Source of the DNA: Patescibacteria group bacterium | Lineage (GTDB): Bacteria > Patescibacteriota > Patescibacteriia > Patescibacteriales > JAQTRU01 | Length of the DNA stretch: 64,000 nucleotides | Direction: 5' to 3' | Assembly: GCA_028716725.1 (NCBI GenBank) | Contig: JAQUPG010000004.1 | Location: forward strand, 2,680-66,679 | Part shown: positions 1 through 64,000 of the stretch, piece after piece | Position numbering within the stretch: position 1 is the first letter of the stretch | Layout: every line of letters starts with the position of its first letter | Made by a program: the position numbers and the translations under genes | Notes under the pieces: generated by a model | The model's database searches: none | What the model saw: the letters and a program-made list of their open reading frames with translations, nothing else | What the model was told of the DNA's origin: nothing

Positions 1-2
1 TT

Positions 3-263
3 TTAAGCACTTTGAAGACTTTTTCCTATTTTCCTTTTAAGCTGAGAATAAGCTTTCCCAAAATATTTTAAATTTTTCTCTCTTAATAGAGCGTCTCCCT
101 TTGAAAAATAGCCTTCAACATAAACTGGAACCCATGGGATATATCTTTTAGTCGAACGAGATTTTCCTTCATTATGATCTTTTAGTCTCTGCCCCAAATT
201 CGCGGTGCTGCCGATATAAAGCGAGTTATTCTTTTTACTTTTAATGATATAAACCCAATACAT
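3..263 (-). CDS. GIY-YIG nuclease family protein (small stand-alone form)
   Basis: 86-aa ORF. N-terminus MYWVYIIKS..NSLYIGST fits the GIY...YIG pattern, followed by an R..DH..G segment. A decayed paralog lies at 53586-53887. Confidence 0.8.
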   Translation of the reverse strand: MYWVYIIKSKKNNSLYIGSTANLGQRLKDHNEGKSRSTKRYIPWVPVYVEGYFSKGDALLREKNLKYFGKAYSQLKRKIGKSLQSA

Positions 264-271
264 ACATTAGC

Positions 272-288
272 GCTTAAAAGGTGCGGGG
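272..288. repeat. Upstream arm (GCTTAAAAGGTGCGGGG) of the inverted repeat bracketing the GIY-YIG gene
   Basis: The partner arm is cut by the window edge (positions 1-8, TTTTAAGC). The same 16-nt pair brackets the second copy at 53576-53591 and 53901-53916. Confidence 0.6.
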
Positions 289-324
289 TTTTATTATCAT
301 CAACCGCCCTTGGGCGTTAATGAA

Positions 325-771
325 TTATTTATTCCACCCGGCTTTAAAGCCGCGGCCGAAGTCAAAACCGAAACCGAAACCGAAACCTAATTCCTGCCTT
401 AATTTATTAGCTTCGTCATAACTGCCTTCCGACATTAATTTTTGAATTTGCACCAGTTTGGAAAATGTATCTTCATTTATCTTAGCGGAAAATTCATCAA
501 CATTTTTTTGCATTTCATCCTTTTTCTGGTTCATTAAAGTTTGCCAAGCATTATAATCATTATCGGTTAAAGCTTTAACCATTGTCTCCCGGTCAGTTTC
601 GGCCTGAGCCATAGCTTCCTGCCTGGCGGCATTATCCTGGGGAGAGAAATTCTTACCGAACTTAATCCCCATTCCCCTGCCCCCGGCCGCATAAGAGGTC
701 GCGGCTATGCCGATAACCGCGATAATCGCGGTTAAGCCGGCGGCGCCAATGATTATTTTATTCTTGCTCAT
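325..771 (-). CDS. hypothetical membrane-anchored protein with GF-repeat C-terminus
   Basis: ORF track gives 325..810 from a TTG start. I prefer the ATG at 771 (MSKNKIIIGAAGLTAIIAVIGIA, an N-terminal TM helix). Helical Q/E/K-rich body; tail GFGFGFGFDFGRGF. Confidence 0.5.
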   Translation of the reverse strand: MSKNKIIIGAAGLTAIIAVIGIAATSYAAGGRGMGIKFGKNFSPQDNAARQEAMAQAETDRETMVKALTDNDYNAWQTLMNQKKDEMQKNVDEFSAKINEDTFSKLVQIQKLMSEGSYDEANKLRQELGFGFGFGFDFGRGFKAGWNK

Positions 772-897
772 ATCTTTTTGACCCGCCGACCCTGCCCCGT
801 ACGCAGGCAAGGTAGCGGAATTTTAATAATAAACAACTCTCTGCCTATTAATACGCCCGCTTTTATTTTTTTCTTTCATCTTTCGGCTAATCTAATC

Positions 898-1701
898 TTA
901 TGGGTGGAACATCATTGAGCAGGGAGCCGGATCCGGAGAGCCGCAACCAGGCCAGGGCCTTACCTCTCTGACACGAAAATTAAAATCATCCATTGGTTCG
1001 CCAATAATTTTTATCATCTCATGCTCCGCGAAAGGAACCCACGGGGTAGTAGAGGAAATCTGCCCATGCATCATCCAAATTTTATCGTCTAAATCTTTTA
1101 AGCTAAACTCTCCCCCGCCCAAGTCGGAAATTATTCGGCCGGCCATCATCCCCCTCCCCGGATTATCCCAAATCATCCGCCGATGAAATATCAGCCGGTC
1201 GTAAAAAGGCAGCCGTTCGGAAAATACTTTATCAATCGTCCAGCCAAGCCCGACGCTATAAAAAAATATTCCCAAAAACACACTGGCCAGAATACTGCCA
1301 GCCACTAAAAGCCTCAAGGAAAAGCGATAGCCGCTCTTTGTATGTTTAAAATTATAAAAAGCTAAAGCGATAAAAGCCGCCAATAATATAAGCCAAAAAT
1401 AAGGCAAAGTGGCAAAAATAAAAGACAATAAATTACCGCTTACTTTGTCGTATAGATCCCAGTCATTATTACTCGTCATATGGATAATCACAGCCACAGC
1501 CAAAGAGCCGACCAGAAAAGACGCTCCGGCAAAGACCCAGATAACGTATTCCTTCAGGATAAATTCCCATTTCGGCTTTGGTTTTATGTGTTTTTCTTTT
1601 ATTTCGTCAAATGCCTCGCGGCTGATGTCATTCACCCCGTTAAAAATTTTTTTGTTTTCTCTTTCCACCTCGTTAGAAATTTCGTTATTTTTTTTCTCCA
1701 T
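898..1701 (-). CDS. multi-pass membrane protein, possible anti-sigma partner of the adjacent ECF sigma
   Basis: 267-aa ORF directly downstream of the sigma gene on the same strand, with a soluble N-terminus and several hydrophobic helices. The function is inferred from context only. Confidence 0.5.
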   Translation of the reverse strand: MEKKNNEISNEVERENKKIFNGVNDISREAFDEIKEKHIKPKPKWEFILKEYVIWVFAGASFLVGSLAVAVIIHMTSNNDWDLYDKVSGNLLSFIFATLPYFWLILLAAFIALAFYNFKHTKSGYRFSLRLLVAGSILASVFLGIFFYSVGLGWTIDKVFSERLPFYDRLIFHRRMIWDNPGRGMMAGRIISDLGGGEFSLKDLDDKIWMMHGQISSTTPWVPFAEHEMIKIIGEPMDDFNFRVREVRPWPGCGSPDPAPCSMMFHP

Positions 1702-1924
1702 AATGATATACTAATTTTCGCCAAGGGCACTTACCTGAAGGCAGGAATTAGCCCCTGGTTGATATTTTCCCCCGTTTACTTCTATCGAGATTTCTAACGG
1801 GGTCCATATAATATTTAATTTATTTTGCAAATCTTTTCTCTGTTAAAAATTTCCCCATTATTCGGCTGACAAAATTTTTAACGGGGTTCACCCCGCTTAG
1901 AAATCTATTTCTAACGGGGTTCAT
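1632..1924. repeat. Cluster of six copies of the motif ATTTCTAACGGGGTNCA (both orientations)
   Basis: Reverse-orientation copies at 1632-1647, 1664-1680 and 1888-1904. Forward copies at 1790-1807, 1874-1890 and 1907-1924. Read directly from the sequence. Confidence 0.85.
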
Positions 1925-1928
1925 ATAT

Positions 1929-2513
1929 TTATATTTTAATTTTTTGTCTGTCTAATTCTTCCTTAAACTCCCTCTTCGCCCTATTAATTAAAGTCGCAAC
2001 TGTGCCCATCGGTTTTTTTAAAATATCCGATATTTCCTGATAACTTCTTTCTTCTAAAAATTTTAAAACTAAAACTTCGCGGTATTTTATGTCTAAATTG
2101 GCCAAAACATTTTCTATGGCCTTTCTTAAGTAGCTAATCTCAACCCTTTTTTCTATATCCAAATCAGAGGATAAATTGGCCAGAATTTTATCATTAATGT
2201 CCATGGGTAAGTTTTGGGGCCTCACCTTTGCCTTGCGGTAATGGCTTATTACCTGGTTATGAGTAATACGATAAGCCCAGGAAGAAAATTTCAAACTTGT
2301 GTCAAAATCATTAAGATTCTCATAAATTTTTATAAAAACCTCCTGCAGAATATCTTCGGCTTCGTCGTGGCTGAAGCTTGATATTCTCAATATATAAGCC
2401 AGTAATTTCCCTTCATACCGCCTCATTAAATACAAAAAATTATCCTGGTCAGCCAGGGCCAAACTAACTAATTCTTCGTCGGTTTTTTCCCGGAAATTTT
2501 TATTATCTGTCAT
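1929..2513 (-). CDS. RNA polymerase sigma-70 family factor, ECF subfamily
   Basis: 194 aa. Region 2-like SWAYRITHNQVISHYRK and a region 4 HTH, RSYQEISDILKKPMGTVATLINRAKREF. Confidence 0.85.
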   Translation of the reverse strand: MTDNKNFREKTDEELVSLALADQDNFLYLMRRYEGKLLAYILRISSFSHDEAEDILQEVFIKIYENLNDFDTSLKFSSWAYRITHNQVISHYRKAKVRPQNLPMDINDKILANLSSDLDIEKRVEISYLRKAIENVLANLDIKYREVLVLKFLEERSYQEISDILKKPMGTVATLINRAKREFKEELDRQKIKI

Positions 2514-2577
2514 GCTTATAGTATATACCAGCTTAAACTAAAACAAAATTTCCTTCTTCCGCACCGGCTTTAGAATT

Positions 2578-3057
2578 CTATTTAGGAGAGGAAATCTGGG
2601 CAATGGCACTGGCGGCAAGGCTCCCATCCGAATTTTGGCTGCCGCTGGCCATAATCTGGTCGCCGACCTTAAGGTCTTCAGCCGAGCTTGAGGCCGATTT
2701 GGTAATAGCGGTTGAACCAGAAAGAAAAACTATTCGGGAACCGCCGTCATTAAGTTTTACCGTAACGCTCTGGTCATCCTTGGAAAGAATTTCTCCGCTG
2801 GCAAACCCGCCGCCGGCCTGCGTTGCCCTTTGCCCGCCCGCGCCGATAGCTCCTCCTTGGCTGAAACGAGCCTGGCGTTCTGCCGGTGAGAGATTGGCCA
2901 ACCCTCCGCCCGCACCCCAGCTAGCCGCCGGGCTTTTGCTTTGGCCATATTTCATTCCGCCATAAAAAGCGCCTCCTCCCATGACAACTATTAACAAAAT
3001 GATGATTGGCAATACTTTTTTCACCCCGTTAGAAATTTTATTATTTTCTTTCTCCAT
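2578..3057 (-). CDS. membrane-anchored protein with G/A-rich linker and a C-terminal beta domain (DUF5666-like)
   Basis: 159 aa with an N-terminal TM helix ([20 protein letters not shown]). The C-terminus [43 protein letters not shown] resembles DUF5666-type domains. Confidence 0.5.
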
Positions 3058-3135
3058 AATGTTTTAATATATTTTAATACTATTTGTCCCGCCAGAAATT
3101 TGGCTCCTACAGGATAGATTTCTAACGGGGTTCAT
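3021..3135. repeat. Convergent pair of the ATTTCTAACGGGGT motif bracketing the start codon of 2578..3057
   Basis: TCACCCCGTTAGAAAT at 3021-3036 lies inside codons 8-12 (ISNGV). ATTTCTAACGGGGTTCAT lies at 3118-3135. The start codon is at 3057. Confidence 0.85.
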
Positions 3136-3210
3136 AATCTCTAAAAAATCCCAAGATCCAATACGCAAATTCCAAACAATAATCAATAACTAAATTCTAA
3201 TAACCAAATT

Positions 3211-3266
3211 TTGGTTATTGATTATTAAAATTTATTTGGTTATTGGTTCTTGATTATTGATTATTA
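3211..3266. repeat. AT-rich degenerate heptamer-phased tract (NTTNTTG units)
   Basis: ttggtta ttgatta ttaaaat ttatttg gttattg gttcttg attattg attatta, just downstream of the permease stop codon. Confidence 0.6.
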
Positions 3267-3271
3267 ATAAA

Positions 3272-4498
3272 TTATTCATATCTAAGAGCATCAATCGGAT
3301 TTAACTTGGCGGCCCGGCGGGCCGGATAATAGCCAAAAATTATGCCAATCGCCGCGGAAACGCCGACTGCCAAGAGAACAGAATTTAAGGTAACAGTTGT
3401 GGTGGTACCACTGAATTTAGTAATAAGGAGAGAGGCAACCCAGCCTAAAATAATCCCAAAAATTCCGCCAATAAAAGTCAGAGCGGCTGATTCCCCTAAA
3501 AATTGCAGGCTGATATCCCGGCTTTTCGCCCCCAAGGATTTGCGCAAACCGATTTCCCTCGTCCGCTCGGTCACGGTCGTAAGCATCATGTTCATAATTC
3601 CGATGCCGCCGACCAAAAGGGAAATTCCGGCAATCGCGCCCAGAAGCAGAGTTAAAGTACCCGTAACCGAAGACATGGTATTTAAAATATCCGCCTGATT
3701 CATGATGCTAAAATCGGCCTGAGCCGCATCCGCGATTTTATGCCTCGTCAAAAGCAGACTGGTAATCTGCTCCTGGGCAGTAGCCATTGCATCTTCTTCC
3801 GCAATTTGAATATTAACAGTGTTGACAGACTTGCTGCCGGTTATATAACGCTGGGCCGTGGAAAGCGGGATATAGATTAAATCATCTGAACTGCCCATAG
3901 CAGAACCGCCTTTGCTGGCGGTTACGCCGATAATGGTAAATTCCAAACCTTCAATGCGAATTTTCCCTCCCACGGGATCAGAATTTTCTCCGAATAAATC
4001 ATCTCTGGTCGTGGGACCGAGCACCGCTACCCTGGAAACTTTATCAACTTGAGTTGTGTTTATAAAATTACCCGATCCGATTTCAACATTTTTTACGTCA
4101 GCATAAGCTTCAGTAACGCCGTAAATACTGGTATTGGTATTAGTGCCCTTAGTAGTCTTGACTTGTTTTCTGGATGAAACTGACGGCGCTATTTTTTCAA
4201 CGTCATCGATTTGCTCTTCGATTGCTTCGGCGTCTTCAAGGGTTAAAGTGCTGGCCGATCCCATGCCTCCTTTCACTACCGAACCGACATTCCTTTGGGA
4301 GCCGGGCATAACTACTAACAAGTTTGAACCTAAAGACTCAATGTTAGTTTGGATATTGAGAGCCGCGCCCTGGCCGATGGAAATCATGGCGATGACCGAC
4401 CCGATGCCGATAACAATGCCCAAAACAGTCAGAAAAGACCTCGGCTTGTTGGCCGACAGGGCGAAATAAGTCTCTTGAAATAAATCCGAAATTAGCAT
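3272..4498 (-). CDS. ABC transporter permease, MacB/FtsX family
   Basis: 408 aa. N-terminal TM helix, a large periplasmic domain, then a C-terminal FtsX-type 3-TM bundle (TERTREIGLRKSLGA..). Adjacent to its ATPase. Confidence 0.85.
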   Translation of the reverse strand: MLISDLFQETYFALSANKPRSFLTVLGIVIGIGSVIAMISIGQGAALNIQTNIESLGSNLLVVMPGSQRNVGSVVKGGMGSASTLTLEDAEAIEEQIDDVEKIAPSVSSRKQVKTTKGTNTNTSIYGVTEAYADVKNVEIGSGNFINTTQVDKVSRVAVLGPTTRDDLFGENSDPVGGKIRIEGLEFTIIGVTASKGGSAMGSSDDLIYIPLSTAQRYITGSKSVNTVNIQIAEEDAMATAQEQITSLLLTRHKIADAAQADFSIMNQADILNTMSSVTGTLTLLLGAIAGISLLVGGIGIMNMMLTTVTERTREIGLRKSLGAKSRDISLQFLGESAALTFIGGIFGIILGWVASLLITKFSGTTTTVTLNSVLLAVGVSAAIGIIFGYYPARRAAKLNPIDALRYE

Positions 4499-4502
4499 AA
4501 AT

Positions 4503-5210
4503 TTATTTAACTTTTAATCCGGAAAAATCCGTCGCTTTATCGGATACAATCACGCCATCTTTAATTTCAATAATCCGGTTAGCGTGCTCCGCCACATATC
4601 TTTCATGAGTTATTAAAATAATGGTGTGGCCTTTTTGCTCGTTTAATCTTTTAAAAGTTTCCAAAACCACATCGCCGGTTTTAGAATCTAAATTGCCAGT
4701 CGGCTCATCGGCCAAAATTAAATCCGGCTCATTGACCAAAGCCCGGGCAATCGCCACGCGCTGCATCTGTCCGCCGGATAACTGGTTGGAAAGATGATGC
4801 CAGCGGTTCCTGTCCAGCCCGGCCGCTTCCAGCGCCCCCTCCACCTTTTTCTGGCGGTCCGGCTTTGAAGTTTTACTGTCGTAAATAAGGGGAACCATCA
4901 CATTCCTTAAAACGCTGGCCCGCGACAATAAATTAAATGATTGGAAAACAAAACCGATTTTCTGTGAACGGATTTCCGCTAATTCATTATCCGAAAGCTC
5001 CAGCATATTTTGGCCAGCTAAAAAATAACTTCCGCTTGAGGGCCGGTCTAAAGCTCCTAAAATATGCATTAAGGTAGACTTGCCTGAACCGGAAGGGCCG
5101 ATGATTGCCACAAATTCCCCCTTTTTTATTTCGAAAGAAACGTCTTTCAAAACTTTAAGTTCATTTTCTCCCGTTTGATATATCTTAGTAATGTCTTGAC
5201 ATTTAATCAT
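4503..5210 (-). CDS. ABC transporter ATP-binding protein (MacB/LolD-like)
   Basis: Walker [10 protein letters not shown], signature [15 protein letters not shown], Walker [13 protein letters not shown]. Confidence 0.9.
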
Positions 5211-5338
5211 ATCAAAATAATTTCAAATCACTTTCAGCCTGCAACGTAAGCTTGCGAGCGGGCAGGTAAACGGCAAAATCCTGCCCGCGCGAGGCCTCGG
5301 CGCGGGCCAAAAATATTTGACATTTGGATTTTTATTGT

Positions 5339-7210
5339 TTACCTCATCATCATCATCATTCCTCCTCCGGGCCCTCCGGAATTCTTATCCGTACTGCTTG
5401 AATTATTGCTTGAACTGCCACTTACAGTTTGGGTTACAACTTCTTCGCCCTCTTCCAAACCGCTGATAATCTCCGTCATAGTATCATTACTTGAACCGAT
5501 GGTTACAGTCTTACTCTGCGGCTGGCCGTTGACTAAAACTTGCACATAGTTCGTCTCGCCCCGGGTTTTAACAGCGCCAATCGGCACCAATAAAACATCC
5601 TGCTTGGAATCAACTATTATGTTTACGCTTGTGCTCATACCCGGCTTTACCCTCTCATCCTGTACATCAAAGGCAACTTTGACGTTATAGCTCACTACGC
5701 CCTGACTCACCGTCCCAATAGCGTCGATTTCAGCCACTTCACCGGTAATGGATAAATCGAAAACAGCGTCAAATTCCAAAGTCGCTTTTTGCCCGGGTTT
5801 CACTTGAGCCGCGTCAACTTCGTTCAAAGTAATTTCAGCTATTTTTTGGTTAGTAATTAACGTAACAACAGCGCTGCCGCTTGAAGCGCTATCCCCTTTG
5901 GCAACACTTACTTCCGCCACCACTCCGGCAAAAGGAGCCCGGATAAAGCAATCGGCGTAATTCTGCTGGGCCTGCGTCAAAGAATTTTGTTTTTGCTGGA
6001 CCGCCAGCTGCTTATTCTTTATTTCCAGTTCGGTTGCCCCGGCTTTTAAATTAGCCAGGCTCTCTTCTTTTTCCTTAACGCTTCTTTCGGACGCCGCCAA
6101 ATCTAAGGGGTTGTTGACCCCCATATCCTGTAAATCTTTTTCGGCCTGGGAAATATCCCCCTCATAATTCTTTATAGATTGCTCGCTGGAGTTTAAGCTG
6201 GAAAGATAATTATTTACAGATGAAGTATAAGAACCTAAATTAGTCTGGTAAGTTGAGACTTTGCTGTAGGCGGAAAAACCCTTATCCGTCTGGTAATTTT
6301 CTAAATAATCCAATATATTTTTCTCAGCTTTAACCGTATCCGCCACTTCTTTCGCCGTCTCTATGGTGGCGCTCAAAAGACTTTCTATCACACTCGCCCC
6401 CGAATAACGGCTGGCGCTCTTGTAATCTTCAAGGCTGTTGTCATAATCGCTCTTGGCCTCATTATAATAACTCTGGGCTTTTTCCACATAACTTTGCATT
6501 TTTAACCTTTCATCCTCATCTCGGCCAAGAAAAGAATTTATAAAGACAGAATAATTTGAGGCCGGAGAAATGGTTATTTCGCTATCCGCTACTTCATTGC
6601 TGTAAAGAACTGCGTAAATCCCGGACATAACATTCGGCAAACCCAGAAAGGTACTGGCGATATTATTGTAGGCGTCTTCATAGGCGCTCGCTAAATTGTC
6701 CTGCGCATCCTGCTTATTTTTCAAAGTTGTCTGACGATTATTTTCCTGGGTAATTTTTAATTTTGCCAAAGAATCCCGGGTGCTGGTCAGAGAATTTTCC
6801 GCCTGCATCAAGGTTAAGGCATCGGGGGGAGCCAGAAGATCCTGCAAATCCAATTTGGCGTTTTCCAGATTCGCCCTGGCTTCATTTACGGCCTGGGCCG
6901 CATCGCGGCTGTCTATTTGGGCAATCAGATCGCCTTCCTTTACTTTCTGCCCCTTTATGACATTAACAGAAACGATATCGCCCGAGACTTTCGGCTTAAG
7001 GTCGACCTGATTTAAGGCCGAAACTTGGCCAGTGCCGGAAACGGAAGAAATCAACATCCCCTTTTCCACGGCCGAGGTCGTATAACTTACCACCTCCTCC
7101 TGTTTCGTAATTTCTTTATAACTAAAATAACCGCTGACAATAACTGCCAAAAGGATTATAGCAGCTATAACTTTGTGATTAATCACTAATTTTATTATTT
7201 TTAAAAACAT
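5339..7210 (-). CDS. efflux periplasmic adaptor subunit (HlyD/MacA family) with very long coiled coil
   Basis: 623 aa. N-terminal TM helix, a lipoyl-like segment (GDIVSVNVIKGQKVKEGDLIAQID), a long helical hairpin and C-terminal beta-barrel motifs. Tail is GGPGGGMMMMMR. Confidence 0.8.
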   Translation of the reverse strand: MFLKIIKLVINHKVIAAIILLAVIVSGYFSYKEITKQEEVVSYTTSAVEKGMLISSVSGTGQVSALNQVDLKPKVSGDIVSVNVIKGQKVKEGDLIAQIDSRDAAQAVNEARANLENAKLDLQDLLAPPDALTLMQAENSLTSTRDSLAKLKITQENNRQTTLKNKQDAQDNLASAYEDAYNNIASTFLGLPNVMSGIYAVLYSNEVADSEITISPASNYSVFINSFLGRDEDERLKMQSYVEKAQSYYNEAKSDYDNSLEDYKSASRYSGASVIESLLSATIETAKEVADTVKAEKNILDYLENYQTDKGFSAYSKVSTYQTNLGSYTSSVNNYLSSLNSSEQSIKNYEGDISQAEKDLQDMGVNNPLDLAASERSVKEKEESLANLKAGATELEIKNKQLAVQQKQNSLTQAQQNYADCFIRAPFAGVVAEVSVAKGDSASSGSAVVTLITNQKIAEITLNEVDAAQVKPGQKATLEFDAVFDLSITGEVAEIDAIGTVSQGVVSYNVKVAFDVQDERVKPGMSTSVNIIVDSKQDVLLVPIGAVKTRGETNYVQVLVNGQPQSKTVTIGSSNDTMTEIISGLEEGEEVVTQTVSGSSSNNSSSTDKNSGGPGGGMMMMMR

Positions 7211-7359
7211 AAAAAATAGCCCTGATGAGCTAAAGCTTTAATCAGGACAGCTAATTATCGAATATTTATTATATTTACAGCTCGCATTGTCCATGTTAAT
7301 TAGTACGCAAAATAAGAATTTTTCTTTTATTTTTTCTCTAAAGTTACAGTATTTTATCA

Positions 7360-8103
7360 TTAAATTTGTATCTTTGTAAAAAGATAACTGCCGATACCTA
7401 AAATTATAGTAGTAATTATTCCTAAAACCAAGAAATCCAGGCCCATACCAAAATGCGCTCCCCCCACTAAAGCCGCCCGCAAGCCGTCAATGCCATAAGC
7501 CAAAGGGTTCCCCACTAAAACATATTTGAGGGCGCTGGGCAGGCCATCGGCCGGGAATAAAGCCCCGGAAAGGAAAAAAACCGGCATAATTATAAAATTC
7601 ATTATAAGCTGGAATCCCTGCATATCTTCCAGAAGAGAAGCGATAGCCGTCCCGAGCCCGGTAAAAAAAAGGGCGATTAAAATCATAAAAACAAGAGCTA
7701 GGGGCAAGTTTAAAATATTCGGTTTAAACCCCAAGGGGATGGTAATAGCTAAAACTATAAGCCCTTGAAGCAGAGCCACGGTGGCTCCGCCTAAAGTTCG
7801 GCCGACCATAATATTAAGCCGCGAAACCGGCGCCACCAGAGTTTCTTTTAAAAAGCCGAATTGCCTGTCCCAAATAATTTCAATGCCGTTAAAAACTGCG
7901 GTGAATAAAATGCTCATGGCGATAATGCCCGGGGATAGGAAGGCTAAGTAATCGCCCTCGCCGGCTTTGGCAAAAACCGGGCCGAAGCCGAAGCCCAAAG
8001 CCACCAAAAATAAAAGCGGCTGGCCGATGGAGCCGACTATCCTGGCTTTTGAACGAAAATACCTTTTTATCTGGCGGAGCCAGAGAATATAAATAGCGTT
8101 CAT
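7360..8103 (-). CDS. ABC-2 type transporter permease
   Basis: 247 aa with six hydrophobic helices. It follows an ABC ATPase in the same operon. Confidence 0.8.
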   Translation of the reverse strand: MNAIYILWLRQIKRYFRSKARIVGSIGQPLLFLVALGFGFGPVFAKAGEGDYLAFLSPGIIAMSILFTAVFNGIEIIWDRQFGFLKETLVAPVSRLNIMVGRTLGGATVALLQGLIVLAITIPLGFKPNILNLPLALVFMILIALFFTGLGTAIASLLEDMQGFQLIMNFIIMPVFFLSGALFPADGLPSALKYVLVGNPLAYGIDGLRAALVGGAHFGMGLDFLVLGIITTIILGIGSYLFTKIQI

Positions 8104-8121
8104 ATCATTAAACTTATTAGT

Positions 8122-8910
8122 TTATCTGTGCCACATTTTTCGCCGCTGGCGAAGATGGTCAATGGCGCCAGCCTCTTCGTCGCGGATGCCATGACCGGTC
8201 AGTTCAATAAAAGCGTCTTCCAAAGAATCTTTGCCGGTTTTTTCTTTAAGTTCGCGGGGCGCTGCCTTAATAATTATTTTACCATGGTCAATAACGGCCA
8301 CCTGGCCGGCCACCCGATCCGCCTCTTCCATATAATGAGTGGTAAAAAAGACGGTGATGCCTTCTTCTTGGTTTAAATTCTTAATATATGACCAGATATA
8401 ATTCCTGGTTTGCGGGTCAAGCCCGAGTGTCGGTTCGTCCAAAAATAAGATTTTCGGATGGTGCAGAAGGCCGCGGGCAATTTCCAAGCGCCGCTTCATT
8501 CCCCCGGAAAAATTTTTAACTAACTCCCTTCTTCTTTCCCAAAGTTCCACCATTCTTAAAAGCTGCCCTATCCTTTCCCGCCTGATTTTTTTCGGGATAC
8601 TGTAAAGAACGCCGTGAAATTCCATATTCTCAAAAGCGGTTAACTCATCATCCAGGCTTGGGTCCTGGAAGACAATGCCAAATGAGTGGCGGGCCTGATT
8701 CGCGTCCTCGACCACATCTATCCCATTTAACATAATTTTTCCACTTTCCGGCTTTAGCAAGGTGGTAAGCATTTTTATAGTCGTGGTCTTGCCTGCCCCG
8801 TTCGGGCCCAAAAAAGCAAAAATTTCTCCCTTCTCAACAGAAAAAGAAATATTATCAACGGCCGTAAAATCACCGAATTTTTTCGTTAAATTTTCAACCT
8901 GAATTATCAT
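8122..8910 (-). CDS. ABC transporter ATP-binding protein (DrrA-like)
   Basis: Walker A GPNGAGKTT, signature FSGGMKRRLEIARGL, Walker B LFLDEPTLGLD. I chose the start at MIIQVENLTKKFG (8910) to avoid overlapping the upstream gene. Confidence 0.85.
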   Translation of the reverse strand: MIIQVENLTKKFGDFTAVDNISFSVEKGEIFAFLGPNGAGKTTTIKMLTTLLKPESGKIMLNGIDVVEDANQARHSFGIVFQDPSLDDELTAFENMEFHGVLYSIPKKIRRERIGQLLRMVELWERRRELVKNFSGGMKRRLEIARGLLHHPKILFLDEPTLGLDPQTRNYIWSYIKNLNQEEGITVFFTTHYMEEADRVAGQVAVIDHGKIIIKAAPRELKEKTGKDSLEDAFIELTGHGIRDEEAGAIDHLRQRRKMWHR

Positions 8911-8923
8911 AAAATTATTTAAA

Positions 8924-9544
8924 TTATTCAAAAAATACGGGAATCTCCAAAGCATCGTCATTCTCCGGCAAGCCGGAAGGATTGTCTTTCTTTAGGATTA
9001 AAGCCCCGTTGTTTTTATAAGTCGGCTTGCTGAATTCTAAAGTGGCGGTAAACGGCACAAAATTTTCCATCATCCAATCTGCTCCATCTTTGGTTGCGGC
9101 TATTCCCTGGGCAATTATTAAACCGTCCCAGTCAACCAAAAAAACCGGAAAGCTCGCTTCAAAAAACCAATTCCCCCGCGCCTGCCCGGTTATAGATAAA
9201 GGACTTTTCACGACCTGGTTAGGCCGGGGCGAATCAATCCTGATTAAATCCATTTTTTCCAGCTCATTGCCAACGTCCTCAGCAAAAGTCTCTCCGCCAG
9301 CCCGGCATTGCCGCGGGTAACTTTCCATTATCGGATTGCCGGCGGCCAAGCATTCGGAAAAATTCGTAACTTCTTTTTCCCCGCACGGTCTTTCCGGCTT
9401 AGACGCGCTCGGGTTGCCGTGCTTTACCCATTTGCCACCTGAGCAAACCCAATCGTCTTCCGGGCCACCAAGGATAAACCTTAGGCTAAAAACAGCCAAA
9501 AGAATCAAGATAACAATCCCTAAAATCTTTAAAATTCTCCCCAT
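8924..9544 (-). CDS. secreted Gmad2-like immunoglobulin-fold domain protein
   Basis: 206 aa with a signal/TM N-terminus. The C-terminal SPRPNQVVKSPLSITGQARGNWFFEASFPVFLVD...GALILKKDNPSG pattern is typical of Gmad2/GerM-associated domains. Confidence 0.6.
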   Translation of the reverse strand: MGRILKILGIVILILLAVFSLRFILGGPEDDWVCSGGKWVKHGNPSASKPERPCGEKEVTNFSECLAAGNPIMESYPRQCRAGGETFAEDVGNELEKMDLIRIDSPRPNQVVKSPLSITGQARGNWFFEASFPVFLVDWDGLIIAQGIAATKDGADWMMENFVPFTATLEFSKPTYKNNGALILKKDNPSGLPENDDALEIPVFFE

Positions 9545-9637
9545 AAATAAATATGATTAATTTTCTGCGCCGGAAATCGTCCTGTTCCTAAAAGTCATTA
9601 TACCATAGATCGGAAAAAAATCCTTTTTTGCCCCGAA

Positions 9638-9666
9638 TTGACTTTATTTTTTAACCGATTTATAAT
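9638..9666 (+). promoter_or_regulatory. sigma-70-type promoter for 9718..10884
   Basis: TTGACT, 17-nt spacer, TATAAT. An AAGGAGG RBS precedes the ATG at 9718. Confidence 0.55.
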
Positions 9667-9717
9667 GTATAATCTAATAAAACAGCACCTTCACACCTTT
9701 AACAAGGAGGCTTTAAA

Positions 9718-10884
9718 ATGCAAGGAATAGAAAGACTTTGCTGCGATGCTTGCATAAACGCCGTTATCGGCGCTTGGCGAGAATTAATGGAAGCTACCGG
9801 CGCAGAAACATTGCGCAGGGTAAAATACGGCAAAGGCGACACTTTAGGCCTTGATGCCATTGCGGAAATAACGATTATGAACCGTCTAGGCGGTTTTGAC
9901 CAGCATGCTATTATCATCACTGAGGAGCAGGATGAAAATATCCGGCGGCATTGGCCCACTGACGCTGACCCGGCTAGGCAGCCGATGATGTTTTTTTCTG
10001 ATCCGACTGACCGTTCAATTGAATTGGAAAAGTACTTCAAGCGGCTTGCTCACGACGACCCCACGAAAAAAATCGGCGTTTTGATGAATGCGGTGGACAA
10101 AAGATCCATCTGGGAAGAAGTGGCCGAAGAAGCCCCGACCATTATTACTGGCCCGACCACTTCCATAACCTGCGTCCGCAAAGGCAGGGTAATTTTCACC
10201 GTAATCCTCAATTACGTGACGGCGACTATTACCGTGGCTACGGAAATTGGAATCTTCTGGCACCAACTCAAAAATTTCGACGAGCCGGACAACGAAAAAG
10301 TCACGCTGGCCGAAATTACCCAAAAAGGCAAAACTTTGATTTTCCCCAGTGTTAAAGAAACCGGCTTTACGCCTGACGACTGCAAAAGGTTCGTGACCTT
10401 TCTTGGAAAATCCGGCTACCGCGAGAATCTTGACGACAGCATGCTGTTTGTTGAAAACCCGGATAGTTTTATCCATCACAAAACTCCGCCTGGACCGCCA
10501 CGCGTCCTCTACCTTTCAGAATTTCAGAAAAGCTATAAACCCGTAGGCTTCGTTCTTTCCAACGGGGAAAAAATCGGCGAATGGCTTCCCTGGCTTCCGT
10601 TCGTCAAATTCGCCAGAAACGGAAACGGTTATCCAGCTTTGCGGATATTTGAAATTTACCTGGAACGCCCCTGGACGAAATACGGCATGTTAATGTCGCC
10701 TCCACCGGCTTACAGCCTATTCTGCGAAAATGGTGAAGAGTCTTACCTTGATATGAGCCGCCTTCGGAATTTCGACCGCCCGAGCCAGTTCCGCTCTATG
10801 CTCGTCGTCCTGCCCATTGATAACGAGAGAATTATCCATGTTCTTTGCCAACACAAATATCGGGAAGTAACGAATTTCTTCTGA
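9718..10884 (+). CDS. hypothetical protein with weak IMPase/FBPase-like N-terminal motifs
   Basis: 388-aa ORF with a strong RBS, promoter and terminator. DTLGLDAIAEITIMNRLG...IIITEE and FFSDPTDRS loosely recall the IMPase E-E and DPxDGT motifs. The function is unverified. Confidence 0.6.
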   Translation: MQGIERLCCDACINAVIGAWRELMEATGAETLRRVKYGKGDTLGLDAIAEITIMNRLGGFDQHAIIITEEQDENIRRHWPTDADPARQPMMFFSDPTDRSIELEKYFKRLAHDDPTKKIGVLMNAVDKRSIWEEVAEEAPTIITGPTTSITCVRKGRVIFTVILNYVTATITVATEIGIFWHQLKNFDEPDNEKVTLAEITQKGKTLIFPSVKETGFTPDDCKRFVTFLGKSGYRENLDDSMLFVENPDSFIHHKTPPGPPRVLYLSEFQKSYKPVGFVLSNGEKIGEWLPWLPFVKFARNGNGYPALRIFEIYLERPWTKYGMLMSPPPAYSLFCENGEESYLDMSRLRNFDRPSQFRSMLVVLPIDNERIIHVLCQHKYREVTNFF

Positions 10885-10901
10885 AAAAAACTTTCCTTAT
10901 T

Positions 10902-10930
10902 AAAACCCCTCGCGAGAAACGAGGGGTTTT
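10902..10930. terminator. bidirectional rho-independent terminator
   Basis: AAAACCCCTCG / CGAGGGGTTTT, an 11-bp stem with a 7-nt loop, between convergent genes. Confidence 0.75.
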
Positions 10931-10951
10931 ATTTAGTAATTGACCGGCCAA

Positions 10952-12160
10952 TCATTCCGTGGCCGTTCTTATCTCGCCACATTTATCTTTAACTTTATCC
11001 GTAATCTCAAAAATATCGTCAATCTTTGGCTCAAAAGCTTTTATAACTTCGCCGGTCTTTAAAACCGCTGTCACTTCTAAACTATGTGTTTGCATAGTTG
11101 AACCCACTTCGCAATTTTTAATTGACTGTTTAATCCTTTGCCATAACACATCATTTATGTCTTCCGGCGTTTGCTCAATGGAAACCCAACATTTATTTTC
11201 TAAACAAACCGCTTTCTCGCGGCCAGAGCATTGCAATTCACCGGTTGAAGGAAAAGAATTGACCAGATTTAAAATTCTGTCGGCGTTTGCCTTGTTAACA
11301 ACAATAGCGCAGCTGAACGGAGACCGGTTGGCGACGATCGCGCAATCGGAATTTTCCCGGCATTCGCCGGCCCAGGCGATTTGCCGGGATATATACGATT
11401 TCTTAATTGATAAAAAAGAAATAAAAATTAATACCATAAAAACCAAAAAGGAAAATAAAGCTATAGTTATGTTTATTTTTTTCATCCTTAGCCGGGCATT
11501 AACTGATTTTACCAAGAAATAAAATAAGACAAATATCAAAAGATAAAACAAATAATCAAAAATTATATAATGGTACAAACTTCCCGGAGAAAAAATCCAC
11601 TCATCAATGGTAAAATTATCCAACACATCTTTTATCTGATGAATCCAGAATGGATAAGGCCAGCCGTGCTGGGCGCTCATAATCGTACCCCCGATTTTTA
11701 TTTTATAAACAGCCAACGAAGCCGATAAAACAGCCAGGGGTCCGACAAAAACTACCAAGATGCCCAGCTTATTTTTATATAAAGCATAAAATCCTTTTAA
11801 CACAACCCCTAAAAGCCCGCCTAAAAAACTCACAAGAGAAAAAACCGCGGCCATCATTAACGTGTCCTTATCCCATAGTTCAGCTAAGGGGAGCGGCGAG
11901 TCATAAACCAAATGCGACATCATATACCTTTTTAAAAAAATCAAAATCATTGCTAAAAAGCCAAAAAGCAAAGAGCCAATTAATAATTTATCCAAAAATT
12001 TATAAACAGCAGTTTCTGCCTGAACCCAGGCCATAAAACAGCCGGTTAAAAGCAGATAGGGCAAAATCGACCACTCGTATTCAAAAATCCAGAAACTTAT
12101 TATAAGAAAAACAATAGCGCAAATAATCGCCGTTAATAAAACTTTTTTAAATTTTTCCAT
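10952..12160 (-). CDS. multi-pass membrane protein with Cys-rich C-terminal extracytoplasmic domain
   Basis: 402 aa with about 8 hydrophobic helices, then a soluble tail containing several Cys. I recognise no family. Confidence 0.6.
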   Translation of the reverse strand: MEKFKKVLLTAIICAIVFLIISFWIFEYEWSILPYLLLTGCFMAWVQAETAVYKFLDKLLIGSLLFGFLAMILIFLKRYMMSHLVYDSPLPLAELWDKDTLMMAAVFSLVSFLGGLLGVVLKGFYALYKNKLGILVVFVGPLAVLSASLAVYKIKIGGTIMSAQHGWPYPFWIHQIKDVLDNFTIDEWIFSPGSLYHYIIFDYLFYLLIFVLFYFLVKSVNARLRMKKINITIALFSFLVFMVLIFISFLSIKKSYISRQIAWAGECRENSDCAIVANRSPFSCAIVVNKANADRILNLVNSFPSTGELQCSGREKAVCLENKCWVSIEQTPEDINDVLWQRIKQSIKNCEVGSTMQTHSLEVTAVLKTGEVIKAFEPKIDDIFEITDKVKDKCGEIRTATE

Positions 12161-12162
12161 AG

Positions 12163-12663
12163 TTATTCTATTTTTATAATTTTATAAATAACTTCCTTAT
12201 CCTTATCTCCCGGTCGAATTTTCACCATCTCCCCTGCCTTTCGGCCAAGCAGAGCCCGGCCCACGGCGGAATTATGCGAAATCACGCCCCTGCCCGGGTC
12301 GGTTTCGGATGAGCCGAGAATTTTATATTTTTTTTCTCTTCCTCCAATTTCCACGGTTACCGTGCTGCCCAATTCCACGCTCCCGCTTTTTTTTCCTCTT
12401 ATAATCACGGCATTTTTTATCATTTCTTCCAAATCTAAAATCCGCTGGTTAATTCCGCGCAGCCTGCCTTTAGCCATCTGGTAGCCCGCGTTTTCCGAAA
12501 AGTCCCCGGTCGTGGAAAGCTCTTTCACTTCCGCGGCCTGCTGCGGCCGGATGGTTTTTAATTTCTCCAGCTTATTTTTCAGTTCCGCCAATTTTTCCGG
12601 CGTCATATGCGCATCCGGCTTTAAATTAGTATATTTACCGGGTTTTCTTCTTGGCACTTGCAT
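12163..12663 (-). CDS. greA: transcription elongation factor GreA
   Basis: 166 aa. Coiled-coil N-terminus with DFSENAGYQMAK, and a C-terminal GSTVTVE..YKILGSSETDP..ISHNSAVGRALLGRKAGE. Confidence 0.85.
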   Translation of the reverse strand: MQVPRRKPGKYTNLKPDAHMTPEKLAELKNKLEKLKTIRPQQAAEVKELSTTGDFSENAGYQMAKGRLRGINQRILDLEEMIKNAVIIRGKKSGSVELGSTVTVEIGGREKKYKILGSSETDPGRGVISHNSAVGRALLGRKAGEMVKIRPGDKDKEVIYKIIKIE

Positions 12664-12769
12664 ATTTAAATTTAAAATAGTAAAAATTAACTTATTTCCA
12701 TATTATTATAACATAAATAAAACAAAAACGTCCAAACGAACGTTTTTATTTAAACCGTAAAACCTAAAT

Positions 12770-12904
12770 TTAGCCATGAACTTTATTCGCGGTTTTTCTG
12801 TTAACCTTTTTTTCAAGCATAAGCCGCTTTATTTCAAGCCGCTTCTTGGTTTTGTGGGAATGCGTTTTTCTCCTCTTCCCTACCCCGGTGCTTCTTTTTG
12901 CCAT
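12770..12904 (-). CDS. small highly basic protein (44 aa), possibly ribosome-associated
   Basis: My own translation: MAKRSTGVGKRRKTHSHKTKKRLEIKRLMLEKKVNRKTANKVHG. It is below the ORF-track size cutoff, and an AT-rich hairpin follows at about 12724-12748. Confidence 0.35.
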   Translation of the reverse strand: MAKRSTGVGKRRKTHSHKTKKRLEIKRLMLEKKVNRKTANKVHG

Positions 12905-12955
12905 ATGAATATTTTAAAAATAAATGTTAGTTTCGTTTTATACAATATAGCATCT

Positions 12956-15190
12956 TTATTTAATGACTTCAACCATCCCCGGCTTCTGCCAGTCCAGTTC
13001 CAGTTCAGCCTGCGAAACTGTATCGCCATCTTCATTTTTGGCTTTTAAATAAATAAAAATCGGGCTGTCCGTTTCCTTCCTGCCTTCATCTCCTAAAAAA
13101 GTCCAATAAACCCGGTTGCCGTCATTAACTAGATTATTAACATAAACCGGATTGTCCAAATTATCAACCAAATAGCCGAAATTCGTGCTCCAGTCATACC
13201 TGATGACATCGTCCAGTTTTATAGACGGCTCAAGTTCAATGCCGCGAATGGAAGACATAATCGGCGAATAAGTATCGCTTTTAAAAACTATTTTAAGCTT
13301 TTCATCCTCCCGGCTGACAGTTTCAAAGTCAAAATCCTCCAGCTCCTTTACTTTTCCGCCCGAAATTTCCTTAACAGTCATTTCCGGATCGCCTTTGTAG
13401 TAAATTCTGCCGTGCCCTTGGGCAATCGCTTCTAAAGTTTTATCCGCGTAAACTTCGGCTTTGGCATTGTCCGAAACTTTTATTTTAGCGGTTTCGGCTT
13501 TTAAGTCTTTGGCAAAAAGGTCGGACGAGCCGGTCATCTCTACTACCAGTTCTTCGGCCTGCCCTTTCAAATAAGTACGGGAAACCACCCCGCCGTTAAT
13601 CTTTATGTTTTGCGCTTTAAGATCATCGGCAACCAAACGGCCAAAACCTTCCAGAACGGCGTCAATATTTTCCGGCGAGCCCATAAGCTCTAAATTGCTC
13701 CCGGCTCCAGCCACGTAAATTTCCAAATTACCACCGCTCGTATTAACTTTTACGCGGGAGCTTTCCCCCACGCTTAATTTCTCCAGTCCGGGAAAATTAT
13801 CAAGCTCGGCTTGAACCGAACGGAAAGAAACGAATGATTTCAAATCCGGAACGATAATCTCGGCTTCAATCTTTTTATTAAAGCAGAAAAGGCATAATTT
13901 TCCGGCTTCGCCCGCGGTTTTCTGGACAATCTGCAATTGCCCGTCTTCTATGTTAAAATTAAGCCGGTCCAGGTCTTTTTCCCGGCCCGCCATCTCTATT
14001 TTAAATTCATCTCCCGGTTTTACTTTAACATCCATGTTCGCGCCCAAATACAGCTTGGTAAAATCATCATAATCATACGAACGGGTAATATTTTCCGTAG
14101 TTGCCTGCTCATCCATCCGGGAAAAAATCTTCGGAGCCAGGTCCCCGGCCGCCACGATAGCCGCGGCCACGGCCAAAATCCAGATTCCGACCAAAAGGCC
14201 GCTTGCCAAAGCCCGAAAAGAATTTTTACCCCGGCCCAGACTTAAGCCCAGAAGAAAAAGAAAAAGCAAAGGAATCACAGCCAAAAAATAAACAGCGACC
14301 ACGCCGACATAATACATAACCGAACTTATTAAAATATCAAGCGGCAAATCCGAAACAATATAGGGCGAATTGATGTTAAAAAGCAAAACTCCGGAAGCGG
14401 CGGTTAAGCCCAAAATGGAAACAGCGGCAGCGATAATAATTATCACCCCGAAAAAAATCCTGATAATTGGCCAGCCCAGGCTCAGAACTTTTATTAAAAA
14501 CTGCATTACAGCCCGCAGAATCTGAATGGGAAAATTGATTATTCTGCGGAGTATGCCCTTGTTAGTCGTAATCCTTCCTAAAGCCGCGCGCCCTTCCTCT
14601 TTGGCCACTTTAGCTTTTTCTTTGATGGTTTCTTCAAGTTTTTTTATATTGACCGGCTCGCCCTGCATTTCCAGCTTCTGCGAATTGGTTTTGGCTTCCG
14701 GCATTACGATCCAGCAGATGATATAAGCCAAAATCCCGAAACCGCTTAAGAAAACTAGAACCACGAAAATAATTCTTACGAGAACGGGATCCACCCCGAA
14801 ATAAGAAGCGATGCCGGAGCAGACGCCGGCAATCACGACATCGTCCGGGTTGCGGTATAATCTTTTACCCAAACTGAAAGTTTTGTCTTCTTCTTTTTTA
14901 GCTTCGCCGGTTCCCGCGCCCGGAGTTTCCTCGCCGTCAAATTCTTCCACCGTGCCCATGACTTTAATTATGTCTTCCACGTCATTTTCCGTAATGACTT
15001 TTTTCGCGTTTTTGGTTTTGCTTAAAAACTTTTCCGCAATGCTTGATTCTATGTCAAGAAGAATTTCCCTGCTTTCGTCTTTACCGTAATGGGCGCGGAT
15101 GGACTCTAAATAATTGTCCAGCTTCGCATAGGCCTCTTCTTCGATATTGAATATCAGGCCGTTTAAAGTTATCGAGATTGTTTTTTCCAT
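12956..15190 (-). CDS. PspC domain-containing membrane protein with C-terminal DUF4097/adhesin-like beta domain
   Basis: PspC motif RLYRNPDDVVIAGVCSGIASYFGVDPVLVRIIFVVL. The start at MEKTISITLNG (15190) abuts the padR stop codon. Confidence 0.8.
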   Translation of the reverse strand: MEKTISITLNGLIFNIEEEAYAKLDNYLESIRAHYGKDESREILLDIESSIAEKFLSKTKNAKKVITENDVEDIIKVMGTVEEFDGEETPGAGTGEAKKEEDKTFSLGKRLYRNPDDVVIAGVCSGIASYFGVDPVLVRIIFVVLVFLSGFGILAYIICWIVMPEAKTNSQKLEMQGEPVNIKKLEETIKEKAKVAKEEGRAALGRITTNKGILRRIINFPIQILRAVMQFLIKVLSLGWPIIRIFFGVIIIIAAAVSILGLTAASGVLLFNINSPYIVSDLPLDILISSVMYYVGVVAVYFLAVIPLLFLFLLGLSLGRGKNSFRALASGLLVGIWILAVAAAIVAAGDLAPKIFSRMDEQATTENITRSYDYDDFTKLYLGANMDVKVKPGDEFKIEMAGREKDLDRLNFNIEDGQLQIVQKTAGEAGKLCLFCFNKKIEAEIIVPDLKSFVSFRSVQAELDNFPGLEKLSVGESSRVKVNTSGGNLEIYVAGAGSNLELMGSPENIDAVLEGFGRLVADDLKAQNIKINGGVVSRTYLKGQAEELVVEMTGSSDLFAKDLKAETAKIKVSDNAKAEVYADKTLEAIAQGHGRIYYKGDPEMTVKEISGGKVKELEDFDFETVSREDEKLKIVFKSDTYSPIMSSIRGIELEPSIKLDDVIRYDWSTNFGYLVDNLDNPVYVNNLVNDGNRVYWTFLGDEGRKETDSPIFIYLKAKNEDGDTVSQAELELDWQKPGMVEVIK

Positions 15191-15194
15191 ATAT

Positions 15195-15545
15195 TTATTT
15201 AAATTTTTTAATAAGCGCGCTGATTGATTTATCAAGCTCCTGCCAGGTTTCAGCCAGATCCTCCAAAGTCTTTTTGCCCTGACCGGTCAGAGAGTAATAT
15301 TTCCTCGGCGGACCGGTTTTGGATTCGCGCCAGGAATAATCAAGAATTCCCGAATTTTTTAGGCGCGAAAGCAAAGGATAAATCGTTCCTTCCACCACAA
15401 TCAGATTCGCCGTCTTTAATTCTTTTAAAATATCATTGGCATAAACGTTTCCTTTGGAAATTATAAGCAAAATACAGAATTCCAAAATCCCGCGCCGCAT
15501 CTGCGCTTTAGTATTTTCCAGATTTATTTCATTCATGGTTGTCAT
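15195..15545 (-). CDS. PadR family transcriptional regulator
   Basis: 116 aa. Winged-helix pattern GILEFCILLIIS...YANDILKEL...EGTIYPLLSRLKNSGIL...RKYYSLTGQG. Confidence 0.85.
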   Translation of the reverse strand: MTTMNEINLENTKAQMRRGILEFCILLIISKGNVYANDILKELKTANLIVVEGTIYPLLSRLKNSGILDYSWRESKTGPPRKYYSLTGQGKKTLEDLAETWQELDKSISALIKKFK

Positions 15546-15577
15546 AGTTATCCACAGGCAAATTTTACCCTATTTAC

Positions 15578-15606
15578 ATTATAGCACCAACTACTATGTA
15601 TCGCAA
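15578..15606 (-). promoter_or_regulatory. sigma-70-type promoter of the padR-pspC operon
   Basis: The minus strand reads TTGCGA, 17-nt spacer, TATAAT, with an extended TGC just before the -10. Confidence 0.5.
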
Positions 15607-15799
15607 GGTAGTAAAGATATATAAATAAAAAAACACCTGGATTTTTTAAGAATCCAGGCATTTTTATTAAAATATATTTTAAATTAAAAACTGTTATTTG
15701 GAATAACAAGTTTGGGTTTTGGGTTGGATAGTCCCCTGCTTCGCCCGCCGTAGCCCTAAGCGAAGGCGGACCTACTCCAGCTTATATCCACATAAAACA

Positions 15800-15829
15800 A
15801 AGAATTACAGAGTTAACTCTGTAATTCTT
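15800..15829. repeat. 13-bp perfect hairpin AAGAATTACAGAG/CTCTGTAATTCTT, left flank of the CRISPR-cas module
   Basis: Read directly. The outer stem AAGAATTAC/GTAATTCTT is shared with the hairpin at 19805-19840. Confidence 0.7.
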
Positions 15830-15874
15830 GTTCATTTATATACTCTCATTATACCAAAAAACGCTCATAATAAT

Positions 15875-15899
15875 AAAAACACCCTCTTGGGGTGTTTTT
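15875..15899 (-). terminator. rho-independent terminator at the distal end of the CRISPR array
   Basis: AAAAACACCC / GGGTGTTTTT, a 10-bp stem with a 5-nt loop, 33 nt beyond the last repeat in the direction of array transcription. Confidence 0.65.
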
Positions 15900-15931
15900 A
15901 TTAAACTTTTAATTACCCCCCCCCTAGGGAA

Positions 15932-16219
15932 GTCTACAAAAGTAAAAATTGGATATAGTTATTAGACCCTATCCTTTGGATAATAAATGTATATCTACGG
16001 AAGTAGAAATTGGATATAATTATTAGGCTTAAAAGCCAACTAATAATTAAATTATAATCTACAAAAGTAGAAATTGGACACAGTTATTAGACTTCAATCA
16101 GAAGCCTGCCTAAAGGCTCTATCTACAAAAGTAGAAATTGGATATAGTTATTAGACTCTCCAAAGCTAAGAAACTTTATAATAATCTACAAAAGTAGAAA
16201 TTGGATATAGTTATTAGAC
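15932..16219 (-). CRISPR. Type V-A-like CRISPR array: 5 repeats of 36 nt, 4 spacers of 25-28 nt
   Basis: Repeats at 16184-16219, 16121-16156, 16057-16092, 15993-16028 and 15932-15967. Minus-strand consensus is GTCTAATAACTATATCCAATTTCTACTTTTGTAGAT. The two cas-proximal copies are identical and the distal ones carry 2, 4 and 2 substitutions. Confidence 0.92.
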
Positions 16220-16225
16220 AGTATA

Positions 16226-16301
16226 TTTAGCTATAATTAGCCACAAAAAAATAAAATTGTGAATAAATCCAAATAAAGATTTTTTGCTAATTATAGCTAA
16301 A
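16226..16301. repeat. 16-bp perfect inverted repeat in the cas12-to-array spacer (leader)
   Basis: TTTAGCTATAATTAGC (16226-16241) and GCTAATTATAGCTAAA (16286-16301) are separated by 44 nt. Confidence 0.8.
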
Positions 16302-16372
16302 ATTCCAAATACATACATTAGGGTTTCTCTCTAATAAATATACGACAACTTCTACCAATTTTACTACTTTTA

Positions 16373-19300
16373 TTACTCATTTTTTAAAGAACACTTGGAA
16401 TGCAATTCTGCTAAGCTTTTTTTAGCAATATTATATGAAGCGACCTTATCAGAGTTATCCAATGCGATTAAATCATTCCTAGTTTTGTCCTCTTTAGTGC
16501 CAAAATTGCAATTATTATTTTTACATTTATAGGCATGGGCATTCCATTTCTGCGATTTATCGGAATTTTCTGTTCCACAACGCGGACATTTGTTGCTTGT
16601 TCCGCATGTTTCAATATAAAATATCGCTCCAATCTGATTTATCTCCTTAAAATTTTGCAAGCTCATAACTTGCTTCAAGCCGGGCGGGACAAGGGAAAGC
16701 GTTTGAAATTTTTGCAATAATTTAAATTCAATTATACTGCCCAAATAACCAGAAAATTCACTAATTCGTTGATTCTTGTTAGCCATATCTAAATTCTCAA
16801 AAGCCACTATGCCAAAATATTTTTGCTGCAAATAATTTATAACCCCGACAGCGTTAGCGCACAAGGCATTTTTTAGATGGTTGATTTTTTCTATCGAAAT
16901 TATTTCAGCATTACCGCTCTTGTTTTTAATTCCGTCGTAATAATCCTGCAATTCTTTTTGAATGGCGTCCAAAGATAAAATATTATCAAACCGATCATCG
17001 TAACAATATAAATCATCATTTTCTAGTTTCCCGCGGTTTTCAATATTTAAAAATAAACTTCCTTTATCCGCATTATAACAAATTTTATCTGATCTGAATT
17101 TATTTTTAGCTACACCTTCCCAGATTTTTCTCAAAGCGCTTACTCGTTTTGACTCCAAATAAGTAGCTATATCTCCATTTAAAATTATTTTTCCTTTCAC
17201 TATTTTAGCGCAAGATAAATCAATACACGATTTTGCTGAAATCCTTTCAATGATTCCAATGTTGTTCAGAAACTGATCAATGCTTTTATAAGCGACCCTG
17301 TTTCCACTATCTTTTGCTAAATATTTTTCTTTCTTAAGCTGATATATTTCCAGATCAATAAATTCCGGCTTGTTATATTCTCCCGGCGTTCCGTCTTGTT
17401 TAATAAATTTTATCTTTTCATTTTCTGAAAATTTAAATAAGCCGAGAGTTAAAAGCTCATCCTTTCCCCTGTCTAATCCATAATAATAAATATCAAATGG
17501 TTTTATTTTTTTGTTAAACTCGTCATTATATTCCTCAATATATTTTTTAATATCATCGGTCGTTTTGTATGATAAGTCGGTATTTTTTCCGTGAGCATTC
17601 AAAGTTATCGTAGTTGAAAGCATAAATTGTTCGTTTAACCGTCTATTTTTTTTCAATTTACCCAAATCCCTATCTTTTAATTCGTCGGGGTGTTTTTCAA
17701 CAAAATTTATTTTAAATTCTGGATTCAAACGAACTTCGTAATTCTTTTCCTCATTTCCGTCTGTCCAAAAATCAAGCCAAATTTTTGTATGAAATTCAGG
17801 GTGGCTTCTGCCAAGATGATTTTTATTTTGTAAAGACGCCAAAATTTCTGCGTCATCTTTTTCCAAATCATAACTGGTTATTTTATACAAATTTCCTTGA
17901 TAATCATTAATAATTTTCTTTTTTGTATCTTCAGAAATAGCTATTGATTTTTTGTAATAACAAGTTTTTTTAAATAATCTCTCAAAGTCAGCCAATTCTC
18001 CATATTCTTTAATCGCAAGCTCATCAAAATTTTTAAAATTATCAATCGCCAGCATTTCCTTGGTTGAGCTTAAACTTAATACCGTCTGGTAAAACTTTAA
18101 CATCTCTTTCCCGTCTTCTGAAAATTGATCTTTTCTTTTTAAATCACCATTTATAAAAAAAGAATTATCATTTTGCAGAAGTTCATTTTTAATTGCCGGC
18201 ATAAAAGTATTTTTATCCGATCCAAAGCAAAGCTTGTCCAATGCACGCAAAGTAAACGATTCGAAAGCGTACAAATTCCATTGCCCGCCATTCTCGTTTT
18301 GCAAATCGTCAATATATTTTTTGGCATTTTGAAGATTATTTTTTGCGTCTCTTGAAATGGTTAAAACATATTTTTGGTTGTCTTTTTCCAAAATCACCGC
18401 CCAAGATTGTAATTTCTCAGCATCATTTTTTTCTCTTTCTAAAGATCTAATATCCGCTTTTATTCTACCAGATTCTTTAGCAACTTTTTCATATAATAAT
18501 AAAAAATTATATAAATTTGGAAAATTTTTTTTGGCAAACTGGAAATATTTACCCCTTTTTGATCCATCGGTTTCCTTCTTAAACTTATTAAAATTCTCTT
18601 CGCTAATATCCTTCAGCAATGCTAACTCCGGATTACTCTTTAAATCTTTATAGGTTTTATTTTGATGAACAAATTCATAGAATTTGGACTTTGAATCAGC
18701 CTTAAATTTCTTCATCGCCTCTTTCAACTTATCTATAGGCAAATTTATATCCGTAAATCCGGTTCGCTTAAATAAATTCTTATCATCTTGACTAAATGAA
18801 TAATTTAATTTTAATTTATCTTTATTATTTTGTATTTCTTGTGGATAATCTTTCGGTTTTTTATTAACGATATAATAATTTAAACTTGCACGTTCAATTT
18901 CAACTCCCAACGACTGGCTTGGCAGGACCGCTTTTTCCAATAATGCAAGCAATAGCTTACATTCGTCCAATTCTTTTTTTGCAACATCAATTTTTTCATT
19001 GCTATTTTTATAGTCAATATTTCCATTGAATAACTCAAAAATGAATTCAAAATTACTTCGCTTGGTTATTTTTCTAATCCAATATGCAAACTCGGAAATT
19101 CTTTTTTGGTTTTCTTCCGGCTGATTTAAACATATTTTTAAATTAGCAATACATTCTTTATTTTCTTCAAGCCAATTTTCAAAATAATCATTTAAAAATT
19201 TTATATTGGTATTATCAATAGCAATTTTGTTACCTCGTTTTTTATTGTCCTGAATAATTTTTTCCTTCACATCAAAAAAGTCATTTTTGGTGTAATTCCT

Positions 19301-19594
19301 CAGCCAAGAATGCTTAACGGAGATATTTTTACTTAATTTTTTCTCTTCAGAATCTCTGAGCGCGGCATAAATTAATTCCCTAAAAATTTGTATGGCATGG
19401 CCATATTTATTTATAAAATTATCTATTCGCTTTCTCAAATCATCATTATTGACTATCGGCTGATAAGGCCTCTTAATTTCCTTGGGTTCAAGAATAAACC
19501 GAATCGTCTTTCTTAATTCATAAAAGTTTTGATAATCTTTCATTTTTTTATCTTGAACATTATTAATATTATTTAGCTTTAAATTATTATTCAT
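16373..19594 (-). CDS. cas12: Cas12a-like type V effector, compact variant with C-terminal zinc ribbon
   Basis: 1073 aa. Cas12a-like landmarks: FYELRKTIRFILEP, LYKITSYDL, FMLSTTITLN. RuvC-I is GLD708RG, RuvC-II is AFE933NLD, RuvC-III is D1049KVASYNIAKK. Zinc ribbon CPRC(1003-1006)..CKNNNC(1024-1029). AAGGAA RBS at 19599-19604. Lies next to an array with the Cas12a handle. Confidence 0.9.
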   Translation of the reverse strand: MNNNLKLNNINNVQDKKMKDYQNFYELRKTIRFILEPKEIKRPYQPIVNNDDLRKRIDNFINKYGHAIQIFRELIYAALRDSEEKKLSKNISVKHSWLRNYTKNDFFDVKEKIIQDNKKRGNKIAIDNTNIKFLNDYFENWLEENKECIANLKICLNQPEENQKRISEFAYWIRKITKRSNFEFIFELFNGNIDYKNSNEKIDVAKKELDECKLLLALLEKAVLPSQSLGVEIERASLNYYIVNKKPKDYPQEIQNNKDKLKLNYSFSQDDKNLFKRTGFTDINLPIDKLKEAMKKFKADSKSKFYEFVHQNKTYKDLKSNPELALLKDISEENFNKFKKETDGSKRGKYFQFAKKNFPNLYNFLLLYEKVAKESGRIKADIRSLEREKNDAEKLQSWAVILEKDNQKYVLTISRDAKNNLQNAKKYIDDLQNENGGQWNLYAFESFTLRALDKLCFGSDKNTFMPAIKNELLQNDNSFFINGDLKRKDQFSEDGKEMLKFYQTVLSLSSTKEMLAIDNFKNFDELAIKEYGELADFERLFKKTCYYKKSIAISEDTKKKIINDYQGNLYKITSYDLEKDDAEILASLQNKNHLGRSHPEFHTKIWLDFWTDGNEEKNYEVRLNPEFKINFVEKHPDELKDRDLGKLKKNRRLNEQFMLSTTITLNAHGKNTDLSYKTTDDIKKYIEEYNDEFNKKIKPFDIYYYGLDRGKDELLTLGLFKFSENEKIKFIKQDGTPGEYNKPEFIDLEIYQLKKEKYLAKDSGNRVAYKSIDQFLNNIGIIERISAKSCIDLSCAKIVKGKIILNGDIATYLESKRVSALRKIWEGVAKNKFRSDKICYNADKGSLFLNIENRGKLENDDLYCYDDRFDNILSLDAIQKELQDYYDGIKNKSGNAEIISIEKINHLKNALCANAVGVINYLQQKYFGIVAFENLDMANKNQRISEFSGYLGSIIEFKLLQKFQTLSLVPPGLKQVMSLQNFKEINQIGAIFYIETCGTSNKCPRCGTENSDKSQKWNAHAYKCKNNNCNFGTKEDKTRNDLIALDNSDKVASYNIAKKSLAELHSKCSLKNE

Positions 19595-19638
19595 AAAATT
19601 CCTTATTCATCTTTTTATCCCCCTCGCCAATCTTGACT

Positions 19639-19743
19639 TTAATTATTTTCAACGATTTTAATTTCCTCCTCTGTCAACCCGTACAACTCATAAACTTTCT
19701 AGTCAATCTCCTTATCCGTTTTTCTACTCTTATCCGGTATAAT
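19639..19743 (-). pseudogene. remnant of the C-terminal tail of a restriction-modification (type I/IIG-like) enzyme
   Basis: The minus-strand frame reads IIPDKSRKTDKEID*KVYELYGLTEEEIKIVENN*. The VYELYGLTEEEIKIVE ending is a very common R-M methyltransferase/specificity C-terminus. An in-frame stop is present and no upstream ORF. Confidence 0.5.
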
Positions 19744-19753
19744 TTACCCCAAT

Positions 19754-19782
19754 ATTCTACAACAATTAACCCTAAATGTAAA
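19754..19782 (-). promoter_or_regulatory. candidate promoter for cas12
   Basis: The minus strand reads TTTACA, 17-nt spacer, TAGAAT. It lies downstream of the terminator of the preceding gene. Confidence 0.4.
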
Positions 19783-19804
19783 TAAACACCCTCTGCCTAA
19801 AAAT

Positions 19805-19840
19805 AAAAAGAATTACGTAATTTATTACGTAATTCTTTTT
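19805..19840 (-). terminator. hairpin/terminator after 19862..20344; right flank of the CRISPR-cas module
   Basis: AAAAAGAATTACGTAAT / ATTACGTAATTCTTTTT are perfect 17-nt arms, followed by a T-run on the plus strand and preceded by an A-run. Confidence 0.65.
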
Positions 19841-19861
19841 TATTGGAAATAATTGTTTCCC

Positions 19862-20344
19862 CTACTCCGCCCTAAAAGTCTTCATAATTTCCGGGCCTTC
19901 TTTGCATCTCTCAATCTGAAACTCATCAAACTGGCCTCCGCCTGAAAAATCCTGATTTTCCTGGCAGCAGCCGTCGCAAACCAAAGTTCGTTCTTCGGTC
20001 TTGTCAAGGATTCTAAAAGCCGGGACATCTTTAACAGCCTGCCATTGGTTTTTATCAAATTGGAGAATCTGGAAAATAAGGAAAGGGCGGTGGGAGTTGC
20101 TGAAGCTAAAGCCCGCGTAGCTGTAAGTCGGATAATCGCCTTCGCTTACCTCATAGCCATCCCAGGACAACGGAAATTTTAAAGAAAAGCCGAATTTTTC
20201 GTTTTTATAATCGCTCCAGCCGACATAATTTTCTTCGCTCCCCTCTTCCCCGTTGGGAATCAGGACGAAAGAATGCTTAATAAAATAAACGGCAATAACG
20301 ACGATTATTAATATGGCTAAAATGATTATTATTTTTTTCAGCAT
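19862..20344 (-). CDS. hypothetical membrane-anchored/secreted protein
   Basis: 160 aa with an N-terminal TM helix (IIIILAILIIVVIAVYFI) and a Cys cluster CDGCC near the C-terminus. Confidence 0.5.
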   Translation of the reverse strand: MLKKIIIILAILIIVVIAVYFIKHSFVLIPNGEEGSEENYVGWSDYKNEKFGFSLKFPLSWDGYEVSEGDYPTYSYAGFSFSNSHRPFLIFQILQFDKNQWQAVKDVPAFRILDKTEERTLVCDGCCQENQDFSGGGQFDEFQIERCKEGPEIMKTFRAE

Positions 20345-20355
20345 ATTTTAATCAA

Positions 20356-20718
20356 TTACGAATTAACCTTAATCCCCCGCTTTCTCTTCTGCCACCAGCT
20401 AAGAAGGAAAAGAAGGCCGACCAGGGCGGCCGGGCCGGAAATGCCGGCGTACCAGCTCCAATGGCGGCCAAAACCGACCATTAAAACGTAGAACGCGGCC
20501 GCGCCAAGAAAAGCAATAACCCCCACCAGGTCATACTTCCAGGAAATAATGGCAATAACCAGCAGAACAAAAGAAGGGATAAGATGAATTAGAAACCCTA
20601 AAATCGCTTGCCAGCCTGTGTTTTCCCCGAACACATCTAAAGCGAATAAAGACAGAAAAACGACGAAACATAAGCTTAAAATTCTTGGCAGCCAATAAAT
20701 GATTTTTTCTTTTTTCAT
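20356..20718 (-). CDS. small integral membrane protein
   Basis: I prefer the start at MKKEKIIYWLPRIL (20718). Four hydrophobic helices. Confidence 0.6.
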   Translation of the reverse strand: MKKEKIIYWLPRILSLCFVVFLSLFALDVFGENTGWQAILGFLIHLIPSFVLLVIAIISWKYDLVGVIAFLGAAAFYVLMVGFGRHWSWYAGISGPAALVGLLFLLSWWQKRKRGIKVNS

Positions 20719-20754
20719 AGTTTTTATTAAATTAATCTTTACTTCTTTATTATA

Positions 20755-20785
20755 CAAAAAAATCGCCGAAAAGGCGATTTTTTTG
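20755..20785. terminator. hairpin terminator AATCGCC/GGCGATT flanked by A and T runs
   Basis: 7-bp stem with a GAAAA loop, A-run on one side and T-run on the other. It follows the tRNA 3' fragment on the minus strand. Confidence 0.55.
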
Positions 20786-20788
20786 ACC

Positions 20789-20880
20789 TTGCTCCCGGGG
20801 TCGGATTCGAAGACTCCTCGGTGCCTTCCTCGGAGCCGAAACGGGAAACGGGGCTCGATTCAAATCCATACCCACAAAAG
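20789..20880 (-). other. duplicated tRNA 3' fragment (T-loop plus acceptor 3' strand) preceded by a GC-rich insert
   Basis: The minus strand ends ...GAGTCTTCGAATCCGACCCCGGGAGCA. The last 22 nt are identical to the 3' end of the tRNA at 20918-20939, but no matching T-stem 5' strand is present. Confidence 0.55.
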
Positions 20881-20881
20881 C

Positions 20882-20916
20882 AAAAAAAATCAGTCCGAAT
20901 TCGACTGATTTTTTTT
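20882..20916 (-). terminator. rho-independent terminator after the tRNA
   Basis: AATCAGTC / GACTGATT stem extended by flanking A and T runs, immediately 3' of the tRNA discriminator base. Confidence 0.7.
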
Positions 20917-20955
20917 GCTCCCGGGGTCGGATTCGAACCGACGACCAATTGGTTA

Positions 20956-21575
20956 CACTTATCCTCTAGTTTCCTAAAGGGGTGGACTATATCATCCCCC
21001 CACTACAATGTAGTGGGGAGCGAGGCGCTTCCGTCCCGCATTCAGCGGGAAGTACTCTCTTTCCTTATTCGCATAAAGCTATAAAGGATACAATCGAGAT
21101 AGTCTCTACACCTGCCTTGGCTAAAGCTACGGCAAGGCAATGCCTTCCCATAAACCTTAACAAAGGATTGGCTCGGGATTACCCATTTTTTAAATTAGGG
21201 CTTCCCCGAATTCACCTCGTTTTTCAACCATGATTGCTCATGGAAGCTGCGTTATGCCGTCATGCACTTCTCTGCGGCAATTAGAACAAAGCAAAATGCA
21301 TTTATCCAGTTCATCTTTCACCTGTCCCCAGCTCCTGGTATAACCTTTAGCGGAAATACCAAAATCTTTTTTATTGGAATCAAGATGGTGAAATTCTAAA
21401 GCGTTAATGCTTCGCTCGTAGCCACAAATTGCACATTTACCGCCCTTATACTCAATAGCCATCTTTCTAATCGCCTTTCTTCTTCTGTCCACGGCTTTTT
21501 TTAAGTATTCGGCACGGTCGGCGTATTTTCTTTTATCTTTTGCCATAACTCTATTATAGCAAAGATTTTGTGTCC
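20956..21575 (-). mobile_element. group I intron carrying an HNH homing-endonuclease ORF
   Basis: The 5' exon ends in U and the intron ends in G. GCAGC at 21246-21250 can form P1 with GCUGU. There is an R-like element at 21096-21112 (GGTGTAGAGACTATCTC) and an S-like element at 20984-20996 (GATGATATAGTCC), giving a P7 of GACUA/UAGUC. Confidence 0.7.
21238..21546 (-). CDS. HNH endonuclease (intron-encoded)
   Basis: 102 aa: CAICGYERSINALEFHHLDSNKKDF...CILLCSNCRREVH, i.e. CxxC..HH..N..CxxC..H. It lies wholly inside the intron. Confidence 0.8.
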   Translation of the reverse strand: MAKDKRKYADRAEYLKKAVDRRRKAIRKMAIEYKGGKCAICGYERSINALEFHHLDSNKKDFGISAKGYTRSWGQVKDELDKCILLCSNCRREVHDGITQLP

Positions 21576-21654
21576 ACAGCCAACTGCGCTACCGCTGCGC
21601 TACCCGGGAATGTATTCAATTTTCTAATTTACTAATTTTCGAATTTTCAAATTT

Positions 21655-21718
21655 CTTTCCGAATAGCTACCGCTGCTTGCCTCGCCGAAACGAAGTGAAG
21701 GCGGGCGCTACCCGGGAA
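21655..21718 (-). other. duplicated tRNA 5' fragment with a 30-nt GC-rich insertion in the D-loop position
   Basis: The minus strand reads TCCCGGGTAGCGC[ccgccttcacttcgtttcggcgaggcaagc]AGCGGTAGC, then diverges. Its upstream flank ATTGAATA is also duplicated relative to the real tRNA. Confidence 0.55.
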
Positions 21719-21808
21719 AATATTCAATTTTCAATTAATCAATTACGAATTATCAATTAAAAAAAAGATTTCATCTTATTATAATAAATACTCTGGAAAT
21801 GTCAAACC

Positions 21809-21843
21809 GTAATTGTCAATTGTTAATTGTTAATTCGTAATTG
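21809..21843. repeat. five degenerate heptamers NNAATTG
   Basis: gtaattg tcaattg ttaattg ttaattc gtaattg, ending at the rpoD stop codon. The same family occurs at 28885-28919. Confidence 0.7.
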
Positions 21844-21844
21844 A

Positions 21845-23188
21845 TTAAAAGTCGCGTAGTTTTTGCAAACCATCATGCTTTCTTATGCGCTCCAAAGCTT
21901 TAGCTTCAATCTGCCTGATGCGCTCGCGGGTAACTTCAAATTCCTGCCCGACCTCTTCTAAGGTATGGGCCACGCCGTCAATCAAGCCAAAGCGCATTTC
22001 CAGGATTTTTTGTTCGCGCGGAGATAAAGTCGCCACCACTTCCTTAACGTAATCTTTAAGAAGCTGCAAGGCGGCGGCCCGGTCCGGGGTAACATTTTTT
22101 ACGTCCTCGATAAAATCTTCCAGGGTTGAATCTTCCTCGTCTTCGCCCACGGTCGTTTCCAAAGAAATCGTATCCTGCGATATTTTTATGATATGCCTTA
22201 CTTTATCAATATCTTCCCCCATTTCCGAAGCGATTTCCTCCGGCATGGGCTCGCGCCCCAAGTCCTGGATTAAACGCCGCTCCACCTGCGTAAACTTATT
22301 GATAGTTTCCACCATATGGACGGGGATGCGGATGGTGCGCGACTGGTCGGCCAAAGCCCGGGTAATCGCCTGCCTTATCCACCAGGTGGCGTAAGTGGAA
22401 AACTTATAACCCTTGCGGTACTCAAATTTTTCTACCGCCCGGAACAAGCCGATATTGCCTTCCTGAATCAAATCCAGCAAGCTCAGGCCCTTGGCCCCGA
22501 CAAATTTTTTCGCTATGGACACTACCAGGCGAAGGTTGGCCTCGATTATTTTCTTCTCCGCTTCCTTATCCCCCTTTTCTTTTCTTTTAGCCAGCTCAAC
22601 TTCCTCTTCGCCGCTAAGCAAGGGCACCCGGCCGATTTCTTTTAAATACATCTGGATAGAATCGGAATTCAATTTTAATAAATCAACGTTTTTGGCGTCG
22701 GCCAAAGCCTTTTTTGAGGACGATTTTTTCCCCTCTGTTTTCTCCCCTTTTTTATCCTCAAAATCCAAAATTTTCCCCGTATCTTCAAATATCTGCACGC
22801 CGCTTTCCTGCAGCCGGCTTAAAAAAACTTCATAGTCAAAAATGTATTCTTCCACTTCCGGGAACAAATGCAATAATTCCGTTTCTGTGACAAAACCGCG
22901 CATTTTCCCTTTCCTGATTAAATTTCCCATCCCTTCTTCCGTCGGCTTTTCTGCCTTTACCGGCTCGGCTTTTCTGCCCTTAAAAATTTTCCCCCGGCGT
23001 TTTTCCGCGCCTTTTTTTCTTACCAGTCCCCCTTTTCTTTTTTTAAAAACTGCCCGGCCTTTTTTGCCGGCCTTCTTTTTCGGTTTTCCGATTTTAGCTG
23101 TCTTTCTTATTTTCTTCTTTCTCGCTGCTTTCTTTTTATTTTTCACCTGCCCCGCCCTAGCGGTGGTTTTTCTCCTTTTATTTGCCAT
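21845..23188 (-). CDS. rpoD: RNA polymerase primary sigma factor RpoD with Lys-rich N-terminal extension
   Basis: 447 aa. Regions 2-4 are clear: [67 protein letters not shown]. Confidence 0.92.
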
Positions 23189-23190
23189 AT

Positions 23191-23246
23191 GTAATTTATA
23201 AATTTATACATTCGTAAATTTGTAAATTTGAGAATTCGTAAATTAG
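23191..23246. repeat. seven degenerate octamers TAAATTNG between rpoD and dnaG
   Basis: gtaattta taaattta tacattcg taaatttg taaatttg agaattcg taaattag. Confidence 0.6.
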
Positions 23247-23249
23247 CTA

Positions 23250-25160
23250 TTATTCTCCGACCTCCCTTATCTCATCGGATAACATTTTTAGTTCTTCCAT
23301 AAGTTCCCGCGCCTTCCCCCCCTCTCCTTCTTCTTCGCAATGGGCGATTGTTCTTTCTATTTCTTTCATCCGGCGGGTTAAGTAGCATTTTTTCAGCGCC
23401 ATAACTATTTTTATGGTTTCTCCCCTGGCTTTTTCCTCGTCCAGGTCATAAAAATCTTTATCGCCCAAGAGAACCAGCCGGTCCAATAATTTAATCCGGA
23501 CATCGCCGGCATCCTCCGCCAAAGAAAGCGGAGCGGAATTTTCAGCAAACCATTTTTTCAGATCATCATAATTAATTTTTGAAAAAACTCTCGCTTCCCC
23601 GGTTTCATTTTCACTACCAATAGTATTATTATAATAAATTATTAAATCCTTGTAAAACGACTTATGGGCCGAACCAACGATTTGATCGGGCTGGATGCGG
23701 TCCACAATATAGGCCAATAAACCGGGAAACCGTATGGATAAGGCGAGCATCAGTTCGGAAAGCATTTCTTCCCGCCCCGGCCGGAATTTCTGGCCTTCCG
23801 GCTTATTTTCCGGCGTAACTGCGGCCGGCCGCCGGGGCTCTTTTTTCACCGAATTTATAAGAGTCTCCCGCAGGATATTCTCCTCCACTTCAATTTTTTC
23901 CGCCAGTTTTTTAAGCCAAAAATCCTGCTCGATTTTATTGCCCAATTTAGCCAATATCGGCAATATTTCCTTAACGGCCCGGCGCTTGTCCCCCACTTCC
24001 TCAAGATTCAGGCCGGAAAATATTTTATCAAAATAATATTCCATTATCGGCTTGGCTTCCGCCGCGGCCCGGGCCCATTCTCCGGGATTGTTTCTTATGC
24101 ATTCATCAGGATCTTTGCCGGACGGAATGATAATTATTTTTATGTTCATCTCCGCCGCCATCGCTTCCCTTATGCCCCGGTCAGACGCCATCTGCCCGGC
24201 CTTATCCATATCGAAAGCCAAGGCGATATTATTTGTGTAACGTTTCAATAAATCAACCTGCCTTTTTTGCAATTCTACCAATGGTTTTGTCCTGTCTTGT
24301 TCACCAACAAGCGCCGTGCCTGAGGAAGCGACGACATTTTTAAAATTGTTCTGATGGGCGGTAATCACGTCCATCTGGCCCTCAACAATTATAGCTAAAT
24401 CTTCATTTTTTATGGCCATTTTGGCCTTATCCAAACCGAACAAAATCCGGCTTTTGTCGTAAATCATGGTGGCCGGGCTGTTTATATATTTCCCCATTTT
24501 TTCTTCTCTCTCTTTATCCGGCCTGACCCGCGCGGAAAAAGCTACAGCCGCGCCACTGGCATCAAAAATAGGAAACATAATTCGGCCGCGGAACCGGTTA
24601 TAAAATCTTGCACTATTTTCTTTCTTCGTGGAGAGTCCTGCTAAAAATATTTCGTTTTCGGTATAACCCTTACCCTTTAATAAATTTATCAGGTCATCCC
24701 AGGACTCCGGGCTATAGCCTATCTGCCAGGACTGGATAGTTTCTTCTTTAAGCCCGCGGTTGGCTAAATACTCCCTTACGCTTTTGGCTTCTTCCCTGTC
24801 CAAAGATTTATGGTAATAATTAACCGCCGCTTCCATAATATCCAAAAGCCGGTTGCGCTGCGAAGTCAGTTTCGGATCCTGCCTTTTTAAAGTTACGCCG
24901 GCCCGGGGGGCTAAATTGCGCAAAACCTCGGCAAAGCCCAAACCCTCTATCTCCATTAAAAAAGAAAAAACGTCTCCGCCCCGGCCGCAGCCGAAACAAT
25001 GCCAGATCTGCTTTTCCGATGAAACTATAAAAGACGGGGATTTTTCCCGGTGGAAAGGGCAAAGCGCCCGAAAATTTATTCCGGCCGGCTTTAAAGGGAT
25101 GTATTCACGGATTATTTCCACAATATCCAGCCTTGATTTTATTTCTTCCGCCTGATCCAT
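23250..25160 (-). CDS. dnaG: DNA primase DnaG
   Basis: CHC2 zinc finger CPFHREKSPSF..WHCFGCGRGGD and TOPRIM IIVEGQMDVI. The start at MDQAEEIKSRLDIVEII (25160) avoids overlap with the upstream gene. Confidence 0.9.
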   Translation of the reverse strand: MDQAEEIKSRLDIVEIIREYIPLKPAGINFRALCPFHREKSPSFIVSSEKQIWHCFGCGRGGDVFSFLMEIEGLGFAEVLRNLAPRAGVTLKRQDPKLTSQRNRLLDIMEAAVNYYHKSLDREEAKSVREYLANRGLKEETIQSWQIGYSPESWDDLINLLKGKGYTENEIFLAGLSTKKENSARFYNRFRGRIMFPIFDASGAAVAFSARVRPDKEREEKMGKYINSPATMIYDKSRILFGLDKAKMAIKNEDLAIIVEGQMDVITAHQNNFKNVVASSGTALVGEQDRTKPLVELQKRQVDLLKRYTNNIALAFDMDKAGQMASDRGIREAMAAEMNIKIIIIPSGKDPDECIRNNPGEWARAAAEAKPIMEYYFDKIFSGLNLEEVGDKRRAVKEILPILAKLGNKIEQDFWLKKLAEKIEVEENILRETLINSVKKEPRRPAAVTPENKPEGQKFRPGREEMLSELMLALSIRFPGLLAYIVDRIQPDQIVGSAHKSFYKDLIIYYNNTIGSENETGEARVFSKINYDDLKKWFAENSAPLSLAEDAGDVRIKLLDRLVLLGDKDFYDLDEEKARGETIKIVMALKKCYLTRRMKEIERTIAHCEEEGEGGKARELMEELKMLSDEIREVGE

Positions 25161-25195
25161 TTTTAATTTTAGATTTAAGATTTTAGATTTAAGAT
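25161..25195. repeat. five heptamers TTWAGAT filling the gap between two genes
   Basis: ttttaat tttagat ttaagat tttagat ttaagat, sitting exactly between the dnaG start and the stop codon of 25195..25617. Confidence 0.7.
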
Positions 25196-25617
25196 TATTT
25201 CCAAAATTGCCACCAGGACTTTTTTGGTTCGGGTTTGGCTTTCTTATCATACTCTCCCGCCCTCATTCTGTCCAACAGATCGCTATCAACAGGCACATTA
25301 GCGCGGACATCCTGGTAATTGCCTAATAAACTTTTTAATCTCGCTATTTCTGCGCCCACCAATTCTCCTCCGTATTCGGCATTATGCATATGGGCGCCTT
25401 GGTAGCTCGCTTGCTTTTGGTCCAGATGCAGATTAAAAATAATCTTCTCGCCGTCCTCGTTAAAATACATATGCAGGCGCGGATAAAAATTACCCCCGAG
25501 CCGGCGGACAAAACTATCCTGGCCGCTTCGCCTGTCCCGAATATAAGCATACCCGGCTTTCCGCAGCCATTGCTCCGGCGCCGTATCAATTTGATTTTTA
25601 TTTATTATTAATTTCAT
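25195..25617 (-). CDS. hypothetical protein
   Basis: 140-aa ORF in an operon position upstream of dnaG. I recognise no motif. Confidence 0.55.
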   Translation of the reverse strand: MKLIINKNQIDTAPEQWLRKAGYAYIRDRRSGQDSFVRRLGGNFYPRLHMYFNEDGEKIIFNLHLDQKQASYQGAHMHNAEYGGELVGAEIARLKSLLGNYQDVRANVPVDSDLLDRMRAGEYDKKAKPEPKKSWWQFWK

Positions 25618-25621
25618 AATA

Positions 25622-26686
25622 TTATACGTTGAGCAACGCCGCTTTCTTCCATGATTCTAAATATAATTTAAGCGTTTCTTCCTTGGAAGGCAATTTTTTA
25701 ACAGCCTCTCTGGCGCCTTCACCTAATTTTTTTCTTAATTCAGGATTATCAATTAATTTTATCATCGCCTTTTCTAGTTCTCTTTGGTTATCAACTGGAA
25801 TGACAATTCCTGATTCCCCGTTCTTAATAACTTCCTCCGCGCAGCCAACGTCTGTCATAATTATCGGTAAACCAGATCTGGCCGCTTCTATTACCGCCAT
25901 CCCCCACCCTTCATAATTTGAAGTCAGCAAAAATGCGTCGGCCTGGCTATAAAATTTTTCTAAATCACTCTGCCAGCCAAGTAATTTGATTTTATTGTTT
26001 AATTTTAAATCCGAAATCCGACGTCCGAAATCCGACGTCAGAGGTCCATCTCCCACAATCCACAATTCCGCATTTATTTCCTTCATCGCTTTAATCTGCA
26101 AACTGATATTTTTAACCGGCACCAATCGACCAACTGTTAAAAAAATAAACTGACTGTTATGCGTTGTGCGTTCCACGTTATGCGTTGTGCGTTCAACATA
26201 TATTGGCGCCACGGTAATTTTTTCTTCCTTAACTCCGAAATCGTTTATCAGCTTTTTTTTCAGCTTCTGGCTTACGGCTCTGACGGCGTCGGCTTTCGGA
26301 ATAACGAACTTAGCTATAATTTTCCGCAAACCAAAAAATTTTTCAAAACCGTGCACCTGAATTTCTAAACCAATCTTAAATCGGCGCGCCAGCTTCAGAG
26401 CGAGCCAGCCCAGGAAGTATTGGTCTTGGACCGTAATTAAATCATATTTTTCTCCCCGCAATAATTTTTTCGCCAGACTAAAAACCCGAAAAAATTTTAT
26501 TATTTTATTACAGCCCCCCCGGCCGTAAGCTCTCACCTTGCCCGACAAAATTATTTCTTCGTCTTTCCGGGCCGGAACAATTATTGTGTATTTATCAACT
26601 ATTCCGCCGTATTCAACCACCCTTCCGGCTAAATGAGAATTTTTATCCAGCAATGAATTGTCCAGCCCTAAGCTTAAAATTTTCAT
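25622..26686 (-). CDS. glycosyltransferase family 4
   Basis: 354 aa with the GT-B C-terminal signature FLLTSNYEGWGMAVIEAARSGLPIIMTDVGCAEEVI..GESG. Confidence 0.85.
   Translation of the reverse strand: MKILSLGLDNSLLDKNSHLAGRVVEYGGIVDKYTIIVPARKDEEIILSGKVRAYGRGGCNKIIKFFRVFSLAKKLLRGEKYDLITVQDQYFLGWLALKLARRFKIGLEIQVHGFEKFFGLRKIIAKFVIPKADAVRAVSQKLKKKLINDFGVKEEKITVAPIYVERTTHNVERTTHNSQFIFLTVGRLVPVKNISLQIKAMKEINAELWIVGDGPLTSDFGRRISDLKLNNKIKLLGWQSDLEKFYSQADAFLLTSNYEGWGMAVIEAARSGLPIIMTDVGCAEEVIKNGESGIVIPVDNQRELEKAMIKLIDNPELRKKLGEGAREAVKKLPSKEETLKLYLESWKKAALLNV
26009..26036. repeat. four heptamers TCCGAMR inside the GT4 coding sequence
   Basis: tccgaaa tccgacg tccgaaa tccgacg, plus a degenerate tcagagg. 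Encodes PLTSDFGRRISD on the minus strand. Confidence 0.85.
26155..26196. repeat. six heptamers CGTTNNN (a 2 x 21-nt duplication) inside the GT4 coding sequence
   Basis: tgttatg cgttgtg cgttcca cgttatg cgttgtg cgttcaa. Encodes VERTTHN twice. Confidence 0.85.
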
Positions 26687-26687
26687 T

Positions 26688-28283
26688 TTACAAATTCTTA
26701 AAAAAATTATAATGGTCTTGGGCTAAATCAAGCTTATTTCTTGCCGTGTCCACGGCCTTGATTTTCCCCAAGTAATTATTATAATTATCCCCGTTTAAAA
26801 GATAAATTATTTTTTCTTTTATATCATTTTCACTAAAGGGGTCTATAAAAATAAGCTCTTCTTTATATTTGCCGTAAAAACCGCATTCTTTAGTAACCAG
26901 AACGGGCTGGCCTAATTTAAGGCATTCTAACACCAGGTTCGGGCTTATTTCCGTTATGGAGGGCACTAAAACCAGGAAACTTCCTAAAATTTCTTTAGCC
27001 AGTTCCGGCCAAGCCAATTTTTTCTTAAAATTAACCCGGTTATTGATTCCCAGCTCCCGGGCCAGTTTTTTTAAATTCTCCTCTTCCGGCCCCTCGCCGA
27101 TAACTAACAAATTAACCTCCGGCAGCTCTCTGGCCGCGGCAAAAACCTTGGCAAAATTTTTTAATTTGATCAGCCTTCCGGCCAGTAAAACCCGCCTGTT
27201 CCCGGCCCTTACCCTTTCTTCTGGCGAAAAAAATTCCGGGAATATATTATCAATAACAAGAGCTTTATCCGGCTTAACCTTCAAATATTTTTCGTAAATT
27301 TCCTTCTGCCAGGGGGTGGAAAATATTATTTTGTCGCATCTTGGCAAAACGAATTTATAAACCAGTAAAAAAATCTTTTCCGTAAAATTCTTTGGCTCTT
27401 TATAATATCGGCTCAAGGGATTTTCTGTCCAGCCGTTATTATAAGCTTTTTCCCAAAGGAAATCTCCGCCTAAACGGATAACCAATTTTAACCGCGGTTT
27501 AAAAAGCTTAACCAAGGCGCAGGGCAATCCGACGCTGACCAAATCATGAGCATAAACAATATCCGCCCGGCCGGACAATTCCCAGACCCGCCGGAAATAT
27601 TTTAAATAACGGGAAATTATATTCTGTCTGCGGCTAATCCGAAAAATCCGGCGCTCGCTGTTGGTAATTTCTCCGTCGCCATAGGCAATAACCGTGACTT
27701 CGCATCCGAACTTGGGCAGTTCTTCGCCCAGGATTTTTGTATAAGTAGCCGGCCCGCCGATATCCGGAGGAAAGATGCCGGTAGCGATTAAAATTTTTAG
27801 CCCCCCTCTCTTTTCTTTTTTGGCTTCAATTTTTTTCTTTTCAAAAATTATAAATCGGTAAATAAGGAAGCTGCTAAAACCCAGCAAAGCGCCCATGATT
27901 ATCTGGGCCAAAATATACATAACGCCAAATTCATCAACCAATAAATACATGCCACCGGCATTAATCAGCAAATTTACTACGCCGACAATAAAATATAAAT
28001 ACATCTGCCGGTAAATCGTTTCCCGGCCGTTATCACGGAAGGTCCAGAACTTCTGCATGGAAAAGCTTACGAAATAAGCTATCAAGAAAGACAGGGAGGC
28101 CGAAATTAAATACCAAATTTTAAAAACATCGGTAAAAACATACAAAAAAATAAGGTCAACCAAGGCCGCCGTCCCGCCGGAAATAATATACTTTATAATT
28201 AACTTATATTTTTTAAACCTGTTATAAATACCGGGGGAAAGAGAGTAAAAAAAATTTTTGCAGTTTTTATAAATATTACTCAT
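26688..28283 (-). CDS. GtrA-like membrane domain fused to a GT-B glycosyltransferase
   Basis: 531 aa. N-terminal KYIISGGTAALVDLIFLYVF..FWTFRD is GtrA-like with 4 TM helices, followed by a two-Rossmann GT body. Confidence 0.75.
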   Translation of the reverse strand: MSNIYKNCKNFFYSLSPGIYNRFKKYKLIIKYIISGGTAALVDLIFLYVFTDVFKIWYLISASLSFLIAYFVSFSMQKFWTFRDNGRETIYRQMYLYFIVGVVNLLINAGGMYLLVDEFGVMYILAQIIMGALLGFSSFLIYRFIIFEKKKIEAKKEKRGGLKILIATGIFPPDIGGPATYTKILGEELPKFGCEVTVIAYGDGEITNSERRIFRISRRQNIISRYLKYFRRVWELSGRADIVYAHDLVSVGLPCALVKLFKPRLKLVIRLGGDFLWEKAYNNGWTENPLSRYYKEPKNFTEKIFLLVYKFVLPRCDKIIFSTPWQKEIYEKYLKVKPDKALVIDNIFPEFFSPEERVRAGNRRVLLAGRLIKLKNFAKVFAAARELPEVNLLVIGEGPEEENLKKLARELGINNRVNFKKKLAWPELAKEILGSFLVLVPSITEISPNLVLECLKLGQPVLVTKECGFYGKYKEELIFIDPFSENDIKEKIIYLLNGDNYNNYLGKIKAVDTARNKLDLAQDHYNFFKNL

Positions 28284-28298
28284 TAATTTAAAAAGTAT

Positions 28299-29480
28299 TT
28301 AAAATATTAATTTATTGAATATATTATCCATCCGCTTCGCGATTTTATCCCACTCATATTTTTCTTTAACCATCTCCCGGGCATTATTTATAACCCATTG
28401 CCTTAAGGCCGTGTTTTTCTCGTCCAAAATCAATTTTATTTTCTCGGCAATGCTTTCCGGATTTTTAACCCCGCAAAACCAGCCGGTCGCCCGCTCTGAG
28501 CTAGCCGAAGGGTCTTTTAAGAAATCAGGAATCCCGCCAACCGGCGTGGCAATAACCGGCACTCCGGCCGCCATCGCTTCTAAAAATACGTTCCCCAGGC
28601 CTTCCGTTAAAGACGGGCGGCAAAAAACATCAGCAGCCGCATAATATTTAGGCAACTCATCATACGGAATATGGCCTAGGAATAAAATTTTATCTTCTAT
28701 ATCCAAACTCTTCGCCAGCTTTCTTAATTTATTCTCTTTTTCTCCTACCCCGCAAACTATTAATTTCGCATTTATATTTTTCATCGCTTCAATCAGGTCG
28801 CTAACCCCATTCTTTTTAACTAACCTCGAAACTGTAATCACCGCTTTTTCATTTTCCCCAAATCCCAATTTCTTCTTAAAATCATTAATTGAAAATTTAT
28901 AATTGTTAATTGATAATTGATTAAAATTTACTCCGTTCGGCACAACCTCAATCGGGCAGACCGCCCCCATTTTTTGGGCCCAAGCCGCCAGATAATTGCT
29001 GATGGCCTGGACATAGTCGGCTCCGGTAAAAATACTCTTAAACTTTCTTTTGCTAAGCGCCATTTTCCGCTCCACCTCAGCCAGGTTATCCCCTTCCTGG
29101 AGAGTCAACAAAAATTTAACCTCCGGGTTTTTCTTTTTAAAAATCCCGGCTGCCAAACCGCCGAAACTGGCCATAATCGCCCAGATAGCTCCATACTTAT
29201 TTTTCTTATGTAATTTTTTAGCAAACTTAGCTCCTCCAAAAGCGAGTATTAGCTTATCAAAAATCGGCCAACCAATGCCGATTCTGTAAACATTAATATT
29301 GCCAAGGCGCTCAAACTTAGGCAGTTTGACGTTCATCCTGGCCGTAACCATATCAAACTCTATATCGGAAATCCGGTCGGTTATTTCTTTAACCGCCACT
29401 TCGGCTCCGCCCACAAAAGGAAAATAAGCGGTTGAAAAAATTAAAACTCTTTTCACCCCGTTAGAAATTATGTTTGCCAT
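28299..29480 (-). CDS. glycosyltransferase family 4
   Basis: 393 aa. RVLIFSTAYFPFVGGAEV at the N-terminus and FCRPSLTEGLGNVFLEAMAAGVPVIATPVGGIPDFL at the C-terminus. The true start may be the GTG at V9. Confidence 0.85.
   Translation of the reverse strand: MANIISNGVKRVLIFSTAYFPFVGGAEVAVKEITDRISDIEFDMVTARMNVKLPKFERLGNINVYRIGIGWPIFDKLILAFGGAKFAKKLHKKNKYGAIWAIMASFGGLAAGIFKKKNPEVKFLLTLQEGDNLAEVERKMALSKRKFKSIFTGADYVQAISNYLAAWAQKMGAVCPIEVVPNGVNFNQLSINNYKFSINDFKKKLGFGENEKAVITVSRLVKKNGVSDLIEAMKNINAKLIVCGVGEKENKLRKLAKSLDIEDKILFLGHIPYDELPKYYAAADVFCRPSLTEGLGNVFLEAMAAGVPVIATPVGGIPDFLKDPSASSERATGWFCGVKNPESIAEKIKLILDEKNTALRQWVINNAREMVKEKYEWDKIAKRMDNIFNKLIF
28885..28919. repeat. heptamers WTAATTG inside the GT4 coding sequence
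   Basis: ttaattg aaaattt ataattg ttaattg ataattg. Encodes NQLSINNYKFSIN on the minus strand. Confidence 0.65.
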
Positions 29481-29546
29481 ATGATTGCCATATATGGTAA
29501 TTGTTTTATTTTTCTACCCGTTTTTATTATTTCTAACGGGGTTCAT
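29453..29546. repeat. Convergent pair of the ATTTCTAACGGGGT motif bracketing the start codon of 28299..29480
   Basis: TCACCCCGTTAGAAAT at 29453-29468 (codons ISNGV) and ATTTCTAACGGGGTTCAT at 29529-29546, which overlaps the stop codon of 29543..30475. Confidence 0.85.
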
Positions 29547-30475
29547 TTTATTACAGTTTTAAAATATCCAATGGTTTTTTTAAGCCCTTCTTCCAGAGTG
29601 ATTGCCGGCTGCCAGTTTAGTTTTTCTTCGGCCAGGCTTATGTCCGGTTTTCTCTGTTTCGGGTCGTCCGCCGGCAGATCTTTAAAAACGATTTTACTCC
29701 CGCTCTCCGGGATTAGGGCTAAAACCTTTTCCGCCAGCTCTTTCATGGAAAATTCCGCCGGGTTGCCCAAATTGACCGGACCGGTGAAATCTTTCCCTCC
29801 CATTAAAGCGATTAAACCTTCCACCAAATCATCAACGTAGCAAAAACTTCTGGTCTGGCTGCCGTCCCCGTAAATGGTTAAATCTTCTCCGCGCAGGGCC
29901 TGTATAATAAAATTGGAAACCACCCGCCCGTCTTCCACGGCCATATTCGGCCCATAAGTATTAAAAATCCTTACCACTTTTATATCCACGCCGTATTCGC
30001 GCCAGTAATCGAAAAATAAAGTTTCGGCGCAGCGCTTGCCTTCATCATAGCAGGACCTAATCCCGATCGGGTTGACATTACCCCAATAACTCTCTTTTTG
30101 GGGGTGGACTCTCGGGTCGCCGTATACTTCTGAAGTGGAAGCCTGTAAAACTCGGCAGCCTAATTTTTTCGTCAGGTCTAGGGCGTTAATCGCCCCCAGA
30201 ATACTAGTCCTGACGGTTTTAACCGGATCCTTCTGATACCAAATAGGCGCGGCCGGACAGGCTAAATTATAAATTTCGTCCACGGCAAAATCATAAGGCT
30301 TTTCCACGTCATGCTCGGCCAGCTTAAAATTTTTATTACCCATTAAATTCTCAATATTCTTTTGCGAACCGGTAAAAAAATTATCAAGACAAATAACTTC
30401 ATTGCCCTTCTCTAAAAGTTTTTCGCACAGATGCGAGCCGATAAACCCGGCCCCGCCCGTAACCAATATTTTCAT
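29543..30475 (-). CDS. UDP-glucuronate decarboxylase (UXS-type SDR)
   Basis: 310 aa: [53 protein letters not shown]. Confidence 0.85.
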
Positions 30476-30545
30476 AAATTGGTAATTAAATGTTAGATGC
30501 TCAGATATTAAAAGATTATTTTAAACAATCCCGTAAGGAGAGAAT

Positions 30546-30601
30546 CGTTATGCGTTATGCGTTATGCGTTATGCGTTATGCGTTATGCGTTATGCGTTAT
30601 G
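30546..30601. repeat. perfect microsatellite (CGTTATG)x8
   Basis: Eight identical heptamers plus one degenerate unit, in the 129-nt gap between the UXS start codon and the epimerase stop codon. Confidence 0.95.
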
Positions 30602-30604
30602 CGA

Positions 30605-31504
30605 TTATATTCCCATTTCTTTCTTATACTCCGGGAGCCACTCCGGCAAATCCATAGTCGGCTGCCAGCCTAATAATTTCTTGGCCAAAGCGTTGCCGCA
30701 TAGATTGCGCTTCGGCTCAATTCTTGGCGCGATATTAGTTACGGGACCGCCTAACATTTCGGCTATCTGGTTGACGTTATATTCCGTGCTTTGCCCGGCG
30801 TTAATGGCGCGGCCATCGCCGATATCGCTCTTAGCCGCCAGGATATTGGCCCTAACAATATCTTTAACAAAAGTATAAGTGCGCAAATTGGTGCCGTCTC
30901 CGGCCACGGTCATGGGCTCGCCCCGCTTTCTTTGCTGGCCGAAAATACTTACCACCGAAGCATAAGCGCCGTCGGTAGCCATACGCGGACCATAAACATT
31001 GAAGTATCTTAAGCAGACAGTAGGTAATTTATAAACATAGCTGAACAAACGGCAATATTCCTCGCCGATATATTTTTGCAGGCCGTAAGGGCTGATCGGC
31101 GCAGCCTCCATATCCTCGGTTAAAGGCATTTTTTTCTGATTGCCGTAAATTGAAGAGGAAGAGGCGTATATTACTTTTTTGACCTTTGCGTCGCGAGCCG
31201 CTACCAAAACATTAAGCATGGCATTAACATTATTGTCATTATACTTTATCGGATCTTCAATTGAAGGCTGTACCCGGGCCAAAGCGGCTTCATGAAAAAC
31301 ATAATCTACGCCGATGAAACATGACTTAATATCTTCCAGATTGCGCAAATCCAGTTTATAAAAATTCGCTTTAGAATTTACCTGCTCTCTTTTACCGGTA
31401 GCCAGATTGTCAATAACAATAACTTCATCGCCCTGATTTATTAATTCATCAACTAAATTCGAGCCAACGAAGCCGGCTCCGCCGGTCACTAAACATTTTG
31501 CCAT
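30605..31504 (-). CDS. NAD-dependent epimerase/dehydratase (UDP-sugar 4-epimerase-like)
   Basis: 299 aa: TGGAGFVGSNL, SSSSIYG, YGLQKYIGE (the YxxxK motif). Confidence 0.8.
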   Translation of the reverse strand: MAKCLVTGGAGFVGSNLVDELINQGDEVIVIDNLATGKREQVNSKANFYKLDLRNLEDIKSCFIGVDYVFHEAALARVQPSIEDPIKYNDNNVNAMLNVLVAARDAKVKKVIYASSSSIYGNQKKMPLTEDMEAAPISPYGLQKYIGEEYCRLFSYVYKLPTVCLRYFNVYGPRMATDGAYASVVSIFGQQRKRGEPMTVAGDGTNLRTYTFVKDIVRANILAAKSDIGDGRAINAGQSTEYNVNQIAEMLGGPVTNIAPRIEPKRNLCGNALAKKLLGWQPTMDLPEWLPEYKKEMGI

Positions 31505-31509
31505 AAAAT

Positions 31510-32067
31510 TTATGCTATTAACTTTTTCTCCTCCAATATTTTTAAAGCGTTTAAAATCTTTAAATCAACCACAAAATTCTTATGCTTTTTTAGGCAAAAA
31601 TCCGCCAATTTTTTAAGAGGAACTCTTACCACTTTTATTTCTTCACTGTCGTCCGAGGAAACGCCGTCAAAACCAAAAAAAGTTGCTTCCGGGGCGAAAT
31701 AGAAAAAAATTTCACTATTGGTAAGGCCTTGGTTAAAATATCCCCGGCTAACAAAAATAAATTTTTTTGCCTTATAACCGGTCTCTTCTAAAAGTTCCCT
31801 TCTGGCGGCTCCAACCAAGCTCTCTCCGCTCTTATCCGCCAAACCGACCGGCAGTTCCACAATATCTTTTTCCAGCGGAAAACGAAATTGCCTGCCCAAA
31901 ATTACTTCTTTTTTCTTCGTTAAAGCAAAAATCATCACGATGTTTTTCGTTCTGGAGAGCTCTACGCATTCCCATATGCCTCTGGTTCCGTTCTTATTGG
32001 AAAATCCTTTGCCGATAACCCTTATGAATTTCCCCTGCCATAATAATTTGCGGGAGAATTTTCTCAT
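31510..32067 (-). CDS. NUDIX hydrolase
   Basis: 185 aa with a Nudix box, GESLVGAARRELLEETGY. Confidence 0.7.
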   Translation of the reverse strand: MRKFSRKLLWQGKFIRVIGKGFSNKNGTRGIWECVELSRTKNIVMIFALTKKKEVILGRQFRFPLEKDIVELPVGLADKSGESLVGAARRELLEETGYKAKKFIFVSRGYFNQGLTNSEIFFYFAPEATFFGFDGVSSDDSEEIKVVRVPLKKLADFCLKKHKNFVVDLKILNALKILEEKKLIA

Positions 32068-32068
32068 A

Positions 32069-32944
32069 TTATTTCTTTGCTTGTCCCGCCTCTTTTGCGG
32101 TGATAATTTCTTCTCCGTAAACGCCGGCGAGCAAATCTAAATCCTTGCCGCTTGAAACCAATAAATCAATGTTTTTATCCTTTAAACTCTCTAAAACTTT
32201 TAGGCCGAATTCATCGCCAATGTGCTCTTTATACATATCGGAGAAAGCGGCAAAATCCTTTATAAAGCAATGGCCGCCGGCGCCGCGCCCGCCCTGATGA
32301 ACCGGATTTAGATGAGTCCGGCCGATTCTCGGGTCAGCCGCCATTGTCTCCTGGATTATTCCCCATTGGCAATCCATTTTTTGAGCTAAATCATAAAGCA
32401 TGTTGATAAAAATAACTTTAAAATAAAACCAGCAATTGCCTCCGTACTTTATTAATTCCGCCTCTTTAGCCGAACAAATAATTTTATAAGCCGCATAAGG
32501 CAGAACTTCTAAAACCTCCCTAGCTTTTTCTTTATAATCATCCGAATCTTTTGGTAAACCAATAATGTTCCTGGTGGGATTAGACGCATCATGAGCCGCT
32601 GTGGCTTCTGTTAGAAACTCCGGGGAATGCATAACATAAATATTCGGGTTTTCCTCCTGAATGGATTCAGTCGTTCCCGGCAACAAGGTCGATTTAATCA
32701 CGGCGATTTTTCCTTCTCCCACTGATTTTATGGCTTGCCTTAAAATACTCGAGTCAAAACCGGCCGGCGTACTTGGCGTCGGAACGGCAATAAAAACAAT
32801 GTCGCAGTCTTTTATTTTCTCTTTGTTGTCAACATAGGGCTTTTCCAGGCTATAGCGGACGATTTCAAAGCCTCTTTTTTCAAAATCATCGGCATAATTT
32901 TTGCCGATCCAGCCCTGGCCAATAAAGCCAATTTTTTTGCCCAT
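32069..32944 (-). CDS. UDP-glucose/GDP-mannose dehydrogenase family protein (short form)
   Basis: 291 aa. Rossmann IGFIGQGWIG and a catalytic-Cys context, GGHCFIKD. It lacks the usual C-terminal domain. Confidence 0.7.
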   Translation of the reverse strand: MGKKIGFIGQGWIGKNYADDFEKRGFEIVRYSLEKPYVDNKEKIKDCDIVFIAVPTPSTPAGFDSSILRQAIKSVGEGKIAVIKSTLLPGTTESIQEENPNIYVMHSPEFLTEATAAHDASNPTRNIIGLPKDSDDYKEKAREVLEVLPYAAYKIICSAKEAELIKYGGNCWFYFKVIFINMLYDLAQKMDCQWGIIQETMAADPRIGRTHLNPVHQGGRGAGGHCFIKDFAAFSDMYKEHIGDEFGLKVLESLKDKNIDLLVSSGKDLDLLAGVYGEEIITAKEAGQAKK

Positions 32945-33134
32945 AGAGTTTTAAATTTTGTTTAATTATAAGTAATAAGTAAATAAAAAATACTAAGTTT
33001 TTTTCTTAGTTTAAAGCGATAACTTGTACACTCTTAATCTATAGATATTATTAAACAAAATAGATAAAAAGTCAATAAAAAAAGAAAAGAGCGGGACTTC
33101 CTAAATCCCGCTCTCAAATATTCGAAAATTTATG

Positions 33135-33503
33135 TCAGACGGCCACCTGCAGGCAGAAACATTTTTCCTCTTCGGTAATTTCGGAATAGCAATACGCTAT
33201 CCCCTCCTCCGGCAGGATGATCCTGACCTTTAAACACTGCCTATCATCAATCGTTACCAACTCTTCAGGAACACCGGTGAATTCAACCCAGGCGAACAGA
33301 CCGGCGAAAAATTTTTTCTCTTTGCCGATTTTTATTTTTGCCAAAGGCGTATTTTCAGCCGAACCCTTCCCTTTTGGTTTCAGATGCTTCCGCAGAAGCT
33401 CGATGAGCTTCGTCTCGAAAAAAATCGGATTTCTCCCCCTGTCTTTTTTGGGGATCGCACCATATGGTTTACTGCCGCCGTAAAGACCCCAAAAATTAGC
33501 CAT
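33135..33503 (-). CDS. hypothetical protein, paralog of 33519..33872
   Basis: 122 aa with RBS AAGGAGGGAG. The C-terminal half (FFAGLFAW...LKVRIILPEEGIAYCY) matches the upstream neighbour. Confidence 0.55.
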   Translation of the reverse strand: MANFWGLYGGSKPYGAIPKKDRGRNPIFFETKLIELLRKHLKPKGKGSAENTPLAKIKIGKEKKFFAGLFAWVEFTGVPEELVTIDDRQCLKVRIILPEEGIAYCYSEITEEEKCFCLQVAV

Positions 33504-33518
33504 ACTCCCTCCTTTTTA

Positions 33519-33872
33519 CTAAACGGTTTCAAGATAATCGCACTTACCCTTCTTAACTCGCACATAGCAGTAAATTTTCCCTGGCATTATTTCAATCTTC
33601 AAATACCGTTTTTTATAACCTTTTTCTCCCCATCTCACAATTCTACAGGGGGTGCCGCTGGATTTATAGGAGCAAAAACCGGCTTTGAAAGTTTGTTCTT
33701 TGCCCATTTCTACATCTCGTAAAAAGACAAAGCCGGCGCAGTCTCCGATTTTTTCCACTTTGCTTGCCAAAGATTCAAGGCGGAGGGCTTCAAAGACAAC
33801 ACTATAACTAGCCATCTTACCGTCGGTTATCTCTGCTAAACCATCATCCCCTAAAGTATGAAAGAATGCCAC
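33519..33872 (-). CDS. hypothetical protein, paralog of 33135..33503
   Basis: 117 aa with a GTG start after RBS AAGGAGG. Contains FKAGFCSY...LKIEIMPGKIYCY. Confidence 0.55.
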   Translation of the reverse strand: MAFFHTLGDDGLAEITDGKMASYSVVFEALRLESLASKVEKIGDCAGFVFLRDVEMGKEQTFKAGFCSYKSSGTPCRIVRWGEKGYKKRYLKIEIMPGKIYCYVRVKKGKCDYLETV

Positions 33873-33959
33873 AATTGCCTCCTTATTCTATTTAATTTAC
33901 AAAGTTCAAATTATAGTATAATGTAATAATATAAGCATAAAATTCAACTTTAGTCAATT

Positions 33960-35135
33960 ATGCCTAAAAAAACTATCCTTTATTTAATAACCCAGAGCGA
34001 ACTGGGCGGAGCCCAGCGCTACTCGCTTGATTTGGCTTTGGCCTTGAAAAACGAATTCAATGTCATTGTAGCTTCCGGGGAAGAAAACGGGAAAAATACT
34101 TTGTCTGATAAGCTGGGCAAAGCCAAAATAAAATACTACCCTATCCCCTACCTTAAACGGTCTATTTCGCTAATCAGCGATTTTTTAGCTTTAATTCAGA
34201 TTGTTAAATTAATAAAAAAAACAAAACCGGACATAATCCATTTAAACAGCTCTAAAATTTCCATCCTCGGCTCACTAGCTGCTTCCATTTCAAAATTGTT
34301 AACCAAAAGTCCGACATCCGAAGTCCGACATCCGAAGTCCGAAGTAGTTTACACCGCTCACGGCTGGGTTTTTAACGAGCCAATGCCGGTCTGGAAAAAA
34401 CTTTTTTATAAATACGCGGAAAAATTTACGGCCCGGTTTAAAGACAAAATCATCTGCGTTTCCGAATTTGATTATAAAGCGGCTTTGGAACAAAAAATTT
34501 GCCCGAAAGAAAAATTAATCGTTATCCATAACGGCATTGCTCCGATTGAATTTCTGCCCAGGCAGGAGGCTAGGGAAAAATTAAACCTGCCGGAAAATAA
34601 ATTTATTATCGGCAGTATCGGCAACCTTTATAGAACCAAAGGTTTTTCTTATTTAATAGAAACCGTTAAAAAATTAGCTGAAGAAGGGATGGAAATTACC
34701 GCGGTTATAATCGGCGAAGGATTGGAAAAAAAATCCTTGACTGAACTCATAAAAAAGCATAAGCTGGAAAATAACGTAATTTTGGCCGGCCGGATTCCTG
34801 AAGCCGCCCGCCTTTTGTCCGCTTTTGATATTTACGTCTGCTCCTCAATTAAAGAGGGCCTGTCCTATACTATAATTGAGACCATGCTAAACGGCCTGCC
34901 CATTATCGCCACCCGCGTCGGGGGTAATCCGGAACTGATTGAAGACGGAAAAACCGGCCTCCTTATAAACTCCCAGGATGCTTCTGATTTAGCGGAAAAA
35001 ATTAAAAAACTAAGAAATAATACCGACTTGCAGCAGGAAATGAGCACGCAAGCCAGAATCAAGGCCCAAGAAGAATTTAATCTGGAAAAAATGATTAGAG
35101 AAACAAAAGAAGTTTATTATAAGAAAACAAATTAA
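33960..35135 (+). CDS. glycosyltransferase family 4
   Basis: 391 aa: ELGGAQRY at the N-terminus and VCSSIKEGLSYTIIETMLNGLPIIATRVGGNPELIEDGKTG at the C-terminus. Confidence 0.85.
   Translation: MPKKTILYLITQSELGGAQRYSLDLALALKNEFNVIVASGEENGKNTLSDKLGKAKIKYYPIPYLKRSISLISDFLALIQIVKLIKKTKPDIIHLNSSKISILGSLAASISKLLTKSPTSEVRHPKSEVVYTAHGWVFNEPMPVWKKLFYKYAEKFTARFKDKIICVSEFDYKAALEQKICPKEKLIVIHNGIAPIEFLPRQEAREKLNLPENKFIIGSIGNLYRTKGFSYLIETVKKLAEEGMEITAVIIGEGLEKKSLTELIKKHKLENNVILAGRIPEAARLLSAFDIYVCSSIKEGLSYTIIETMLNGLPIIATRVGGNPELIEDGKTGLLINSQDASDLAEKIKKLRNNTDLQQEMSTQARIKAQEEFNLEKMIRETKEVYYKKTN
34310..34344. repeat. five heptamers TCCGAMR inside the GT4 coding sequence
   Basis: tccgaca tccgaag tccgaca tccgaag tccgaag. 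Encodes SPTSEVRHPKSEV on the plus strand. Confidence 0.85.
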
Positions 35136-35163
35136 TTGAACCTTTAAAAAAGCGGGGATAACA

Positions 35164-35484
35164 ATGGGAACAGCAAGCACGGCCGAGACAATTCCGAAGG
35201 AATTGGATGGAAGCTATGATTATGGATATGATGACGGGGAAGAAGAACATGATGTTTCTCCCCTGGCTACTTTTTGCCTTATCTGCCTTATAATCGCCGC
35301 TGTAATTGTCTTGGCGGCTGCAATCAGTCTGCATTTTTTATTGCTCCACCTCAACTTCAGAGACGGGTTACCGATTTTAATCCCGGCATACTTTCTCTAT
35401 CTTTGCTTTGAATACTTCCATTATCAGTGTTATTATAAGGCGGATATGGCCGAGAAAGAAGCTGAAAAAGACTTTGATGATTGA
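35164..35484 (+). CDS. small membrane protein with acidic N- and C-termini
   Basis: 106 aa with two hydrophobic helices. A clean terminator follows. Confidence 0.45.
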   Translation: MGTASTAETIPKELDGSYDYGYDDGEEEHDVSPLATFCLICLIIAAVIVLAAAISLHFLLLHLNFRDGLPILIPAYFLYLCFEYFHYQCYYKADMAEKEAEKDFDD

Positions 35485-35488
35485 ATTT

Positions 35489-35529
35489 AAGGTTCTAAGA
35501 GACTTCCGAAAACTCTTAGAACCTTTTTT
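35489..35529 (+). terminator. rho-independent terminator
   Basis: AAGGTTCTAAGAG / CTCTTAGAACCTT, a 13-bp stem followed by a T-run. Confidence 0.8.
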
Positions 35530-35540
35530 ATTTCTTTAAA

Positions 35541-35569
35541 TTGACAAAATTATTTATTTATACTAAGAT
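35541..35569 (+). promoter_or_regulatory. consensus sigma-70 promoter
   Basis: TTGACA, 17-nt spacer, TAAGAT. Confidence 0.55.
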
Positions 35570-35631
35570 AAAAAATCAAACAAATAAAAAAACCAGTCCT
35601 TTAAAAATAAATTTTCTACAGGGAGAAATGA

Positions 35632-35826
35632 ATGAAAAACAAAGCCATGGCTATACCGAATATCGCTATCGGCATCTTTCTCTTAGTGGTTCTTGGCCGC
35701 GGCCTGTGTAATAACCATGACAAATTAGAATTTTGTTTCGGGTCTGTGGCCGCCGCTATAATTTTTATTGTAGTAATCGTCATTTCTTTTAAAGAAGCCT
35801 GGAAAATAATCCGGGGGAAAGAATAA
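35632..35826 (+). CDS. small membrane protein (2 TM)
   Basis: 64 aa; RBS GGGAG. Confidence 0.45.
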   Translation: MKNKAMAIPNIAIGIFLLVVLGRGLCNNHDKLEFCFGSVAAAIIFIVVIVISFKEAWKIIRGKE

Positions 35827-35855
35827 GCGGTTTTTCACAAACAAGGAAGCTGATT

Positions 35856-36059
35856 ATGGAATTCCCTATGCTAATTATGCTGATAGGACTTTTCTTAACC
35901 GCAGCCGGAGCGATTTTCAAGATGCCGCCGGAAACAGCCCCCAAAGACGTTACCTGCCTTATGCTGTTATGCGGAGTCTTGCTTTTTGTCAGCGGGTTTA
36001 TGGCCTCCTTCGGAGAAAAAATACTGAAAGTTATTTTTGACAAACTTTTGAGCCGTTAA
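35856..36059 (+). CDS. small membrane protein (2 TM)
   Basis: 67 aa; RBS AAGGAAG. Confidence 0.45.
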   Translation: MEFPMLIMLIGLFLTAAGAIFKMPPETAPKDVTCLMLLCGVLLFVSGFMASFGEKILKVIFDKLLSR

Positions 36060-36081
36060 CAGGAAATGGAGGCGCAATCAT

Positions 36082-36492
36082 ATGGATCTCCTTGAAGAAG
36101 GCGATGAACTTAAGCTGGACTTCTTAAAGATTTCAAGTATAGCGGAAAAATGTTCGGGCATAATTCCCATTGCGGTCCAAAACGCTGATACCAGAGAAGT
36201 TATTCTTCTTGCCTACACTAATGAAACCGCTTTTAGGGAAGCCATAAAAACCCGGACTCTCATACTTTGGAGCACGTCCAAAAATGAGCTGTGGGTAAAA
36301 GGAGAAACTTCCGGAGAAACTTTTGAGCTGATTGCAGCTTACGTGAACTGCGAGCAGAATTCACTGCTTTATTTGGTGCGGCCCAAACGGGGCAACATAT
36401 GCCATACGAAGAACAGGGATGGCCAACCCAGAAACTGCTTTTACCGCCGAGTTAACTTTCAAACGCTTGCCTTGGAAAATATTGATCCGTAA
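36082..36492 (+). CDS. HisI-like phosphoribosyl-AMP cyclohydrolase family protein (divergent)
   Basis: 136 aa. GIIPIAVQN..REVILLAYTNETAF...LWSTSKNELWVKGETSG...NCEQNSLLYLV...CHT...CFY aligns by eye along the E. coli HisI domain. RBS GGAGG. Confidence 0.7.
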   Translation: MDLLEEGDELKLDFLKISSIAEKCSGIIPIAVQNADTREVILLAYTNETAFREAIKTRTLILWSTSKNELWVKGETSGETFELIAAYVNCEQNSLLYLVRPKRGNICHTKNRDGQPRNCFYRRVNFQTLALENIDP

Positions 36493-36517
36493 TCAACAAA
36501 TCTAAGAAATATTTAGA

Positions 36518-36545
36518 AGGGTTGGCAGATGCCGGCCCTTTTTCT
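36518..36545 (+). terminator. terminator hairpin AGGGTTGGC/GCCGGCCCT (G-U pairs on the plus strand) plus T-run
   Basis: 9-bp stem that includes two U-G pairs, with an AGAT loop. Confidence 0.6.
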
Positions 36546-36561
36546 TTTTTAAACAATCTTA

Positions 36562-36590
36562 TTGACAATATTCAAAAAGTATGCTAATAT
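36562..36590 (+). promoter_or_regulatory. consensus sigma-70 promoter
   Basis: TTGACA, 17-nt spacer, TAATAT. Confidence 0.55.
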
Positions 36591-36659
36591 ATAATATTGA
36601 TCTTATTAATTAAAATAGGGCTGCAAAAATTCTTTTACATTATAAAAAAGGAAAATAAA

Positions 36660-36797
36660 ATGGCAGACAACAACGAAAACACCGCCCAGGAAACTTCGAA
36701 AAACTTAGATGAATCCAATAGAGGACAAATCTTCCTTGACTGGCTCTATAATTCCTCAATCGCCGAGATAGCTTATTGCCTTGATGACTTTGATTAA
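36660..36797 (+). CDS. small acidic protein (45 aa)
   Basis: MADNNENTAQETSKNLDESNRGQIFLDWLYNSSIAEIAYCLDDFD. I prefer the internal ATG of ORF 36597..36797, which has RBS AAGGAAAA. Confidence 0.35.
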   Translation: MADNNENTAQETSKNLDESNRGQIFLDWLYNSSIAEIAYCLDDFD

Positions 36798-36857
36798 GAC
36801 AAACGCTCTTTCCCCTATAAAAAAGGACTGACACACGCCGGCCCTTTTTTCTTTATC

Positions 36858-36886
36858 TTGACAAAATAGCTTGTCCGTAGTAAAAT
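36858..36886 (+). promoter_or_regulatory. consensus sigma-70 promoter
   Basis: TTGACA, 17-nt spacer, TAAAAT. It is preceded by the shared junction TTTTTTCTTTATC. Confidence 0.55.
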
Positions 36887-36948
36887 ACAAAATCAAATAA
36901 AAAATTATCAGGATCTTTTAATAAACCATAAAAAAACAAAAGGGGGAA

Positions 36949-37413
36949 ATGATGACCAGAAAAGATGATGGATTTTTCAAAAAATTCGACAGTGTATTAT
37001 TTACCGACACTGACATGCTGAATGCAGTAGCCCTGGCCGTTGCTTCAAAAATAACGAACACCTTCGGACCTACCAACAGAGAAAATCATGTTTTTGAGCA
37101 GATGCTAAAGCATCCGGAAGATACCCGCCATGATTTCCAGCTTTTAAAATTCGTCTGGAACTTGATGAAAAACAGGATAGACGAAATAAAAAAGGGCGGA
37201 GAAAAGGGAAAAAGGGCCCGTCGCCTTCTGGCGATTGAGGAAATCCCACCGGATTTCTTTACCGAGGCCCTCTGGCAGGCGCAGTTATGGGTAAGGGCTT
37301 TCAAAAACTTCTGCCTGGAAAAAGATATGGCGGAGAAAGAAGTGAAGGAACGGTTCGAAATTTTTGACCGGGAGTGGGACGGGCTTAACGACAAATTCCT
37401 GGCTACGTTTTAA
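36949..37413 (+). CDS. hypothetical protein
   Basis: 154 aa, helical and charged. RBS AGGGGG. Confidence 0.5.
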   Translation: MMTRKDDGFFKKFDSVLFTDTDMLNAVALAVASKITNTFGPTNRENHVFEQMLKHPEDTRHDFQLLKFVWNLMKNRIDEIKKGGEKGKRARRLLAIEEIPPDFFTEALWQAQLWVRAFKNFCLEKDMAEKEVKERFEIFDREWDGLNDKFLATF

Positions 37414-37444
37414 ACTTCAAACGATGCGACACTGGAGGCAAAAA

Positions 37445-37861
37445 ATGGCAGAAACTAATGAAAAGCAAGCGAAGAAAAAACCGCCGTTTCACGAAATCGC
37501 AATCGCGATTTTGCTCGGAGAGCATGATGAATTAATGGAGGCAGTAGGCCTCCTCACCTGGGACGTGACCTCCGGCTTGGCTTATGTAATAAGCCAGTCG
37601 CATATCCCCGAAGAAATTCGCCCCGCCCTTACCAGGAATCTTATCGCCGAAATAAGGAGATACGATTACCAAGGGGGCGACTGCCACATCCATGAAACTT
37701 TCGCTATGGCCGTTGCCAGCATGGGTACGGCAGAACTCGTGGAAGAAGCAATAGAAAAAGAAAGAGACGAAGACTTTCCCCCTGAAAAGCGGATGAATGA
37801 CGATGAGTTGGAAAATTTGCTGAAACTCCTCGAAGCCATCGGAAAACTTTCCAGGGAATAA
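37445..37861 (+). CDS. hypothetical protein
   Basis: 138 aa starting at MAETNEKQAKKKPPFHEIA. RBS GGAGG. Internal start of ORF 37364..37861. Confidence 0.5.
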   Translation: MAETNEKQAKKKPPFHEIAIAILLGEHDELMEAVGLLTWDVTSGLAYVISQSHIPEEIRPALTRNLIAEIRRYDYQGGDCHIHETFAMAVASMGTAELVEEAIEKERDEDFPPEKRMNDDELENLLKLLEAIGKLSRE

Positions 37862-37939
37862 ACACCGAAAGAGGAAGAATAATTCCTCTTCGTACCTTTT
37901 AAAAAGGGTTGGCCTACGGTCAGTCCTTTTTTCTTTATC

Positions 37940-37968
37940 TTGACATCTACAGAGGAATAAATTAAGAT
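37940..37968 (+). promoter_or_regulatory. consensus sigma-70 promoter driving a non-coding segment
   Basis: TTGACA, 17-nt spacer, TAAGAT. It shares the TTTTTTCTTTATCTTGACA junction with 36845-36863. Confidence 0.5.
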
Positions 37969-37974
37969 AAAAAT

Positions 37975-38222
37975 GTTCCAATGAATGTCCATCAGTTATC
38001 CGACTAGTTAACGGCGCCAAATCTGCTGACAGTACGGAGGCTAGGGGCAGAGCCAAAACGAACCGTTATCAAAGGGATGGCCTTTGTGGACAGTAGGAGA
38101 TTCGTGGGAACACGAGGGTTTCCGAGCCAACGGAACACGAAATCGTACGGTAAACCCCGCCACCAAGTGCGGTCCTCCAATCCCTTGCTTATTCTTTTTT
38201 TCGGAATTCGCAAGGGATTTTT
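37975..38222 (+). ncRNA. candidate structured small RNA of unknown class
   Basis: A roughly 250-nt GC-richer stretch between a consensus promoter and a terminator. No credible ORF or RBS. Local hairpins include CAAAGG/CCTTTG, TCGTG-GGAA-CACGA and TTCCG/CGGAA. Confidence 0.3.
38179..38222 (+). terminator. terminator hairpin AATCCCTTGC/GCAAGGGATT, copy 1
   Basis: 10-bp stem with a 21-nt loop that has an inner ATTC/GAAT helix, then a T-run. A near-identical copy lies at 38482-38528. Confidence 0.65.
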
Positions 38223-38243
38223 ATTTGACATTCCCAAAATACA
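38215..38243 (+). promoter_or_regulatory. consensus sigma-70 promoter
   Basis: TTGACA, 17-nt spacer, TAATAT. Confidence 0.5.
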
Positions 38244-38309
38244 AAGGTAATATAAATGATAATGACCAAAAATAAAATTTGTTGCCAATAGAAGAAGGGG
38301 GTGAGAAAA

Positions 38310-38459
38310 GTGTTTTCAAGAACCGCAGCCCGCACTCAACTTTCGCCGATGGAAAAAGCAACACCATTTCTTTTTATCATTGGACTAGCCGGCATATTAA
38401 TCTTCGCTATTGGCGTAATCACCGTCATAAAATGGTTTATACATATAATGCCCCTATGA
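38310..38459 (+). CDS. candidate small single-TM peptide (49 aa from GTG, or 36 aa from the internal ATG)
   Basis: My own translation: VFSRTAARTQLSPMEKATPFLFIIGLAGILIFAIGVITVIKWFIHIMPL. RBS AAGGGGGTGA lies 6-8 nt upstream. Below the ORF-track size cutoff. Confidence 0.3.
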   Translation: MFSRTAARTQLSPMEKATPFLFIIGLAGILIFAIGVITVIKWFIHIMPL

Positions 38460-38481
38460 ACCTGACCGTGATTTTACCAAT

Positions 38482-38528
38482 AATCCCTTGCTTATTCTTT
38501 TTCTTCGGAATTCGCAAGGGATTTTTTT
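38482..38528. terminator. terminator hairpin AATCCCTTGC/GCAAGGGATT, copy 2 (bidirectional position)
   Basis: Same arms as copy 1. It sits between the small plus-strand ORF and the stop codon of the convergent gene 38527..41589. Confidence 0.65.
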
Positions 38529-41500
38529 ATGGTTTTGGATTTATGGCTATTAAGCTATGCGCCCAGCTATTAGGCCAAGTCTGCGTCCAACCTAGATTAT
38601 AGTCCCCTGTTGTCGGCGCCTTCTTATAGCTCATACCCAGCTGCCTACCGCTAACATCGCTAAATATATGGTGAAAGATTTCTGTTTGACCCGCGTCAGG
38701 GATCAAATCATCAGAATTACAATCAATAGAAACAGCATCAATTATAAGAGAATTATTATTGGGAATACTTATAGAATCTTCAAAATGGACTGAATTAAAA
38801 TTATGGGAAAAAGTATTGCCAATTAAATCAGTTGTATCAACATTAGTTAAGCTAATAGCGGCCGCTGCGATTCTAGGCATACTGGCAGTAAATTGCACAA
38901 CTATATTATGAGTACCAGTAGGAGGATTAACTAAATACCAAACAGAGTTATTAACTCTTATGAGGTTTTCTTTTGCTACTGCTTTTGTCAAAGGCAAACC
39001 GGCAAAAGTTACACTTGTTGCTACCTTATTTTTATCCGGCCAATAAGTATTAACTATTAGAGCCCGATCATCGCCGCTTACGGTATGCTGCCAGGTTAAA
39101 CTGTTTCCAAAATCAGAAACACGGTGAGAAACATTGCCTATTTCTATTTCACTTGGCGGAATTGCCAAAGTACTGCCGTTTGCCTGATCTGACAGGCCTG
39201 ACCAGTACTGGCCGTTATAAACCTTTAAAGCAAAACAATATTCCGTGTCCGCGGCTAGGCCCGATACGACATATTCCTGGGGCTCTCCGGCAGAAGCAGC
39301 CGGCGCAGGCAGGCTTGAAGTCGCGATTTTTATCCCATTATCCCAGTCCGTATCTAAATTGCAATCCCCGGCTTTTACTTTATAGCGCAAATCATAATAA
39401 GCTCCTGCTCCTAAGTTAGCATTATCAGGCGAAGTCCAGAATACTTTAATTGTTGAAACGGTGGAGGAAGCTGCTAAAACAGCCAAATCGTCTACTTCGG
39501 CCGGCGGAATAATTTTCGTAGCTTCCTCGCTGCTCCACTCCCCTATATTTCCGGCTTTGTCGCGGGTGCGGGCGCGAAAATAAATATTTTTCCCCGCTTC
39601 AACCGCGACATCAAAAATGGCTTCGGTGCTGCTCGTCGCACTTATCCATTCCTGCCAATCCCCGCTTTCAATTTTATATTCAATATCATAACTGGCAATG
39701 CCGCTGCCGGTCGTGGTGGCTGTGTCGCTTCCTCCCCAGCCCACGGTAAAACCGGTTGCAGTATAACTTCCCGCCAAACTGGCTACGGTTGAAGTCGGAG
39801 CAGTTGTATCTACCAGCCAATTATAAACAGTTGAACTGCTGATATTGCCGGCCGCATCAAAGCCTTTGACTAAAAAAATATGTTCACCTTCAATTAAATC
39901 ACTAATGGTAGTGCTGGCCCGGCATGATTCCCAGCTGCCGCTGTCCAATTGGCAAAAATAAGTAATATTTTCCTTGTCGGCTTCGAATAAAAAGGCGGCT
40001 TCGGTGGAACTGGCAAAACCGGCCGGGCTGCCGGCAATAGTGACGGCAAAGGAAGCCGTATCAATTACCCAGCTAAAAACCGCCGGACTGGCGTCAATAT
40101 TGCCGGATCTGTCGGAAGCTCTTACCTTTATGATATGCTCACCGTCAGCTAAGCCGGTTAAATTAAGGCGGCCGCCGCAACTCTCCCAGCCGTTATTGTT
40201 TAAGTTATAAGAAAAGCTCGAATTATCTTCCGAAGAAGAAAAGGTGAAGCTGGCTAAGCTGGATGAGGAAATTTTTTCCGGCTTGCTTGTAATTGTTGTT
40301 TCCGGGGGAGCGCCGTCCCCGCCGAGAAGAATAAAGGCGGAACCAGAAGAAACTTTTGTTCCTAAAATCTCATTTTCCGTCTTCTCTTCTTCTTTATTTA
40401 AAACTGTTTCATCTTTTCCGGGAAGAGGGGAAATTATTTCCTGCTCCTTAAGGGGCAAGGGAGCGGGGGTTGAATTATTGCTGCTCGCTTCTGTCTGCCC
40501 CGGCGTAAATAAATCATCAGCGGTTACTTTAACTGCTAAGACCTTGCCATTTTCTTTTATCGCTGCTCCGGCTACCGCGCCTATTTTTTCCGCGATTTCT
40601 TTTTCCACTTCCTTAAAAGAGGCCGGGCTGTAAAAATTAGTTTCTATGCTTTTGGGATAAAGGTTGGAAATAAGGCTTTTTAATTTTTCCAATAAACTTT
40701 TCTTTGCTTCTTCTTTTTCTTTCTTTTCCACTTCTTTAAAAAATAAATCTATCATTCCCGCGCCATAAGAAACCGCCTTGGGGGCAAGTAGGGAGTAATA
40801 GTCGGAGTTAACAACGGGGTCATCTATGAAATATTTTATCGCTCCAAATTTTGATTTTATAAAAGCTATTAAACAAAATTTTGAACCTTCTGTGTTACCC
40901 GCGACACAGTTTGTTGTCATTCCATTTATTTTCTTCTTGAAAGTGTCACTATCAACTAAAACATTATAATTAATAGTATCCTCGCTTAAAAAATATTTAT
41001 TAGAATAATTAGCCAAAGAATTAAAATATTCTTCTAAATTATTAAATTTTGTCATTGAAGTTTTAACTAATTTCCAGTCTGAGTTATTTTTTGCCCAATT
41101 TTCAAAAGGGTCTGCTAAATGAATGTCAATTCTGGTATGGGCCGGCACTGCCATATCTTCAATTAAATGCAAATTATGGCCTAAAGCCATAAAAGCTTCT
41201 TGCCTGTCTCCTTTCACATAAGAATCAATGGCTCTCTGCCAGGTCTGGTTGCCTTTGGGATATAAGGATTGTTTAATATTCTGCCCGGTCCAGTCTTTGG
41301 CCGAGGAAAAAGCCGGCAATCCATAGCCGGTTATTGGATTATAAAAATGGTTCATCCACCTGATGGGCGTGTCTTCTTCGCGAGCTCCCTGCATAATCCA
41401 GCTAATTTCCAACGTTGAGGAAATTTTATTTCCCGAAGATTCATTAAACAATTCAATGGACTGGCGCGCCAGCGTCGGATGAGTAATAACATCATTAAAA

Positions 41501-41589
41501 GAAAAAATTTTTTCTATAAAAATAACCGAAACCCCCACGCAAATAGCAGCCAACAAGATTAAATATATTTTCCCATATTTAATTTTCAT
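38527..41589 (-). CDS. large secreted protein: N-terminal phospholipase C / P1-nuclease-like zinc domain plus Ig/FN3-like repeats
   Basis: 1020 aa with a signal anchor. ALGHNLHLIEDMAVPAHTR fits the H..H..D...P.H zinc motif. The C-terminal two thirds consist of repeated beta-rich modules. Confidence 0.65.
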   Translation of the reverse strand: MKIKYGKIYLILLAAICVGVSVIFIEKIFSFNDVITHPTLARQSIELFNESSGNKISSTLEISWIMQGAREEDTPIRWMNHFYNPITGYGLPAFSSAKDWTGQNIKQSLYPKGNQTWQRAIDSYVKGDRQEAFMALGHNLHLIEDMAVPAHTRIDIHLADPFENWAKNNSDWKLVKTSMTKFNNLEEYFNSLANYSNKYFLSEDTINYNVLVDSDTFKKKINGMTTNCVAGNTEGSKFCLIAFIKSKFGAIKYFIDDPVVNSDYYSLLAPKAVSYGAGMIDLFFKEVEKKEKEEAKKSLLEKLKSLISNLYPKSIETNFYSPASFKEVEKEIAEKIGAVAGAAIKENGKVLAVKVTADDLFTPGQTEASSNNSTPAPLPLKEQEIISPLPGKDETVLNKEEEKTENEILGTKVSSGSAFILLGGDGAPPETTITSKPEKISSSSLASFTFSSSEDNSSFSYNLNNNGWESCGGRLNLTGLADGEHIIKVRASDRSGNIDASPAVFSWVIDTASFAVTIAGSPAGFASSTEAAFLFEADKENITYFCQLDSGSWESCRASTTISDLIEGEHIFLVKGFDAAGNISSSTVYNWLVDTTAPTSTVASLAGSYTATGFTVGWGGSDTATTTGSGIASYDIEYKIESGDWQEWISATSSTEAIFDVAVEAGKNIYFRARTRDKAGNIGEWSSEEATKIIPPAEVDDLAVLAASSTVSTIKVFWTSPDNANLGAGAYYDLRYKVKAGDCNLDTDWDNGIKIATSSLPAPAASAGEPQEYVVSGLAADTEYCFALKVYNGQYWSGLSDQANGSTLAIPPSEIEIGNVSHRVSDFGNSLTWQHTVSGDDRALIVNTYWPDKNKVATSVTFAGLPLTKAVAKENLIRVNNSVWYLVNPPTGTHNIVVQFTASMPRIAAAAISLTNVDTTDLIGNTFSHNFNSVHFEDSISIPNNNSLIIDAVSIDCNSDDLIPDAGQTEIFHHIFSDVSGRQLGMSYKKAPTTGDYNLGWTQTWPNSWAHSLIAINPKP

Positions 41590-41598
41590 AATTAAATA

Positions 41599-42123
41599 TT
41601 ATAAACTATATAATTTCCAATCCCCATTAACGTCCTTTATAAAATCTAAAGGATATCTCATGGTTTCATCTCCCTCTTTCTGCAAAAAATAAAATTGTGC
41701 TCTCACCTCGTACATATTTTCCTTTTCTATTTTTTCCGGATAACTGCTATAGATTTGCCCAAACCGGCCTTCCTGATGCGCTTGCGTTAAAGCTTCTTTA
41801 TTCTCGTTATATCTTTTCCCCGATTCTTTGCTTAATTGCTCAATCGCCAGTTCCAAATTATTTTCTTTTAAGGCCTGCCTGAATTTTGCGTAAGTTTGTT
41901 CCGGCGTTATTCGCGTGGCCACATCCGCGTATTTTATCTGCGGATACATCTTGGCCAGTTCTTCCTCGGTATAATCCGCATAAGGAAAATCCGGGCTGGC
42001 CAAACCTAAAGCGACTTTATCCATTTTCCTCATCGTCCAAAAATTAAGATAAACGCCAAAAAGCCCGACGACGATAATCGCGATAATGCCGATAATAATA
42101 ATCTTCTTTAATCTTGCTGTCAT
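41599..42123 (-). CDS. hypothetical membrane-anchored protein
   Basis: 174 aa with an N-terminal TM helix. Confidence 0.55.
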   Translation of the reverse strand: MTARLKKIIIIGIIAIIVVGLFGVYLNFWTMRKMDKVALGLASPDFPYADYTEEELAKMYPQIKYADVATRITPEQTYAKFRQALKENNLELAIEQLSKESGKRYNENKEALTQAHQEGRFGQIYSSYPEKIEKENMYEVRAQFYFLQKEGDETMRYPLDFIKDVNGDWKLYSL

Positions 42124-42159
42124 AAATTTATAAATTAATATTTAATTTTTTAATAAATA

Positions 42160-42188
42160 TTGACAAAAAATAAATTATATACTATAAA
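42160..42188 (+). promoter_or_regulatory. consensus sigma-70 promoter
   Basis: TTGACA, 17-nt spacer, TATAAA. Confidence 0.5.
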
Positions 42189-42234
42189 GATACATAAAAT
42201 TTAAGCACATTCCTTTTATAAAGGGAGGTAATTT

Positions 42235-42426
42235 GTGAAAAAACTGATTGAAGCCACGAGTATTTTTTACTCGCTGTCAGTCCTCATCGCCTTCGGCCTG
42301 GTGTTTTTTAATGAAGCAGCAGCCGGATGCGTAATCGGGGTTGCGGCAATATCGGCCATGGCTACCATAGCTGCCTTGAAAATTCACGACAAACTCGAGG
42401 CCAAGGTAATGGGCCTGTATTTCTGA
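42235..42426 (+). CDS. small membrane protein (2 TM)
   Basis: 63 aa; RBS AGGGAGG; GTG start. Confidence 0.4.
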   Translation: MKKLIEATSIFYSLSVLIAFGLVFFNEAAAGCVIGVAAISAMATIAALKIHDKLEAKVMGLYF

Positions 42427-42483
42427 TAAAAAATACAAAACAACTTGAAAAGCCATTGGGAAACTGGTGGCTTTTTTTAATCA

Positions 42484-42512
42484 TTGACAAAATTGTATAT
42501 CTCTGCTATGAT
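42484..42512 (+). promoter_or_regulatory. consensus sigma-70 promoter
   Basis: TTGACA, 17-nt spacer, TATGAT. Confidence 0.5.
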
Positions 42513-42570
42513 TATAAGATTTTGTTCGTAGATGTTGTTCATAAAATAGCTAAAAAATGGAGGTACCTTT

Positions 42571-42885
42571 ATGAAAGATAAAAAGGAAAAGAGTTTATGG
42601 AAAGTAGTAGATAGCGCCTCCGGCGCGGAGATAAGAGAAATGATGATTAAGGACGGATGGTCTCCTGATTATTTTGAACAAATTGATGAACTTTCTAAAA
42701 AGATAAAAACTCTAGAATCAAAACGGCGCAGGCTCAATAAGCAATTCTGTAAAAATCCTGATGAAAACGTTTTGGAAGAAATTAAAACTCTTGAGCTTGA
42801 GATAATTAACTTAAAAAATAAGCTTATGGAGATTCATCTTAAAGAGCATTCAAGAGTTTTGCAACTAAAAAATGGAAGAAAATAA
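42571..42885 (+). CDS. hypothetical coiled-coil protein
   Basis: 104 aa; RBS GGAGG; K/E-rich heptad-like sequence. Confidence 0.45.
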   Translation: MKDKKEKSLWKVVDSASGAEIREMMIKDGWSPDYFEQIDELSKKIKTLESKRRRLNKQFCKNPDENVLEEIKTLELEIINLKNKLMEIHLKEHSRVLQLKNGRK

Positions 42886-42910
42886 CATTACCATGAACAT
42901 TATAACTATT

Positions 42911-42949
42911 GGACGTAGTTTCTGTTAGGGAAACTGCGTCCATTTTTTT
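42911..42949 (+). terminator. rho-independent terminator
   Basis: GGACGTAGTTT / AAACTGCGTCC, 11 bp with one G-U pair, followed by a T-run. Confidence 0.7.
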
Positions 42950-43119
42950 AAAAGGGTATAAAAATATCAAAGAATATTTGTGTTTTTATTGGCCAGCACC
43001 CCTCTCTTACTAACTATTTTACTATAACACTAACCAATCTCTACAACAAAAACCTTGCCTAAACAAGGTTTTTATTTTTTATGTAAAAATAAATAATTAC
43101 CCTCCATATTTATTGCTTT

Positions 43120-43968
43120 TTACTTCTTCGTCCAATATTCCACGCTTCTCATTATGCGGAAAGCGTCCGCCGGCTTGCCCAGGAAATAGCGCTCCCCGTC
43201 CCCGGTATTTACATACCAGGCCTCGCCATGGCCCTCTACCTGCAGGAGAATTTTTCCTTTCTGTTTATTGGCAAAGTCCATATCTATGCCGAGATTTCCC
43301 GCGCCGAGCGGATTAAAGCCAGTTAAAATTTCCTGCTTATCATTATAACCGTCCCCGTCCGTGTCGACTTTAGCCGCGTCCGTGCCCAGAGCTTCTTCGG
43401 CTAAATCAGACAAGCCGTCCCCGTCCGTGTCATCGCCTTCCAAATTGGCGTCCGCCACCGGAATTTTTTTTAAATTTTCATTGCTTATGCCCACGCCCAG
43501 CCTTATTATCAGGTTATAAATATTGGCCTCGGCCGAGCTAAGGTCAAGCTGGCTTTGGGAATATTTTTCTTCAATCGCGGTTTTTTCATTAAGAACGGTT
43601 TTAAACTCTTCGGTTTTAACATCCACCGCCTGGCTTTTTTCTAAGAGATCGGCCTGTACCTGTTTTAATAATTCTTCCCTCTGAGCCAGTTCAGCTTCGG
43701 TTGTCCCCAAAGTGCCCTTGGCTTCTTCCAGTTCTTTCTGGACGCTAGAAACGCTAAGCAATAATTTAGTGTTGGCATTATATATTTTAACAATTGCCAA
43801 AATCATGCCCAAAAAAATTAAGACCAGAACGCCGTAAAAAAACCACCGCTGGTACCGGCGCAAAGAAATTTCTTTGCCTAATTGTTCGCGGTGGACAATC
43901 GGCCGCCCGCAGGAAGGGCAGGTTTCAGAATTATCCGGAATTTGCTTCCGGCAATTAAAACAAATCAT
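43120..43968 (-). CDS. zinc-ribbon membrane protein with coiled coil and Ca-binding-type DxDxDG repeats
   Basis: 282 aa: CFNCRKQIPDNSETCPSCG, one TM helix, a coiled coil, and DTDGDGLSD / DTDGDGYND. Confidence 0.6.
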   Translation of the reverse strand: MICFNCRKQIPDNSETCPSCGRPIVHREQLGKEISLRRYQRWFFYGVLVLIFLGMILAIVKIYNANTKLLLSVSSVQKELEEAKGTLGTTEAELAQREELLKQVQADLLEKSQAVDVKTEEFKTVLNEKTAIEEKYSQSQLDLSSAEANIYNLIIRLGVGISNENLKKIPVADANLEGDDTDGDGLSDLAEEALGTDAAKVDTDGDGYNDKQEILTGFNPLGAGNLGIDMDFANKQKGKILLQVEGHGEAWYVNTGDGERYFLGKPADAFRIMRSVEYWTKK

Positions 43969-44031
43969 ATTTTTTAAAGTTTAGTTATTACCTGTATATT
44001 ATAACACAAAAATCAAATAACCATAAACTTT

Positions 44032-46284
44032 TTACTCCAAATCCCTGATAAACCTTTCCACTGAAGCTTCCAGGCCCGGGTCCAGAAGAGCCGCTTTCCG
44101 GGCGGCCTCAACCGCTTCTTCCTTTCTGCCAAGCTGGGCGTAAAGCTTTGATAAATTCACCCAGATTTCAACGTTTTTCGGCTCTAATCTTGTTAATTGG
44201 GCATAAAGGGTAAGCATTCTTTCCGCGTCTCCCTTATCAATATAATGATTAATCACGGTTTTAACAAAAACTGATGAGGAGAACATTTGGGCTCCCCCTT
44301 TATCCAAGCATTTATCCATCTCGGCATAACCCTCTTCTTCTCTTTCTAAGGCCATATAAACTTTGGCCAGCTGGCAGGTGCTTTCATAATAATCTTCGTT
44401 TAAACTGACGGCGTATTCTAAAGTTTCTATGGCTTTTTCCGTCTCGCCCCGGGTAAGATAAATCTGGGCTTTGGTAAAATAAACCGGGATCCTGCCCGGG
44501 CTGGATGCAACAGCCAAGTCAATCGCCTCCAGAGCCTGGTCAGAATAATAATAAAATTTATCGGAATTGTCAGTATTAACCCGGGAAGCGTTATCTAAAA
44601 CCTGGGCCAATTCCACCTGCATTAAATTGTCCTTTGGATTATATTTTACATTGGCTTTAGCCAGCTCTACGCCATAATCTAAAATCTCTTTGGCTTTTTC
44701 CTGTCCGCCTTCGCTAACGGTCATTGAACCAAGAGCTTTTACCAAGCTGGCGCGGCTATCGCGGTCCAAAACGGTATTATAGCTTAAGGCATTTTTATAT
44801 TCCTCCACGGCGCCGATAACGTCGCCTTTAGCTAAAGCCATCTGGCCGTTTATTGTCCCGATAAGCATCTTAGCCGGTTTCAGGTCGAACTGGTAAATTA
44901 AAATTAAGGCAATAAGGCCGAAAACAAACAGAGAATAAATTTCCTTATTTTCCAGGGCCCTGTCCTTCTCTCTAAAAGCCGGCAAGTTTTCTTTTTCATC
45001 CTCTTCTGGTTCTTTAGCCCGGGAAAGCCAATAGATATAACCAAGCATTACCATCAAAGAAATATAAGTCACTAAAGCATCAAAGACTACCAAGTTCTGG
45101 ATAAAATAGGCGACGATTAAGCCAATAAGCAGAATAAAATCCGCTGAGCTTATTTCTCTCTTTTTAAAGCCGCGGATAAGATAAACAAAGGCAGCGATAA
45201 AAATCGACAAATACGTAAAAAGGCCCAATAAACCGGTAGTGGAAGCAATATCAATTAAATTATTATGCGCCTGGTCAAAATAAGTTTCACTCCTGGTATA
45301 ATTATAGAAAGTCGGGTCAAAATACTTATCAAAAATAATAGCGTAATTGCCCAGCCCGGTGCCGAGGATCGGATGGCTGGTAAAATCCCTGGCTGCGGCC
45401 CGCCAGGAAATAAAGCGCGTCTGCATGGTTGAACTGGACATGGAAATATTTGCCAATCGAGCCAAGAAAGAATTATTTTGGACGAAAGCGCTATCGCGGT
45501 TTAAAACCAGGCCGGTTATGGAAATTATTAAAACGAATAAAAAAAGCAAACCATACCACCTCGCCTTTTTACTCTTACTTAAAATAGCCAGAAGGAACGG
45601 CATAAAAAGGAGGCTGGCGCCAAAGCCGAGATAAGCTCCGCGCGTTCCGGAAAAAATTAAAGCCAACAAAACGATAAAGGCCGCCGCCGCCAAAACGGCC
45701 CTCAAAAGCCTGTTTCTGGTTTTAAAAAACAAAATAAAAATAAAGGACAGATTAAAAATGGCGTAAGCGCCGACATAAGCGGCGTTGCCGATTGTGGCAA
45801 TAACCCGGCCGGGTCCCCAGGGACTTTTTATAATTTCCAGCCGCTGAGCAATGCCATGCAGGCTTACCAGAAATCCGAAAATAATAAAAGCCAAAAATAA
45901 ATCGCGCCAATCGGGCCAGGAGCGCATCACGGTGATTATAATAAAATAGAGAATCAAAAAATGAAACAAATGGAAAAATCCCAGCATTCTTTCAATATCC
46001 CCCCAAAAGCTTAAATTAAAATCTGTGCTCCCAAAACAGGATAAAAGCATGGCGGTGAAAAAAGCTAATAATCCGAAGGATATCCAATTTTTTTTCGGGC
46101 GCCAACTCGGATATTTTATGATAAGGGCGAGCCAAAAAACAAACAGAATTTCGGTTAGAATATTAAAATAAATCTGTTTGGTGCTGATATAGGGAAAATA
46201 AAAATTTTTCCAGGTCAAAAGGACCGAAAGAAAAGAAAGGTAAATTCCCCACCTTAAAATCTTTAAATAAGTATTTTGCGACAT
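44032..46284 (-). CDS. O-antigen ligase (Wzy_C)-like polytopic membrane protein fused to TPR repeats
   Basis: 750 aa. About 12 TM helices, including the SGTRGAYLG loop typical of O-antigen ligase-like proteins, and a C-terminal TPR array. Confidence 0.75.
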   Translation of the reverse strand: MSQNTYLKILRWGIYLSFLSVLLTWKNFYFPYISTKQIYFNILTEILFVFWLALIIKYPSWRPKKNWISFGLLAFFTAMLLSCFGSTDFNLSFWGDIERMLGFFHLFHFLILYFIIITVMRSWPDWRDLFLAFIIFGFLVSLHGIAQRLEIIKSPWGPGRVIATIGNAAYVGAYAIFNLSFIFILFFKTRNRLLRAVLAAAAFIVLLALIFSGTRGAYLGFGASLLFMPFLLAILSKSKKARWYGLLFLFVLIISITGLVLNRDSAFVQNNSFLARLANISMSSSTMQTRFISWRAAARDFTSHPILGTGLGNYAIIFDKYFDPTFYNYTRSETYFDQAHNNLIDIASTTGLLGLFTYLSIFIAAFVYLIRGFKKREISSADFILLIGLIVAYFIQNLVVFDALVTYISLMVMLGYIYWLSRAKEPEEDEKENLPAFREKDRALENKEIYSLFVFGLIALILIYQFDLKPAKMLIGTINGQMALAKGDVIGAVEEYKNALSYNTVLDRDSRASLVKALGSMTVSEGGQEKAKEILDYGVELAKANVKYNPKDNLMQVELAQVLDNASRVNTDNSDKFYYYSDQALEAIDLAVASSPGRIPVYFTKAQIYLTRGETEKAIETLEYAVSLNEDYYESTCQLAKVYMALEREEEGYAEMDKCLDKGGAQMFSSSVFVKTVINHYIDKGDAERMLTLYAQLTRLEPKNVEIWVNLSKLYAQLGRKEEAVEAARKAALLDPGLEASVERFIRDLE

Positions 46285-46343
46285 AAGTATTTAATGATTA
46301 ATTAATCAGGCAATCCAAAAATAAAAAATAAAATTCCGGCATC

Positions 46344-46937
46344 TTATTCCCCGCTTTCCGCTCTTCCCAGATACGCTTCTTTCCCGGCCGTGAGCCAGCC
46401 GGTATTAAGAACATGCTTCAAGCCTTCGTCGTAAACAGCAATAATTTCTTCCTTTGTTTTCCCCATCTCATATTCATATAAATCGGCCAATAAGCTATAA
46501 TAGGTTTCGTCTCCGGGAGATACGGAAATGGCCTCTTTATAATAATTTTCGGCTAATTTATAATCCCCCAAATATTTAGCCATATTGCCGGCGTTGGTCA
46601 TAAGCAAAGTATTCCGCCGGGAAGTTTTTTTAATCCCCTGCTCATAAATATCAAGGGCTTTTTGATAATAACTCGCGTAGTCGGCAATGCCGGCTTGCTT
46701 TGCCCAATCGGCTAAACTCTTCCAGGCCAGGCCCAAAGTAGTATATCTTTCAATATCGTTCTTATCCTCTTCAAGGTTTGCCTGTTTTTCTATAACATCA
46801 TCAATATAGTTCGCCAATTTCGGGTATTGCTGCTTTAAATCCTCCAGTCTCGCCTGTTCTTTGTGGCTGGCAAAAAAATACCAGCCACCGGCGCCGACGA
46901 TAATTAGAACCAAAATGATAAAAATAATTTTTTTCAT
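46344..46937 (-). CDS. membrane-anchored TPR repeat protein
   Basis: 197 aa with an N-terminal TM helix and TPR-like A/Y/L repeats. Confidence 0.6.
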   Translation of the reverse strand: MKKIIFIILVLIIVGAGGWYFFASHKEQARLEDLKQQYPKLANYIDDVIEKQANLEEDKNDIERYTTLGLAWKSLADWAKQAGIADYASYYQKALDIYEQGIKKTSRRNTLLMTNAGNMAKYLGDYKLAENYYKEAISVSPGDETYYSLLADLYEYEMGKTKEEIIAVYDEGLKHVLNTGWLTAGKEAYLGRAESGE

Positions 46938-46955
46938 ACCTTTTATATTTTATTT

Positions 46956-49199
46956 TTAATTTTTAAATTTATTAATATCTATCCCCTGCTCTTTCAAAAA
47001 TTTTTCCGCCTCAGGCGCTAACTCCGGCTGCAACTCCACGGCTTTGCTTAAATTAGCGACAACTTCCTCGTCATTGCCGATGCCCGCATAAGCAACGGCC
47101 AGACTCGCATAATATTGCGGATTTTCCGGCTCTCTGGCTATAAGCAGCTCATATAAAGGAATAATTTTTTCATAATCTTTTACTTCCGCATAAACATCAA
47201 TTAAATATAAAATATTGCCCTTGCTAAAATTTATGCCGAAGTCTTTCCCTTTTTCAAGCTCCTGCCTACCTCTTTCTTTCTGCCCGTCCTGCATCAAAGC
47301 CAGCCCCAAAAACCAATGCGGTTCTTCAAATTCCGGATTATTGGCCGTTAACTCTTCCAATATTTTTATACCTTCCTGGTTCTGGCCGGCAATCAGATAA
47401 TTTTTAGCCAGCATCAAAGGAACATTCTGCCTGCCCTTATTAATATTCCAGGCCTCCTTAAATATTTCCTCTGATCTGGCGAAGTACCTATTATCAATAA
47501 ATTCGCCCATAAAGCCGTATAATTGTCCGGCCCAAAAACGCATTACATAGGAAGTCGGGTAACTTTTAATTTGGCCTTCAAAAATATCGGCTAACTGGGA
47601 AGCGACCGGCTCCAGAGTGTCTTTGTTTAAAATTCCCCTACCGTCAAATTGGGATAAATCCTGGGTTAAAAATATGGCCTGCTCCCACAAAAACGGCACC
47701 TTGGCCCGCAAAACTTCCGGCGCCTTTGTCCGCCATAAATATAGAGAGCTAATATCAGCCGCATCAGAAACATCGCCCATTAAGACCGAAGCCCGGAAAA
47801 AAGAATAATTTTTATAAATAAGAAAAGGGGCGACAATTATAAAAATCAAGGCCAGCCAGCCGATTGATTTATAAAGAACATTCCGGCCGTAAAAATTACT
47901 TTCATTTTCAGCAGAGCCGTAGCAGAAGCTAATAAAAGCTAACAGCCAAAACCAAATTTGCAACGAGTTGGAAGTTTCAATGCCGAAGCTGCTTTGCCCT
48001 ATATAAGCGGCGGCCGCTCCGATTAAAATAATAAAAACCAATTTTTTCTTTTCGTTCTCCTGCCTGACGGTTGTTTTTATTAAATATAACATGAGGACGG
48101 CAATAATCCCTAAATAGCTGAAAAAGCCAACTGACCCCATGGTAGCCAAAACTTCCAGGGGATAATTATGCGGCTTGTCCCAAACAGTTTCCGCCAAAGA
48201 ATATTTCAAAAATTCCGGGTTGTAATGCTTGTCGAAAACATCCTGAAAATTTTCCGTTCCCCAGCCAAAAACCGGTTTGTCCCGCCAGCCCTTTAGAGCA
48301 ATCTCCCAGGCCATCAGCCGGGTATTGGCGGTCGTAGTCTTAAGATCCATATCCAATAACCTGGCCACGACCGGAACATTATTCTCAAGATAAGGAGTTT
48401 TTTGGTTTAAAATATAAAGGCCTGCGGATAAAATTAGAAATAACACCCCGGCGGCAATAATTATTTTTTTTGCCTTTTTATGCTTTCCTAATAATAAATA
48501 TGCCAGAGCGACTATAAAAATTCCGCCCATTAAACCGATAAAAGCGCCTCTAATCTGGGTAAAAAATAAGGTAGCTAAATTTAAAAAACTGATTAAGAAA
48601 ACCGGGTAGCGCCATTTATTGTTTTTATCAAATGAAAAGAACAAGGCCAATCCTAAAAAAGCCGGAATAATCAAATAGGCGGCAAAAAATATCGGATTCC
48701 CTATCATCCCGGATAGCCTCGACCCTTTGTCAATAATCCCGTCGAAAAAAGAAAAATATCTTCCGAACCAGGCTAAAAGAGATGAAATAGAGCTTATTAT
48801 TAAAATCCAAATCCCTAAATTTTGCCAATCTTTTTTGGCAGTAAAAAATTGGCGCAACAAAAGATAAAAAACCCCGAAATGCCAATAAGTGAAAACCCCC
48901 TGCGCCCGGGTCTGGTTCCCCCAGAAACTGCGGTTAAAATTAACCCCCAAAATAGCGGCAACAAACTGTAGGCCCAGGAATAATAAAACCAGCCAGTCCA
49001 ATAAATTCAATCTGGCGATCTTTCTCTCTTTGTTAAAACTGAAATATACCAAAGCCAAAGCCAATAATATTTCAACCAATGCCTGGAAAAGAACCGTCTT
49101 GCCGAAATGCCAAGGCTGCATTGTCCGGCTGGTAAAAACCAAAGGCAGGATAAGCGCCAGATAAATGCCGTATTTTATTGTCTTTTCTAAATATTTCAT
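46956..49199 (-). CDS. O-antigen ligase-like polytopic membrane protein fused to TPR repeats (paralog of 44032..46284)
   Basis: 747 aa with the same architecture; TQIRGAFIG loop. Confidence 0.75.
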   Translation of the reverse strand: MKYLEKTIKYGIYLALILPLVFTSRTMQPWHFGKTVLFQALVEILLALALVYFSFNKERKIARLNLLDWLVLLFLGLQFVAAILGVNFNRSFWGNQTRAQGVFTYWHFGVFYLLLRQFFTAKKDWQNLGIWILIISSISSLLAWFGRYFSFFDGIIDKGSRLSGMIGNPIFFAAYLIIPAFLGLALFFSFDKNNKWRYPVFLISFLNLATLFFTQIRGAFIGLMGGIFIVALAYLLLGKHKKAKKIIIAAGVLFLILSAGLYILNQKTPYLENNVPVVARLLDMDLKTTTANTRLMAWEIALKGWRDKPVFGWGTENFQDVFDKHYNPEFLKYSLAETVWDKPHNYPLEVLATMGSVGFFSYLGIIAVLMLYLIKTTVRQENEKKKLVFIILIGAAAAYIGQSSFGIETSNSLQIWFWLLAFISFCYGSAENESNFYGRNVLYKSIGWLALIFIIVAPFLIYKNYSFFRASVLMGDVSDAADISSLYLWRTKAPEVLRAKVPFLWEQAIFLTQDLSQFDGRGILNKDTLEPVASQLADIFEGQIKSYPTSYVMRFWAGQLYGFMGEFIDNRYFARSEEIFKEAWNINKGRQNVPLMLAKNYLIAGQNQEGIKILEELTANNPEFEEPHWFLGLALMQDGQKERGRQELEKGKDFGINFSKGNILYLIDVYAEVKDYEKIIPLYELLIAREPENPQYYASLAVAYAGIGNDEEVVANLSKAVELQPELAPEAEKFLKEQGIDINKFKN

Positions 49200-49201
49200 T
49201 T

Positions 49202-49783
49202 TTATAAATTCTTTGGGTTATTTCTATCTAACGCCCATTTATATGGGTTGTCAATTATATACTGCCGTATTCTATTTGATTCATCTTCATTCCGTATTAT
49301 CCTGTCATAATAATTATCCTGCCATATTTTTGCGCCAGGTTGATTCCGTTTTTCATTTATTATTTTTGCGGTTATAGATTTAAAACCTGCCATTAATGAC
49401 GATATTGATTTTTTCTCCATTCTGAAATTATTTTTATAATACTGTAGAGACGAACGGCCGTTCATCTCTACGCCAACGGGAAACCGGCCGTTCGTCTCTA
49501 CGCTATTATTATTAATTATAACAATCGCATGCAAATGATTCGGCATTATAATAAAATAATCCAAAATAATTTCTTTCCTAATTATGGCGGATTTCTTCCA
49601 TTCTTTTCCAACAACCTCCCCGAATTTATTTAATATCATCTTCCCGTTATTTATTCTGCCAAATAATTCAACCCTATTTTTTGTGCAAATCGTTACAAAA
49701 TAATATCCATCGTTAGAATAATCCCACCCATCATATCGGCAGGATTTTATGCGATATTTATTTTTGTATAAATCGCCCTCCAT
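49202..49783 (-). CDS. REP-associated tyrosine transposase (RAYT) / IS200-like Y1 transposase
   Basis: 193 aa. HUH motif IMPNHLHAIV and a catalytic-Tyr region, IWQDNYYDRIIRNE. Cognate palindromes lie nearby and inside the ORF. Confidence 0.8.
   Translation of the reverse strand: MEGDLYKNKYRIKSCRYDGWDYSNDGYYFVTICTKNRVELFGRINNGKMILNKFGEVVGKEWKKSAIIRKEIILDYFIIMPNHLHAIVIINNNSVETNGRFPVGVEMNGRSSLQYYKNNFRMEKKSISSLMAGFKSITAKIINEKRNQPGAKIWQDNYYDRIIRNEDESNRIRQYIIDNPYKWALDRNNPKNL
49444..49503. repeat. palindrome copies inside the RAYT ORF
   Basis: GTAGAGACGAACGG/CCGTTCATCTCTAC at 49444-49471, plus a right-arm copy CCGGCCGTTCGTCTCTACGC at 49484-49503. Together they encode SVETNGRFPVGVEMNGRSSLQ. Confidence 0.85.
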
Positions 49784-49814
49784 TTAACCATATTATATCA
49801 TAAAAAATTGTAAA

Positions 49815-49862
49815 GACGAACAGCGTAGAGACGAACGGCCGTTCGTCTCTACGCTGTTCGTC
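49815..49862. repeat. 48-nt perfect palindrome just upstream of the RAYT gene
   Basis: GACGAACAGCGTAGAGACGAACGG | CCGTTCGTCTCTACGCTGTTCGTC. Confidence 0.9.
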
Positions 49863-49871
49863 GCTAAAAAC

Positions 49872-49903
49872 AAAACCCCGCCGCTTGAAAGCGGCGGGGT
49901 TTT
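49872..49903 (-). terminator. rho-independent terminator of the surface-protein gene
   Basis: AAAACCCCGCCGC / GCGGCGGGGTTTT, a 13-bp stem. Confidence 0.8.
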
Positions 49904-49925
49904 TCTATATCAATCGTCTCAACAA

Positions 49926-52900
49926 TTAATAAGTCAGAGTCTTAGGAGTCAACGGTAAGCTGTTGACAGAAATGAGGGTTGAGCCTGCACTGTCATCCCA
50001 ACCGATATCTCCGGCAGCCATATTGACTGACAAAGACCAATCGCCGGAAACGTTGCCATCAGTTGTGTCCAAAGTGAAGAGGAACAACTTGGTGGCGCCG
50101 GCCGCGATCTCAACATCACTCATGCCGTCATCAGTAATAGCCGTATCGCCAAAGTTCTGATTTGCTCCGGAAGCTAAAAAGTCAGTGGCCTCTAAGGCGG
50201 TAGTACTGGTGCTGTCCTTATAGACAGTTAAGGTTCTGTCAGCAGTGTTCGAGATAGTGGTTGATAAAGCCAAGTTAACATACTTGATAATGGCGGTATA
50301 ATTACCGGCATTAGCCGAGTTTGTAATGTTAATCTTAGCAATTATCTGGGCAGAACTGCCGACCGTAGCGCCAGTCGGACTGTCGCCGGCCCAAGCCGCA
50401 GAAACCTTAGTCCTATACACCGTCATCCGGTTGCCGGCCTGATCAAGATCACCGGCTGCATCAGACTTCGCATAGTAGAGAATGGTATTGGCCGCATTGG
50501 TCAAAACCGTACCTGACGAAGCGCCTTTGGCAACTATAGTTTCAGTCGCAGTCAGACCGTTTTCTGCCGGTATAGTAATCGTATGGGTGGAACCGGAAAC
50601 CGCGCCGTCAGATGCCGTAGACACGTCAGCTTTGACAATAATAGTCTTGGTGCCGCCGGCCGGAACCGTTAGATTGATCCCGCCGATAGTGGCATGGGCC
50701 AAAGTGGAAGTAGAAGTGGTGCTATCGGACACAAACTGGACCGGACCGCCAAGCGCAGTCGAAGGACTAGCCGCATCATAAATCTTAACATTCCTTAAGG
50801 TACCGGTAGCGTTAGCGGAGACATTGTCAAACACTGATAACTGGGTGATATTAATGTCTTCAGAAGCGGTGGCTTCCAGTTTGAACCGGGCGACTTCCTG
50901 ATCCGTGGCGCCCATGACTAATTGCTGGGCAACCGGGGTATCAGCGTCATCAGAAATATAGAGATTGCCGGCTGTGGCAATATACATAGTCTGCAATTCG
51001 TAATCGGCCGGATTTTCATCCGCGGAAGCGTTGGTAACGTCGCCAGTGGCAGATACAGAGGCAAATTTTATGCCATAAATATTATAGCCCTGGTTAGCCG
51101 CGCTGCTCTTAACATCGGCATAAACGTCAACCACATATTGCCCGCCAGCCGCGATCTTAATCGCCGGGCTCGGGCTGAAGTTGTAAGAGCCAGAAGTTGA
51201 AGTATTAAGGTTGCCGATCGTGTTGCCTAACTGGGTGCCGCTGGAATTCTTTAATTTCAAATTCTGGAAGTTATTACCCATTAAGGTAGTAGCAGAAAAA
51301 TCAATTAAAGAAATCTGGGTAACGGTCACGGATTCTCCCGGTCCGGCTGTCAAAGTTATGGAAGCAATCTTAACATTGCTGGCGCTGGCCACGCCGGTCG
51401 GAGTGGTAGCTGACCGGTCGCCGAAAGAAGTATTTTCGGCCGAGGTCAAAGCGCCGGTCCTGACAGTCAGAACATTGGCGCTAATAACGCCTCCAGTTCC
51501 GGTCGTGCCGGTTACCTGCCTGGTGTAATCAACTGACTTCACGTCGCCTAACTGGAGCGTAATTGTTTCGGTGTCAGTCAAGCTAACGCCGTCATAATCC
51601 TTTATATCCGCTGTCACAACCAAAGTCTTGGTCGTGTTAGCCGGAATAATAAGGGCGTTGCCGCAGGTAAATTCAGTGGCAACGGTTTCGACTACATTCT
51701 GGGTTGTGCCAACCTGGGAACCGTCAACGGATAATTTAACCTGATATAAACCGTTGGCCGATGTGCTTTCAACGGTATGGATCCAGACACTGTCAATTTT
51801 AATGTCTTCACCAACCGCTTTTAAGTCAAACTTAGCAACATCAACTCCGGTAGCGCCGGCGGCGACATTGCCGCTCGCCGAAGCTATATTCTTGGAAATA
51901 GTTAAGCTCCCGGTGTTAATGGTAACGTCTGCGCCATAGCTAACCTTCGCCCAGGTATCAGCCTGGTTAGGAGTTATGTAGACGCCGTATTGCACGTCCT
52001 TAGCGACTATATCTTCCTTATTGTAGAAATAAAGGCGATAAGTCCGGCTGGTTCCGCTGACAATATCAGCTTTTAAGGAAATAGTCTTGGTAATGCCCTT
52101 GTCAATCCTATAAGCTGGTGAAAAATCGAAAGTGATGGTCTTGTCAGAAGCCATAGCGGAAACGGTTGAGCCGATCTGGGTTCCGCCAACATCTAATTTG
52201 AAGTTGGCTAAATCGCCCACGCTCACCGTTCCGATAATGGTGAATTTCAGCCTTTCAATGTCAATCTTCTGGTCAGTGGAAGCGGCCGTGAATTTCCAAA
52301 TTTCCTGGCCGGTTGTTCCCGGATCAGGATTGGACATAGTGCCGCTGGTAGTTACTTGTAATCTGCCTAAGTCAGTAACAGCTGCGGTAGACATGGTATT
52401 ACCGGTAATCGGGAAACTGCCGGAAACGGCAGCGCCGTCGGTAACAATGTCAGCCGCAGTTAAGACGGAAAAGCTATAAGCTCTGGAAGCGTTCGTGTCC
52501 TTATCAAGGTTAACCTTTAAGGTAATAGCTTTGGTCGTTCCGGCCGGAACCGAGAATAAACCGGCGCTGTTAGTAAAGGTTAAAACAGCTTCAGAAATTG
52601 AACTGTATTTTGCCAATAAAGTGCTGCCATCGTACAGGTAGAACTCGGCAAAATCAGTATCAGCTGAAGGAACGCCGGCTCTCTTAAACTTCAAAGTCGT
52701 AACTTTGACTGCGCCGTCAGCGGCCGCGGTAAAGTTAACTTTGGTTACCGGAATAAAAGCCTGCCCAGCTGCAGTCGTGGTGTCAGTCAAGGTAGTAGCG
52801 GAGGCCGGGGTGTCTGAAGCTAAAGCTACAGTCAAACCCGTGCCGGCGCCGGCTACAATGCCCTGGCCTGTTCCGCCACCCTGAGAAGTATCGTTCTTAG

Positions 52901-53561
52901 TGGCGGTAGTGATTTCGGAACCCACAGACGGCATAGCCAAAGTGGAAGTGATGACATCAGCCCATTTGAAGCGATTAGCCGTGAAAGCGGCTTCAGTCGC
53001 AACTTTGCTGGCAGTGCCATCGGCGTTGATGTAATAAACATCAGCCGCTGTCCCGAACTTTACCAAACTGCCGGTCGGGTAAGCGGTTGAGCTGATCTGG
53101 CCTGAACTAACCGTGTAGTTAGTAAAGAAAGCGTCAGGAACGTCAATAATGCGCTTGGCCCAATCAGCTCCGTAAAGGGCTAAAGCAGTCGCTTCGTCCG
53201 GAACCCATTTCAAAGTCCCGTTCGGTTCAACCGCATAGACCTTAGGATTGGTTGTGATCTTAACTAATTTAGTACCTGGCCTAACAGTGACGTTAGCTGC
53301 CAAAGGATATGACTCTAACTCGCTTTGAGGAATAGTCACAACCCCGGAGAAGTCGCTGTACCAGGAGAAATAAGTCTGTTCATTAGGGAAAACATATCTT
53401 TTACCATCGGCGCCCAAATAATAAACGGAGGAAAGTCCGTTCATCTTGATTAAGTCACCGGCAGAGGCGGCCGCGTTCACTTCCGGAACGACAACTACGC
53501 TCATAGCCAAAACTGTGACTAGCATGACGCTGATAGTAAAAACTTTTCGTATTCTACTCAT
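49926..53561 (-). CDS. very large T/S/A/G-rich cell-surface (S-layer-like) protein
   Basis: I prefer the start at MSRIRKVFTISVMLVTVLAMS (signal peptide). About 1200 aa of repeated beta-rich modules, with visibly higher GC than the neighbouring genes. Confidence 0.7.
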   Translation of the reverse strand: MSRIRKVFTISVMLVTVLAMSVVVVPEVNAAASAGDLIKMNGLSSVYYLGADGKRYVFPNEQTYFSWYSDFSGVVTIPQSELESYPLAANVTVRPGTKLVKITTNPKVYAVEPNGTLKWVPDEATALALYGADWAKRIIDVPDAFFTNYTVSSGQISSTAYPTGSLVKFGTAADVYYINADGTASKVATEAAFTANRFKWADVITSTLAMPSVGSEITTATKNDTSQGGGTGQGIVAGAGTGLTVALASDTPASATTLTDTTTAAGQAFIPVTKVNFTAAADGAVKVTTLKFKRAGVPSADTDFAEFYLYDGSTLLAKYSSISEAVLTFTNSAGLFSVPAGTTKAITLKVNLDKDTNASRAYSFSVLTAADIVTDGAAVSGSFPITGNTMSTAAVTDLGRLQVTTSGTMSNPDPGTTGQEIWKFTAASTDQKIDIERLKFTIIGTVSVGDLANFKLDVGGTQIGSTVSAMASDKTITFDFSPAYRIDKGITKTISLKADIVSGTSRTYRLYFYNKEDIVAKDVQYGVYITPNQADTWAKVSYGADVTINTGSLTISKNIASASGNVAAGATGVDVAKFDLKAVGEDIKIDSVWIHTVESTSANGLYQVKLSVDGSQVGTTQNVVETVATEFTCGNALIIPANTTKTLVVTADIKDYDGVSLTDTETITLQLGDVKSVDYTRQVTGTTGTGGVISANVLTVRTGALTSAENTSFGDRSATTPTGVASASNVKIASITLTAGPGESVTVTQISLIDFSATTLMGNNFQNLKLKNSSGTQLGNTIGNLNTSTSGSYNFSPSPAIKIAAGGQYVVDVYADVKSSAANQGYNIYGIKFASVSATGDVTNASADENPADYELQTMYIATAGNLYISDDADTPVAQQLVMGATDQEVARFKLEATASEDINITQLSVFDNVSANATGTLRNVKIYDAASPSTALGGPVQFVSDSTTSTSTLAHATIGGINLTVPAGGTKTIIVKADVSTASDGAVSGSTHTITIPAENGLTATETIVAKGASSGTVLTNAANTILYYAKSDAAGDLDQAGNRMTVYRTKVSAAWAGDSPTGATVGSSAQIIAKINITNSANAGNYTAIIKYVNLALSTTISNTADRTLTVYKDSTSTTALEATDFLASGANQNFGDTAITDDGMSDVEIAAGATKLFLFTLDTTDGNVSGDWSLSVNMAAGDIGWDDSAGSTLISVNSLPLTPKTLTY

Positions 53562-53575
53562 AATAAGTCTTTTTT

Positions 53576-53916
53576 CCCGCACCTTTTAAGCATTTGTATC
53601 GTCTTCATCACCCTCTATACTTTTTTTGATTTTTCTTTTTAACTGACTATAGGATTTCCCGAAGTGTTTCAGCTGTTTCTCTCTTTCTTTTGCATCTTCC
53701 TTAGATCTATAAGCTTCATAATAAACCAGAACTAACGGCCTTCTATGTCTTGTTGATTTTACTTTACCTTCCTTATGATACTTATTAAATCTTTCTAAAT
53801 CTTTTTAAATCTTTCTTTTAAATCATCAGAATATCCAATGTATAACTTCCTATCTTTCAAACTCTTCAGAAGGTAAACATAATACATAAAAAATACTTAT
53901 GCTTAAAAGGTGCGGG
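53576..53916 (-). mobile_element. GIY-YIG gene cassette bounded by a perfect 16-nt inverted repeat
   Basis: CCCGCACCTTTTAAGC at 53576-53591 and GCTTAAAAGGTGCGGG at 53901-53916. The same pair flanks the intact copy at the start of the window. Confidence 0.55.
53586..53887 (-). pseudogene. GIY-YIG nuclease pseudogene (frameshifted)
   Basis: MYYVYLLKSLKDRKLYIGYSDDLKERFKKI* then, in another frame, ..FNKYHKEGKVKSTRHRRPLVLVYYEAYRSKEDAKEREKQLKHFGKSYSQLKRKIKKS... The 302-nt span is not a multiple of 3. The break lies at an imperfect roughly 20-nt tandem duplication (53787-53823). Confidence 0.7.
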
Positions 53917-54359
53917 ATTTTCGCTTCTTGAATAAACCTAAATTTTAAGCAAATCAACCGGAATCCCGTCCCCCCACACTTATATATATAAGTATTTAGC
54001 TGGGGGCAAATTGCATAGGGAAATTCGCCCATCTGCCTTATCGACTTACTTGGCAGACCTCCCCCACTTAATATACATAAGTGTGGGGGTAAAATTTGTT
54101 GATTTACTAAAGAAATTTTGGTTCAAAAAGCAATTTTTATTTATTAATTTAAGTAAACCTATCCCGAGAACTCGGGACTCGACCTTGACCAGGCCTACTT
54201 GCTCCACTAATGTGGATTTGGCAATTATCCAAAAAATAATTAGCAAATCAACACTAGTTTCAAATAAAAGTCCAAGGTTCAAATGTCAAATCAATTTCAA
54301 ATGCCAAAATCCAAAACTATTTTTGGTATTGGGATTTTAACGTTTGGACTTCATAAATC

Positions 54360-55286
54360 TTACTTCTCGACTTTATATTCTTCCGTGCTGGTCGCTCCGT
54401 CGCTTGCTCCTTTCACCTCGCCCCTATCTTCCAGGCCGACATTATTCACAATATTATTGGCTTCTTCAAGTTTATTTAAAGTGCCGCCATAATCCTTCTC
54501 GTTAAAAAGCTCTTCGGCTTCTTCCAGTATTTTGTGGGCGTCTCCTAAATCAGCCGGGTGCCCACCTGCTTCTTTGGCCGGCGTATTCGTTGCTTTCTCT
54601 GCTCCTTCGGTTTTAATTATTCCAACTTCTCCGGTTTCAGTCTGGTTACTCTCCGCGACAATTTCTTCTTTCTGCGGTTCAGAAACCTGGACGCCCCGCT
54701 CTTCTCTTCCTAAATTAGCGCTAAAAACTTTATCCTCTTCACTTCCCCCTTCCGTCTTGCTTGGCGCAGCTCCCATCTCTTTGAGTTTTGTTTTCGCCAC
54801 TTTCATTTCATTCTTAAAATTTTCCGATAATTTTTCTGTTTTTGATTTCCCGGCCTCATCACCTGAATCAGTCTTGGCTAAAATTTCCGTTATGTCCTTG
54901 GCGTGGTCATTGGCAAACTTAAAACTAAGCTTGGCTTTTTTCTCCTCGCCGAAAGTAACGGCTAACTGGGCTTTCTCGCTGATAATCCTCGCTATGTACA
55001 AAGAGCTGTCCGGCTTAGTTAAGCGGGCGGCCCCGACGCTAAAAGCGCTCCCGGCCACAATCAGCAAACAAACAAAAAATACCGCCCACGCCGGAGTTGA
55101 GAAAAATCTCGCCAGCGTCCGCGGTAAAACAAAAATCTTTACCATCGCTCCGTTCTCTTTCGCGGCCGGAACAACCGTAGCCGAAATCTGGCTAAATAAA
55201 ATCGCCCGGTTTTTTTCTTTCCATTCCCTGTCCGGGGCCATTGATTTCAAGCTATTTAATTTTTCTATTAACTCTTTATTTTCCAT
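54360..55286 (-). CDS. membrane protein, putative anti-sigma factor (DUF5667-like)
   Basis: 308 aa. It overlaps the upstream sigma gene by 11 nt, has one TM helix and an E/K-rich extracytoplasmic region. Confidence 0.55.
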   Translation of the reverse strand: MENKELIEKLNSLKSMAPDREWKEKNRAILFSQISATVVPAAKENGAMVKIFVLPRTLARFFSTPAWAVFFVCLLIVAGSAFSVGAARLTKPDSSLYIARIISEKAQLAVTFGEEKKAKLSFKFANDHAKDITEILAKTDSGDEAGKSKTEKLSENFKNEMKVAKTKLKEMGAAPSKTEGGSEEDKVFSANLGREERGVQVSEPQKEEIVAESNQTETGEVGIIKTEGAEKATNTPAKEAGGHPADLGDAHKILEEAEELFNEKDYGGTLNKLEEANNIVNNVGLEDRGEVKGASDGATSTEEYKVEK

Positions 55287-55875
55287 TTTCGTTTTCCATT
55301 AATTCCCTTAAAGCTTTTAAGGCGCGGTGAAGCAGAACCCGCACGTTGTTTTTCGGCTTATCCAGGATAGCCGCCATCTCCTTTATATTTAATTCGTCAA
55401 TGAATCTTAAGATAATAACTTCCCGGTACTCGTCTTTTAATTCTTTAAGTTTCTGTTCAATTATCCCGAAATCGAAATTTATTTCCGCCTGCCTGGCAAT
55501 ATCCTGTTTCTCGTCTTTTATGTCTATCGGCTCGCCCTCTTTATTCTCAAAAGAGACTTTGCTAAAATTGGAATTTTTTCTGTAATGATCAATGATTGAA
55601 GTTCTGGCTATCTTATAAATCAAAGCCCTTAAAGTTTTAAAATCTTCTATACTGCTGTCCTGAATATAATTCCAGGTCTTTAGGAAGACGACCGAAGTCA
55701 GGTCATTAGCCTCTTCTTTGTTGCCTACTTTAAAATATACAAAACGGAATATCTGATCAACATATAAATCATAAGCTTTTATGAAAGCTTCTTTATCCCT
55801 TTTCTTTACTCCGGACAATAACTCCTTTTCCTGCTTTTTTGTAACCAAGGAATTTTGAATTTTATTAAAGTCCAT
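55276..55875 (-). CDS. RNA polymerase sigma-70 family factor, ECF subfamily
   Basis: 199 aa with region 2 (IYKIARTSIIDHYRK) and region 4 (LNIKEMAAILDKPKNNVRVLLHRALKAL). Confidence 0.85.
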   Translation of the reverse strand: MDFNKIQNSLVTKKQEKELLSGVKKRDKEAFIKAYDLYVDQIFRFVYFKVGNKEEANDLTSVVFLKTWNYIQDSSIEDFKTLRALIYKIARTSIIDHYRKNSNFSKVSFENKEGEPIDIKDEKQDIARQAEINFDFGIIEQKLKELKDEYREVIILRFIDELNIKEMAAILDKPKNNVRVLLHRALKALRELMENENGK

Positions 55876-56304
55876 TATCTCTGTTGCTTGCCTAAGTTTT
55901 TGGCTTTGGCAAGTTAATTAATTATACGTGGAAAATAAGGAAATATTACACTAAATTCTAGGGAAATAAATGGAAAAAAATAAAAAAAATTAAAGAAATA
56001 ATTCAAAAATCAGGGAAAACGGTCCCCTGCTATCAACAAAAAGAGCTAATATTAGCCCCAAAAATCTATTATTTCCTCTACTATTAACACCTATATTTAC
56101 TTTTTAAATCCTAACATATTTGATTAAATAAGGCAAATTAAGGGTAAAAATCAATAACCAATTTCCGGCTTCCGGACGATTTAACCACCCGTAAAAGATT
56201 GCCGATAAGACAGCAAATTTATAATTGAAAATTAACAATTAATAATTGTTATTTTCCCCTCTTGCTTTTTTTGAGTAATATGATAAGATATTAGAAATAA
56301 ATGG

Positions 56305-56492
56305 ACTTTAGTCTAATATATCTTAGACTTAAAGTATTATTTCTCCTTACATTAACCCATGAAAACAGCTAAAAATACCATCCATTAATCAAATTAATTA
56401 TACTTTAGTCTACAAAAACGTAGACTAAAACTAAAAAATTGTTTTATATTAGCTAATTCCATACTTTAGTCTACAAGAATGTAGACTAAAGT
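56305..56492 (+). promoter_or_regulatory. three related palindromes (candidate operators) upstream of the HTH gene
   Basis: 56305-56335: ACTTTAGTCTAA..TTAGACTTAAAGT. 56404-56429: TTTAGTCTAC-aaaaac-GTAGACTAAA. 56463-56492: ACTTTAGTCTAC-aagaat-GTAGACTAAAGT, with perfect 12-bp arms. Confidence 0.6.
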
Positions 56493-56501
56493 TGTAAAAA
56501 A

Positions 56502-56849
56502 ATGCCAAAAAAATATAAAACACGCGCCAAATCCCTTGAAACTAATAATACCGAAATTATTGAAAAACCCGGGGGAAATAATCAAAAGAATGAATATCTG
56601 CCCTTGTTAATAAAAACCATAAAAAATCCTCTCTGGCTCTCTGTGTCTGAAGCAGCTAAATTGGGCGGGGTGCAGACAAAAACAATCAGGCGGGCCATAA
56701 AATCCAATCATTTAAGGTATAAAGTTGTTGGCAACCGCTATTTAATCAATTTAGAATCTCTAATCGCTTTTTCGTATACCAAAAGAAAGCTCAAAAATAA
56801 ATTAAACCAATACGGCCTTGGCCAATACATAGAAAAATGGGGAAAATAG
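56502..56849 (+). CDS. helix-turn-helix DNA-binding protein (excisionase/MerR-type HTH)
   Basis: 115 aa. WLSVSEAAKLGGVQTKTIRRAIKSNHLRYKVVGNRYLI fits the excisionase-family HTH pattern. Confidence 0.6.
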   Translation: MPKKYKTRAKSLETNNTEIIEKPGGNNQKNEYLPLLIKTIKNPLWLSVSEAAKLGGVQTKTIRRAIKSNHLRYKVVGNRYLINLESLIAFSYTKRKLKNKLNQYGLGQYIEKWGK

Positions 56850-57437
56850 CTTAAAAATATAAAACAGGCTAACGCAATCTTTGGAAAAGAGGCTTAAACC
56901 ATAATTTTACGGTTTTAGCCTCTTTTTTATTTTATTTTTATATTATTTTATTATTTTATCAGTTATCCACAGCCAAAAATTGTAAAAAATTAAAAAATAT
57001 CTTATAATATTAACAAGGAAAAAAATTTCAAACTACTAACGTAACAACCCCATGCTTTATGTTTAGTTTTAATTGGAAAAAGGACAACTTTTTTGATAAT
57101 GCTGATAAAATTTTTTTTCAAACCCTAAATTTTAAAACTACCCGCATTATTCTTACTCAAATAATACCGGTCTAGTTTATGATGGCCGGTATTATTTTTT
57201 ATTAGTTAAAGAGGCCTTAATATATAAAAATACAAAAGGAGGATTAAAAAAATAAAAAGCTTTAAAAGGTCGATTCCATAAACTTTATTTTATGGGAAGC
57301 TCTTTTTCCTCTCTAGTATACTAAAAATTAGCAAAAATTAATGACTTATAGGCCTATTTATTAATTCTGCTAATATTAAAAAACAATCACCCTATCTGAT
57401 AATTTAATTTTAAAAGTCGATTAAATTAATTATAAGG

Positions 57438-57947
57438 GTGAACAATAAAAAAATTATGGAAAAATTTACTAAATCAAAATTGGCTGCGCAAATTGCCATA
57501 ACCTCTTTTGTCGCCGCCTTAGCTATAGTCGGCGTTGCTTACGCCACTACTATCGGGACTAATATTTCTACCACCGGAACTATGGGCGTTGGCACTTCTA
57601 CTCCTTCCGGAACCCTAGCAATAGACGTAGATGAAGCAACCAGCCCGTTTGTTATTGGCTCCTCAACCTCTACCTACTTAACAATGGACCATACGGGAAA
57701 TCTAACGGTTGATACTGATACTTTGTATGTAAGCGCTGTTAATAACAGAGTTGGTATTGGCACTTCTACGCCTAGTTTTCAACTTAGCATAGGGGCTGAT
57801 TCCGCTACTTCCACTGTTGGTATGGGAAAATTTTGTATGTATGTGCAAGACCAACACGGAGAAAATGTCTATATAACCCTTAATATGGACGCGGCCGATG
57901 CTAGCGCCGGTATTTTCGCTACTTCTACTATTGATTGCAGGCAGTAA
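57438..57947 (+). CDS. secreted/anchored protein with GxGTSTPS repeats
   Basis: 169 aa with an N-terminal TM/signal segment. Repeated MGVGTSTPSGTL / VGIGTSTPSFQL motifs, as seen in fibre-like surface proteins. The start codon is uncertain (GTG at 57438 or ATG at 57456). Confidence 0.5.
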   Translation: MNNKKIMEKFTKSKLAAQIAITSFVAALAIVGVAYATTIGTNISTTGTMGVGTSTPSGTLAIDVDEATSPFVIGSSTSTYLTMDHTGNLTVDTDTLYVSAVNNRVGIGTSTPSFQLSIGADSATSTVGMGKFCMYVQDQHGENVYITLNMDAADASAGIFATSTIDCRQ

Positions 57948-58026
57948 TTAGATATAGTTATTGCTCTCCTTCCCGTTTGATTTTATGGGAAGATTTAGAG
58001 GAATTATAACTAATCTTGATAAAATT

Positions 58027-59454
58027 ATGGCTAAAACACCTAAATTGGTTTTATTCTTAGTTGCTCTCCTGCTTGCTTTTCCAGCCCTGACAACGGCGAC
58101 TACCGAATTCACGGCTGATGGTAATATCACGGTTAGCGCCGTCACTTTCGGATCAACTACGGCTGAAATGCTTGTTATGACTGGCTCTACCGCCGAAAGC
58201 TGGACAATAACCAGTGGCGGCACTTTTACCGTAACTAACCCCGGCAACTTTATGGTCGGTTCCGCTGTCGCCGAGACGAATGTCAAAGGAATTAAGGTTA
58301 CCTTGGATGGAGTTGCAGTCGCCTGTGCTAAAAATACTACTCCGGGAACAAACTACGTCACTCTCCCAGCCACCGCCGGCACCTATACTATAGTGCCCGT
58401 CACAACAAATGTTGCCAATGCCGTTATCTATAATACCAGTTGCGGCGCCTCCGAATGCGCTTCCGGATATTCTGTTTCCGGAAGCGGAGCTGACGCTGGT
58501 TGCGTAGTTACTGGCACTGGCGGTACTACCCCGACTTGTACTTCCTGGACATACTCTAGCTGGGGAACTTGTTCATCAAGCGGACAACAGACAAGAACAG
58601 TTGTATCTTCATCGCCAAGCGGCTGCACCGGCGGTAGCCCAGTAACAACTCAATCCTGCACCCCGGCCTCTTCTTCATCTTCGTCCAGTCCTGGCGCCTC
58701 AGCTACGCCTGCTCCCGCCGCTACCCCAGCCGCCGAAGAAACAACAACCACCGAAACCACTCCAACAACCACCGAAACCCCAACTACTGTCGCTACTCCC
58801 GCTGCTACGGCGGAAAAAGTTTCTACCACAGCCGGAGTGCCGGCTACTGATAGCGCCGGTAAAGTCACTTTGGAGCAAATGACGGCTGATGCGACAGCGG
58901 TTGCTTCCGCTGACGTTAACCAGGTTATTGCCGAGATGGGCGTAAGCCGGGATACGGCTGCGGAAAAAACCTATAGTGAGGGTATTGTCGCTAAAGTAGT
59001 GACTGGCGCCAGTGTTACAGCCGAAATTCGCAATACCATAAATAACTTCGTTACTTATGGCACAAAAGCCACTAAATCATTAGGGGCGGGCGAACGGGCC
59101 GGTGTGGTTAACAGCTTTAAAGCAGCTTTGGGCAAATTGCCAACCACGGAAGCGGACTGGAATGACGTTATAAAGATAGCTAATGGGCGCTGGCCAAGCC
59201 AAATAAGCAAAGCGGCTGAAGATAAGGCGACAATAAACTTTAAAAAAGTTTATTTAAGGGATCCGGACAGAAAGAATGCCCATGACGATGCCGCTGTAAC
59301 CGTAATGGCTTACGGCTTAAGGCCGGCTGACAGAAACCTCAATAGTGAAAAAGCGGCGATTAAATCCTTTAAGGCTATTTACGGATATGCGCCTTCCGCC
59401 GCTACGGCCTGGGATGTAGTTCGAGCTATCGCTTATTCTGGAGCGACAAGATAA
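58027..59454 (+). CDS. secreted protein with Cys-rich module, S/T/P linker and C-terminal helical domain
   Basis: Starts at MAKTPKLVLFLVALLLAFPALTTA (signal peptide). Contains the low-complexity run SSSSSSSPGASATPAPAATPAAEETTTTETTPTTTETPTT. Confidence 0.55.
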   Translation: MAKTPKLVLFLVALLLAFPALTTATTEFTADGNITVSAVTFGSTTAEMLVMTGSTAESWTITSGGTFTVTNPGNFMVGSAVAETNVKGIKVTLDGVAVACAKNTTPGTNYVTLPATAGTYTIVPVTTNVANAVIYNTSCGASECASGYSVSGSGADAGCVVTGTGGTTPTCTSWTYSSWGTCSSSGQQTRTVVSSSPSGCTGGSPVTTQSCTPASSSSSSSPGASATPAPAATPAAEETTTTETTPTTTETPTTVATPAATAEKVSTTAGVPATDSAGKVTLEQMTADATAVASADVNQVIAEMGVSRDTAAEKTYSEGIVAKVVTGASVTAEIRNTINNFVTYGTKATKSLGAGERAGVVNSFKAALGKLPTTEADWNDVIKIANGRWPSQISKAAEDKATINFKKVYLRDPDRKNAHDDAAVTVMAYGLRPADRNLNSEKAAIKSFKAIYGYAPSAATAWDVVRAIAYSGATR

Positions 59455-59475
59455 TTAAGAATAAACTCAATAAAA

Positions 59476-59512
59476 AATAATCCCGCCCCTTGAGGGGCGG
59501 GATTATTTTTTT
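59476..59512. terminator. bidirectional rho-independent terminator
   Basis: AATAATCCCGCCCC / GGGGCGGGATTATT, a 14-bp stem with a TTGA loop, between convergent genes. Confidence 0.85.
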
Positions 59513-59529
59513 AAACCTTTTAAAATCTA

Positions 59530-59811
59530 TTAGAGAACAGCATCTTTAGCAGACTTAGACACTCTGAATTTAACTACGGTCTTGGCCGGAATCTGGATTT
59601 CTTGGCCAGTAGCCGGGTTGCGGCCCATTCTCGCTTTTCTGTGCACTTTTACCAATTTGCCGATTCCAGGAACGACAAACTCTCCTGCGCCCTTTACCTC
59701 CTTATACGCCATCTCGGTCAAAGAGTCCATGAAATTAGCCACATCTTTCTTGCTTAAGCCGGTTTTCTCGGCTAAAGCCGAAAGCATCTGTGACTTGGTC
59801 ATTTTTGCCAT
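59530..59811 (-). CDS. hup: HU family DNA-binding protein
   Basis: MAKMTKSQMLSALAEKTGLSKKDV...GIGKLVKVHRKARMGRNPATGQEIQIPAKTVVKFRVSK. The start is at 59811 or 59802. Confidence 0.88.
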   Translation of the reverse strand: MAKMTKSQMLSALAEKTGLSKKDVANFMDSLTEMAYKEVKGAGEFVVPGIGKLVKVHRKARMGRNPATGQEIQIPAKTVVKFRVSKSAKDAVL

Positions 59812-59879
59812 AAGTTTTTTAAAAATTAATTTGTTAATTTGCGGAATCAATTGGAAATGATAGTAAATATATAAATAAA

Positions 59880-59978
59880 CCCCGCACTTTTCTGATGGAG
59901 CAACAGCTCGCCAGAAAGCTCTATTTTCTTACTAGAAAATACTATCTGCAAGATAATATATTCTAGAAAGGTGCTGGG
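59880..59978. repeat. degenerate, gene-less inverted-repeat pair resembling the GIY-YIG cassette ends
   Basis: CCCCGCACTTTTC (59880-59892) and GAAAGGTGCTGGG (59966-59978). Eleven of 13 positions are complementary. Compare the cassette ends CCCGCACCTTTTAAGC / GCTTAAAAGGTGCGGG. Confidence 0.35.
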
Positions 59979-60193
59979 TAAATTAAGGAGTTTTAAAGGC
60001 CTAAATCCTTAATTTTATTTATATATTTACCCACAACTGATCCACAAGCTAATTACATTATACAGTAAAATATTAAAAAACACCAATAATTTTAAAGAAA
60101 ATCGAAATTTTACCAAATTATTTTTTACTAAAAATATATAATTTTAGCTAATATTAAAGAAAAAAATTAAAAAATCAATTATTTTTTGCCATC

Positions 60194-60994
60194 TCATTTT
60201 TCCCCAATTAATGCCTCTAACATGGCTGTTTCTGCAAATCTGCCAGTTTTATTTAGTTTTAAAAGATTTTTTCTAAGCTCATCTTCAAACTCCTTAATCT
60301 GGTCGCCAAATAGCCAACGCGCCGCGAAAGAGGTGGAATACAAAAAACCTATAATACTATTAATATCCCAGTTTTGTTTATATTTATCTTTATATTTTGC
60401 TAAAACAGTGAATTTTGAGCGGTCAAGTATGTCTTCATAACGATCTTTTTTCTCATTAAAGTAACCTTTGCCTGCCCGCCGTTTTTCTCCTAAATATTTT
60501 TTAATAATCTTTAAAACAACTTTTTTCCAGGCGTCATTTCCCGGATTTCTCTGAATTGAAGAAATATTGGAAAAAATAACTACACCGCCGCCCGGTTTAG
60601 TAATTTTATAAACTTTTTCTAAAACTTTATCCTGTTCCATCCAATGAAAAGATGCGCCCATTGTCGTTAAATCAAAAAATCCCAATTTTTCTGAAATTTG
60701 TTCGGCATATATTTGTTGCCAAAAAATATTAGAGATTCCTTTTGCCTTGGCCAGAGATTTGCCTTCTTGAAGCATTTCTTTATTGGGATCAACGGCTACC
60801 ACTTCTTTGACAATTTTAGAAAAAGGGATAGCGATCTGGCCAGTGCCAGTTCCCAAATCCAGAACCCTGGATCCCTTGTTTAGCTTAAATAAATTCGCCA
60901 AATACTTATAAAAAGATGCCGGATAACCGCGCCTAAATCTTGCATAATACCAAGCTGCTCCTTTAAATAATTCCTGGTCTCTTTGCTTTGGCAT
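60194..60994 (-). CDS. class I SAM-dependent methyltransferase
   Basis: 266 aa with motif I, VLDLGTGTGQIAIPF. Confidence 0.8.
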   Translation of the reverse strand: MPKQRDQELFKGAAWYYARFRRGYPASFYKYLANLFKLNKGSRVLDLGTGTGQIAIPFSKIVKEVVAVDPNKEMLQEGKSLAKAKGISNIFWQQIYAEQISEKLGFFDLTTMGASFHWMEQDKVLEKVYKITKPGGGVVIFSNISSIQRNPGNDAWKKVVLKIIKKYLGEKRRAGKGYFNEKKDRYEDILDRSKFTVLAKYKDKYKQNWDINSIIGFLYSTSFAARWLFGDQIKEFEDELRKNLLKLNKTGRFAETAMLEALIGEK

Positions 60995-61012
60995 AATTTT
61001 TATAACGTTAAA

Positions 61013-62065
61013 TTATTGATTGCCCGCCAGTTGCCCGCAAGCCCCCTTTATTTCCTCACCCAGGCTTTTTCTGATAGTGGCTCCGACTTTATTCTTATTA
61101 AGATAATCTTTAAACCATTTAAGATAATCTTTAAACCATTCCGTTGTTTTAGCATCGGACGGGGAAAAGCCGCCGCTGGCAGCATTATAGCGGATTAAAT
61201 TAACATGAATAAGCTTTGCCCCGCCTTCAATTGACTTAATAAATTCAATCAGCTCGTCGGCCTGAGCCGCCTGGTCATTCAGGCCTTTGAACATAACATA
61301 TTCAAAAAAAACTTTGCGGTTTGTTTTGCTAAAATAATAGGTTAAAGCTTTTTTTAATTGGTTTAGGTTAAAGCGCCGGTTAACCGGCATATACTGGCTG
61401 CGCTGCCGGTCATTCGGGAAAATAAGAGAAACGGCTAAGTTAATTTGGGGAAATTCCCGCGCCATGTTTTTTATGCCGTCGGGTATGCCGGAAGTGGAAA
61501 CGGAAATGCTCCTTGAGCCGAGATTAAAAAATTCCTTATCTATCAAAATCTTTAAAGCGCTTTTAACCTCGGGCCAATTAAGAAACGGCTCGCCCATGCC
61601 CATAAAAACCAGGCTGGAAAACTTTCCGGCCAGCTTCTTCTCTTTAAAAAAATTTTTCCAGAAAAGAACCTGGTCCGTAATTTCCTCGCTCGTTAAATTG
61701 CGCCTGAATCCGCCTTGTCCGGTGGCGCAGAAACGGCAGGCCAAAGAGCAGCCGACCTGGCTTGAGAGGCAGGCTGACCAGCGCCCGGGCAAAGGCGAAA
61801 GCAGAACCGTTTCTATTACCGCGCCGTCAGAAAGGCGCAACAAAGCCTTAAACGATAAACCATCCTTGGACTCAAGAATTTTCTCCGCCTTAAAAGACAA
61901 AGGGGAAATTTTTTCGGCTAAATCTTCGGCTAAAGATTTCGAGATAGTTGAAATATTTTTAAAATCCAAAACAAACTGCTTGGTAAAAGCATCCTTAATT
62001 TGCCGGTACCTAAAAGCCGGCTCCCCTATTTCCTTAAGTATTGACTGCAATTTTATAAAATCCAT
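61013..62065 (-). CDS. rlmN: 23S rRNA/tRNA (adenine-C2)-methyltransferase RlmN (radical SAM)
   Basis: 350 aa: CSLACRFCATG (CxxxCxxC), GMGEPFLN, and ISVSTSG. A C-terminal CGQL is present. Confidence 0.85.
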   Translation of the reverse strand: MDFIKLQSILKEIGEPAFRYRQIKDAFTKQFVLDFKNISTISKSLAEDLAEKISPLSFKAEKILESKDGLSFKALLRLSDGAVIETVLLSPLPGRWSACLSSQVGCSLACRFCATGQGGFRRNLTSEEITDQVLFWKNFFKEKKLAGKFSSLVFMGMGEPFLNWPEVKSALKILIDKEFFNLGSRSISVSTSGIPDGIKNMAREFPQINLAVSLIFPNDRQRSQYMPVNRRFNLNQLKKALTYYFSKTNRKVFFEYVMFKGLNDQAAQADELIEFIKSIEGGAKLIHVNLIRYNAASGGFSPSDAKTTEWFKDYLKWFKDYLNKNKVGATIRKSLGEEIKGACGQLAGNQ

Positions 62066-62068
62066 AAA

Positions 62069-63223
62069 TTACTCCAAAGTAATTAAAACTATTTCTCCCC
62101 GGCTGCCGGTGCGCATCGTCGGACCCCAAACTCCGGTGCCGCTGGTAGTATAAAGAGTAAAATCTCCGTCCTGGTGCAACCCGTAGTCGTAGCCATGGTA
62201 AATCAATTTCGTGATCAGGTTAAAAGGAAAAATCTGGCCGGCATGAGTATGGCCCGATAATTGCAAATCAATGCCAAACTCTTTGGTGCCGGTAAAATCC
62301 GTCTTGGGCGATAAATAAATATCTTTATGCGAATTATTGCCATTTGCCTGGCTGGAAAAAACATCAACTGGCGCATGATAAAGTAAAATACTCGGCTCTT
62401 CCGGATTATAATTACTTTTTACACTCTCCAGATCCTTTTTTTGCCCAAGCTCGGGATAACTTACGCCAATTATCTGCAGGCCTTCTATTTCCGCTATTTT
62501 ATCATCCAAAACATTTATTTTGGTCTTCCTTAAAACAGACAAAACTCTCTCTGTACCCAGATAAATTTCGTGGTTGCCGGTCACATAATAAACAGGCGCC
62601 TTAAATCCGTTCAGAGGATCAACAAAAGAATCCAAGTCTCCGTCCATGCCGTCAAACAAATCCCCGGTAATCACAACCATCTCCGGATTAAGGCTATTTA
62701 CTTTTCCCACAACCTGCTCTAAAAAATTTTTTCCTAAAATTTCCCCTAAATGCAGGTCGGAAATCTGGACAATTGTTTTTCCTTGCCAATTTTCTGGCAG
62801 ATTATCAAGAGAGACGGTTATTCTTTTTACTGCCGGGGATAAAGCATTAAAGACGCCATAACCGCTGAAAAGAAGAACAAGGGCTAAAACCGCTATGCCC
62901 GTGGCAAACGGGCTTATTTTTTTGCCAAAAGCTTCACCGGCCCCGGTTATAAGCCAGGCCGCCCCGATAACTAACAAAAAATTTATTAATACGCCCAGCC
63001 AAAGGGAAAAAATAAAATATAAGGTTTTAGTCAGCAAAATCTCCTGCCAATGGACTAAAAACGAAAAAAAAATAAAACCTATGGGCAGAAACCAGAAAAC
63101 CAAACGCAGGATATTCTTCGTCCGCCGACGGCTGACGGAAAAACTTTGGATAAAAAAATTGTAAACCAGCCAATGGCCGCCGATTAGAAAAATTATGGCT
63201 GCAAATAAAAAAATATATATCAT
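62069..63223 (-). CDS. membrane-anchored metallophosphoesterase
   Basis: 384 aa with four N-terminal TM helices, then SDLHLG, GDLFDG, GNHE and GHTHAGQ. Confidence 0.8.
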   Translation of the reverse strand: MIYIFLFAAIIFLIGGHWLVYNFFIQSFSVSRRRTKNILRLVFWFLPIGFIFFSFLVHWQEILLTKTLYFIFSLWLGVLINFLLVIGAAWLITGAGEAFGKKISPFATGIAVLALVLLFSGYGVFNALSPAVKRITVSLDNLPENWQGKTIVQISDLHLGEILGKNFLEQVVGKVNSLNPEMVVITGDLFDGMDGDLDSFVDPLNGFKAPVYYVTGNHEIYLGTERVLSVLRKTKINVLDDKIAEIEGLQIIGVSYPELGQKKDLESVKSNYNPEEPSILLYHAPVDVFSSQANGNNSHKDIYLSPKTDFTGTKEFGIDLQLSGHTHAGQIFPFNLITKLIYHGYDYGLHQDGDFTLYTTSGTGVWGPTMRTGSRGEIVLITLE

Positions 63224-63363
63224 AGACTATTTTTATTATAACAAAAATAGCCAACATCGGCTATTACTGGCTAGCGTAACACTCCAATTTCAACTTGCTT
63301 ATGACAAGGCTTTGGAGGCTTTCCCAGGACTGTTTTTACTATTTTACCAATTTACCAAGGCAC

Positions 63364-63945
63364 TCAATTGAGTTTAAAAATTAATTCATCTTTATAATAA
63401 TTAAATAAAGAATTTGGTAAATCGATAAGCTTAATTTTTTCTTTGCTACATATCGTTGGCAATTTTTCGATGAGCTTGTTATCTTTTTTAAAACTCTCGT
63501 CAGTAACTAAAATGGAATCACTGTGGGCCATACAATAAGCCGCTAGATATAAATCGGCGTGTTTGTCTAAATAAAGGTTCAACACGCGATCTATCAAATT
63601 GTAATCCACCTTACCAGTCGTCTGATCTCTATAATATCTTTCATTTTCCGGCTTATAATATTTATCTCTAAGAATTTGCACATCATCTATTAAATCTACC
63701 GTATTAACAAAAAATGGTTTAATATATTTTCTGAGCTCGTCAATTTCTTGTTGACTTTTTATTGTCGTGAATTCTTTAAAAACCCTGTCAATAATTATTA
63801 TTTCTCCTGATTTAATTTTATCAAGAAGAAAATCTCTTAATTTCTTATAAATTTCACCGCTATAATCCCGATCAAAAAAATAGTAATTAAAAAAATTTAC
63901 TAAACTATTATTATCAATAACTAATTTTTTAGAATCTTCTGCCAT
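63364..63945 (-). CDS. DUF4411-like (PIN-like nuclease fold) protein
   Basis: 193 aa and very AT-rich. N-terminal LVIDNNSLVNFFNYY...IIIIDRVFKEF and C-terminal ADLYLAAYCMAHSDSILVTDES....KLPTICSKEKIKLIDL follow the DUF4411 pattern as I remember it. Confidence 0.55.
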   Translation of the reverse strand: MAEDSKKLVIDNNSLVNFFNYYFFDRDYSGEIYKKLRDFLLDKIKSGEIIIIDRVFKEFTTIKSQQEIDELRKYIKPFFVNTVDLIDDVQILRDKYYKPENERYYRDQTTGKVDYNLIDRVLNLYLDKHADLYLAAYCMAHSDSILVTDESFKKDNKLIEKLPTICSKEKIKLIDLPNSLFNYYKDELIFKLN

Positions 63946-64000
63946 CTTAATATATTACATCAATAATATTTTTTTCTGGTTTTATCTTTAAATATTCCCT

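What the first reader, a model, noticed from the sequence alone, without database searches (positions are those of the whole stretch)
15875..19840. Orphan effector-plus-mini-array locus with no adaptation genes, sitting as an AT-rich island
None of the ORFs in this 64-kb window resembles Cas1, Cas2 or Cas4.

The module consists of, in order: a candidate promoter, an R-M gene remnant, cas12, a 153-nt leader, 5 repeats and a terminator. It is wedged between a padR-pspC operon and two hypothetical membrane genes.

The cas gene and leader look clearly more AT-rich than the flanking genes. I judged this by eye and did not compute it. The repeats degenerate with distance from cas12, which fits an old array that is no longer acquiring spacers.

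A minimal effector-only type V locus in a CPR-like genome is worth characterising as a unit.
Basis: partly seen in the sequence, partly recalled or inferred. Interest (0 to 1): 0.6.

Follow-up and report, generated by a model that had tools for sequence, protein, structure and literature searches.

The report
Orphan Cas12a3 nuclease with mini-array
This is a real, self-contained 3.9-kb CRISPR cassette in a Patescibacteria (CPR) genome, with one effector gene, five repeats and no spacer-acquisition genes; its effector is not an ordinary DNA-cutting Cas12 but a member of the Cas12a3 family described in 2026, which is triggered by RNA and cuts RNA, so it is a new member of a known kind and not a new system.

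Summary
A 1073-aa ORF (16373-19594, minus strand; the likely start is M18, giving 1056 aa) is followed by a 153-nt leader, five 36-nt Cas12a-type repeats (15932-16219) and a terminator. The island is 29.7% GC against 41.5% for the rest of the window. No Cas1, Cas2 or Cas4 is present in the 64 kb.

The interpretation needs sharpening. The effector belongs to the Cas12a3 clade:
- Its only PDB sequence hits are Cas12a3.
- Foldseek TM-scores are 0.76-0.77 to Cas12a3 structures, 0.43-0.49 to Cas12a2 and about 0.3 to Cas12a.
- NJ bootstrap support for the Cas12a3 clade including this protein is 99.5%.

The RuvC triad and the zinc ribbon are intact. The protein lacks the Ba1-type tRNA-loading domain, like the Roizmanbacteria RoiCas12a3, which cleaves target RNA and has strong collateral RNase activity.

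The same cassette, including the restriction-modification gene remnant, occurs at 92.6% identity in a different genomic context in another Patescibacteria MAG, again without adaptation genes. It was therefore transferred as a unit (cas gene dN/dS 0.34).

The two arrays share their trailer-end spacer but differ at the leader end, so "no longer acquiring" is only partly supported. More distant relatives carry cas4-cas1-cas2, sometimes next to a canonical Cas12a. No spacer target was found.

The parts
19754..19782 (-). Promoter-like site (TTTACA, 17 nt, TAGAAT) at the 5' edge of the conserved cassette
   Evidence: It is the best consensus match in the region, 10 of 12. A similar sequence occupies the same position in the sister cassette L001. 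Function is inferred.
19639..19743 (-). Remnant of the 3' end of an Eco57I / N6-methylase-type restriction-modification gene (IIPDKSRKTDKEID*KVYELYGLTEEEIKIVENN*)
   Evidence: Translation. tblastn hits fall on the C-terminal ends of genes annotated Eco57I, N-6 DNA methylase or TaqI-like. The remnant is also present in L001, so it travels with the cassette.
16373..19594 (-). cas12a3 gene: the ORF is 1073 aa, and the likely real start is M18 at 19543, giving 1056 aa. The RuvC residues are D708, E933 and D1049. The zinc ribbon is C1003, C1006, C1024 and C1029. The insertion domain is short (about 826-900) and is not a Ba1-type tRLD.
   Evidence: The start codon is inferred from L001, which has stop codons upstream of the equivalent of M18.
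16220..16372 (-). 153-nt leader containing a 22-bp inverted repeat (16226-16247 / 16280-16301)
   Evidence: It is 95.4% identical to the leader in L001, the best-conserved part of the cassette.
15932..16219 (-). CRISPR mini-array: five 36-nt repeats (GTCTAATAACTATATCCAATTTCTACTTTTGTAGAT) and four spacers of 25-28 nt
   Evidence: The repeat folds into the Cas12a-type 5-bp stem with a 4-nt loop at its 3' end.
15871..15903 (-). Hairpin terminator that closes the cassette
   Evidence: It is conserved in L001. Homology to L001 ends just after it.
19805..19840 (.). Palindromic element (AAAAAGAATTACGTAAT..ATTACGTAATTCTTTTT) just outside the 5' edge of the cassette; it probably terminates the 160-aa gene
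   Evidence: It is host sequence, not part of the region shared with L001. A 90%-identical copy sits at a different intergenic site in the relative L019.
15800..15829 (.). Second copy of the same palindrome family (AAGAATTACAGAGTT/AACTCTGTAATTCTT) just outside the 3' edge of the cassette
   Evidence: The motif AGAATTAC..GTAATTCT occurs only twice in the 64 kb, both times flanking the island. An 89-93% identical copy lies elsewhere in L019.

Best explanation
The locus is a horizontally acquired, self-contained Cas12a3 cassette. It runs promoter, fossil R-M 3' end, cas12a3, leader, five-repeat array, terminator, and spans about 19787-15870 on the minus strand.

Inferred mechanism, by analogy with characterised relatives:
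1. The cassette is transcribed.
2. Cas12a3 cuts its own pre-crRNA at the Cas12a-type repeats.
3. Each crRNA, a 3' repeat handle followed by the spacer, scans for complementary RNA flanked by a purine-rich PFS.
4. Target binding opens the RuvC site, which then cuts RNA and not DNA.

This protein lacks the Ba1-type tRNA-loading domain. Its output is therefore most likely that of the tRLD-less RoiCas12a3: cleavage of the target RNA plus broad collateral RNase activity, including tRNA degradation. The expected result is growth arrest or abortive infection.

With no Cas1/2/4 in cis, the cassette acts as an immune module with a small, essentially fixed set of guides.

Shown here: the anatomy, family membership, intact catalytic residues, absence of the tRLD, foreign composition, presence of the same cassette in another genome context, and purifying selection.

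Inferred: expression, crRNA processing, RNA targeting, the cleavage substrates and the physiological outcome.
For: Family membership:
- phmmer against the PDB hits only Cas12a3 (21we 8e-67, 9hlx 9.5e-65) and no Cas12a or Cas12a2.
- blastp against labelled sequences from PMC12851939: ca3Cas12a3 56% identity over the only part of its sequence available (the first 320 aa; alignment 298 residues), MG60_9 37%, Rb2 30.7% (E 1.7e-123), Ba1 E 1e-60. In contrast, ApCas12a4 gives 6e-9, AbCas12a2 2e-6 and Cas12a about 4e-5.
- In an NJ tree, the Cas12a3 clade including this protein has 99.5% bootstrap support.
- AF2 model: pLDDT 84.9, pTM 0.79.
- Foldseek: TM 0.76-0.77 to the Cas12a3 binary complexes, 0.43-0.49 to Cas12a2 and about 0.3 to Cas12a.

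Active-site features:
- The RuvC residues D708, E933 and D1049 and the zinc-ribbon cysteines are invariant across 28 homologues.
- The repeat ends in AAUUUCUACUUUUGUAGAU and folds as a Cas12a handle.

Missing tRLD:
- The segment between conserved anchors is 118 aa here and 188-196 aa in the Ba1 group.
- The model shows only three short strands there, at 839-864.
- In the literature, tRLD-less RoiCas12a3 cleaves target ssRNA and shows high collateral RNase activity (PMC13594972). Cas12a3 is RNA-triggered, arrests growth and gives no SOS response (PMC12851939).

Mobility and selection:
- 92.6% nucleotide identity over 3.87 kb to L001, which sits in a different context between a 237-aa gene and lepA. 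L001 has no cas1/2/4 within 10 kb.
- The island is about 10 GC points below its host in both genomes.
- dN/dS is 0.34.
Against: - No expression or small-RNA data are available.
- No protospacer was found, so neither RNA targeting nor the PFS can be checked.
- The subclade of this protein (at least 51% identity) has never been tested biochemically. RoiCas12a3, if it is Rb2Cas12a3, is only about 31% identical.
- The short insertion carries a subfamily-conserved motif (FxSDxIxFNADKGxLFLNIENRGKxENxxLYFYDxRF), which could be a different substrate-binding module.
- The crRNA-processing residues could not be mapped reliably onto Cas12a.
- Adaptation genes could still lie elsewhere in the genome. The NCBI source contig is about 326 kb, and only 64 kb was seen here.
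Confidence: 0.8

Rival explanations
1. A canonical type V-A locus: a DNA-targeting Cas12a (Cpf1) that cuts PAM-flanked dsDNA and has simply lost its adaptation genes.
For: - The repeat is indistinguishable from a Cas12a repeat.
- The PADLOC 'Cas12a' models match end to end at 3.5e-191.
- In relatives, the gene sits beside a canonical Cas12a and cas4/1/2.
Against: - No Pfam Cas12a domain model matches (REC1, Cpf1 PI, NUC, RuvC_1), whereas the neighbouring canonical Cas12a genes in relatives do match them.
- blastp to Cas12a gives only about 4e-5 over about 130 aa.
- TM-score is about 0.3 to Cas12a against 0.76 to Cas12a3.
- The protein has the zinc ribbon typical of Cas12a2, a3 and a4.
Confidence: 0.04
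2. A tRNA-tail-specific Cas12a3 like Ba1Cas12a3: RNA-triggered removal of the 3' CCA tails of tRNAs while sparing the target RNA. In this reading the short beta-hairpin insertion acts as a minimal tRNA loader.
For: - The clade is the same.
- Three tested orthologues (Ba1, Sm3, ca23) all cleaved tRNAs (PMC12851939).
- The short insertion is strongly conserved within the subfamily and contains a KICYN segment. By eye this resembles Ba1's KIY922GN924, but the resemblance was not supported by any alignment.
Against: - The Ba1 tRLD (855-960) is absent. R902, K881 and K885 have no counterpart.
- Deleting the tRLD abolished tRNA cleavage in Ba1 and BaCas12a3.
- The tRLD-less RoiCas12a3 cut its target RNA and showed broad collateral activity.
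Confidence: 0.12
3. A decaying, non-functional relic: a stranded effector and a degenerating array on their way to loss.
For: - There are no adaptation genes.
- The distal repeats carry 2-4 mutations.
- The array region is the most diverged part of the cassette, at 69% identity to L001.
- An R-M gene fossil lies alongside.
Against: - The ORF is intact at 1056-1073 aa in both copies, with dN/dS of 0.34.
- All catalytic and zinc-binding residues are kept.
- Four of the five mutated repeat positions spare the 3' stem. The one that falls in it (C to U in repeat 5) still allows a G-U pair, although that repeat's predicted fold is weak and no better than shuffled sequence.
- The leader is 95% conserved.
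- The cassette was recently transferred or retained in two genomes.
Confidence: 0.08

Closest known systems
RoiCas12a3 and the tRLD-less clade of Cas12a3 (Li et al., NAR 2026, PMC13594972); Rb2Cas12a3 from Candidatus Roizmanbacteria in Dmytrenko et al. 2026
   Same: - CPR host and a length of about 1050-1090 aa.
- RuvC triad, zinc ribbon and Cas12a-type repeat.
- A short insertion in place of the tRLD.
- Rb2 aligns over its full length at E 1.7e-123.
   Different: - Only 30.7% identical to Rb2.
- Rb2 has cas4-cas1-cas2 next to it; this locus has none.
- That RoiCas12a3 is Rb2Cas12a3 is my assumption. No accession for RoiCas12a3 was available.
- The activity of this subclade is untested.
Ba1Cas12a3 / BaCas12a3 (PDB 9hlx, 21we), the RNA-triggered tRNA CCA-tail nuclease
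   Same: - Best structural match (TM 0.76-0.77) and the only PDB sequence matches.
- The same domain order.
- The HT(K/Q)IW..FW..RLNPE motif in the WED region, the RuvC triad and the zinc ribbon.
   Different: - About 22-26% identity.
- About 75 residues are missing exactly where the tRLD sits.
- The residues that stack on the tRNA's terminal adenosine (R902, N924) and the basic backbone contacts (K881, K885) have no clear equivalents.
ca3Cas12a3 (Ga0070389) and MG60_9Cas12a3 from the Cas12a3 list in PMC12851939
   Same: - These are the closest labelled sequences: 56% identity to ca3 over the only part of its sequence available (the first 320 aa), and 37% over the full length of MG60_9.
- ca3 is also listed with an array and no cas1/2/4.
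   Different: They are different proteins and uncharacterised. The ca3 contig is only 6.3 kb, so its orphan status is uncertain.
Cas12a2 (SuCas12a2), the RNA-triggered indiscriminate nuclease that shares arrays with Cas12a
   Same: - It uses Cas12a repeats, has a zinc ribbon, and follows RNA-triggered abortive-infection logic.
- Relatives of this protein likewise sit beside a canonical Cas12a.
   Different: It is distant: blastp 2e-6, TM 0.43-0.49. According to PMC12851939, Cas12a3 lacks the aromatic clamp used for dsDNA shredding and triggers no SOS response.
Orphan or mini CRISPR arrays and effector-only loci on mobile elements (my own knowledge of the literature, not tested here)
   Same: A small array, no adaptation module, foreign composition, and movement between genomes.
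   Different: No recombinase, phage or plasmid genes accompany it. No relatives were found in the phage, plasmid or IMG/VR collections.

Membership tests
Cas12a3 (Dmytrenko et al. 2026; Li et al. 2026) | Falls phylogenetically within the Cas12a3 clade, separate from Cas12a, Cas12a2 and Cas12a4 | tested here: met
   - The NJ tree with labelled references gives 99.5% bootstrap support for the Cas12a3 clade including this protein.
- blastp ranks every Cas12a3 reference far above the a4, a2 and a references.
- Only one Cas12a4 and one Cas12a2 reference were included.
Cas12a3 | Three RuvC motifs with the catalytic D/E/D | tested here: met
   D708 (GLDRG), E933 (FENLD) and D1049 (NSDKVASYNIA) align with Ba1 D712, E1032 and D1137. 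They are invariant in 28 homologues.
Cas12a3 | Zinc-ribbon domain near the C-terminus | tested here: met
   The cysteines are CPRC (1003-1006) and C1024/C1029. C1003, C1006 and C1029 are invariant. There is a weak Pfam zinc-ribbon hit.
Cas12a3 | Overall fold like the solved Cas12a3 structures | tested here: met
   Foldseek: 9hlx_A E 2.9e-47, TM 0.76/0.70; 21we_A TM 0.77/0.71. Model pLDDT is 84.9.
Cas12a3 | Cas12a-type repeat / crRNA 5' handle and self-processing residues | tested here: inconclusive
   - The repeat sequence and fold match.
- The HTxIW..FW..RLNPE motif is shared with Ba1, and H602 is nearly invariant.
- The alignment to Cas12a's processing residues was unreliable.
Cas12a3 (Ba1/BaCas12a3 type) | tRNA-loading domain (Ba1 residues 855-960, with R902, Y922 and N924) | tested here: not met
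   - The insertion is 118 aa against 188-196 aa in the Ba1 group.
- The model shows only a small beta element at 839-864.
- Only about 35% of the family has this domain (PMC13594972), so it defines a subgroup and not the family.
Cas12a3 | RNA-triggered RNA/tRNA cleavage with no DNA damage | not testable with these tools
   This needs biochemistry or cell assays. No protospacer was found to check even the orientation or the PFS.
Canonical Cas12a (type V-A effector) | Matches the Cas12a domain models (REC1, Cpf1 PI-like, RuvC_1, NUC) and has no zinc ribbon in the Nuc region | tested here: not met
   - No Pfam or NCBIfam Cas12a hit.
- A zinc ribbon is present.
- TM about 0.3 to Cas12a structures.
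- The PADLOC 'Cas12a' HMMs do match. I take this to mean those models cover such variants, but I did not check.
Complete CRISPR-Cas locus (adaptive) | cas1 and cas2 (plus cas4 for type V-A) adjacent to the array | tested here: not met
   - None in the 64-kb window.
- None within 10 kb of the gene in the sister locus L001.
- Relatives do have them.

The most novel reading that the evidence does not exclude
The 3.9-kb cassette may be a new kind of portable, 'hard-wired' abortive-infection unit. In this reading, a compact tRLD-less Cas12a3 with a few inherited guides spreads between CPR genomes without any recombinase or adaptation genes. Its subfamily-specific mini-insertion (residues about 833-868) would give it a substrate preference different from both Ba1Cas12a3 and RoiCas12a3. 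The spacer conserved in both copies would point to a common, still unknown target such as a widespread CPR phage.
Probability: 0.15. Interest if true: 0.6.

Novelty: new member of a known kind. Interest (0 to 1): 0.33.

Why it matters
Correct naming changes what this locus is expected to do. It should sense RNA and shut down translation or RNA metabolism, not cut invader DNA.

It adds a compact (about 1056 aa) CPR member to the tRLD-less branch of Cas12a3, for which only one protein has any biochemistry.

It also gives a clean natural example of an effector-plus-array cassette that has moved as a unit between two Patescibacteria genomes. This bears on how orphan CRISPR modules spread, and on whether a small fixed set of guides can serve as quasi-innate immunity in organisms with tiny genomes.

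For tool builders, small RNA-activated RNases with a Cas12a-type crRNA are of practical interest.

None of this is conceptually new after the 2026 papers.

Tried and rejected
- **Protospacer searches.**
  - Spacers S2, S3 and S4 and one L001 spacer (20-21-mers) had no exact match in IMG/VR.
  - S4 had no match in JGI metagenomes apart from the sister array itself.
  - There is no self-target in the window or in any fetched locus.
  - The first 20 nt of S1 match six related IMG/VR contigs, inside a 597-aa ORF, antisense to its mRNA, with TTTT upstream. The remaining 7 nt match at 0-1 positions. An AT-rich 20-mer is expected to hit a database of this size by chance roughly 0.1-3 times. I treat this hit as probably chance.
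- **Flanking palindromes as target-site duplications or IS200/IS605-like ends.** Rejected. They lie outside the segment shared with L001 and are only 74% alike. Copies sit at other intergenic sites in the relative L019/L020. They look like a dispersed family of terminator-like elements.
- **tRNA-linked integration.** A 22-nt tRNA 3' end is duplicated at 20790 and 20916, but it is about 1 kb from the island with two conserved host genes in between. No third copy exists. It is not connected to the cassette.
- **Phage or plasmid origin.** tblastn against the phage and plasmid collections found nothing, and a pattern scan of IMG/VR found no relatives.
- **Other PADLOC hits in the window** (MzaA, RT_UG29/DnaG-like, mad2/3/8, AriA/GajA-like). 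The ten largest ORFs gave nothing. At least the DnaG-like hits probably come from the housekeeping primase. The others were not located.
- **Mapping Cas12a's crRNA-processing residues by multiple alignment.** The alignment was unreliable in that region.
- **Empty site.** No island-free version of the site was found among contigs carrying the identical 160-aa protein. Only a more distant relative with different cargo was found.

Full report
**1. Checking the observation**

The region contains a single long ORF on the minus strand (16373..19594, 1073 aa).

Downstream on the same strand lie:
- a 153-nt leader (16372-16220);
- five 36-nt direct repeats at 16219-16184, 16156-16121, 16092-16057, 16028-15993 and 15967-15932, with 0, 0, 2, 4 and 2 mismatches to the first copy;
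- four spacers of 27, 28, 28 and 25 nt;
- a hairpin terminator at 15871-15903.

On the transcribed strand the repeat reads GTCTAATAACTATATCCAATTTCTACTTTTGTAGAT. It folds into the 5-bp stem and 4-nt loop at its 3' end that is typical of Cas12a-family crRNA handles.

The best sigma-70-like site in the region sits at 19782-19754. As a class, such sites were no more frequent than in shuffled sequence.

Between this site and the gene is a 33-codon fossil...IIPDKSRKTDKEID*KVYELYGLTEEEIKIVENN* (19743-19639). tblastn places it on the C-terminal ends of genes annotated as Eco57I-type, N-6 DNA methylase or TaqI-like specificity proteins.

- The island is 29.7% GC against 41.5% for the rest of the window, z = -5.2 against all other 4-kb windows.
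- The gene's GC3 is 27.9% against a mean of 45.4% for 42 other genes, z = -2.9.

No Cas1, Cas2 or Cas4 is in the window:
- A PADLOC scan of all 114 ORFs of at least 80 aa listed no such family. Only the top 25 of 69 matched families are shown, so weak single-member hits could be hidden.
- tblastn with Cas1 and Cas2 from a related locus found nothing better than E 0.04.

**2. What the effector is**

Pfam and NCBIfam do not recognise the protein.

A phmmer search of all PDB sequences returned only two hits, both Cas12a3: 21we at 8e-67 and 9hlx (Ba1Cas12a3) at 9.5e-65. No Cas12a or Cas12a2 was hit even at E up to 1.

Cas12a3 was described in 2026 (PMC12851939; PMC13594972). It is a type V nuclease related to Cas12a and Cas12a2. 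It uses Cas12a-type crRNAs, is activated by complementary RNA, and then cuts RNA and not DNA. The model enzymes cut the 3' CCA tails of tRNAs. The result is growth arrest without an SOS response.

I took labelled sequences from the Nature paper's supplementary FASTA and checked their lengths against its table. blastp against them gave:

| Reference | Result |
|---|---|
| ca3Cas12a3 | 56% identity over the first 320 aa, the only part of its sequence I had |
| MG60_9Cas12a3 | 37% identity, full length |
| Rb2Cas12a3 (Roizmanbacteria) | 30.7% identity, E 1.7e-123 |
| Sm2 | E 6e-113 |
| ca1 | E 1e-97 |
| Ba4 | E 1e-88 |
| Bd | E 3e-82 |
| Ba1 | E 1e-60 |
| ApCas12a4 | E 6e-9 |
| AbCas12a2 | E 2e-6 |
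| Cas12a | about E 4e-5 |

An NJ tree on 944 well-occupied columns puts the protein inside a Cas12a3 clade with 99.5% bootstrap support. Cas12a2, Cas12a4 and Cas12a fall outside.

An AlphaFold2 model built from 28 homologues is confident (pLDDT 84.9, pTM 0.79). Its best structural matches are:
- the Cas12a3 binary complexes, TM 0.76-0.77, E about 1e-47 to 1e-45;
- Cas12a2, TM 0.43-0.49;
- Cas12a, TM about 0.3.

The catalytic RuvC residues align with Ba1 D712, E1032 and D1137. Here they are D708, E933 and D1049, and they are invariant across the homologues. So are the zinc-ribbon cysteines C1003, C1006 and C1029, with C1024 as the fourth.

The first 17 codons of the ORF are probably not translated. 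The 90%-identical orthologue starts at the equivalent of M18 and has stop codons upstream.

**3. The tRNA-loading domain is missing**

In Ba1Cas12a3 the tRLD is residues 855-960. R902 and N924 stack on the terminal adenosine, Y922 lies next to the two cytosines, and K881 and K885 contact the backbone. I confirmed this numbering on the sequence.

Between two well-conserved anchors, the Ba1 group has 188-196 residues (Ba1 and three representatives that are 51-53% identical to it). This protein has 118. Its close relatives have 116-122. Published Cas12a3 members ca1, Bd and Ba4 have 113-133.

The model shows only a helix (809-829), three short strands (839-864) and two further helices in this region.

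The NAR paper says the same of the family in general. About 35% of Cas12a3 proteins carry the extra domain. A Roizmanbacteria protein without it, RoiCas12a3, behaves differently from BaCas12a3:
- it cleaves its target ssRNA efficiently;
- it has high collateral RNase activity;
- it degrades tRNA in a different pattern.

The window's protein therefore belongs functionally with the tRLD-less branch. Its own subclade (at least 51% identity, about 20 proteins) keeps a well-conserved short motif at this position. The role of that motif is unknown.

**4. The cassette as a unit, and its history**

The closest homologue (P0001, 90% amino-acid identity) lies on a 41-kb Patescibacteria contig, held here as L001, L007 and L012.

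blastn aligns window 19785-15933 with L001 9777-13606 at 92.6% identity. The shared segment starts at the promoter, includes the R-M fossil, and ends just after the terminator.

The surroundings are unrelated. In L001 the neighbours are MurJ and a 237-aa gene upstream, and LepA and RecJ downstream. There is no cas1/2/4 within 10 kb.

In L001 too, the island is about 10 GC points below its host, 30.0% against 40.0%.

The gene is under purifying selection (dN/dS 0.34). The leader is the best-conserved segment, at 95.4%.

At the window's own site, the closest relative found by its PspC protein (84% identity) shows this order: DUF7670, an extra 182-aa gene, the homologue of the 160-aa gene, a 448-aa gene of unknown function, PadR, PspC. 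The flanks are therefore syntenic, and the space between the 160-aa gene and padR holds different cargo. This supports insertion or replacement at a variable spot.

The two palindromes that bracket the island are the only two AGAATTAC...GTAATTCT matches in the 64 kb. They are host sequences outside the shared cassette. Copies lie at other intergenic sites in that relative. I read them as a dispersed family of terminator-like elements and not as insertion scars. How the cassette moves is not known: no recombinase accompanies it.

**5. The array**

The two arrays are positionally homologous:
- The spacer nearest the trailer, ATACATTTATTATCCAAAGGATAGG, is identical in both.
- Spacers 2 and 3 are only partly alike. 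Spacer 2 shares a 14-nt core offset by 3 nt.
- The leader-proximal spacers are unrelated.
- L001 has one more unit.

This polarity is what one sees when arrays keep changing at the leader end after they diverge.

A scan of 185,579 species-representative genomes for the repeat found two loci. One is the L001 contig. The other is a Parcubacteria contig where an array whose repeat differs at one position directly follows a cas1 fragment and cas2.

More distant relatives have full modules:
- the 52%-identical protein is followed by Bro-N, Cas4, Cas1 and Cas2;
- the 62%- and 59%-identical proteins sit beside a canonical Cas12a and an adaptation module: Cas4-Cas1-Cas2 next to the 59% protein, and Cas1-Cas2 preceded by an unannotated 181-aa gene next to the 62% protein;
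- the 53%-identical protein has none, but a serine recombinase lies nearby.

In the published table many Cas12a3 loci also lack adaptation genes. The orphan state is thus a recurrent, derived condition in this clade.

**6. Targets**

No convincing protospacer was found. Details are in the section on what was tried.

**7. Verdict**

Its identity is more specific, and functionally different from what 'cas12' implies. It is a compact Cas12a3 without the tRNA-loading domain, carried with a five-repeat array on a 3.9-kb cassette acquired by horizontal transfer.

It is most likely an RNA-triggered RNase that causes growth arrest. The step from family membership to that activity is inference.

It is a new member of a known kind. 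The transfer of the cassette as a unit and the conserved mini-insertion are the only points that go slightly beyond the 2026 literature.

Noticed in passing
window about 20916-21620 (minus strand): A tRNA gene is interrupted by a group I intron (Rfam RF00028, 20963-21305, 81.8 bits). The interrupted region also contains a 102-aa ORF with a weak HNH match (21238-21546). ARAGORN reports no tRNA anywhere in the window, probably because of the intron.
   Followed up: partly
window 20790-20811 and 20916-20937: The 22-nt 3' end of that tRNA (TTCGAATCCGACCCCGGGAGCA) is duplicated exactly, 126 nt downstream, with a terminator hairpin between the copies. The stretch 20810-20853 is 87% similar to a sequence just downstream of tRNA-Val in L001. 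It may be an old att-site scar or a tRNA-like element.
   Followed up: partly
window 15800-15829 and 19805-19840; L019 300-340 and 4876-4938: A family of AAGAATTAC...GTAATTCTT palindromes occurs at different intergenic sites in related genomes. In this window it occurs only at the two edges of the island. Neighbouring short non-coding blocks (window 15673-15714 and 12772-12923) are also rearranged in L019.
   Followed up: partly
Locus of P0005 (no DNA was retrieved); L009 4098-12409: In two relatives the Cas12a3-like gene lies next to a canonical Cas12a (1330 aa and 1074 aa) and an adaptation module: Cas4-Cas1-Cas2 in L009, and Cas1-Cas2 preceded by an unannotated 181-aa gene at the P0005 locus. 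The two effectors probably share one array, as is known for Cas12a with Cas12a2.
   Followed up: no
L019 5677-8160 / L020 5697-8180: At the site syntenic with the island, the closest relative carries a 448-aa gene with no Pfam or PADLOC match. It also has an extra 182-aa gene (faint Y1 transposase hit) between DUF7670 and the homologue of the 160-aa gene. The spot is a variable hotspot.
   Followed up: partly
window 16226-16247 / 16280-16301: The CRISPR leader contains a 22-nt inverted repeat (91% complementary, 32-nt loop) immediately upstream of the first repeat. It is conserved in L001. Its function is unknown; it could be an attenuator, part of a promoter or a binding site.
   Followed up: no
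L001 13361-13386 and 13666-13692; window 15904-15931: The leader-proximal spacer of the sister array (TTCCCCTTGGGGGTTAGTTAATATAA) resembles the sequence that follows the last repeat in both arrays (TTCCCTAGGGGGGGGGTAATTAAAAG / TCCCCTAAGGGGGTAGTTAATTAAAAG). This suggests rearrangement within the array and not fresh acquisition.
   Followed up: no
L013-L018 (IMG/VR contigs), e.g. L015 9321-9340: The first 20 nt of spacer 1 match six related viral contigs exactly. The match lies inside a 597-aa acidic ORF, antisense to its mRNA, with TTTT upstream. The last 7 nt do not match. It is probably chance.
   Followed up: yes
window, whole (PADLOC scan): Other ORFs in the window hit PADLOC defence-family models: MzaA 1e-61, RT_UG29/DnaG-like 1e-40, mad2/mad3/mad8, and AriA/GajA-like ATPases. 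The ten largest ORFs gave no hit. At least the DnaG-like hits probably come from the housekeeping primase (23253-25250).
   Followed up: partly
window 63367-63945 and about 53500-57500: Other low-GC spots: a 193-aa ORF with 27% GC (GC3 24%), and the lowest-GC 4-kb stretch outside the island, at 34% GC. These may be further foreign DNA.
   Followed up: no

What the first reader, a model, noticed from the sequence alone, without database searches (positions are those of the whole stretch)
16373..19594. Compact Cas12a-like effector whose nuclease lobe is rebuilt: TnpB-style zinc ribbon in place of Nuc, plus a large post-RuvC-I insertion
By eye, the ORF carries Cas12a landmarks: YQNFYELRKTIRFILEP, LYKITSYDL, RRLNEQFMLSTTITLN, RuvC-I GLD708RG, a bridge-helix-like IEKINHLKNA, RuvC-II AFE933NLD and RuvC-III D1049KVASYNIAKK.

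The spacing of these motifs is not Cas12a-like:
- The RuvC-I Asp sits at residue 708, versus 908 in AsCas12a and 917 in FnCas12a.
- RuvC-I to RuvC-II is 225 aa here, versus 85-89 in As/Fn (D908/E993, D917/E1006).
- RuvC-II to RuvC-III is only 116 aa here, versus about 250-270 in As/Fn.

The short RuvC-II to RuvC-III segment contains IFYIETCGTSNKCPRCG...CKNNNC. That is the zinc-ribbon arrangement of TnpB and small Cas12 families, which canonical Cas12a lacks. The long insertion after RuvC-I holds four more Cys (790, 795, 839, 864).

The pre-crRNA processing His of Cas12a (FFFH.PITLN) aligns to Ser660, although H668 and K670 lie just downstream.

A canonical V-A repeat paired with a non-V-A nuclease lobe suggests either a Cas12a2-like protein or an undescribed V-A-related lineage. 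As I recall it, Cas12a2 is a Cas12a-repeat-using, zinc-ribbon-bearing, RNA-triggered effector.
Basis: partly seen in the sequence, partly recalled or inferred. Interest (0 to 1): 0.9.

Follow-up and report, generated by a model that had tools for sequence, protein, structure and literature searches.

The report
Short-form Cas12a3 effector with mini-array
This gene encodes a Cas12a3 CRISPR nuclease, a Cas12a relative described in 2026 that is switched on by RNA and cuts RNA such as tRNA tails, so it is a new, unannotated member of a known family, not a new kind of system.

Summary
A 1073-aa ORF lies on the minus strand at 16373-19594. A 5-repeat array with a Cas12a-type repeat follows the gene at 15932-16219.

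The "rebuilt nuclease lobe" is a zinc ribbon instead of Nuc plus a ~225-aa insertion between RuvC-I and RuvC-II. That is the published architecture of the Cas12a2/Cas12a3/Cas12a4 group.

Within that group the protein is Cas12a3:
- The only PDB sequence hits are Cas12a3 (E 8e-67).
- It is 61% identical over its full length to the published ca3Cas12a3.
- It falls inside the Cas12a3 clade (bootstrap 100).
- The AlphaFold model matches Cas12a3 (TM 0.77) better than Cas12a2 (0.49) or Cas12a (0.33).

It is the short form. The 106-aa tRNA-loading domain of Ba1Cas12a3 is reduced to about 30 aa, as in most relatives.

Published short forms behave in two ways: Sm3Cas12a3 trims tRNA tails, and RoiCas12a3 cuts RNA broadly. 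RNA-triggered RuvC RNase activity is therefore likely, but the preferred substrate is unresolved.

The locus is a minimal, low-GC cassette in a Patescibacteria genome with no cas1, cas2 or cas4. It is a new member of a known kind, of modest interest.

The parts
16373..19594 (-). cas12a3 ORF (1073 aa including a doubtful 17-aa N-terminal extension; the likely start is M18, codon 19541-19543)
17642..17647 (-). N650-R651, aligned to the pre-crRNA processing residues K784/R785 of SuCas12a2 (R679 in BaCas12a3)
   Evidence: invariant in 38/38 Cas12a3-clade sequences
17465..17479 (-). RuvC-I motif GLDRG (D708)
16895..17449 (-). [quoted passage not shown]
   Evidence: mostly beta-strand in the AF2 model
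16997..17089 (-). Short beta-meander (residues 836-866) at the position of the 106-aa tRNA-loading domain of Ba1Cas12a3. None of the CCA-contact residues has a counterpart here.
16787..16804 (-). RuvC-II motif AFENLD (E933)
16508..16588 (-). Zinc ribbon, C1003-x2-C1006 ... C1024-x4-C1029, in place of the Cas12a Nuc domain
   Evidence: CCCC in 141/159 relatives
16418..16450 (-). RuvC-III motif DKVASYNIAKK (D1049)
16220..16372 (-). AT-rich leader between the stop codon and the first repeat; nearly identical in the related locus L001
15932..16219 (-). CRISPR array: five 36-nt repeats (GTCTAATAACTATATCCAATTTCTACTTTTGTAGAT; the last is degenerate) and four spacers of 27, 28, 28 and 25 nt
15871..15903 (.). 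Terminator-like hairpin closing the cassette; conserved in L001
19595..19785 (-). Conserved upstream part of the cassette. It holds the best promoter-like site (19782-19754) and a decayed ORF end ...DKEID*KVYELYGLTEEEIKIVENN*

Best explanation
This is a minimal type V CRISPR cassette consisting of promoter region, cas12a3, leader, a 4-spacer array and a terminator. Its effector is a short-form Cas12a3, meaning it lacks the tRNA-loading domain.

Proposed mechanism, by homology:
1. The array is transcribed with the gene.
2. The WED-domain site containing R651 trims the pre-crRNA. The mature crRNA carries the Cas12a-type 5' handle AAUUUCUACUUUUGUAGAU and a guide of about 25-28 nt.
3. The binary complex is auto-inhibited.
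4. Pairing of the guide with a complementary RNA that has a suitable 3' flanking sequence (contacted by S446) moves the REC lobe and exposes the RuvC site (D708/E933/D1049).
5. The RuvC site then cuts RNA in trans, not DNA. This stops translation and growth of the infected cell.

What is shown and what is inferred:
- Shown here: family membership, conserved catalytic, zinc and processing residues, fold, array and locus structure.
- Inferred: RNA triggering, RNA-only collateral cleavage and growth arrest.
- Unresolved: whether the preferred substrate is the tRNA 3' tail (as in short-form Sm3Cas12a3) or bulk single-stranded RNA plus the target (as in short-form RoiCas12a3).
For: **Family membership**
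- PDB sequence search returns only Cas12a3 chains: 21we E 8e-67 and 9hlx E 1e-64.
- BLASTP identities to published proteins:
  - 61% to ca3Cas12a3 over 1067 aa
  - 27-33% to seven other published Cas12a3 (ca5, ca8, ca9, ca1, ca10, Rb2, Sm2), 26% to Ba4Cas12a3 and 29% to Sm3Cas12a3
  - 22% to Cas12a2
  - a C-terminal match only to ApCas12a4
- In the NJ tree all Cas12a3 plus the query form a clade with bootstrap 100 that excludes ApCas12a4 and Cas12a2. The query's 21-member subclade with ca3Cas12a3 also has bootstrap 100.

**Fold**
- The AF2 model has mean pLDDT 84.9.
- Foldseek ranks Cas12a3 binary complexes first (TM 0.76-0.77, E about 1e-47), then Cas12a2 (TM 0.43-0.49), then Cas12a (TM about 0.33).

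**Conserved residues**
- S446, N650, R651, D708, E933, D1049, C1003, C1006 and C1029 are invariant in 38/38 clade members.

**Locus and selection**
- The V-A-type repeat forms the expected 5-bp hairpin. The same repeat core accompanies relatives in 37 of 53 fetched loci.
- dN/dS against the 90% ortholog is 0.33, so the gene is under constraint.

**Published biochemistry of relatives**
- PMC12851939 and PMC13594972.
Against: - No experiment exists on this protein or on any member of its roughly 50%-identity subclade.
- The structural element shown to load tRNA in Ba1Cas12a3 and BaCas12a3 (the tRLD) is absent. The REC2 T-arm loop is also absent.
- The two tested short-form orthologs share only 29-31% identity with this protein, and they disagree on substrate.
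- No protospacer was found for any spacer, so the nature of the target is unsupported.
- There are no adaptation genes in 64 kb.
- My tree is a simple NJ tree with one Cas12a4 reference and no Cas12a outgroup.
Confidence: 0.85

Rival explanations
1. Sub-hypothesis A. [quoted passage not shown]
For: - All three Cas12a3 orthologs tested in PMC12851939 cut tRNA 3' tails.
- Sm3Cas12a3 does so although its sequence has the same short module. The R822..N905-equivalent segment is 78 aa in Sm3, 82 aa here and 156 aa in Ba1.
Against: - None of the tRLD contact residues K881, K885, R902, Y922 and N924 has a counterpart here.
- Deleting the tRLD abolished tRNA cleavage in Ba1Cas12a3 and BaCas12a3.
- The tRLD-less RoiCas12a3 gave a different tRNA pattern.
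- Identity to Sm3Cas12a3 is only 29%.
Confidence: 0.4
2. Sub-hypothesis B. Once activated, it is a broad collateral ssRNase that also cuts its target, like the tRLD-less RoiCas12a3 or like Cas12a4.
For: - RoiCas12a3 (Roizmanbacteria, tRLD-less) cleaves target ssRNA efficiently and has high collateral RNA activity (PMC13594972).
- This protein is also from a Patescibacteria genome and lacks the tRLD.
- Without the tRLD 'gate' the RuvC groove is expected to be more open (authors' model).
Against: - Identity to Rb2Cas12a3, which I take to be RoiCas12a3 without having confirmed it, is only 31%, and it sits on a different branch.
- Short-form Sm3Cas12a3 still shows tRNA-tail preference and only partial target cleavage.
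Confidence: 0.45
3. It is a Cas12a2: activated by RNA, it then degrades dsDNA, ssDNA and RNA indiscriminately.
For: - It has the same domain plan: zinc ribbon instead of Nuc, an insertion domain and a V-A repeat.
- Foldseek hits Cas12a2 with E 1e-20 to 1e-26.
Against: - Identity is 22%, with E about 1e-14 to ca7Cas12a2 and 3e-7 to SuCas12a2.
- It falls outside the Cas12a2 group in the tree, with bootstrap 100.
- TM is 0.43-0.49, against 0.77 for Cas12a3.
- The processing motif is NR, as in Cas12a3, not KR.
- Published Cas12a3 proteins lack the aromatic-clamp regions needed for DNA shredding. I did not test this here.
Confidence: 0.04
4. It is an ordinary DNA-targeting Cas12a (type V-A), merely compact.
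For: - The repeat is canonical V-A type.
- PADLOC-DB 'Cas12a' profiles PDLC01230 and PDLC01232 match it end to end at E 3.5e-191, so automated typers would label it Cas12a.
Against: - It gets no hit to any Pfam or NCBIfam Cas12a model at E <= 1.
- No Cas12a chain appears in the PDB sequence search at E <= 0.01.
- TM to Cas12a structures is about 0.33.
- There is no Nuc domain, and the RuvC spacing is 225/116 aa against about 85/260 aa in Cas12a.
- The His/Lys/Lys processing site is not retained.
Confidence: 0.02
5. It is a decaying, non-functional remnant: a cassette without an adaptation module that is drifting.
For: - There is no cas1, cas2 or cas4 in 64 kb.
- The array has only 4 spacers, and the terminal repeat is degenerate.
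- No protospacers were found.
- dN/dS of 0.33 is not very low.
Against: - The 1073-codon ORF is intact and every catalytic, zinc and processing residue is conserved.
- 64 of the 102 amino-acid differences from the ortholog lie in one REC segment, and the rest of the protein is about 96% identical.
- The leader and repeats are nearly identical in a second genome whose array has partly different spacers, which implies spacer turnover.
Confidence: 0.06

Closest known systems
ca3Cas12a3 (contig Ga0070389; Supplementary Data 1 of Dmytrenko et al., Nature 2026, PMC12851939)
   Same: - 61% identity over 1067 aa.
- Same subclade, bootstrap 100.
- Same RuvC spacing (223 vs 224 aa), short module, zinc ribbon and SCxDLSCAK motif.
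   Different: - ca3Cas12a3 carries a different, longer N-terminal extension.
- It is catalogued but not characterised biochemically.
Ba1Cas12a3 / BaCas12a3 (PDB 9hlx, 9hm4, 21we, 21wj): RNA-triggered tRNA 3'-CCA tail nucleases
   Same: - Overall fold: TM 0.76-0.77 to the binary complexes.
- RuvC triad, zinc ribbon, insertion domain, PFS-contact Ser, processing Arg and V-A crRNA handle.
   Different: - Only about 26% identity.
- The 106-aa tRLD (Ba1 residues 855-960) is reduced to about 30 aa, and its CCA-contact residues are absent.
- The REC2 T-arm loop is absent.
- The host is Patescibacteria, not Bacteroidota.
Sm3Cas12a3 (Smithella sp. M82)
   Same: - Short form at the tRLD position (78 vs 82 aa).
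- Same catalytic, zinc and processing residues.
   Different: - 29% identity and about 150 aa longer in the REC lobe.
- Sm3 is experimentally shown to cut tRNA tails, slightly further upstream, with a strict need for both CCA cytosines. This protein is untested.
RoiCas12a3 (Roizmanbacteria; probably Rb2Cas12a3, PIZ64637.1)
   Same: - tRLD-less Cas12a3 from a candidate-phyla-radiation bacterium.
- Similar size (1080 vs 1073 aa).
   Different: - 31% identity and a different branch of the tree.
- The zinc-ribbon region is longer (RuvC-II to RuvC-III 140 vs 115 aa).
- Roi is shown to be a strong general collateral RNase that also cuts its target.
- I did not verify that Rb2 and Roi are the same protein.
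SuCas12a2 / Cas12a2 (PDB 8d49, 8d4a, 8d4b)
   Same: [quoted passage not shown]
   Different: - 22% identity, TM <= 0.49 and a separate clade.
- Cas12a2 shreds DNA as well as RNA. Published Cas12a3 proteins do not.

Membership tests
Cas12a3 | Falls in the Cas12a3 clade, separate from Cas12a2 and Cas12a4 | tested here: met
   NJ tree with 100 bootstraps on 978 columns, using 13 published Cas12a3, 3 Cas12a2 and 1 Cas12a4. The Cas12a3-plus-query clade has bootstrap 100. Identity to ca3Cas12a3 is 61%. Caveat: one Cas12a4 reference and no Cas12a outgroup.
Cas12a3 | RuvC D/E/D catalytic triad | tested here: met
   D708/E933/D1049 align to Ba1 D712/E1032/D1137 and are invariant in 38/38 sequences.
Cas12a3 | Zinc ribbon between RuvC-II and RuvC-III in place of Nuc | tested here: met
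   C1003, C1006 and C1029 are invariant and C1024 is present in 35/38. All four Cys are present in 141/159 relatives. Weak Pfam Zn_Ribbon_1 match.
Cas12a3 | Insertion domain between RuvC-I and RuvC-II | tested here: met
   224 residues between D708 and E933. The same measure gives 223-259 in the 11 short-form published Cas12a3 in the set (319 in Ba1Cas12a3) and 196-214 in Cas12a2.
Cas12a3 | tRNA-loading domain (tRLD; Ba1 residues 855-960) with CCA contacts K881, K885, R902, Y922 and N924 | tested here: not met
   Only residues 836-866 align to its edges, and all five contacts fall in gaps. This feature defines the structurally described tRNA-loading mechanism, not the clade. About 35% of homologs have it (PMC13594972), and only 8 of 159 relatives in my census do.
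Cas12a3 | Cas12a-type repeat with 5'-handle hairpin, array beside the gene | tested here: met
   Five repeats ending AATTTCTACTTTTGTAGAT on the gene's strand. The hairpin is predicted. The same core is found in 37/53 related loci.
Cas12a3 | Pre-crRNA processing Arg (SuCas12a2 R785 / BaCas12a3 R679) | tested here: met
   R651 aligns to Su R785 and is invariant. The preceding residue is N in 123 of 159 relatives, against K in Cas12a2 and H in ApCas12a4.
Cas12a3 | PFS-contacting Ser of the PI/WED region (Ba1 S469) | tested here: met
   S446 aligns to Ba1 S469 and is invariant in 38/38 sequences.
Cas12a3 | RNA-triggered activation, RNA-only collateral cleavage (tRNA tails), growth arrest without SOS | not testable with these tools
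   These are biochemical and genetic properties, known only for Ba1, Ba, Sm3, ca23 and Roi orthologs.
Cas12a3 | Adjacent cas4-cas1-cas2 (present in most, not all, published loci) | tested here: not met
   No Cas1, Cas2 or Cas4 in the 64-kb window by PADLOC scan of 59 ORFs or by tblastn with Pfam-verified Cas4/Cas1/Cas2 from L031. Subclade loci L005 and L010 do carry them.
Cas12a2 | Clade membership / close sequence similarity | tested here: not met
   22% identity, E 2e-14 to 3e-7, and outside the Cas12a2 group in the tree.
Cas12a2 | Aromatic clamp residues for dsDNA collateral cleavage | not tested
   I did not retrieve the residue numbers. The Nature 2026 paper states that Cas12a3 proteins lack these regions.
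Cas12a (type V-A effector) | Nuc domain, bridge helix, RuvC spacing of about 85/260 aa, and the His/Lys/Lys processing site | tested here: not met
   Spacing is 225/116 aa. No Pfam, NCBIfam or PDB Cas12a sequence match. TM is about 0.33. S660 sits at the His position. PADLOC 'Cas12a' HMMs do match, so typing tools would still call it V-A.
Cas12a4 | Clade membership | tested here: not met
   Only a 231-aa C-terminal BLASTP match to ApCas12a4 (E 2e-8). ApCas12a4 branches outside the clade and has HR instead of NR at the processing motif.

The most novel reading that the evidence does not exclude
The ca3-type Patescibacteria subclade is made up of compact proteins of about 1050 aa. They have a roughly 30-aa beta-meander instead of the tRLD and a conserved SCxDLSCAK motif, and they often travel as a stand-alone gene-plus-mini-array cassette. 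This subclade could have a collateral substrate or activation logic that differs from both characterised behaviours, namely tRNA CCA-tail trimming and bulk ssRNA cleavage. For example, it could target another structured RNA. That would make it a third functional type within Cas12a3.
Probability: 0.15. Interest if true: 0.6.

Novelty: new member of a known kind. Interest (0 to 1): 0.3.

Why it matters
- **Annotation.** The identical partial protein and the 90% homolog are annotated as "hypothetical protein" in NCBI. No Pfam or NCBIfam Cas12a model recognises this protein. PADLOC typing would call it plain Cas12a. Filing it correctly as Cas12a3 changes the predicted target (RNA, not DNA) and the predicted outcome (growth arrest, not DNA clearance).
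- **Tool potential.** It is among the smaller members of the family (about 1056 aa from M18). It belongs to an uncharacterised subclade lying between the two tested short-form orthologs, which disagree on substrate. It is therefore a reasonable candidate for asking what, other than the tRLD, sets RNA substrate choice in Cas12a3, and for compact RNA-detection tools.
- **Biology.** The finding adds a case of a minimal, horizontally moved CRISPR cassette in an ultra-small Patescibacteria genome.
- **Overall.** None of this is surprising to a specialist after the 2026 papers.

Tried and rejected
- **Pfam and NCBIfam scans of the ORF** gave nothing significant, so curated HMMs cannot name it.
- **Rfam at gathering threshold** found no CRISPR-DR family. 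Its only hit in the window was a group I intron.
- **ARAGORN on the window** found no tRNA. The tRNA next to the locus is hidden by an intron.
- **Protospacer searches** for all four spacers in viral contigs, and for S4 in metagenome contigs, found only the sister array. There is no self-target in the window at up to 6 mismatches, apart from one chance 6-mismatch site. Target identity and PFS therefore could not be inferred.
- **My first repeat pattern** (AATTTCTACTNNNNGTAGAT) was mis-specified: it found nothing in the fetched loci, although L001 carries the repeat, whose loop is TTTT. I corrected it.
- **A second zinc site from Cys 790, 795, 839 and 864** was considered and rejected because the residues are not conserved.
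- **A link between the nearby tRNA-Thr gene and a tRNA-cutting nuclease** was considered. I have no evidence for it. The tRNA lies outside the conserved cassette, and the sister cassette sits in an unrelated neighbourhood.
I therefore could not measure Cys-Cys distances or check how close the short module lies to the RuvC site.

Full report
**Observation.** The ORF at 16373-19594 is on the minus strand and encodes 1073 aa without interruption.
- YQNFYELRKTIRF at 21-37, LYKITSYDL at 569-577 and RRLNEQFMLSTTITLN at 651-666.
- RuvC-I GLD708RG, IEKINHLKNA at 901-910, RuvC-II AFE933NLD and RuvC-III D1049KVASYNIAKK.
- CPRC at 1003/1006 and CKNNNC at 1024/1029.
- Cys 790, 795, 839 and 864, and S660, H668 and K670.

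Directly downstream on the same strand lies a small CRISPR array at 15932-16219.
- It has five 36-nt repeats, GTCTAATAACTATATCCAATTTCTACTTTTGTAGAT, the last of which is degenerate.
- Its four spacers are 27, 28, 28 and 25 nt long.
- The 3' end of the repeat is the Cas12a-type handle and folds into the expected 5-bp hairpin.

One correction concerns the start. The first 17 residues are probably not translated. The 90%-identical ortholog has ATA at that ATG. NCBI models of the identical and 90% proteins start at M18. The model has pLDDT below 50 for residues 1-14.

**What it is.** Sequence search of all PDB chains returns only two proteins, both Cas12a3: 21we (E 8e-67) and 9hlx, Ba1Cas12a3 (E 1e-64). 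No Cas12a or Cas12a2 chain appears at E <= 0.01.

Cas12a3 and Cas12a4 were described in January 2026 as two clades next to Cas12a2. They keep the RuvC motifs, the crRNA-processing and PFS-recognition residues and the zinc ribbon. They are activated by RNA and cleave RNA but not DNA, and Cas12a3 trims tRNA 3' CCA tails (PMC12851939).

I copied sixteen published sequences from that paper's Supplementary Data 1. Their lengths match its Supplementary Table 1. BLASTP identities to the query are as follows:

| Published protein | Identity to query | Note |
|---|---|---|
| ca3Cas12a3 | 61% | over 1067 aa |
| ca5Cas12a3 | 33% | |
| ca1Cas12a3 | 33% | best segment, 780 aa |
| ca8Cas12a3 | 32% | |
| Rb2Cas12a3 | 31% | |
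| ca9Cas12a3 | 30.5% | |
| Sm2 and Sm3Cas12a3 | 29% | |
| ca10Cas12a3 | 27% | |
| Ba4 and Ba1Cas12a3 | 26% | |
| Cas12a2 | 22% | E about 1e-14 for ca7Cas12a2 |
| ApCas12a4 | C-terminal 231 aa only | E 2e-8 |

A neighbour-joining tree was built on 978 well-occupied columns with 100 bootstraps.
- The query and all named Cas12a3 sequences form one clade (bootstrap 100) that excludes ApCas12a4 and Cas12a2.
- Inside it, the query sits in a 21-member subclade with ca3Cas12a3 (bootstrap 100).
- The sister group of that subclade contains Altimarinota and Vampirococcus proteins (bootstrap 98).

An AlphaFold2 model built from 28 homologs has mean pLDDT 84.9 and pTM 0.79. Foldseek ranks Cas12a3 binary complexes first (TM 0.76-0.77, E about 1e-47). 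Cas12a2 follows (TM 0.43-0.49, E 1e-20 to 1e-26), and then Cas12a (TM about 0.33, E about 1e-15).

**Anatomy.** D708, E933 and D1049 align to Ba1Cas12a3 D712/E1032/D1137 and to SuCas12a2 D848/E1063/D1213. They are invariant in all 38 Cas12a3-clade sequences aligned.

The zinc-ribbon cysteines are conserved: C1003, C1006 and C1029 in 38/38 and C1024 in 35/38. All four are present in 141 of 159 full-length relatives.

The 224 residues between RuvC-I and RuvC-II are the "insertion domain". Structural work on Cas12a2 describes it as replacing the Cas12a bridge helix, alongside a zinc ribbon that replaces Nuc (PMC9849127). The same measure gives 223-259 residues in the 11 short-form published Cas12a3 proteins in my set, 319 in Ba1Cas12a3, and 196-214 in Cas12a2.

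This is explained by published work. Cas12a2 and Cas12a3 do not retain His843/Lys852/Lys869. SuCas12a2 uses K784/R785, and BaCas12a3 R679 is the equivalent of R785 (PMC13594972). Here N650/R651 align to Su K784/R785 and are invariant. The serine that contacts the PFS adenine in Ba1 (S469) is S446 here, also invariant.

The four extra cysteines are not a conserved site. C864 is unique to this protein and C839 occurs in 14 of 38 sequences.

**The one structural departure from the solved Cas12a3 proteins.** In Ba1Cas12a3, residues 855-960 of the insertion domain form the tRNA-loading domain (tRLD). It clamps the CCA tail through K881, K885, R902, Y922 and N924.

In this protein only residues 836-866 align to the edges of that domain. 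They are modelled as a three-strand beta-meander. All five contact residues fall in gaps. The REC2 T-arm loop (Ba1 residues 251-257) is also largely missing: R251 and N253 fall in gaps, and K256/K257 align to Q269/D270.

This is not peculiar to the window.
- The same short form is seen in ca3, ca5, ca8, ca9, ca1, ca10, Ba4, Sm2, Sm3 and Rb2.
- In my census of 159 full-length relatives, the segment bracketing the tRLD is 60-120 aa in 148 and at least 140 aa in only 8.
- The NAR paper independently reports that only about 35% of Cas12a3 homologs carry the domain.

Functional data on short forms are mixed.
- The NAR authors tested the tRLD-less RoiCas12a3. They found efficient target cleavage, strong general collateral RNA cleavage and a different tRNA pattern.
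- Sm3Cas12a3 has the short form by its sequence (78 aa against 82 here and 156 in Ba1). In the Nature paper it trims tRNA 3' tails, shifted slightly upstream, and strictly needs both CCA cytosines.

Absence of the tRLD therefore does not decide the substrate.

**The locus.** No Cas1, Cas2 or Cas4 is encoded anywhere in the 64-kb window. A PADLOC scan of 59 ORFs found none. Neither did tblastn with Cas4, Cas1 and Cas2 proteins from locus L031, whose identity I verified with Pfam.

The neighbours are housekeeping genes: PadR, PspC and GreA downstream, and DUF7670, sigma-70 and DnaG upstream.

The gene has 29.8% G+C, against 40.8% for the window and 40-48% for its immediate neighbours.

A block from 15869/15933 to 19785 is 92.6% identical to a Patescibacteria contig, L001 (Ga0265296_1000819 / JBAZPX010000010.1). 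The block covers the promoter region, gene, leader, array and terminator hairpin. The flanks of the two loci are unrelated; in L001 they are MurJ, LepA and RecJ.

The two arrays share a nearly identical leader and spacer S4. S2 overlaps an L001 spacer with a 3-nt offset, and the other spacers differ. This suggests spacer turnover after the cassettes diverged.

dN/dS between the two genes is 0.33. Of the 102 amino-acid differences, 64 lie within about 200 REC-lobe residues, and the rest of the protein is about 96% identical.

Other members of the subclade (L005 and L010, both Patescibacteria) carry the full cas4-cas1-cas2 module and longer arrays. The window therefore holds a reduced, horizontally moved version of a normal locus.

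The organism assignment rests on two proteins. P0002 is 100% identical over 890 aa and P0001 is 90% identical. Both are labelled Patescibacteria group bacterium and annotated "hypothetical protein".

**Mechanism.** Steps 1, 2 and 4 are inferred by homology to the structurally and biochemically studied orthologs.
1. The array is transcribed with or just after the gene. The best promoter-like site lies at 19782-19754, at the cassette edge, although the number of promoter-like sites in the region is not above chance.
2. The WED site with R651 processes the pre-crRNA, and the 5' handle pseudoknot anchors between WED and RuvC.
3. The complex rests in an auto-inhibited state. The model resembles the binary complexes best.
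4. A complementary RNA with a suitable 3' PFS opens the REC lobe and exposes RuvC. RuvC then cuts RNA in trans, arresting translation and growth.

I put 0.85 on this family-level mechanism. I split the substrate question roughly evenly between tRNA-tail trimming (0.4) and broad ssRNA cleavage (0.45).

**Comparison and novelty.** The protein meets every clade-level criterion of Cas12a3 that I could test. It fails only two features that are not universal in the clade: the tRLD and an adjacent adaptation module. It is not Cas12a2, Cas12a4 or canonical Cas12a.

PADLOC's "Cas12a" profiles match it end to end (E 3.5e-191), so such variants were already inside typing HMM sets. Supplementary Table 1 of the Nature paper also credits some orthologs to a 2020 CRISPR Journal study. 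The family is large: 502 clusters at 50% identity reach E <= 1e-3, and 250 reach E <= 1e-30.

It is therefore a new, currently unannotated member of a known kind. The remaining interest is that its subclade has not been tested, and that the two tested short-form orthologs disagree.

**Caveats.**
- The tree is NJ with a simple distance correction, one Cas12a4 reference and no Cas12a outgroup.
- I read only 4 of 13 parts of the published FASTA.
- I assumed, without verifying, that Rb2Cas12a3 equals RoiCas12a3.
- Model coordinates could not be inspected.
- No protospacers were found.

Noticed in passing
window 20918-21609 (minus strand): A tRNA-Thr(UGU) gene is split after U33 by a 620-nt group I intron (intron 21577-20958). 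The Rfam RF00028 hit covers 20963-21305. The intron carries an HNH-like ORF at 21241-21546. ARAGORN finds no tRNA in the raw window, but the spliced exons give a clean tRNA-Thr(tgt). The gene lies about 1.3 kb upstream of the cas12a3 gene, and I found no sign of a functional link.
   Followed up: partly
window 21597-21732 and 20789-20937: Partial direct duplicates of the 5' end of that tRNA (28 nt, 93% identity, 108 nt apart) and of its 3' end (23 nt, 100% identity, 126 nt apart) flank the gene. Their origin is unexplained; they could be an integration scar, or the result of intron homing or gene conversion.
   Followed up: no
window 15869-19785 vs L001 9777-13726: The cas12a3-array cassette is 92.6% identical in a second Patescibacteria MAG but sits in an unrelated neighbourhood. 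Its G+C is about 11 points below the window average. It behaves like a small mobile or horizontally transferred unit, yet no transposase or integrase is next to it.
   Followed up: partly
window 15794-15836 and 19802-19844: Two similar palindromic hairpins (AAAGAATTAC...GTAATTCTTT, 74% identical) lie just outside both ends of the conserved cassette. They score as terminator-like. They may be host terminators or a duplicated insertion target.
   Followed up: no
window about 19640-19760 (minus strand): A decayed ORF end, ...DKEID*KVYELYGLTEEEIKIVENN*, lies upstream of cas12a3 and is conserved in L001, where the stop is absent. From memory only, it resembles the C-terminal tail of restriction-modification or BREX-type methyltransferases. 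That would hint that the cassette came from a defence island.
   Followed up: no
cas12a3 residues about 217-417 (window about 18344-18946): 64 of the 102 amino-acid differences from the 90% ortholog fall in this REC-lobe stretch, while the rest of the protein is about 96% identical. This could reflect local diversifying selection, for example anti-CRISPR pressure, or recombination.
   Followed up: no
window, elsewhere (ORFs not located individually): A PADLOC scan of all 59 ORFs gave hits to mad1, mad2, mad3 and mad8 (MADS), MzaA, and GajA/AriA-like ATPases. Hits to RT_UG29 and RTasDnaG-like are possibly the DnaG primase. The window may hold another defence cluster.
   Followed up: no
L011 (Methanosarcinaceae MAG), L036 (Woesearchaeota MAG), and L006-L009 (labelled Gammaproteobacteria or Micavibrio): Cas12a3 relatives at 29-59% identity occur on contigs binned to archaea and to proteobacteria. 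This could be real horizontal spread or mis-binned Patescibacteria contigs.
   Followed up: no

Follow-up and report, generated by a model that had tools for sequence, protein, structure and literature searches.

In this study, we identified an interrupted tRNA-Asn(GUU) gene in a 64,000-nt stretch of DNA from a CPR bacterium (the window, here the whole stretch analysed), and we conclude, with a probability of about 0.9, that the gene is split at position 35/36 by a mobile self-splicing group I intron carrying an HNH homing gene. The gene anatomy, the match to the ribozyme model, the conserved guide, the orthologous alleles without an intron and the linkage between the HNH family and tRNA-Asn were all observed here. 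The window intron is a typical member of an already published family; the reading is correct and it is not new. What we add is incremental, namely the spread of the HNH family, its phage relatives, a TGnTATAAT box, an H91R substitution and partial tRNA copies in the flanks.

When the two exons were joined, ARAGORN found a 72-nt cloverleaf with the anticodon GUU and called it tRNA-Asn(GUU). The exon and intron coordinates and the sequence statements of the preliminary description all hold, on the minus strand (Table 1), and its assignment of the host to tRNA-Asn(GUU) agrees with this call, with the junctions of the homologues, with the guide pairing and with identical intron-less genes. Uninterrupted genes on three metagenome contigs (L108, L157 and L190) match the Asn-spliced product at 72 of 72 positions, and in 78 of the 81 loci examined (L001-L081) the ORF is framed by the same junctions, with CUGU before the intron and, after it, the terminal G followed by UAA. 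Neither ARAGORN in default mode nor Rfam at the gathering threshold detected a tRNA in the whole 64 kb, and ARAGORN in intron mode recovered the split gene at 20917-21609; the intron mode is thus needed to find it.

Table 1. Features of the interrupted tRNA-Asn locus (positions in the window)
Feature	Position	Strand	Details and basis
Consensus sigma-70 promoter	21778..21805	minus	TTGACA, 16 nt, TATAAT; 12/12 hexamer matches
Upstream pseudo-5'-exon (fragment A)	21655..21717	minus	tRNA nt 1-13, 28-nt GC-rich hairpin, nt 12-22, diverged tail
Split tRNA-Asn(GUU) gene	21609-20918	minus	5' exon, intron and 3' exon
tRNA-Asn 5' exon	21576..21609	minus	nt 1-35, 34 nt, ending ...GGCUGU; ARAGORN on joined exons; UCCCGGGUAGCGCAGCGGUAGCGCAGUUGGCUGU
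Group I intron	20956..21575	minus	620 nt, anticodon-loop position 35/36; RF00028, joined exons, alignment with validated intron
Extended -10-like box (TGnTATAAT)	21553..21561	minus	TGCTATAAT; ends 6 nt upstream of ORF ATG
HNH ORF	21238..21546	minus	102 codons and stop, 309 nt; within P1 loop
Ribozyme core	20963..21305	minus	RF00028 match
Internal guide sequence GCAGC	21246..21250	minus	P1 with exon GCUGU; U35 opposite G, a wobble
P2 hairpin CCAUGA-GCAA-UCAUGG	21228..21243	minus	read from sequence; aligns with P2 of validated intron
P3, 5' strand	21220-21213	minus	RF00028 alignment
P4-P5	21210-21172	minus	RF00028 alignment
P6	starts 21171	minus	RF00028 alignment
P7, 5' strand	within 21111-21100	minus	RF00028 alignment
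65-nt insert in P7.1/P7.2 position	21099-21035	minus	RF00028 alignment
P3, 3' strand	21028-21020	minus	RF00028 alignment
P8	21018-20998	minus	RF00028 alignment
P7, 3' strand	20993-20984	minus	RF00028 alignment
P9	20980-20963	minus	RF00028 alignment
Terminal (omega) G of intron	20956	minus	G then UAA in 78/78 homologues
tRNA-Asn 3' exon	20918..20955	minus	nt 36-73, 38 nt, CCA not encoded; UAACCAAUUGGUCGUCGGUUCGAAUCCGACCCCGGGAG
Terminator-like hairpin 1	20881..20917	minus	15-bp stem, A and U runs; -17.1 kcal/mol, z = -6.4
Downstream pseudo-3'-exon (element B)	20787..20880	minus	inverted copy, variable hairpins, direct copy; repeat D3
Terminator-like hairpin 2	20755..20785	minus	-15.8 kcal/mol, z = -5.5

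The insert matches the group I intron model RF00028 over its full length (model positions 1-253) with 81.8 bits against a gathering score of 50 (E 2.9e-19), which is far above chance level, and RF00028 is the sole Rfam family to reach its gathering score within the window. This match bears out the earlier recognition of the insert as a group I intron. The R-like (GUAGAGACUA) and S-like (GAUAUAGUCC) elements that had been proposed align with both P7 strands of the model, and the U before the 5' splice site and the terminal G are both present. Extra P7.1/P7.2 helices between P7 and the 3' strand of P3 are a hallmark of subgroup IA, and the RF00028 alignment places the 65-nt insertion of the window intron exactly there. 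In a survey of complete genomes, 25 of the 28 introns at position 35/36 were assigned to IA (Nakagawa et al., 2025 preprint; mSystems 2026, PMC13011429). The motif GCAGC, likewise named beforehand as the guide, lies directly 5' of P2, whose stem is perfect, pairs with GCUGU through a U35-G wobble and is kept at the guide position in about 70 of the 78 homologues. No P1 covariation was found among the homologues, where the base after GCAG stays C with nt 31 being G, A or C, because CUGU in the exon shows no change and the ORF places its own constraint on the guide; nor did inspection reveal a P10 between UAACC of the 3' exon and the bases 5' of the guide.

The excision of a homologous intron at 35/36 was established by in-vitro splicing and sequencing of the product (PMC13011429), and we took the sequence of this validated intron (GCA_016700035.1) from Table S3 of that paper. 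Its core and that of the window intron are identical at 170 of 215 aligned positions (79%), and their elements follow each other in the same order. In the validated intron, GCAGCC begins 5 nt after the 5' splice site and is followed by P2, P3 and the remaining core. The alignment and the shared layout together indicate that the window intron is the same ribozyme with an ORF inserted in the P1 loop. Given that the validated intron has its guide directly before P2, the first stem drawn by Rfam in the window intron (AUGCAUUUU...GAAGUGCAU), which falls within the ORF, probably does not represent P1.

The tRNA-Asn gene follows dnaG and rpoD, an arrangement that is common to the relatives. The consensus sigma-70 promoter is situated after rpoD (21845-23188) and precedes every tRNA-related piece, and two strong hairpins with U runs lie 3' of the gene. 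Hairpin 1 was missed by the consensus scan because its stem is AT-rich.

The last codons of the ORF (T-Q-L-P-stop) overlap the guide sequence and P2. The predicted protein contains both CxxC pairs (C38/C41 and C87/C90), H53-H54 and D81, and many homologues, including several at 85-92% identity, have a precomputed PF01844 match; the ORF itself scores 20.3 bits against PF01844, just below the cut-off of 21.4. The ORF can stand as a gene for a 102-aa HNH endonuclease, although with its sub-threshold Pfam score the call is less strong than first described. A PDB profile search with the protein gave marginal HNH matches only (best McrA, E 0.064), and a search of NCBIfam gave no match. Position 91, which we take to be the third residue of the HNH motif and a metal ligand in beta-beta-alpha-metal nucleases, is Arg in the window copy. 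Its counterpart in the alignment with McrA and with the Pfam model is the 'CH' His; of 41 aligned homologues, 40 have His at this position, as do the 10 closest ones. The motif set of His, Asn/Asp and His is thus incomplete in the window copy, and the substitution at the metal-ligand position suggests that this copy of the enzyme may be inactive or weakened. An identical protein is encoded on contig JAQTNQ010000056.1 of GCA_028713775.1 and is therefore present on two assemblies, and the nearest relatives carry the label Falkowbacteria or Patescibacteria. Upstream of the ORF, the leaders of the homologues contain TGnTAnn[A/C]T in 34 of 75 cases, compared with a mean of 3.6 (maximum 9) in shuffled leaders, and the box mostly ends 6-9 nt before the start codon. 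The pattern is consistent with a putative internal promoter at the HNH ORF, possibly giving rise to a leaderless or nearly leaderless HNH mRNA.

Comparison with close relatives suggests a mobile element. The intron-less locus L190 and the intron-bearing locus L024 are 91% identical across 1.7 kb downstream, and the intron-less locus L108 is syntenic on both sides with the intron-bearing locus L006, so that the intron is present or absent at a single locus among close relatives. Endonuclease-bearing tRNA introns have been judged rare and their transfer limited on the basis of complete genomes only (PMC13011429). In contrast, more than 1500 proteins of the collection belong to the HNH family. 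Its relatives were found in at least 568 GTDB species representatives, a few of which carry labels of other phyla, and viral contigs of IMG/VR encode more than 540 relatives at 46-65% identity; the endonuclease-bearing form is far commoner than the survey of complete genomes implied.

The phage relatives are free-standing genes within phage tRNA arrays. A tRNA-Asn(GUU) gene was found no more than 400 nt from the phage HNH gene in 53 of 80 loci; despite the many isotypes per array, the nearest upstream tRNA was Asn in 31 loci, and in some arrays the HNH gene is flanked by tRNA-Asn on either side. Among 20 phage loci scanned with Rfam, only L203 and L230 gave a group I match, and in L203 the ORF lies inside the intron. 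In L230 and L245, a free-standing HNH gene lies just upstream of a phage tRNA-Asn with an ORF-less insert at 35/36, of 206 nt in L230 (67 bits to RF00028) and of 194 nt in L245, where the insert did not reach the gathering threshold of RF00028. The linkage of HNH genes to tRNA-Asn in two genomic settings is the best available evidence that the family may recognise tRNA-Asn DNA.

Partial copies of the tRNA flank the gene on both sides. Fragment A, recognised from the direct repeats D2 and D8, is predicted to form a closed hairpin (z = -2.6) and has a homologue in L023; similar 5' copies are present in L035, L046 and L056, and the intron-less L108 also has an A-like fragment on its upstream side. 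In the window the hairpin of fragment A occurs once and, among 201 loci, it is found only in L001 and L023, which rules out a dispersed repeat. Element B, situated between the two terminator-like hairpins, begins with the tRNA 3' half in inverted and imperfect form (20880-20854) and closes with 23 nt that repeat the tRNA 3' end exactly and in direct orientation (20811-20789), a layout shared by 12 of 63 related loci (about a fifth). A downstream copy of the last 9 nt of the tRNA was found in 12 of 63 related loci, compared with about 0.1 expected by chance; the first 9 nt recur upstream in 5 of 78 loci. The 5' copies are always upstream and the 3' copies always downstream, all within 225 nt. 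Fragments accompany intron-less tRNA-Asn genes in 1 of 87 and 1 of 81 loci, but this control is mostly non-CPR and phylogenetically unmatched, so the association of the fragments with the intron is only suggestive.

We consider the flanking fragments to be probably repair scars and, with modest confidence, the scars left by selfish elements targeting tRNA-Asn that repeatedly and imprecisely replaced the ends of the gene. Fold-back repair at the terminator palindrome or hairpin would account for the inverted copies, and the pseudo-exons may record repair after invasion with only about 35 nt of homology per exon. It is less likely that the fragments are functional RNA hairpins competing with the tRNA 3' half. 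The interiors of the fragments vary between lineages, L025 has a decaying fragment copy, the 3' fragment in L063 derives from a different tRNA-Asn allele, and several direct copies include CCA although the gene itself does not encode it. In L082, a 5' pseudo-exon is followed by a GIY-YIG ORF and then by an intact intron-less tRNA-Asn. The long hairpin predicted for element B is no more stable than the folds of shuffled sequences (z = -0.6), which leaves a functional RNA without thermodynamic support, and Rfam at an E-value threshold found no family for the fragments of the window locus and 11 related loci. Together with the double tRNA-Asn of the phage arrays, these data point to scars rather than functional RNA. 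A bias preserving G-U pairs was sought in the inverted copy and gave 8 C>T changes against 4 G>A, with few counts and noisy alignments.

Taking the phage relatives and the fragments together, it is conceivable, and we offer it as a tentative reading only, that a tRNA-Asn-specialised HNH lineage exists at several stages of association with introns, with phages as carriers and the flanking copies as footprints of imprecise replacement. One stage in such a reading is the free-standing HNH gene beside an intron-less tRNA-Asn in phage tRNA arrays; another is the free-standing HNH gene beside a phage tRNA-Asn with an ORF-less 35/36 intron, as in L230 and L245; a further one is the HNH gene inside the P1 loop of the intron, as in CPR bacteria including the source of the window. 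The phage relatives offer a natural series in which the passage from free-standing homing endonuclease to intron passenger can be studied.

Several other explanations of the locus have to be weighed against a split tRNA-Asn. Hardly credible, in our judgement, is a tRNA-Thr(UGU) with the intron at 33/34 and both splice sites shifted by 2 nt, even though ARAGORN in intron mode prefers it at the window locus and at most homologues. A slide of both junctions by 2 nt does yield an equally good cloverleaf, and the U before the intron and the G at its end hold for both junctions; however, U33 would then face A, not G, of the conserved guide, and only U35 makes the U-G wobble. The shift is impossible in homologues whose introns start with A or end with AUG, CUG, UUG or GCG, and intron-less genes identical to the Asn product exist. 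From E. coli tRNAs, the pair U1-A72 and G73 fit bacterial tRNA-Asn and not tRNA-Thr. The same miscall has been documented, and it was resolved by sequencing of the spliced product (PMC13011429). Thr(UGU) is thus a known ARAGORN artefact, ruled out by the guide pairing, the homologues, the intron-less genes and the published splicing.

The tRNA fragments strewn over the locus and the H91R substitution might instead mark a decaying relic, with an intron that has lost its splicing or a tRNA gene reduced to a pseudogene, and with a source outside the locus providing tRNA-Asn. This seems very unlikely to us, given that the exons are identical to functional-looking intron-less genes, that the ribozyme core scores on a par with its relatives, that the gene lies between a perfect promoter and a terminator and that the ORF is intact, with an identical protein on two assemblies; moreover, intron-bearing and intron-less copies with the same anticodon are reported to occur only rarely together in one genome (PMC13011429). 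A change of role for the protein deserves somewhat more weight, although we still consider it unlikely: the ORF would not be, or would no longer be, a homing endonuclease and would act as a maturase or a domesticated DNA-binding protein instead. The predicted metal ligand is lost by H91R and yet the ORF is intact, and its overlap with the guide and P2 couples protein and ribozyme physically. On the other hand, the motif is complete in close relatives, a relative lacking the ORF needs no protein for its splicing, and the free-standing phage members beside tRNA-Asn genes fit a DNA-targeting role.

In a mobile self-splicing intron with a homing gene, the reading that we prefer, the precursor would be transcribed from the consensus promoter. 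The exon end GCUGU and the guide GCAGC would form P1 with U35 facing G as a wobble, an external guanosine would attack after U35, and the terminal G would then enter the same site, leading to exon ligation and a 72-nt tRNA to which CCA would be added afterwards. Splicing of the window copy at 35/36 is probable by analogy, as the 79%-identical core was spliced precisely in vitro elsewhere. Splicing would be essential if this were the only tRNA-Asn gene of the genome, as the preliminary description pointed out, and the reported rarity of intron-bearing and intron-less copies occurring together agrees with this idea. The HNH gene would probably be expressed from its own TGnTATAAT box, the use of which we infer from its sequence and position. 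The HNH family would recognise tRNA-Asn genes and cut intron-less alleles, whose repair would copy the intron in (homing); the activity and target of the window protein itself are presumptive.

For annotation, such introns explain why tRNA-Asn seems to be 'missing' from CPR genomes or why a spurious tRNA-Thr(UGU) is called in them, and the miscalls affect estimates of genome completeness. The preliminary description had regarded a tRNA-Asn host with an HNH gene as unusual, and this expectation was not borne out. The 35/36 tRNA-Asn class has been catalogued as 'Asn.4Ug' since Williams 2020 (10.1101/2020.01.27.920355, as cited in PMC13011429), and Nakagawa et al. found 15 such introns in 95 complete Patescibacteria genomes, with HNH genes (PF01844) in 4 of the 15 (PMC13011429). 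The text of that paper does not mention flanking tRNA fragments or duplications, pseudogenes, an internal -10 box or phage relatives. The spread of the HNH family, its phage relatives and the pseudo-exons are testable refinements and not a new type of system.

Compared with the other tRNA-Asn introns of Patescibacteria, the window intron has the same host tRNA, the same site, the U before the intron, the terminal G and the GCAGC guide followed by P2. It differs from the validated intron of GCA_016700035.1, which has no ORF, in the 309-nt ORF that fills its P1 loop and overlaps the guide. The features by which membership of the 35/36 tRNA-Asn intron family was judged are present in the window element, with two departures, both in the nuclease: its score is 1 bit under the Pfam threshold, and motif residue 91 is Arg.

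The tRNA-fMet intron of Synechocystis encodes I-Ssp6803I, a PD-(D/E)XK enzyme. This intron and the window intron are both group I introns in the anticodon loop of a bacterial tRNA with a homing endonuclease of their own, a putative one in the window, aimed at the tRNA gene, but they differ in the tRNA, the insertion site (33/34 in the fMet case), the intron subgroup and the fold of the nuclease. Cases with PF11645, corresponding to I-Ssp6803I, are listed in PMC13011429. The T4 enzyme SegB is a free-standing homing endonuclease in a phage tRNA gene cluster (PMC2330249). It is a GIY-YIG enzyme, unlike the HNH family, and the window HNH gene lies inside an intron. Zeng, Bonocora and Shub reportedly described in 2009, for cyanophage psbA, a 'collaborative homing' in which a free-standing endonuclease acts together with an intron that lacks an ORF. 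Similar to SegB and to collaborative homing, the phage HNH relatives lie between tRNA genes, mostly beside tRNA-Asn, and in L230 and L245 this tRNA-Asn has an ORF-less insert.

I-HmuI, which gives its name to a type of HNH endonuclease from phage introns, is not known to have the two CxxC zinc knuckles. The window protein resembles the enzymes of this type as a small beta-beta-alpha-metal nuclease encoded in a group I intron; a sequence relationship to the I-HmuI type was not detected, the PDB search having returned McrA only. In organelle genomes, partial duplications of the end of the host gene lie beside invading endonuclease genes. The copies in the window, which are 13-23 nt long, differ from these cases in being accompanied by imperfect inverted copies and hairpins and in having no endonuclease gene between them. 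As in the organelle cases, however, direct copies of the tRNA 5' end lie upstream and copies of the 3' end downstream, an arrangement to which L082 may be compared.

The functional tRNA-Asn gene of the window is flanked on both sides by partial copies of its own ends, neither of which was matched by any Rfam model (see the table). Among related loci, the same layout as in the window was found for the 3′ copy in 12 of 63 and for the 5′ copy in five of 78. These flanking fragments are probably scars of repair or replacement events. One locus with an HNH homologue (L063) carries two downstream scars in succession, the first being a tRNA 3′ end (...GUCCUGCUCCCGGAGCC) that belongs to another tRNA-Asn allele and not to the resident gene; in the second, the resident gene's own acceptor end forms a perfect hairpin. 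The downstream elements of four further HNH-homologue loci (L053, L054, L059, and L075) have in common a hairpin of 9 bp, capped by a CUGC tetraloop and located between an acceptor-like strand and an inverted copy of the T-arm, and its stem covaries (GCCAA/UUGGC, GUGCC/GGCAC, and GCAAA/UUUGC). At five others (L002, L044, L046, L047, and L056), the assembly seems to break at the locus owing to strain heterogeneity or repeats.

Features of the window and of the compared loci
Feature	Position	Strand	Remarks
Short CRISPR array	15933-16219		Adjoins Cas12a; repeat includes TCTACAAAAGTAGAAAT
Compact Cas12a, 1073 aa	16373-19594	-	PADLOC Cas12a, 636 bits
Partial copy of tRNA-Asn 3′ end and imperfect inverted copy	20787-20880	-	Downstream of functional gene
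HNH ORF codon 91	21274-21276	-	CGC (Arg)
Extended -10 box	21553-21561	-	TGCTATAAT
Partial copy of tRNA-Asn 5′ end	21655-21717	-	Upstream of functional gene
Inverted repeat, 29 nt	21735-21763 / 21820-21848		93% complementary, AT-rich
L063, two downstream scars	3066-3300
L082, GIY-YIG arrangement	~6095-6491	-
L230, phage HNH relative and tRNA-Asn with insert	613-1149		IMG/VR
L245, phage HNH relative and tRNA-Asn with insert	1501-2258		IMG/VR

Within the intron lies an extended -10 box whose end is 6 nt from the start codon of the HNH ORF. Roughly half of the homologous introns keep it (34 of 75, compared with 3.6 in shuffles), a sequence pattern that suggests transcription of a leaderless mRNA from a promoter inside the intron. 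The inverted repeat brackets the tRNA unit's consensus promoter; it could act as an operator, or could have arisen by chance because the DNA is AT-rich. The arginine at codon 91 of the HNH ORF changes NCHREVH to NCRREVH; this position is histidine in 40 of 41 aligned homologues and in the 10 closest. As the identical protein was found on two assemblies, a sequencing error is unlikely, and Arg91 may mark the beginning of decay in the endonuclease. Elsewhere in the window, the Cas12a gene sits in an island of 30% GC, and its product gave no match in Pfam or NCBIfam.

The locus L082 contains, in order, nt 1-22 of tRNA-Asn, a structured GC-rich segment (GGCGGACCAGCCUAUGGCUGGGGCUGU), an ORF for an 82-aa GIY-YIG protein, and an intact, intron-less tRNA-Asn; the GC-rich segment was also found upstream of the tRNA in the metagenome contig L108. 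The tRNA-Asn gene is here the site of a selfish insertion of a second type. In the two phage contigs L230 and L245, the tRNA-Asn has an ORF-less insert at 35/36 (206 and 194 nt, respectively), of which the former is clearly a group I intron (RF00028, 67 bits) and the latter fell short of the RF00028 threshold. Directly upstream of each insert-bearing tRNA lies a free-standing HNH relative, the stop codon of which overlaps the tRNA start in L230, and this layout resembles the arrangement described as 'collaborative homing'.
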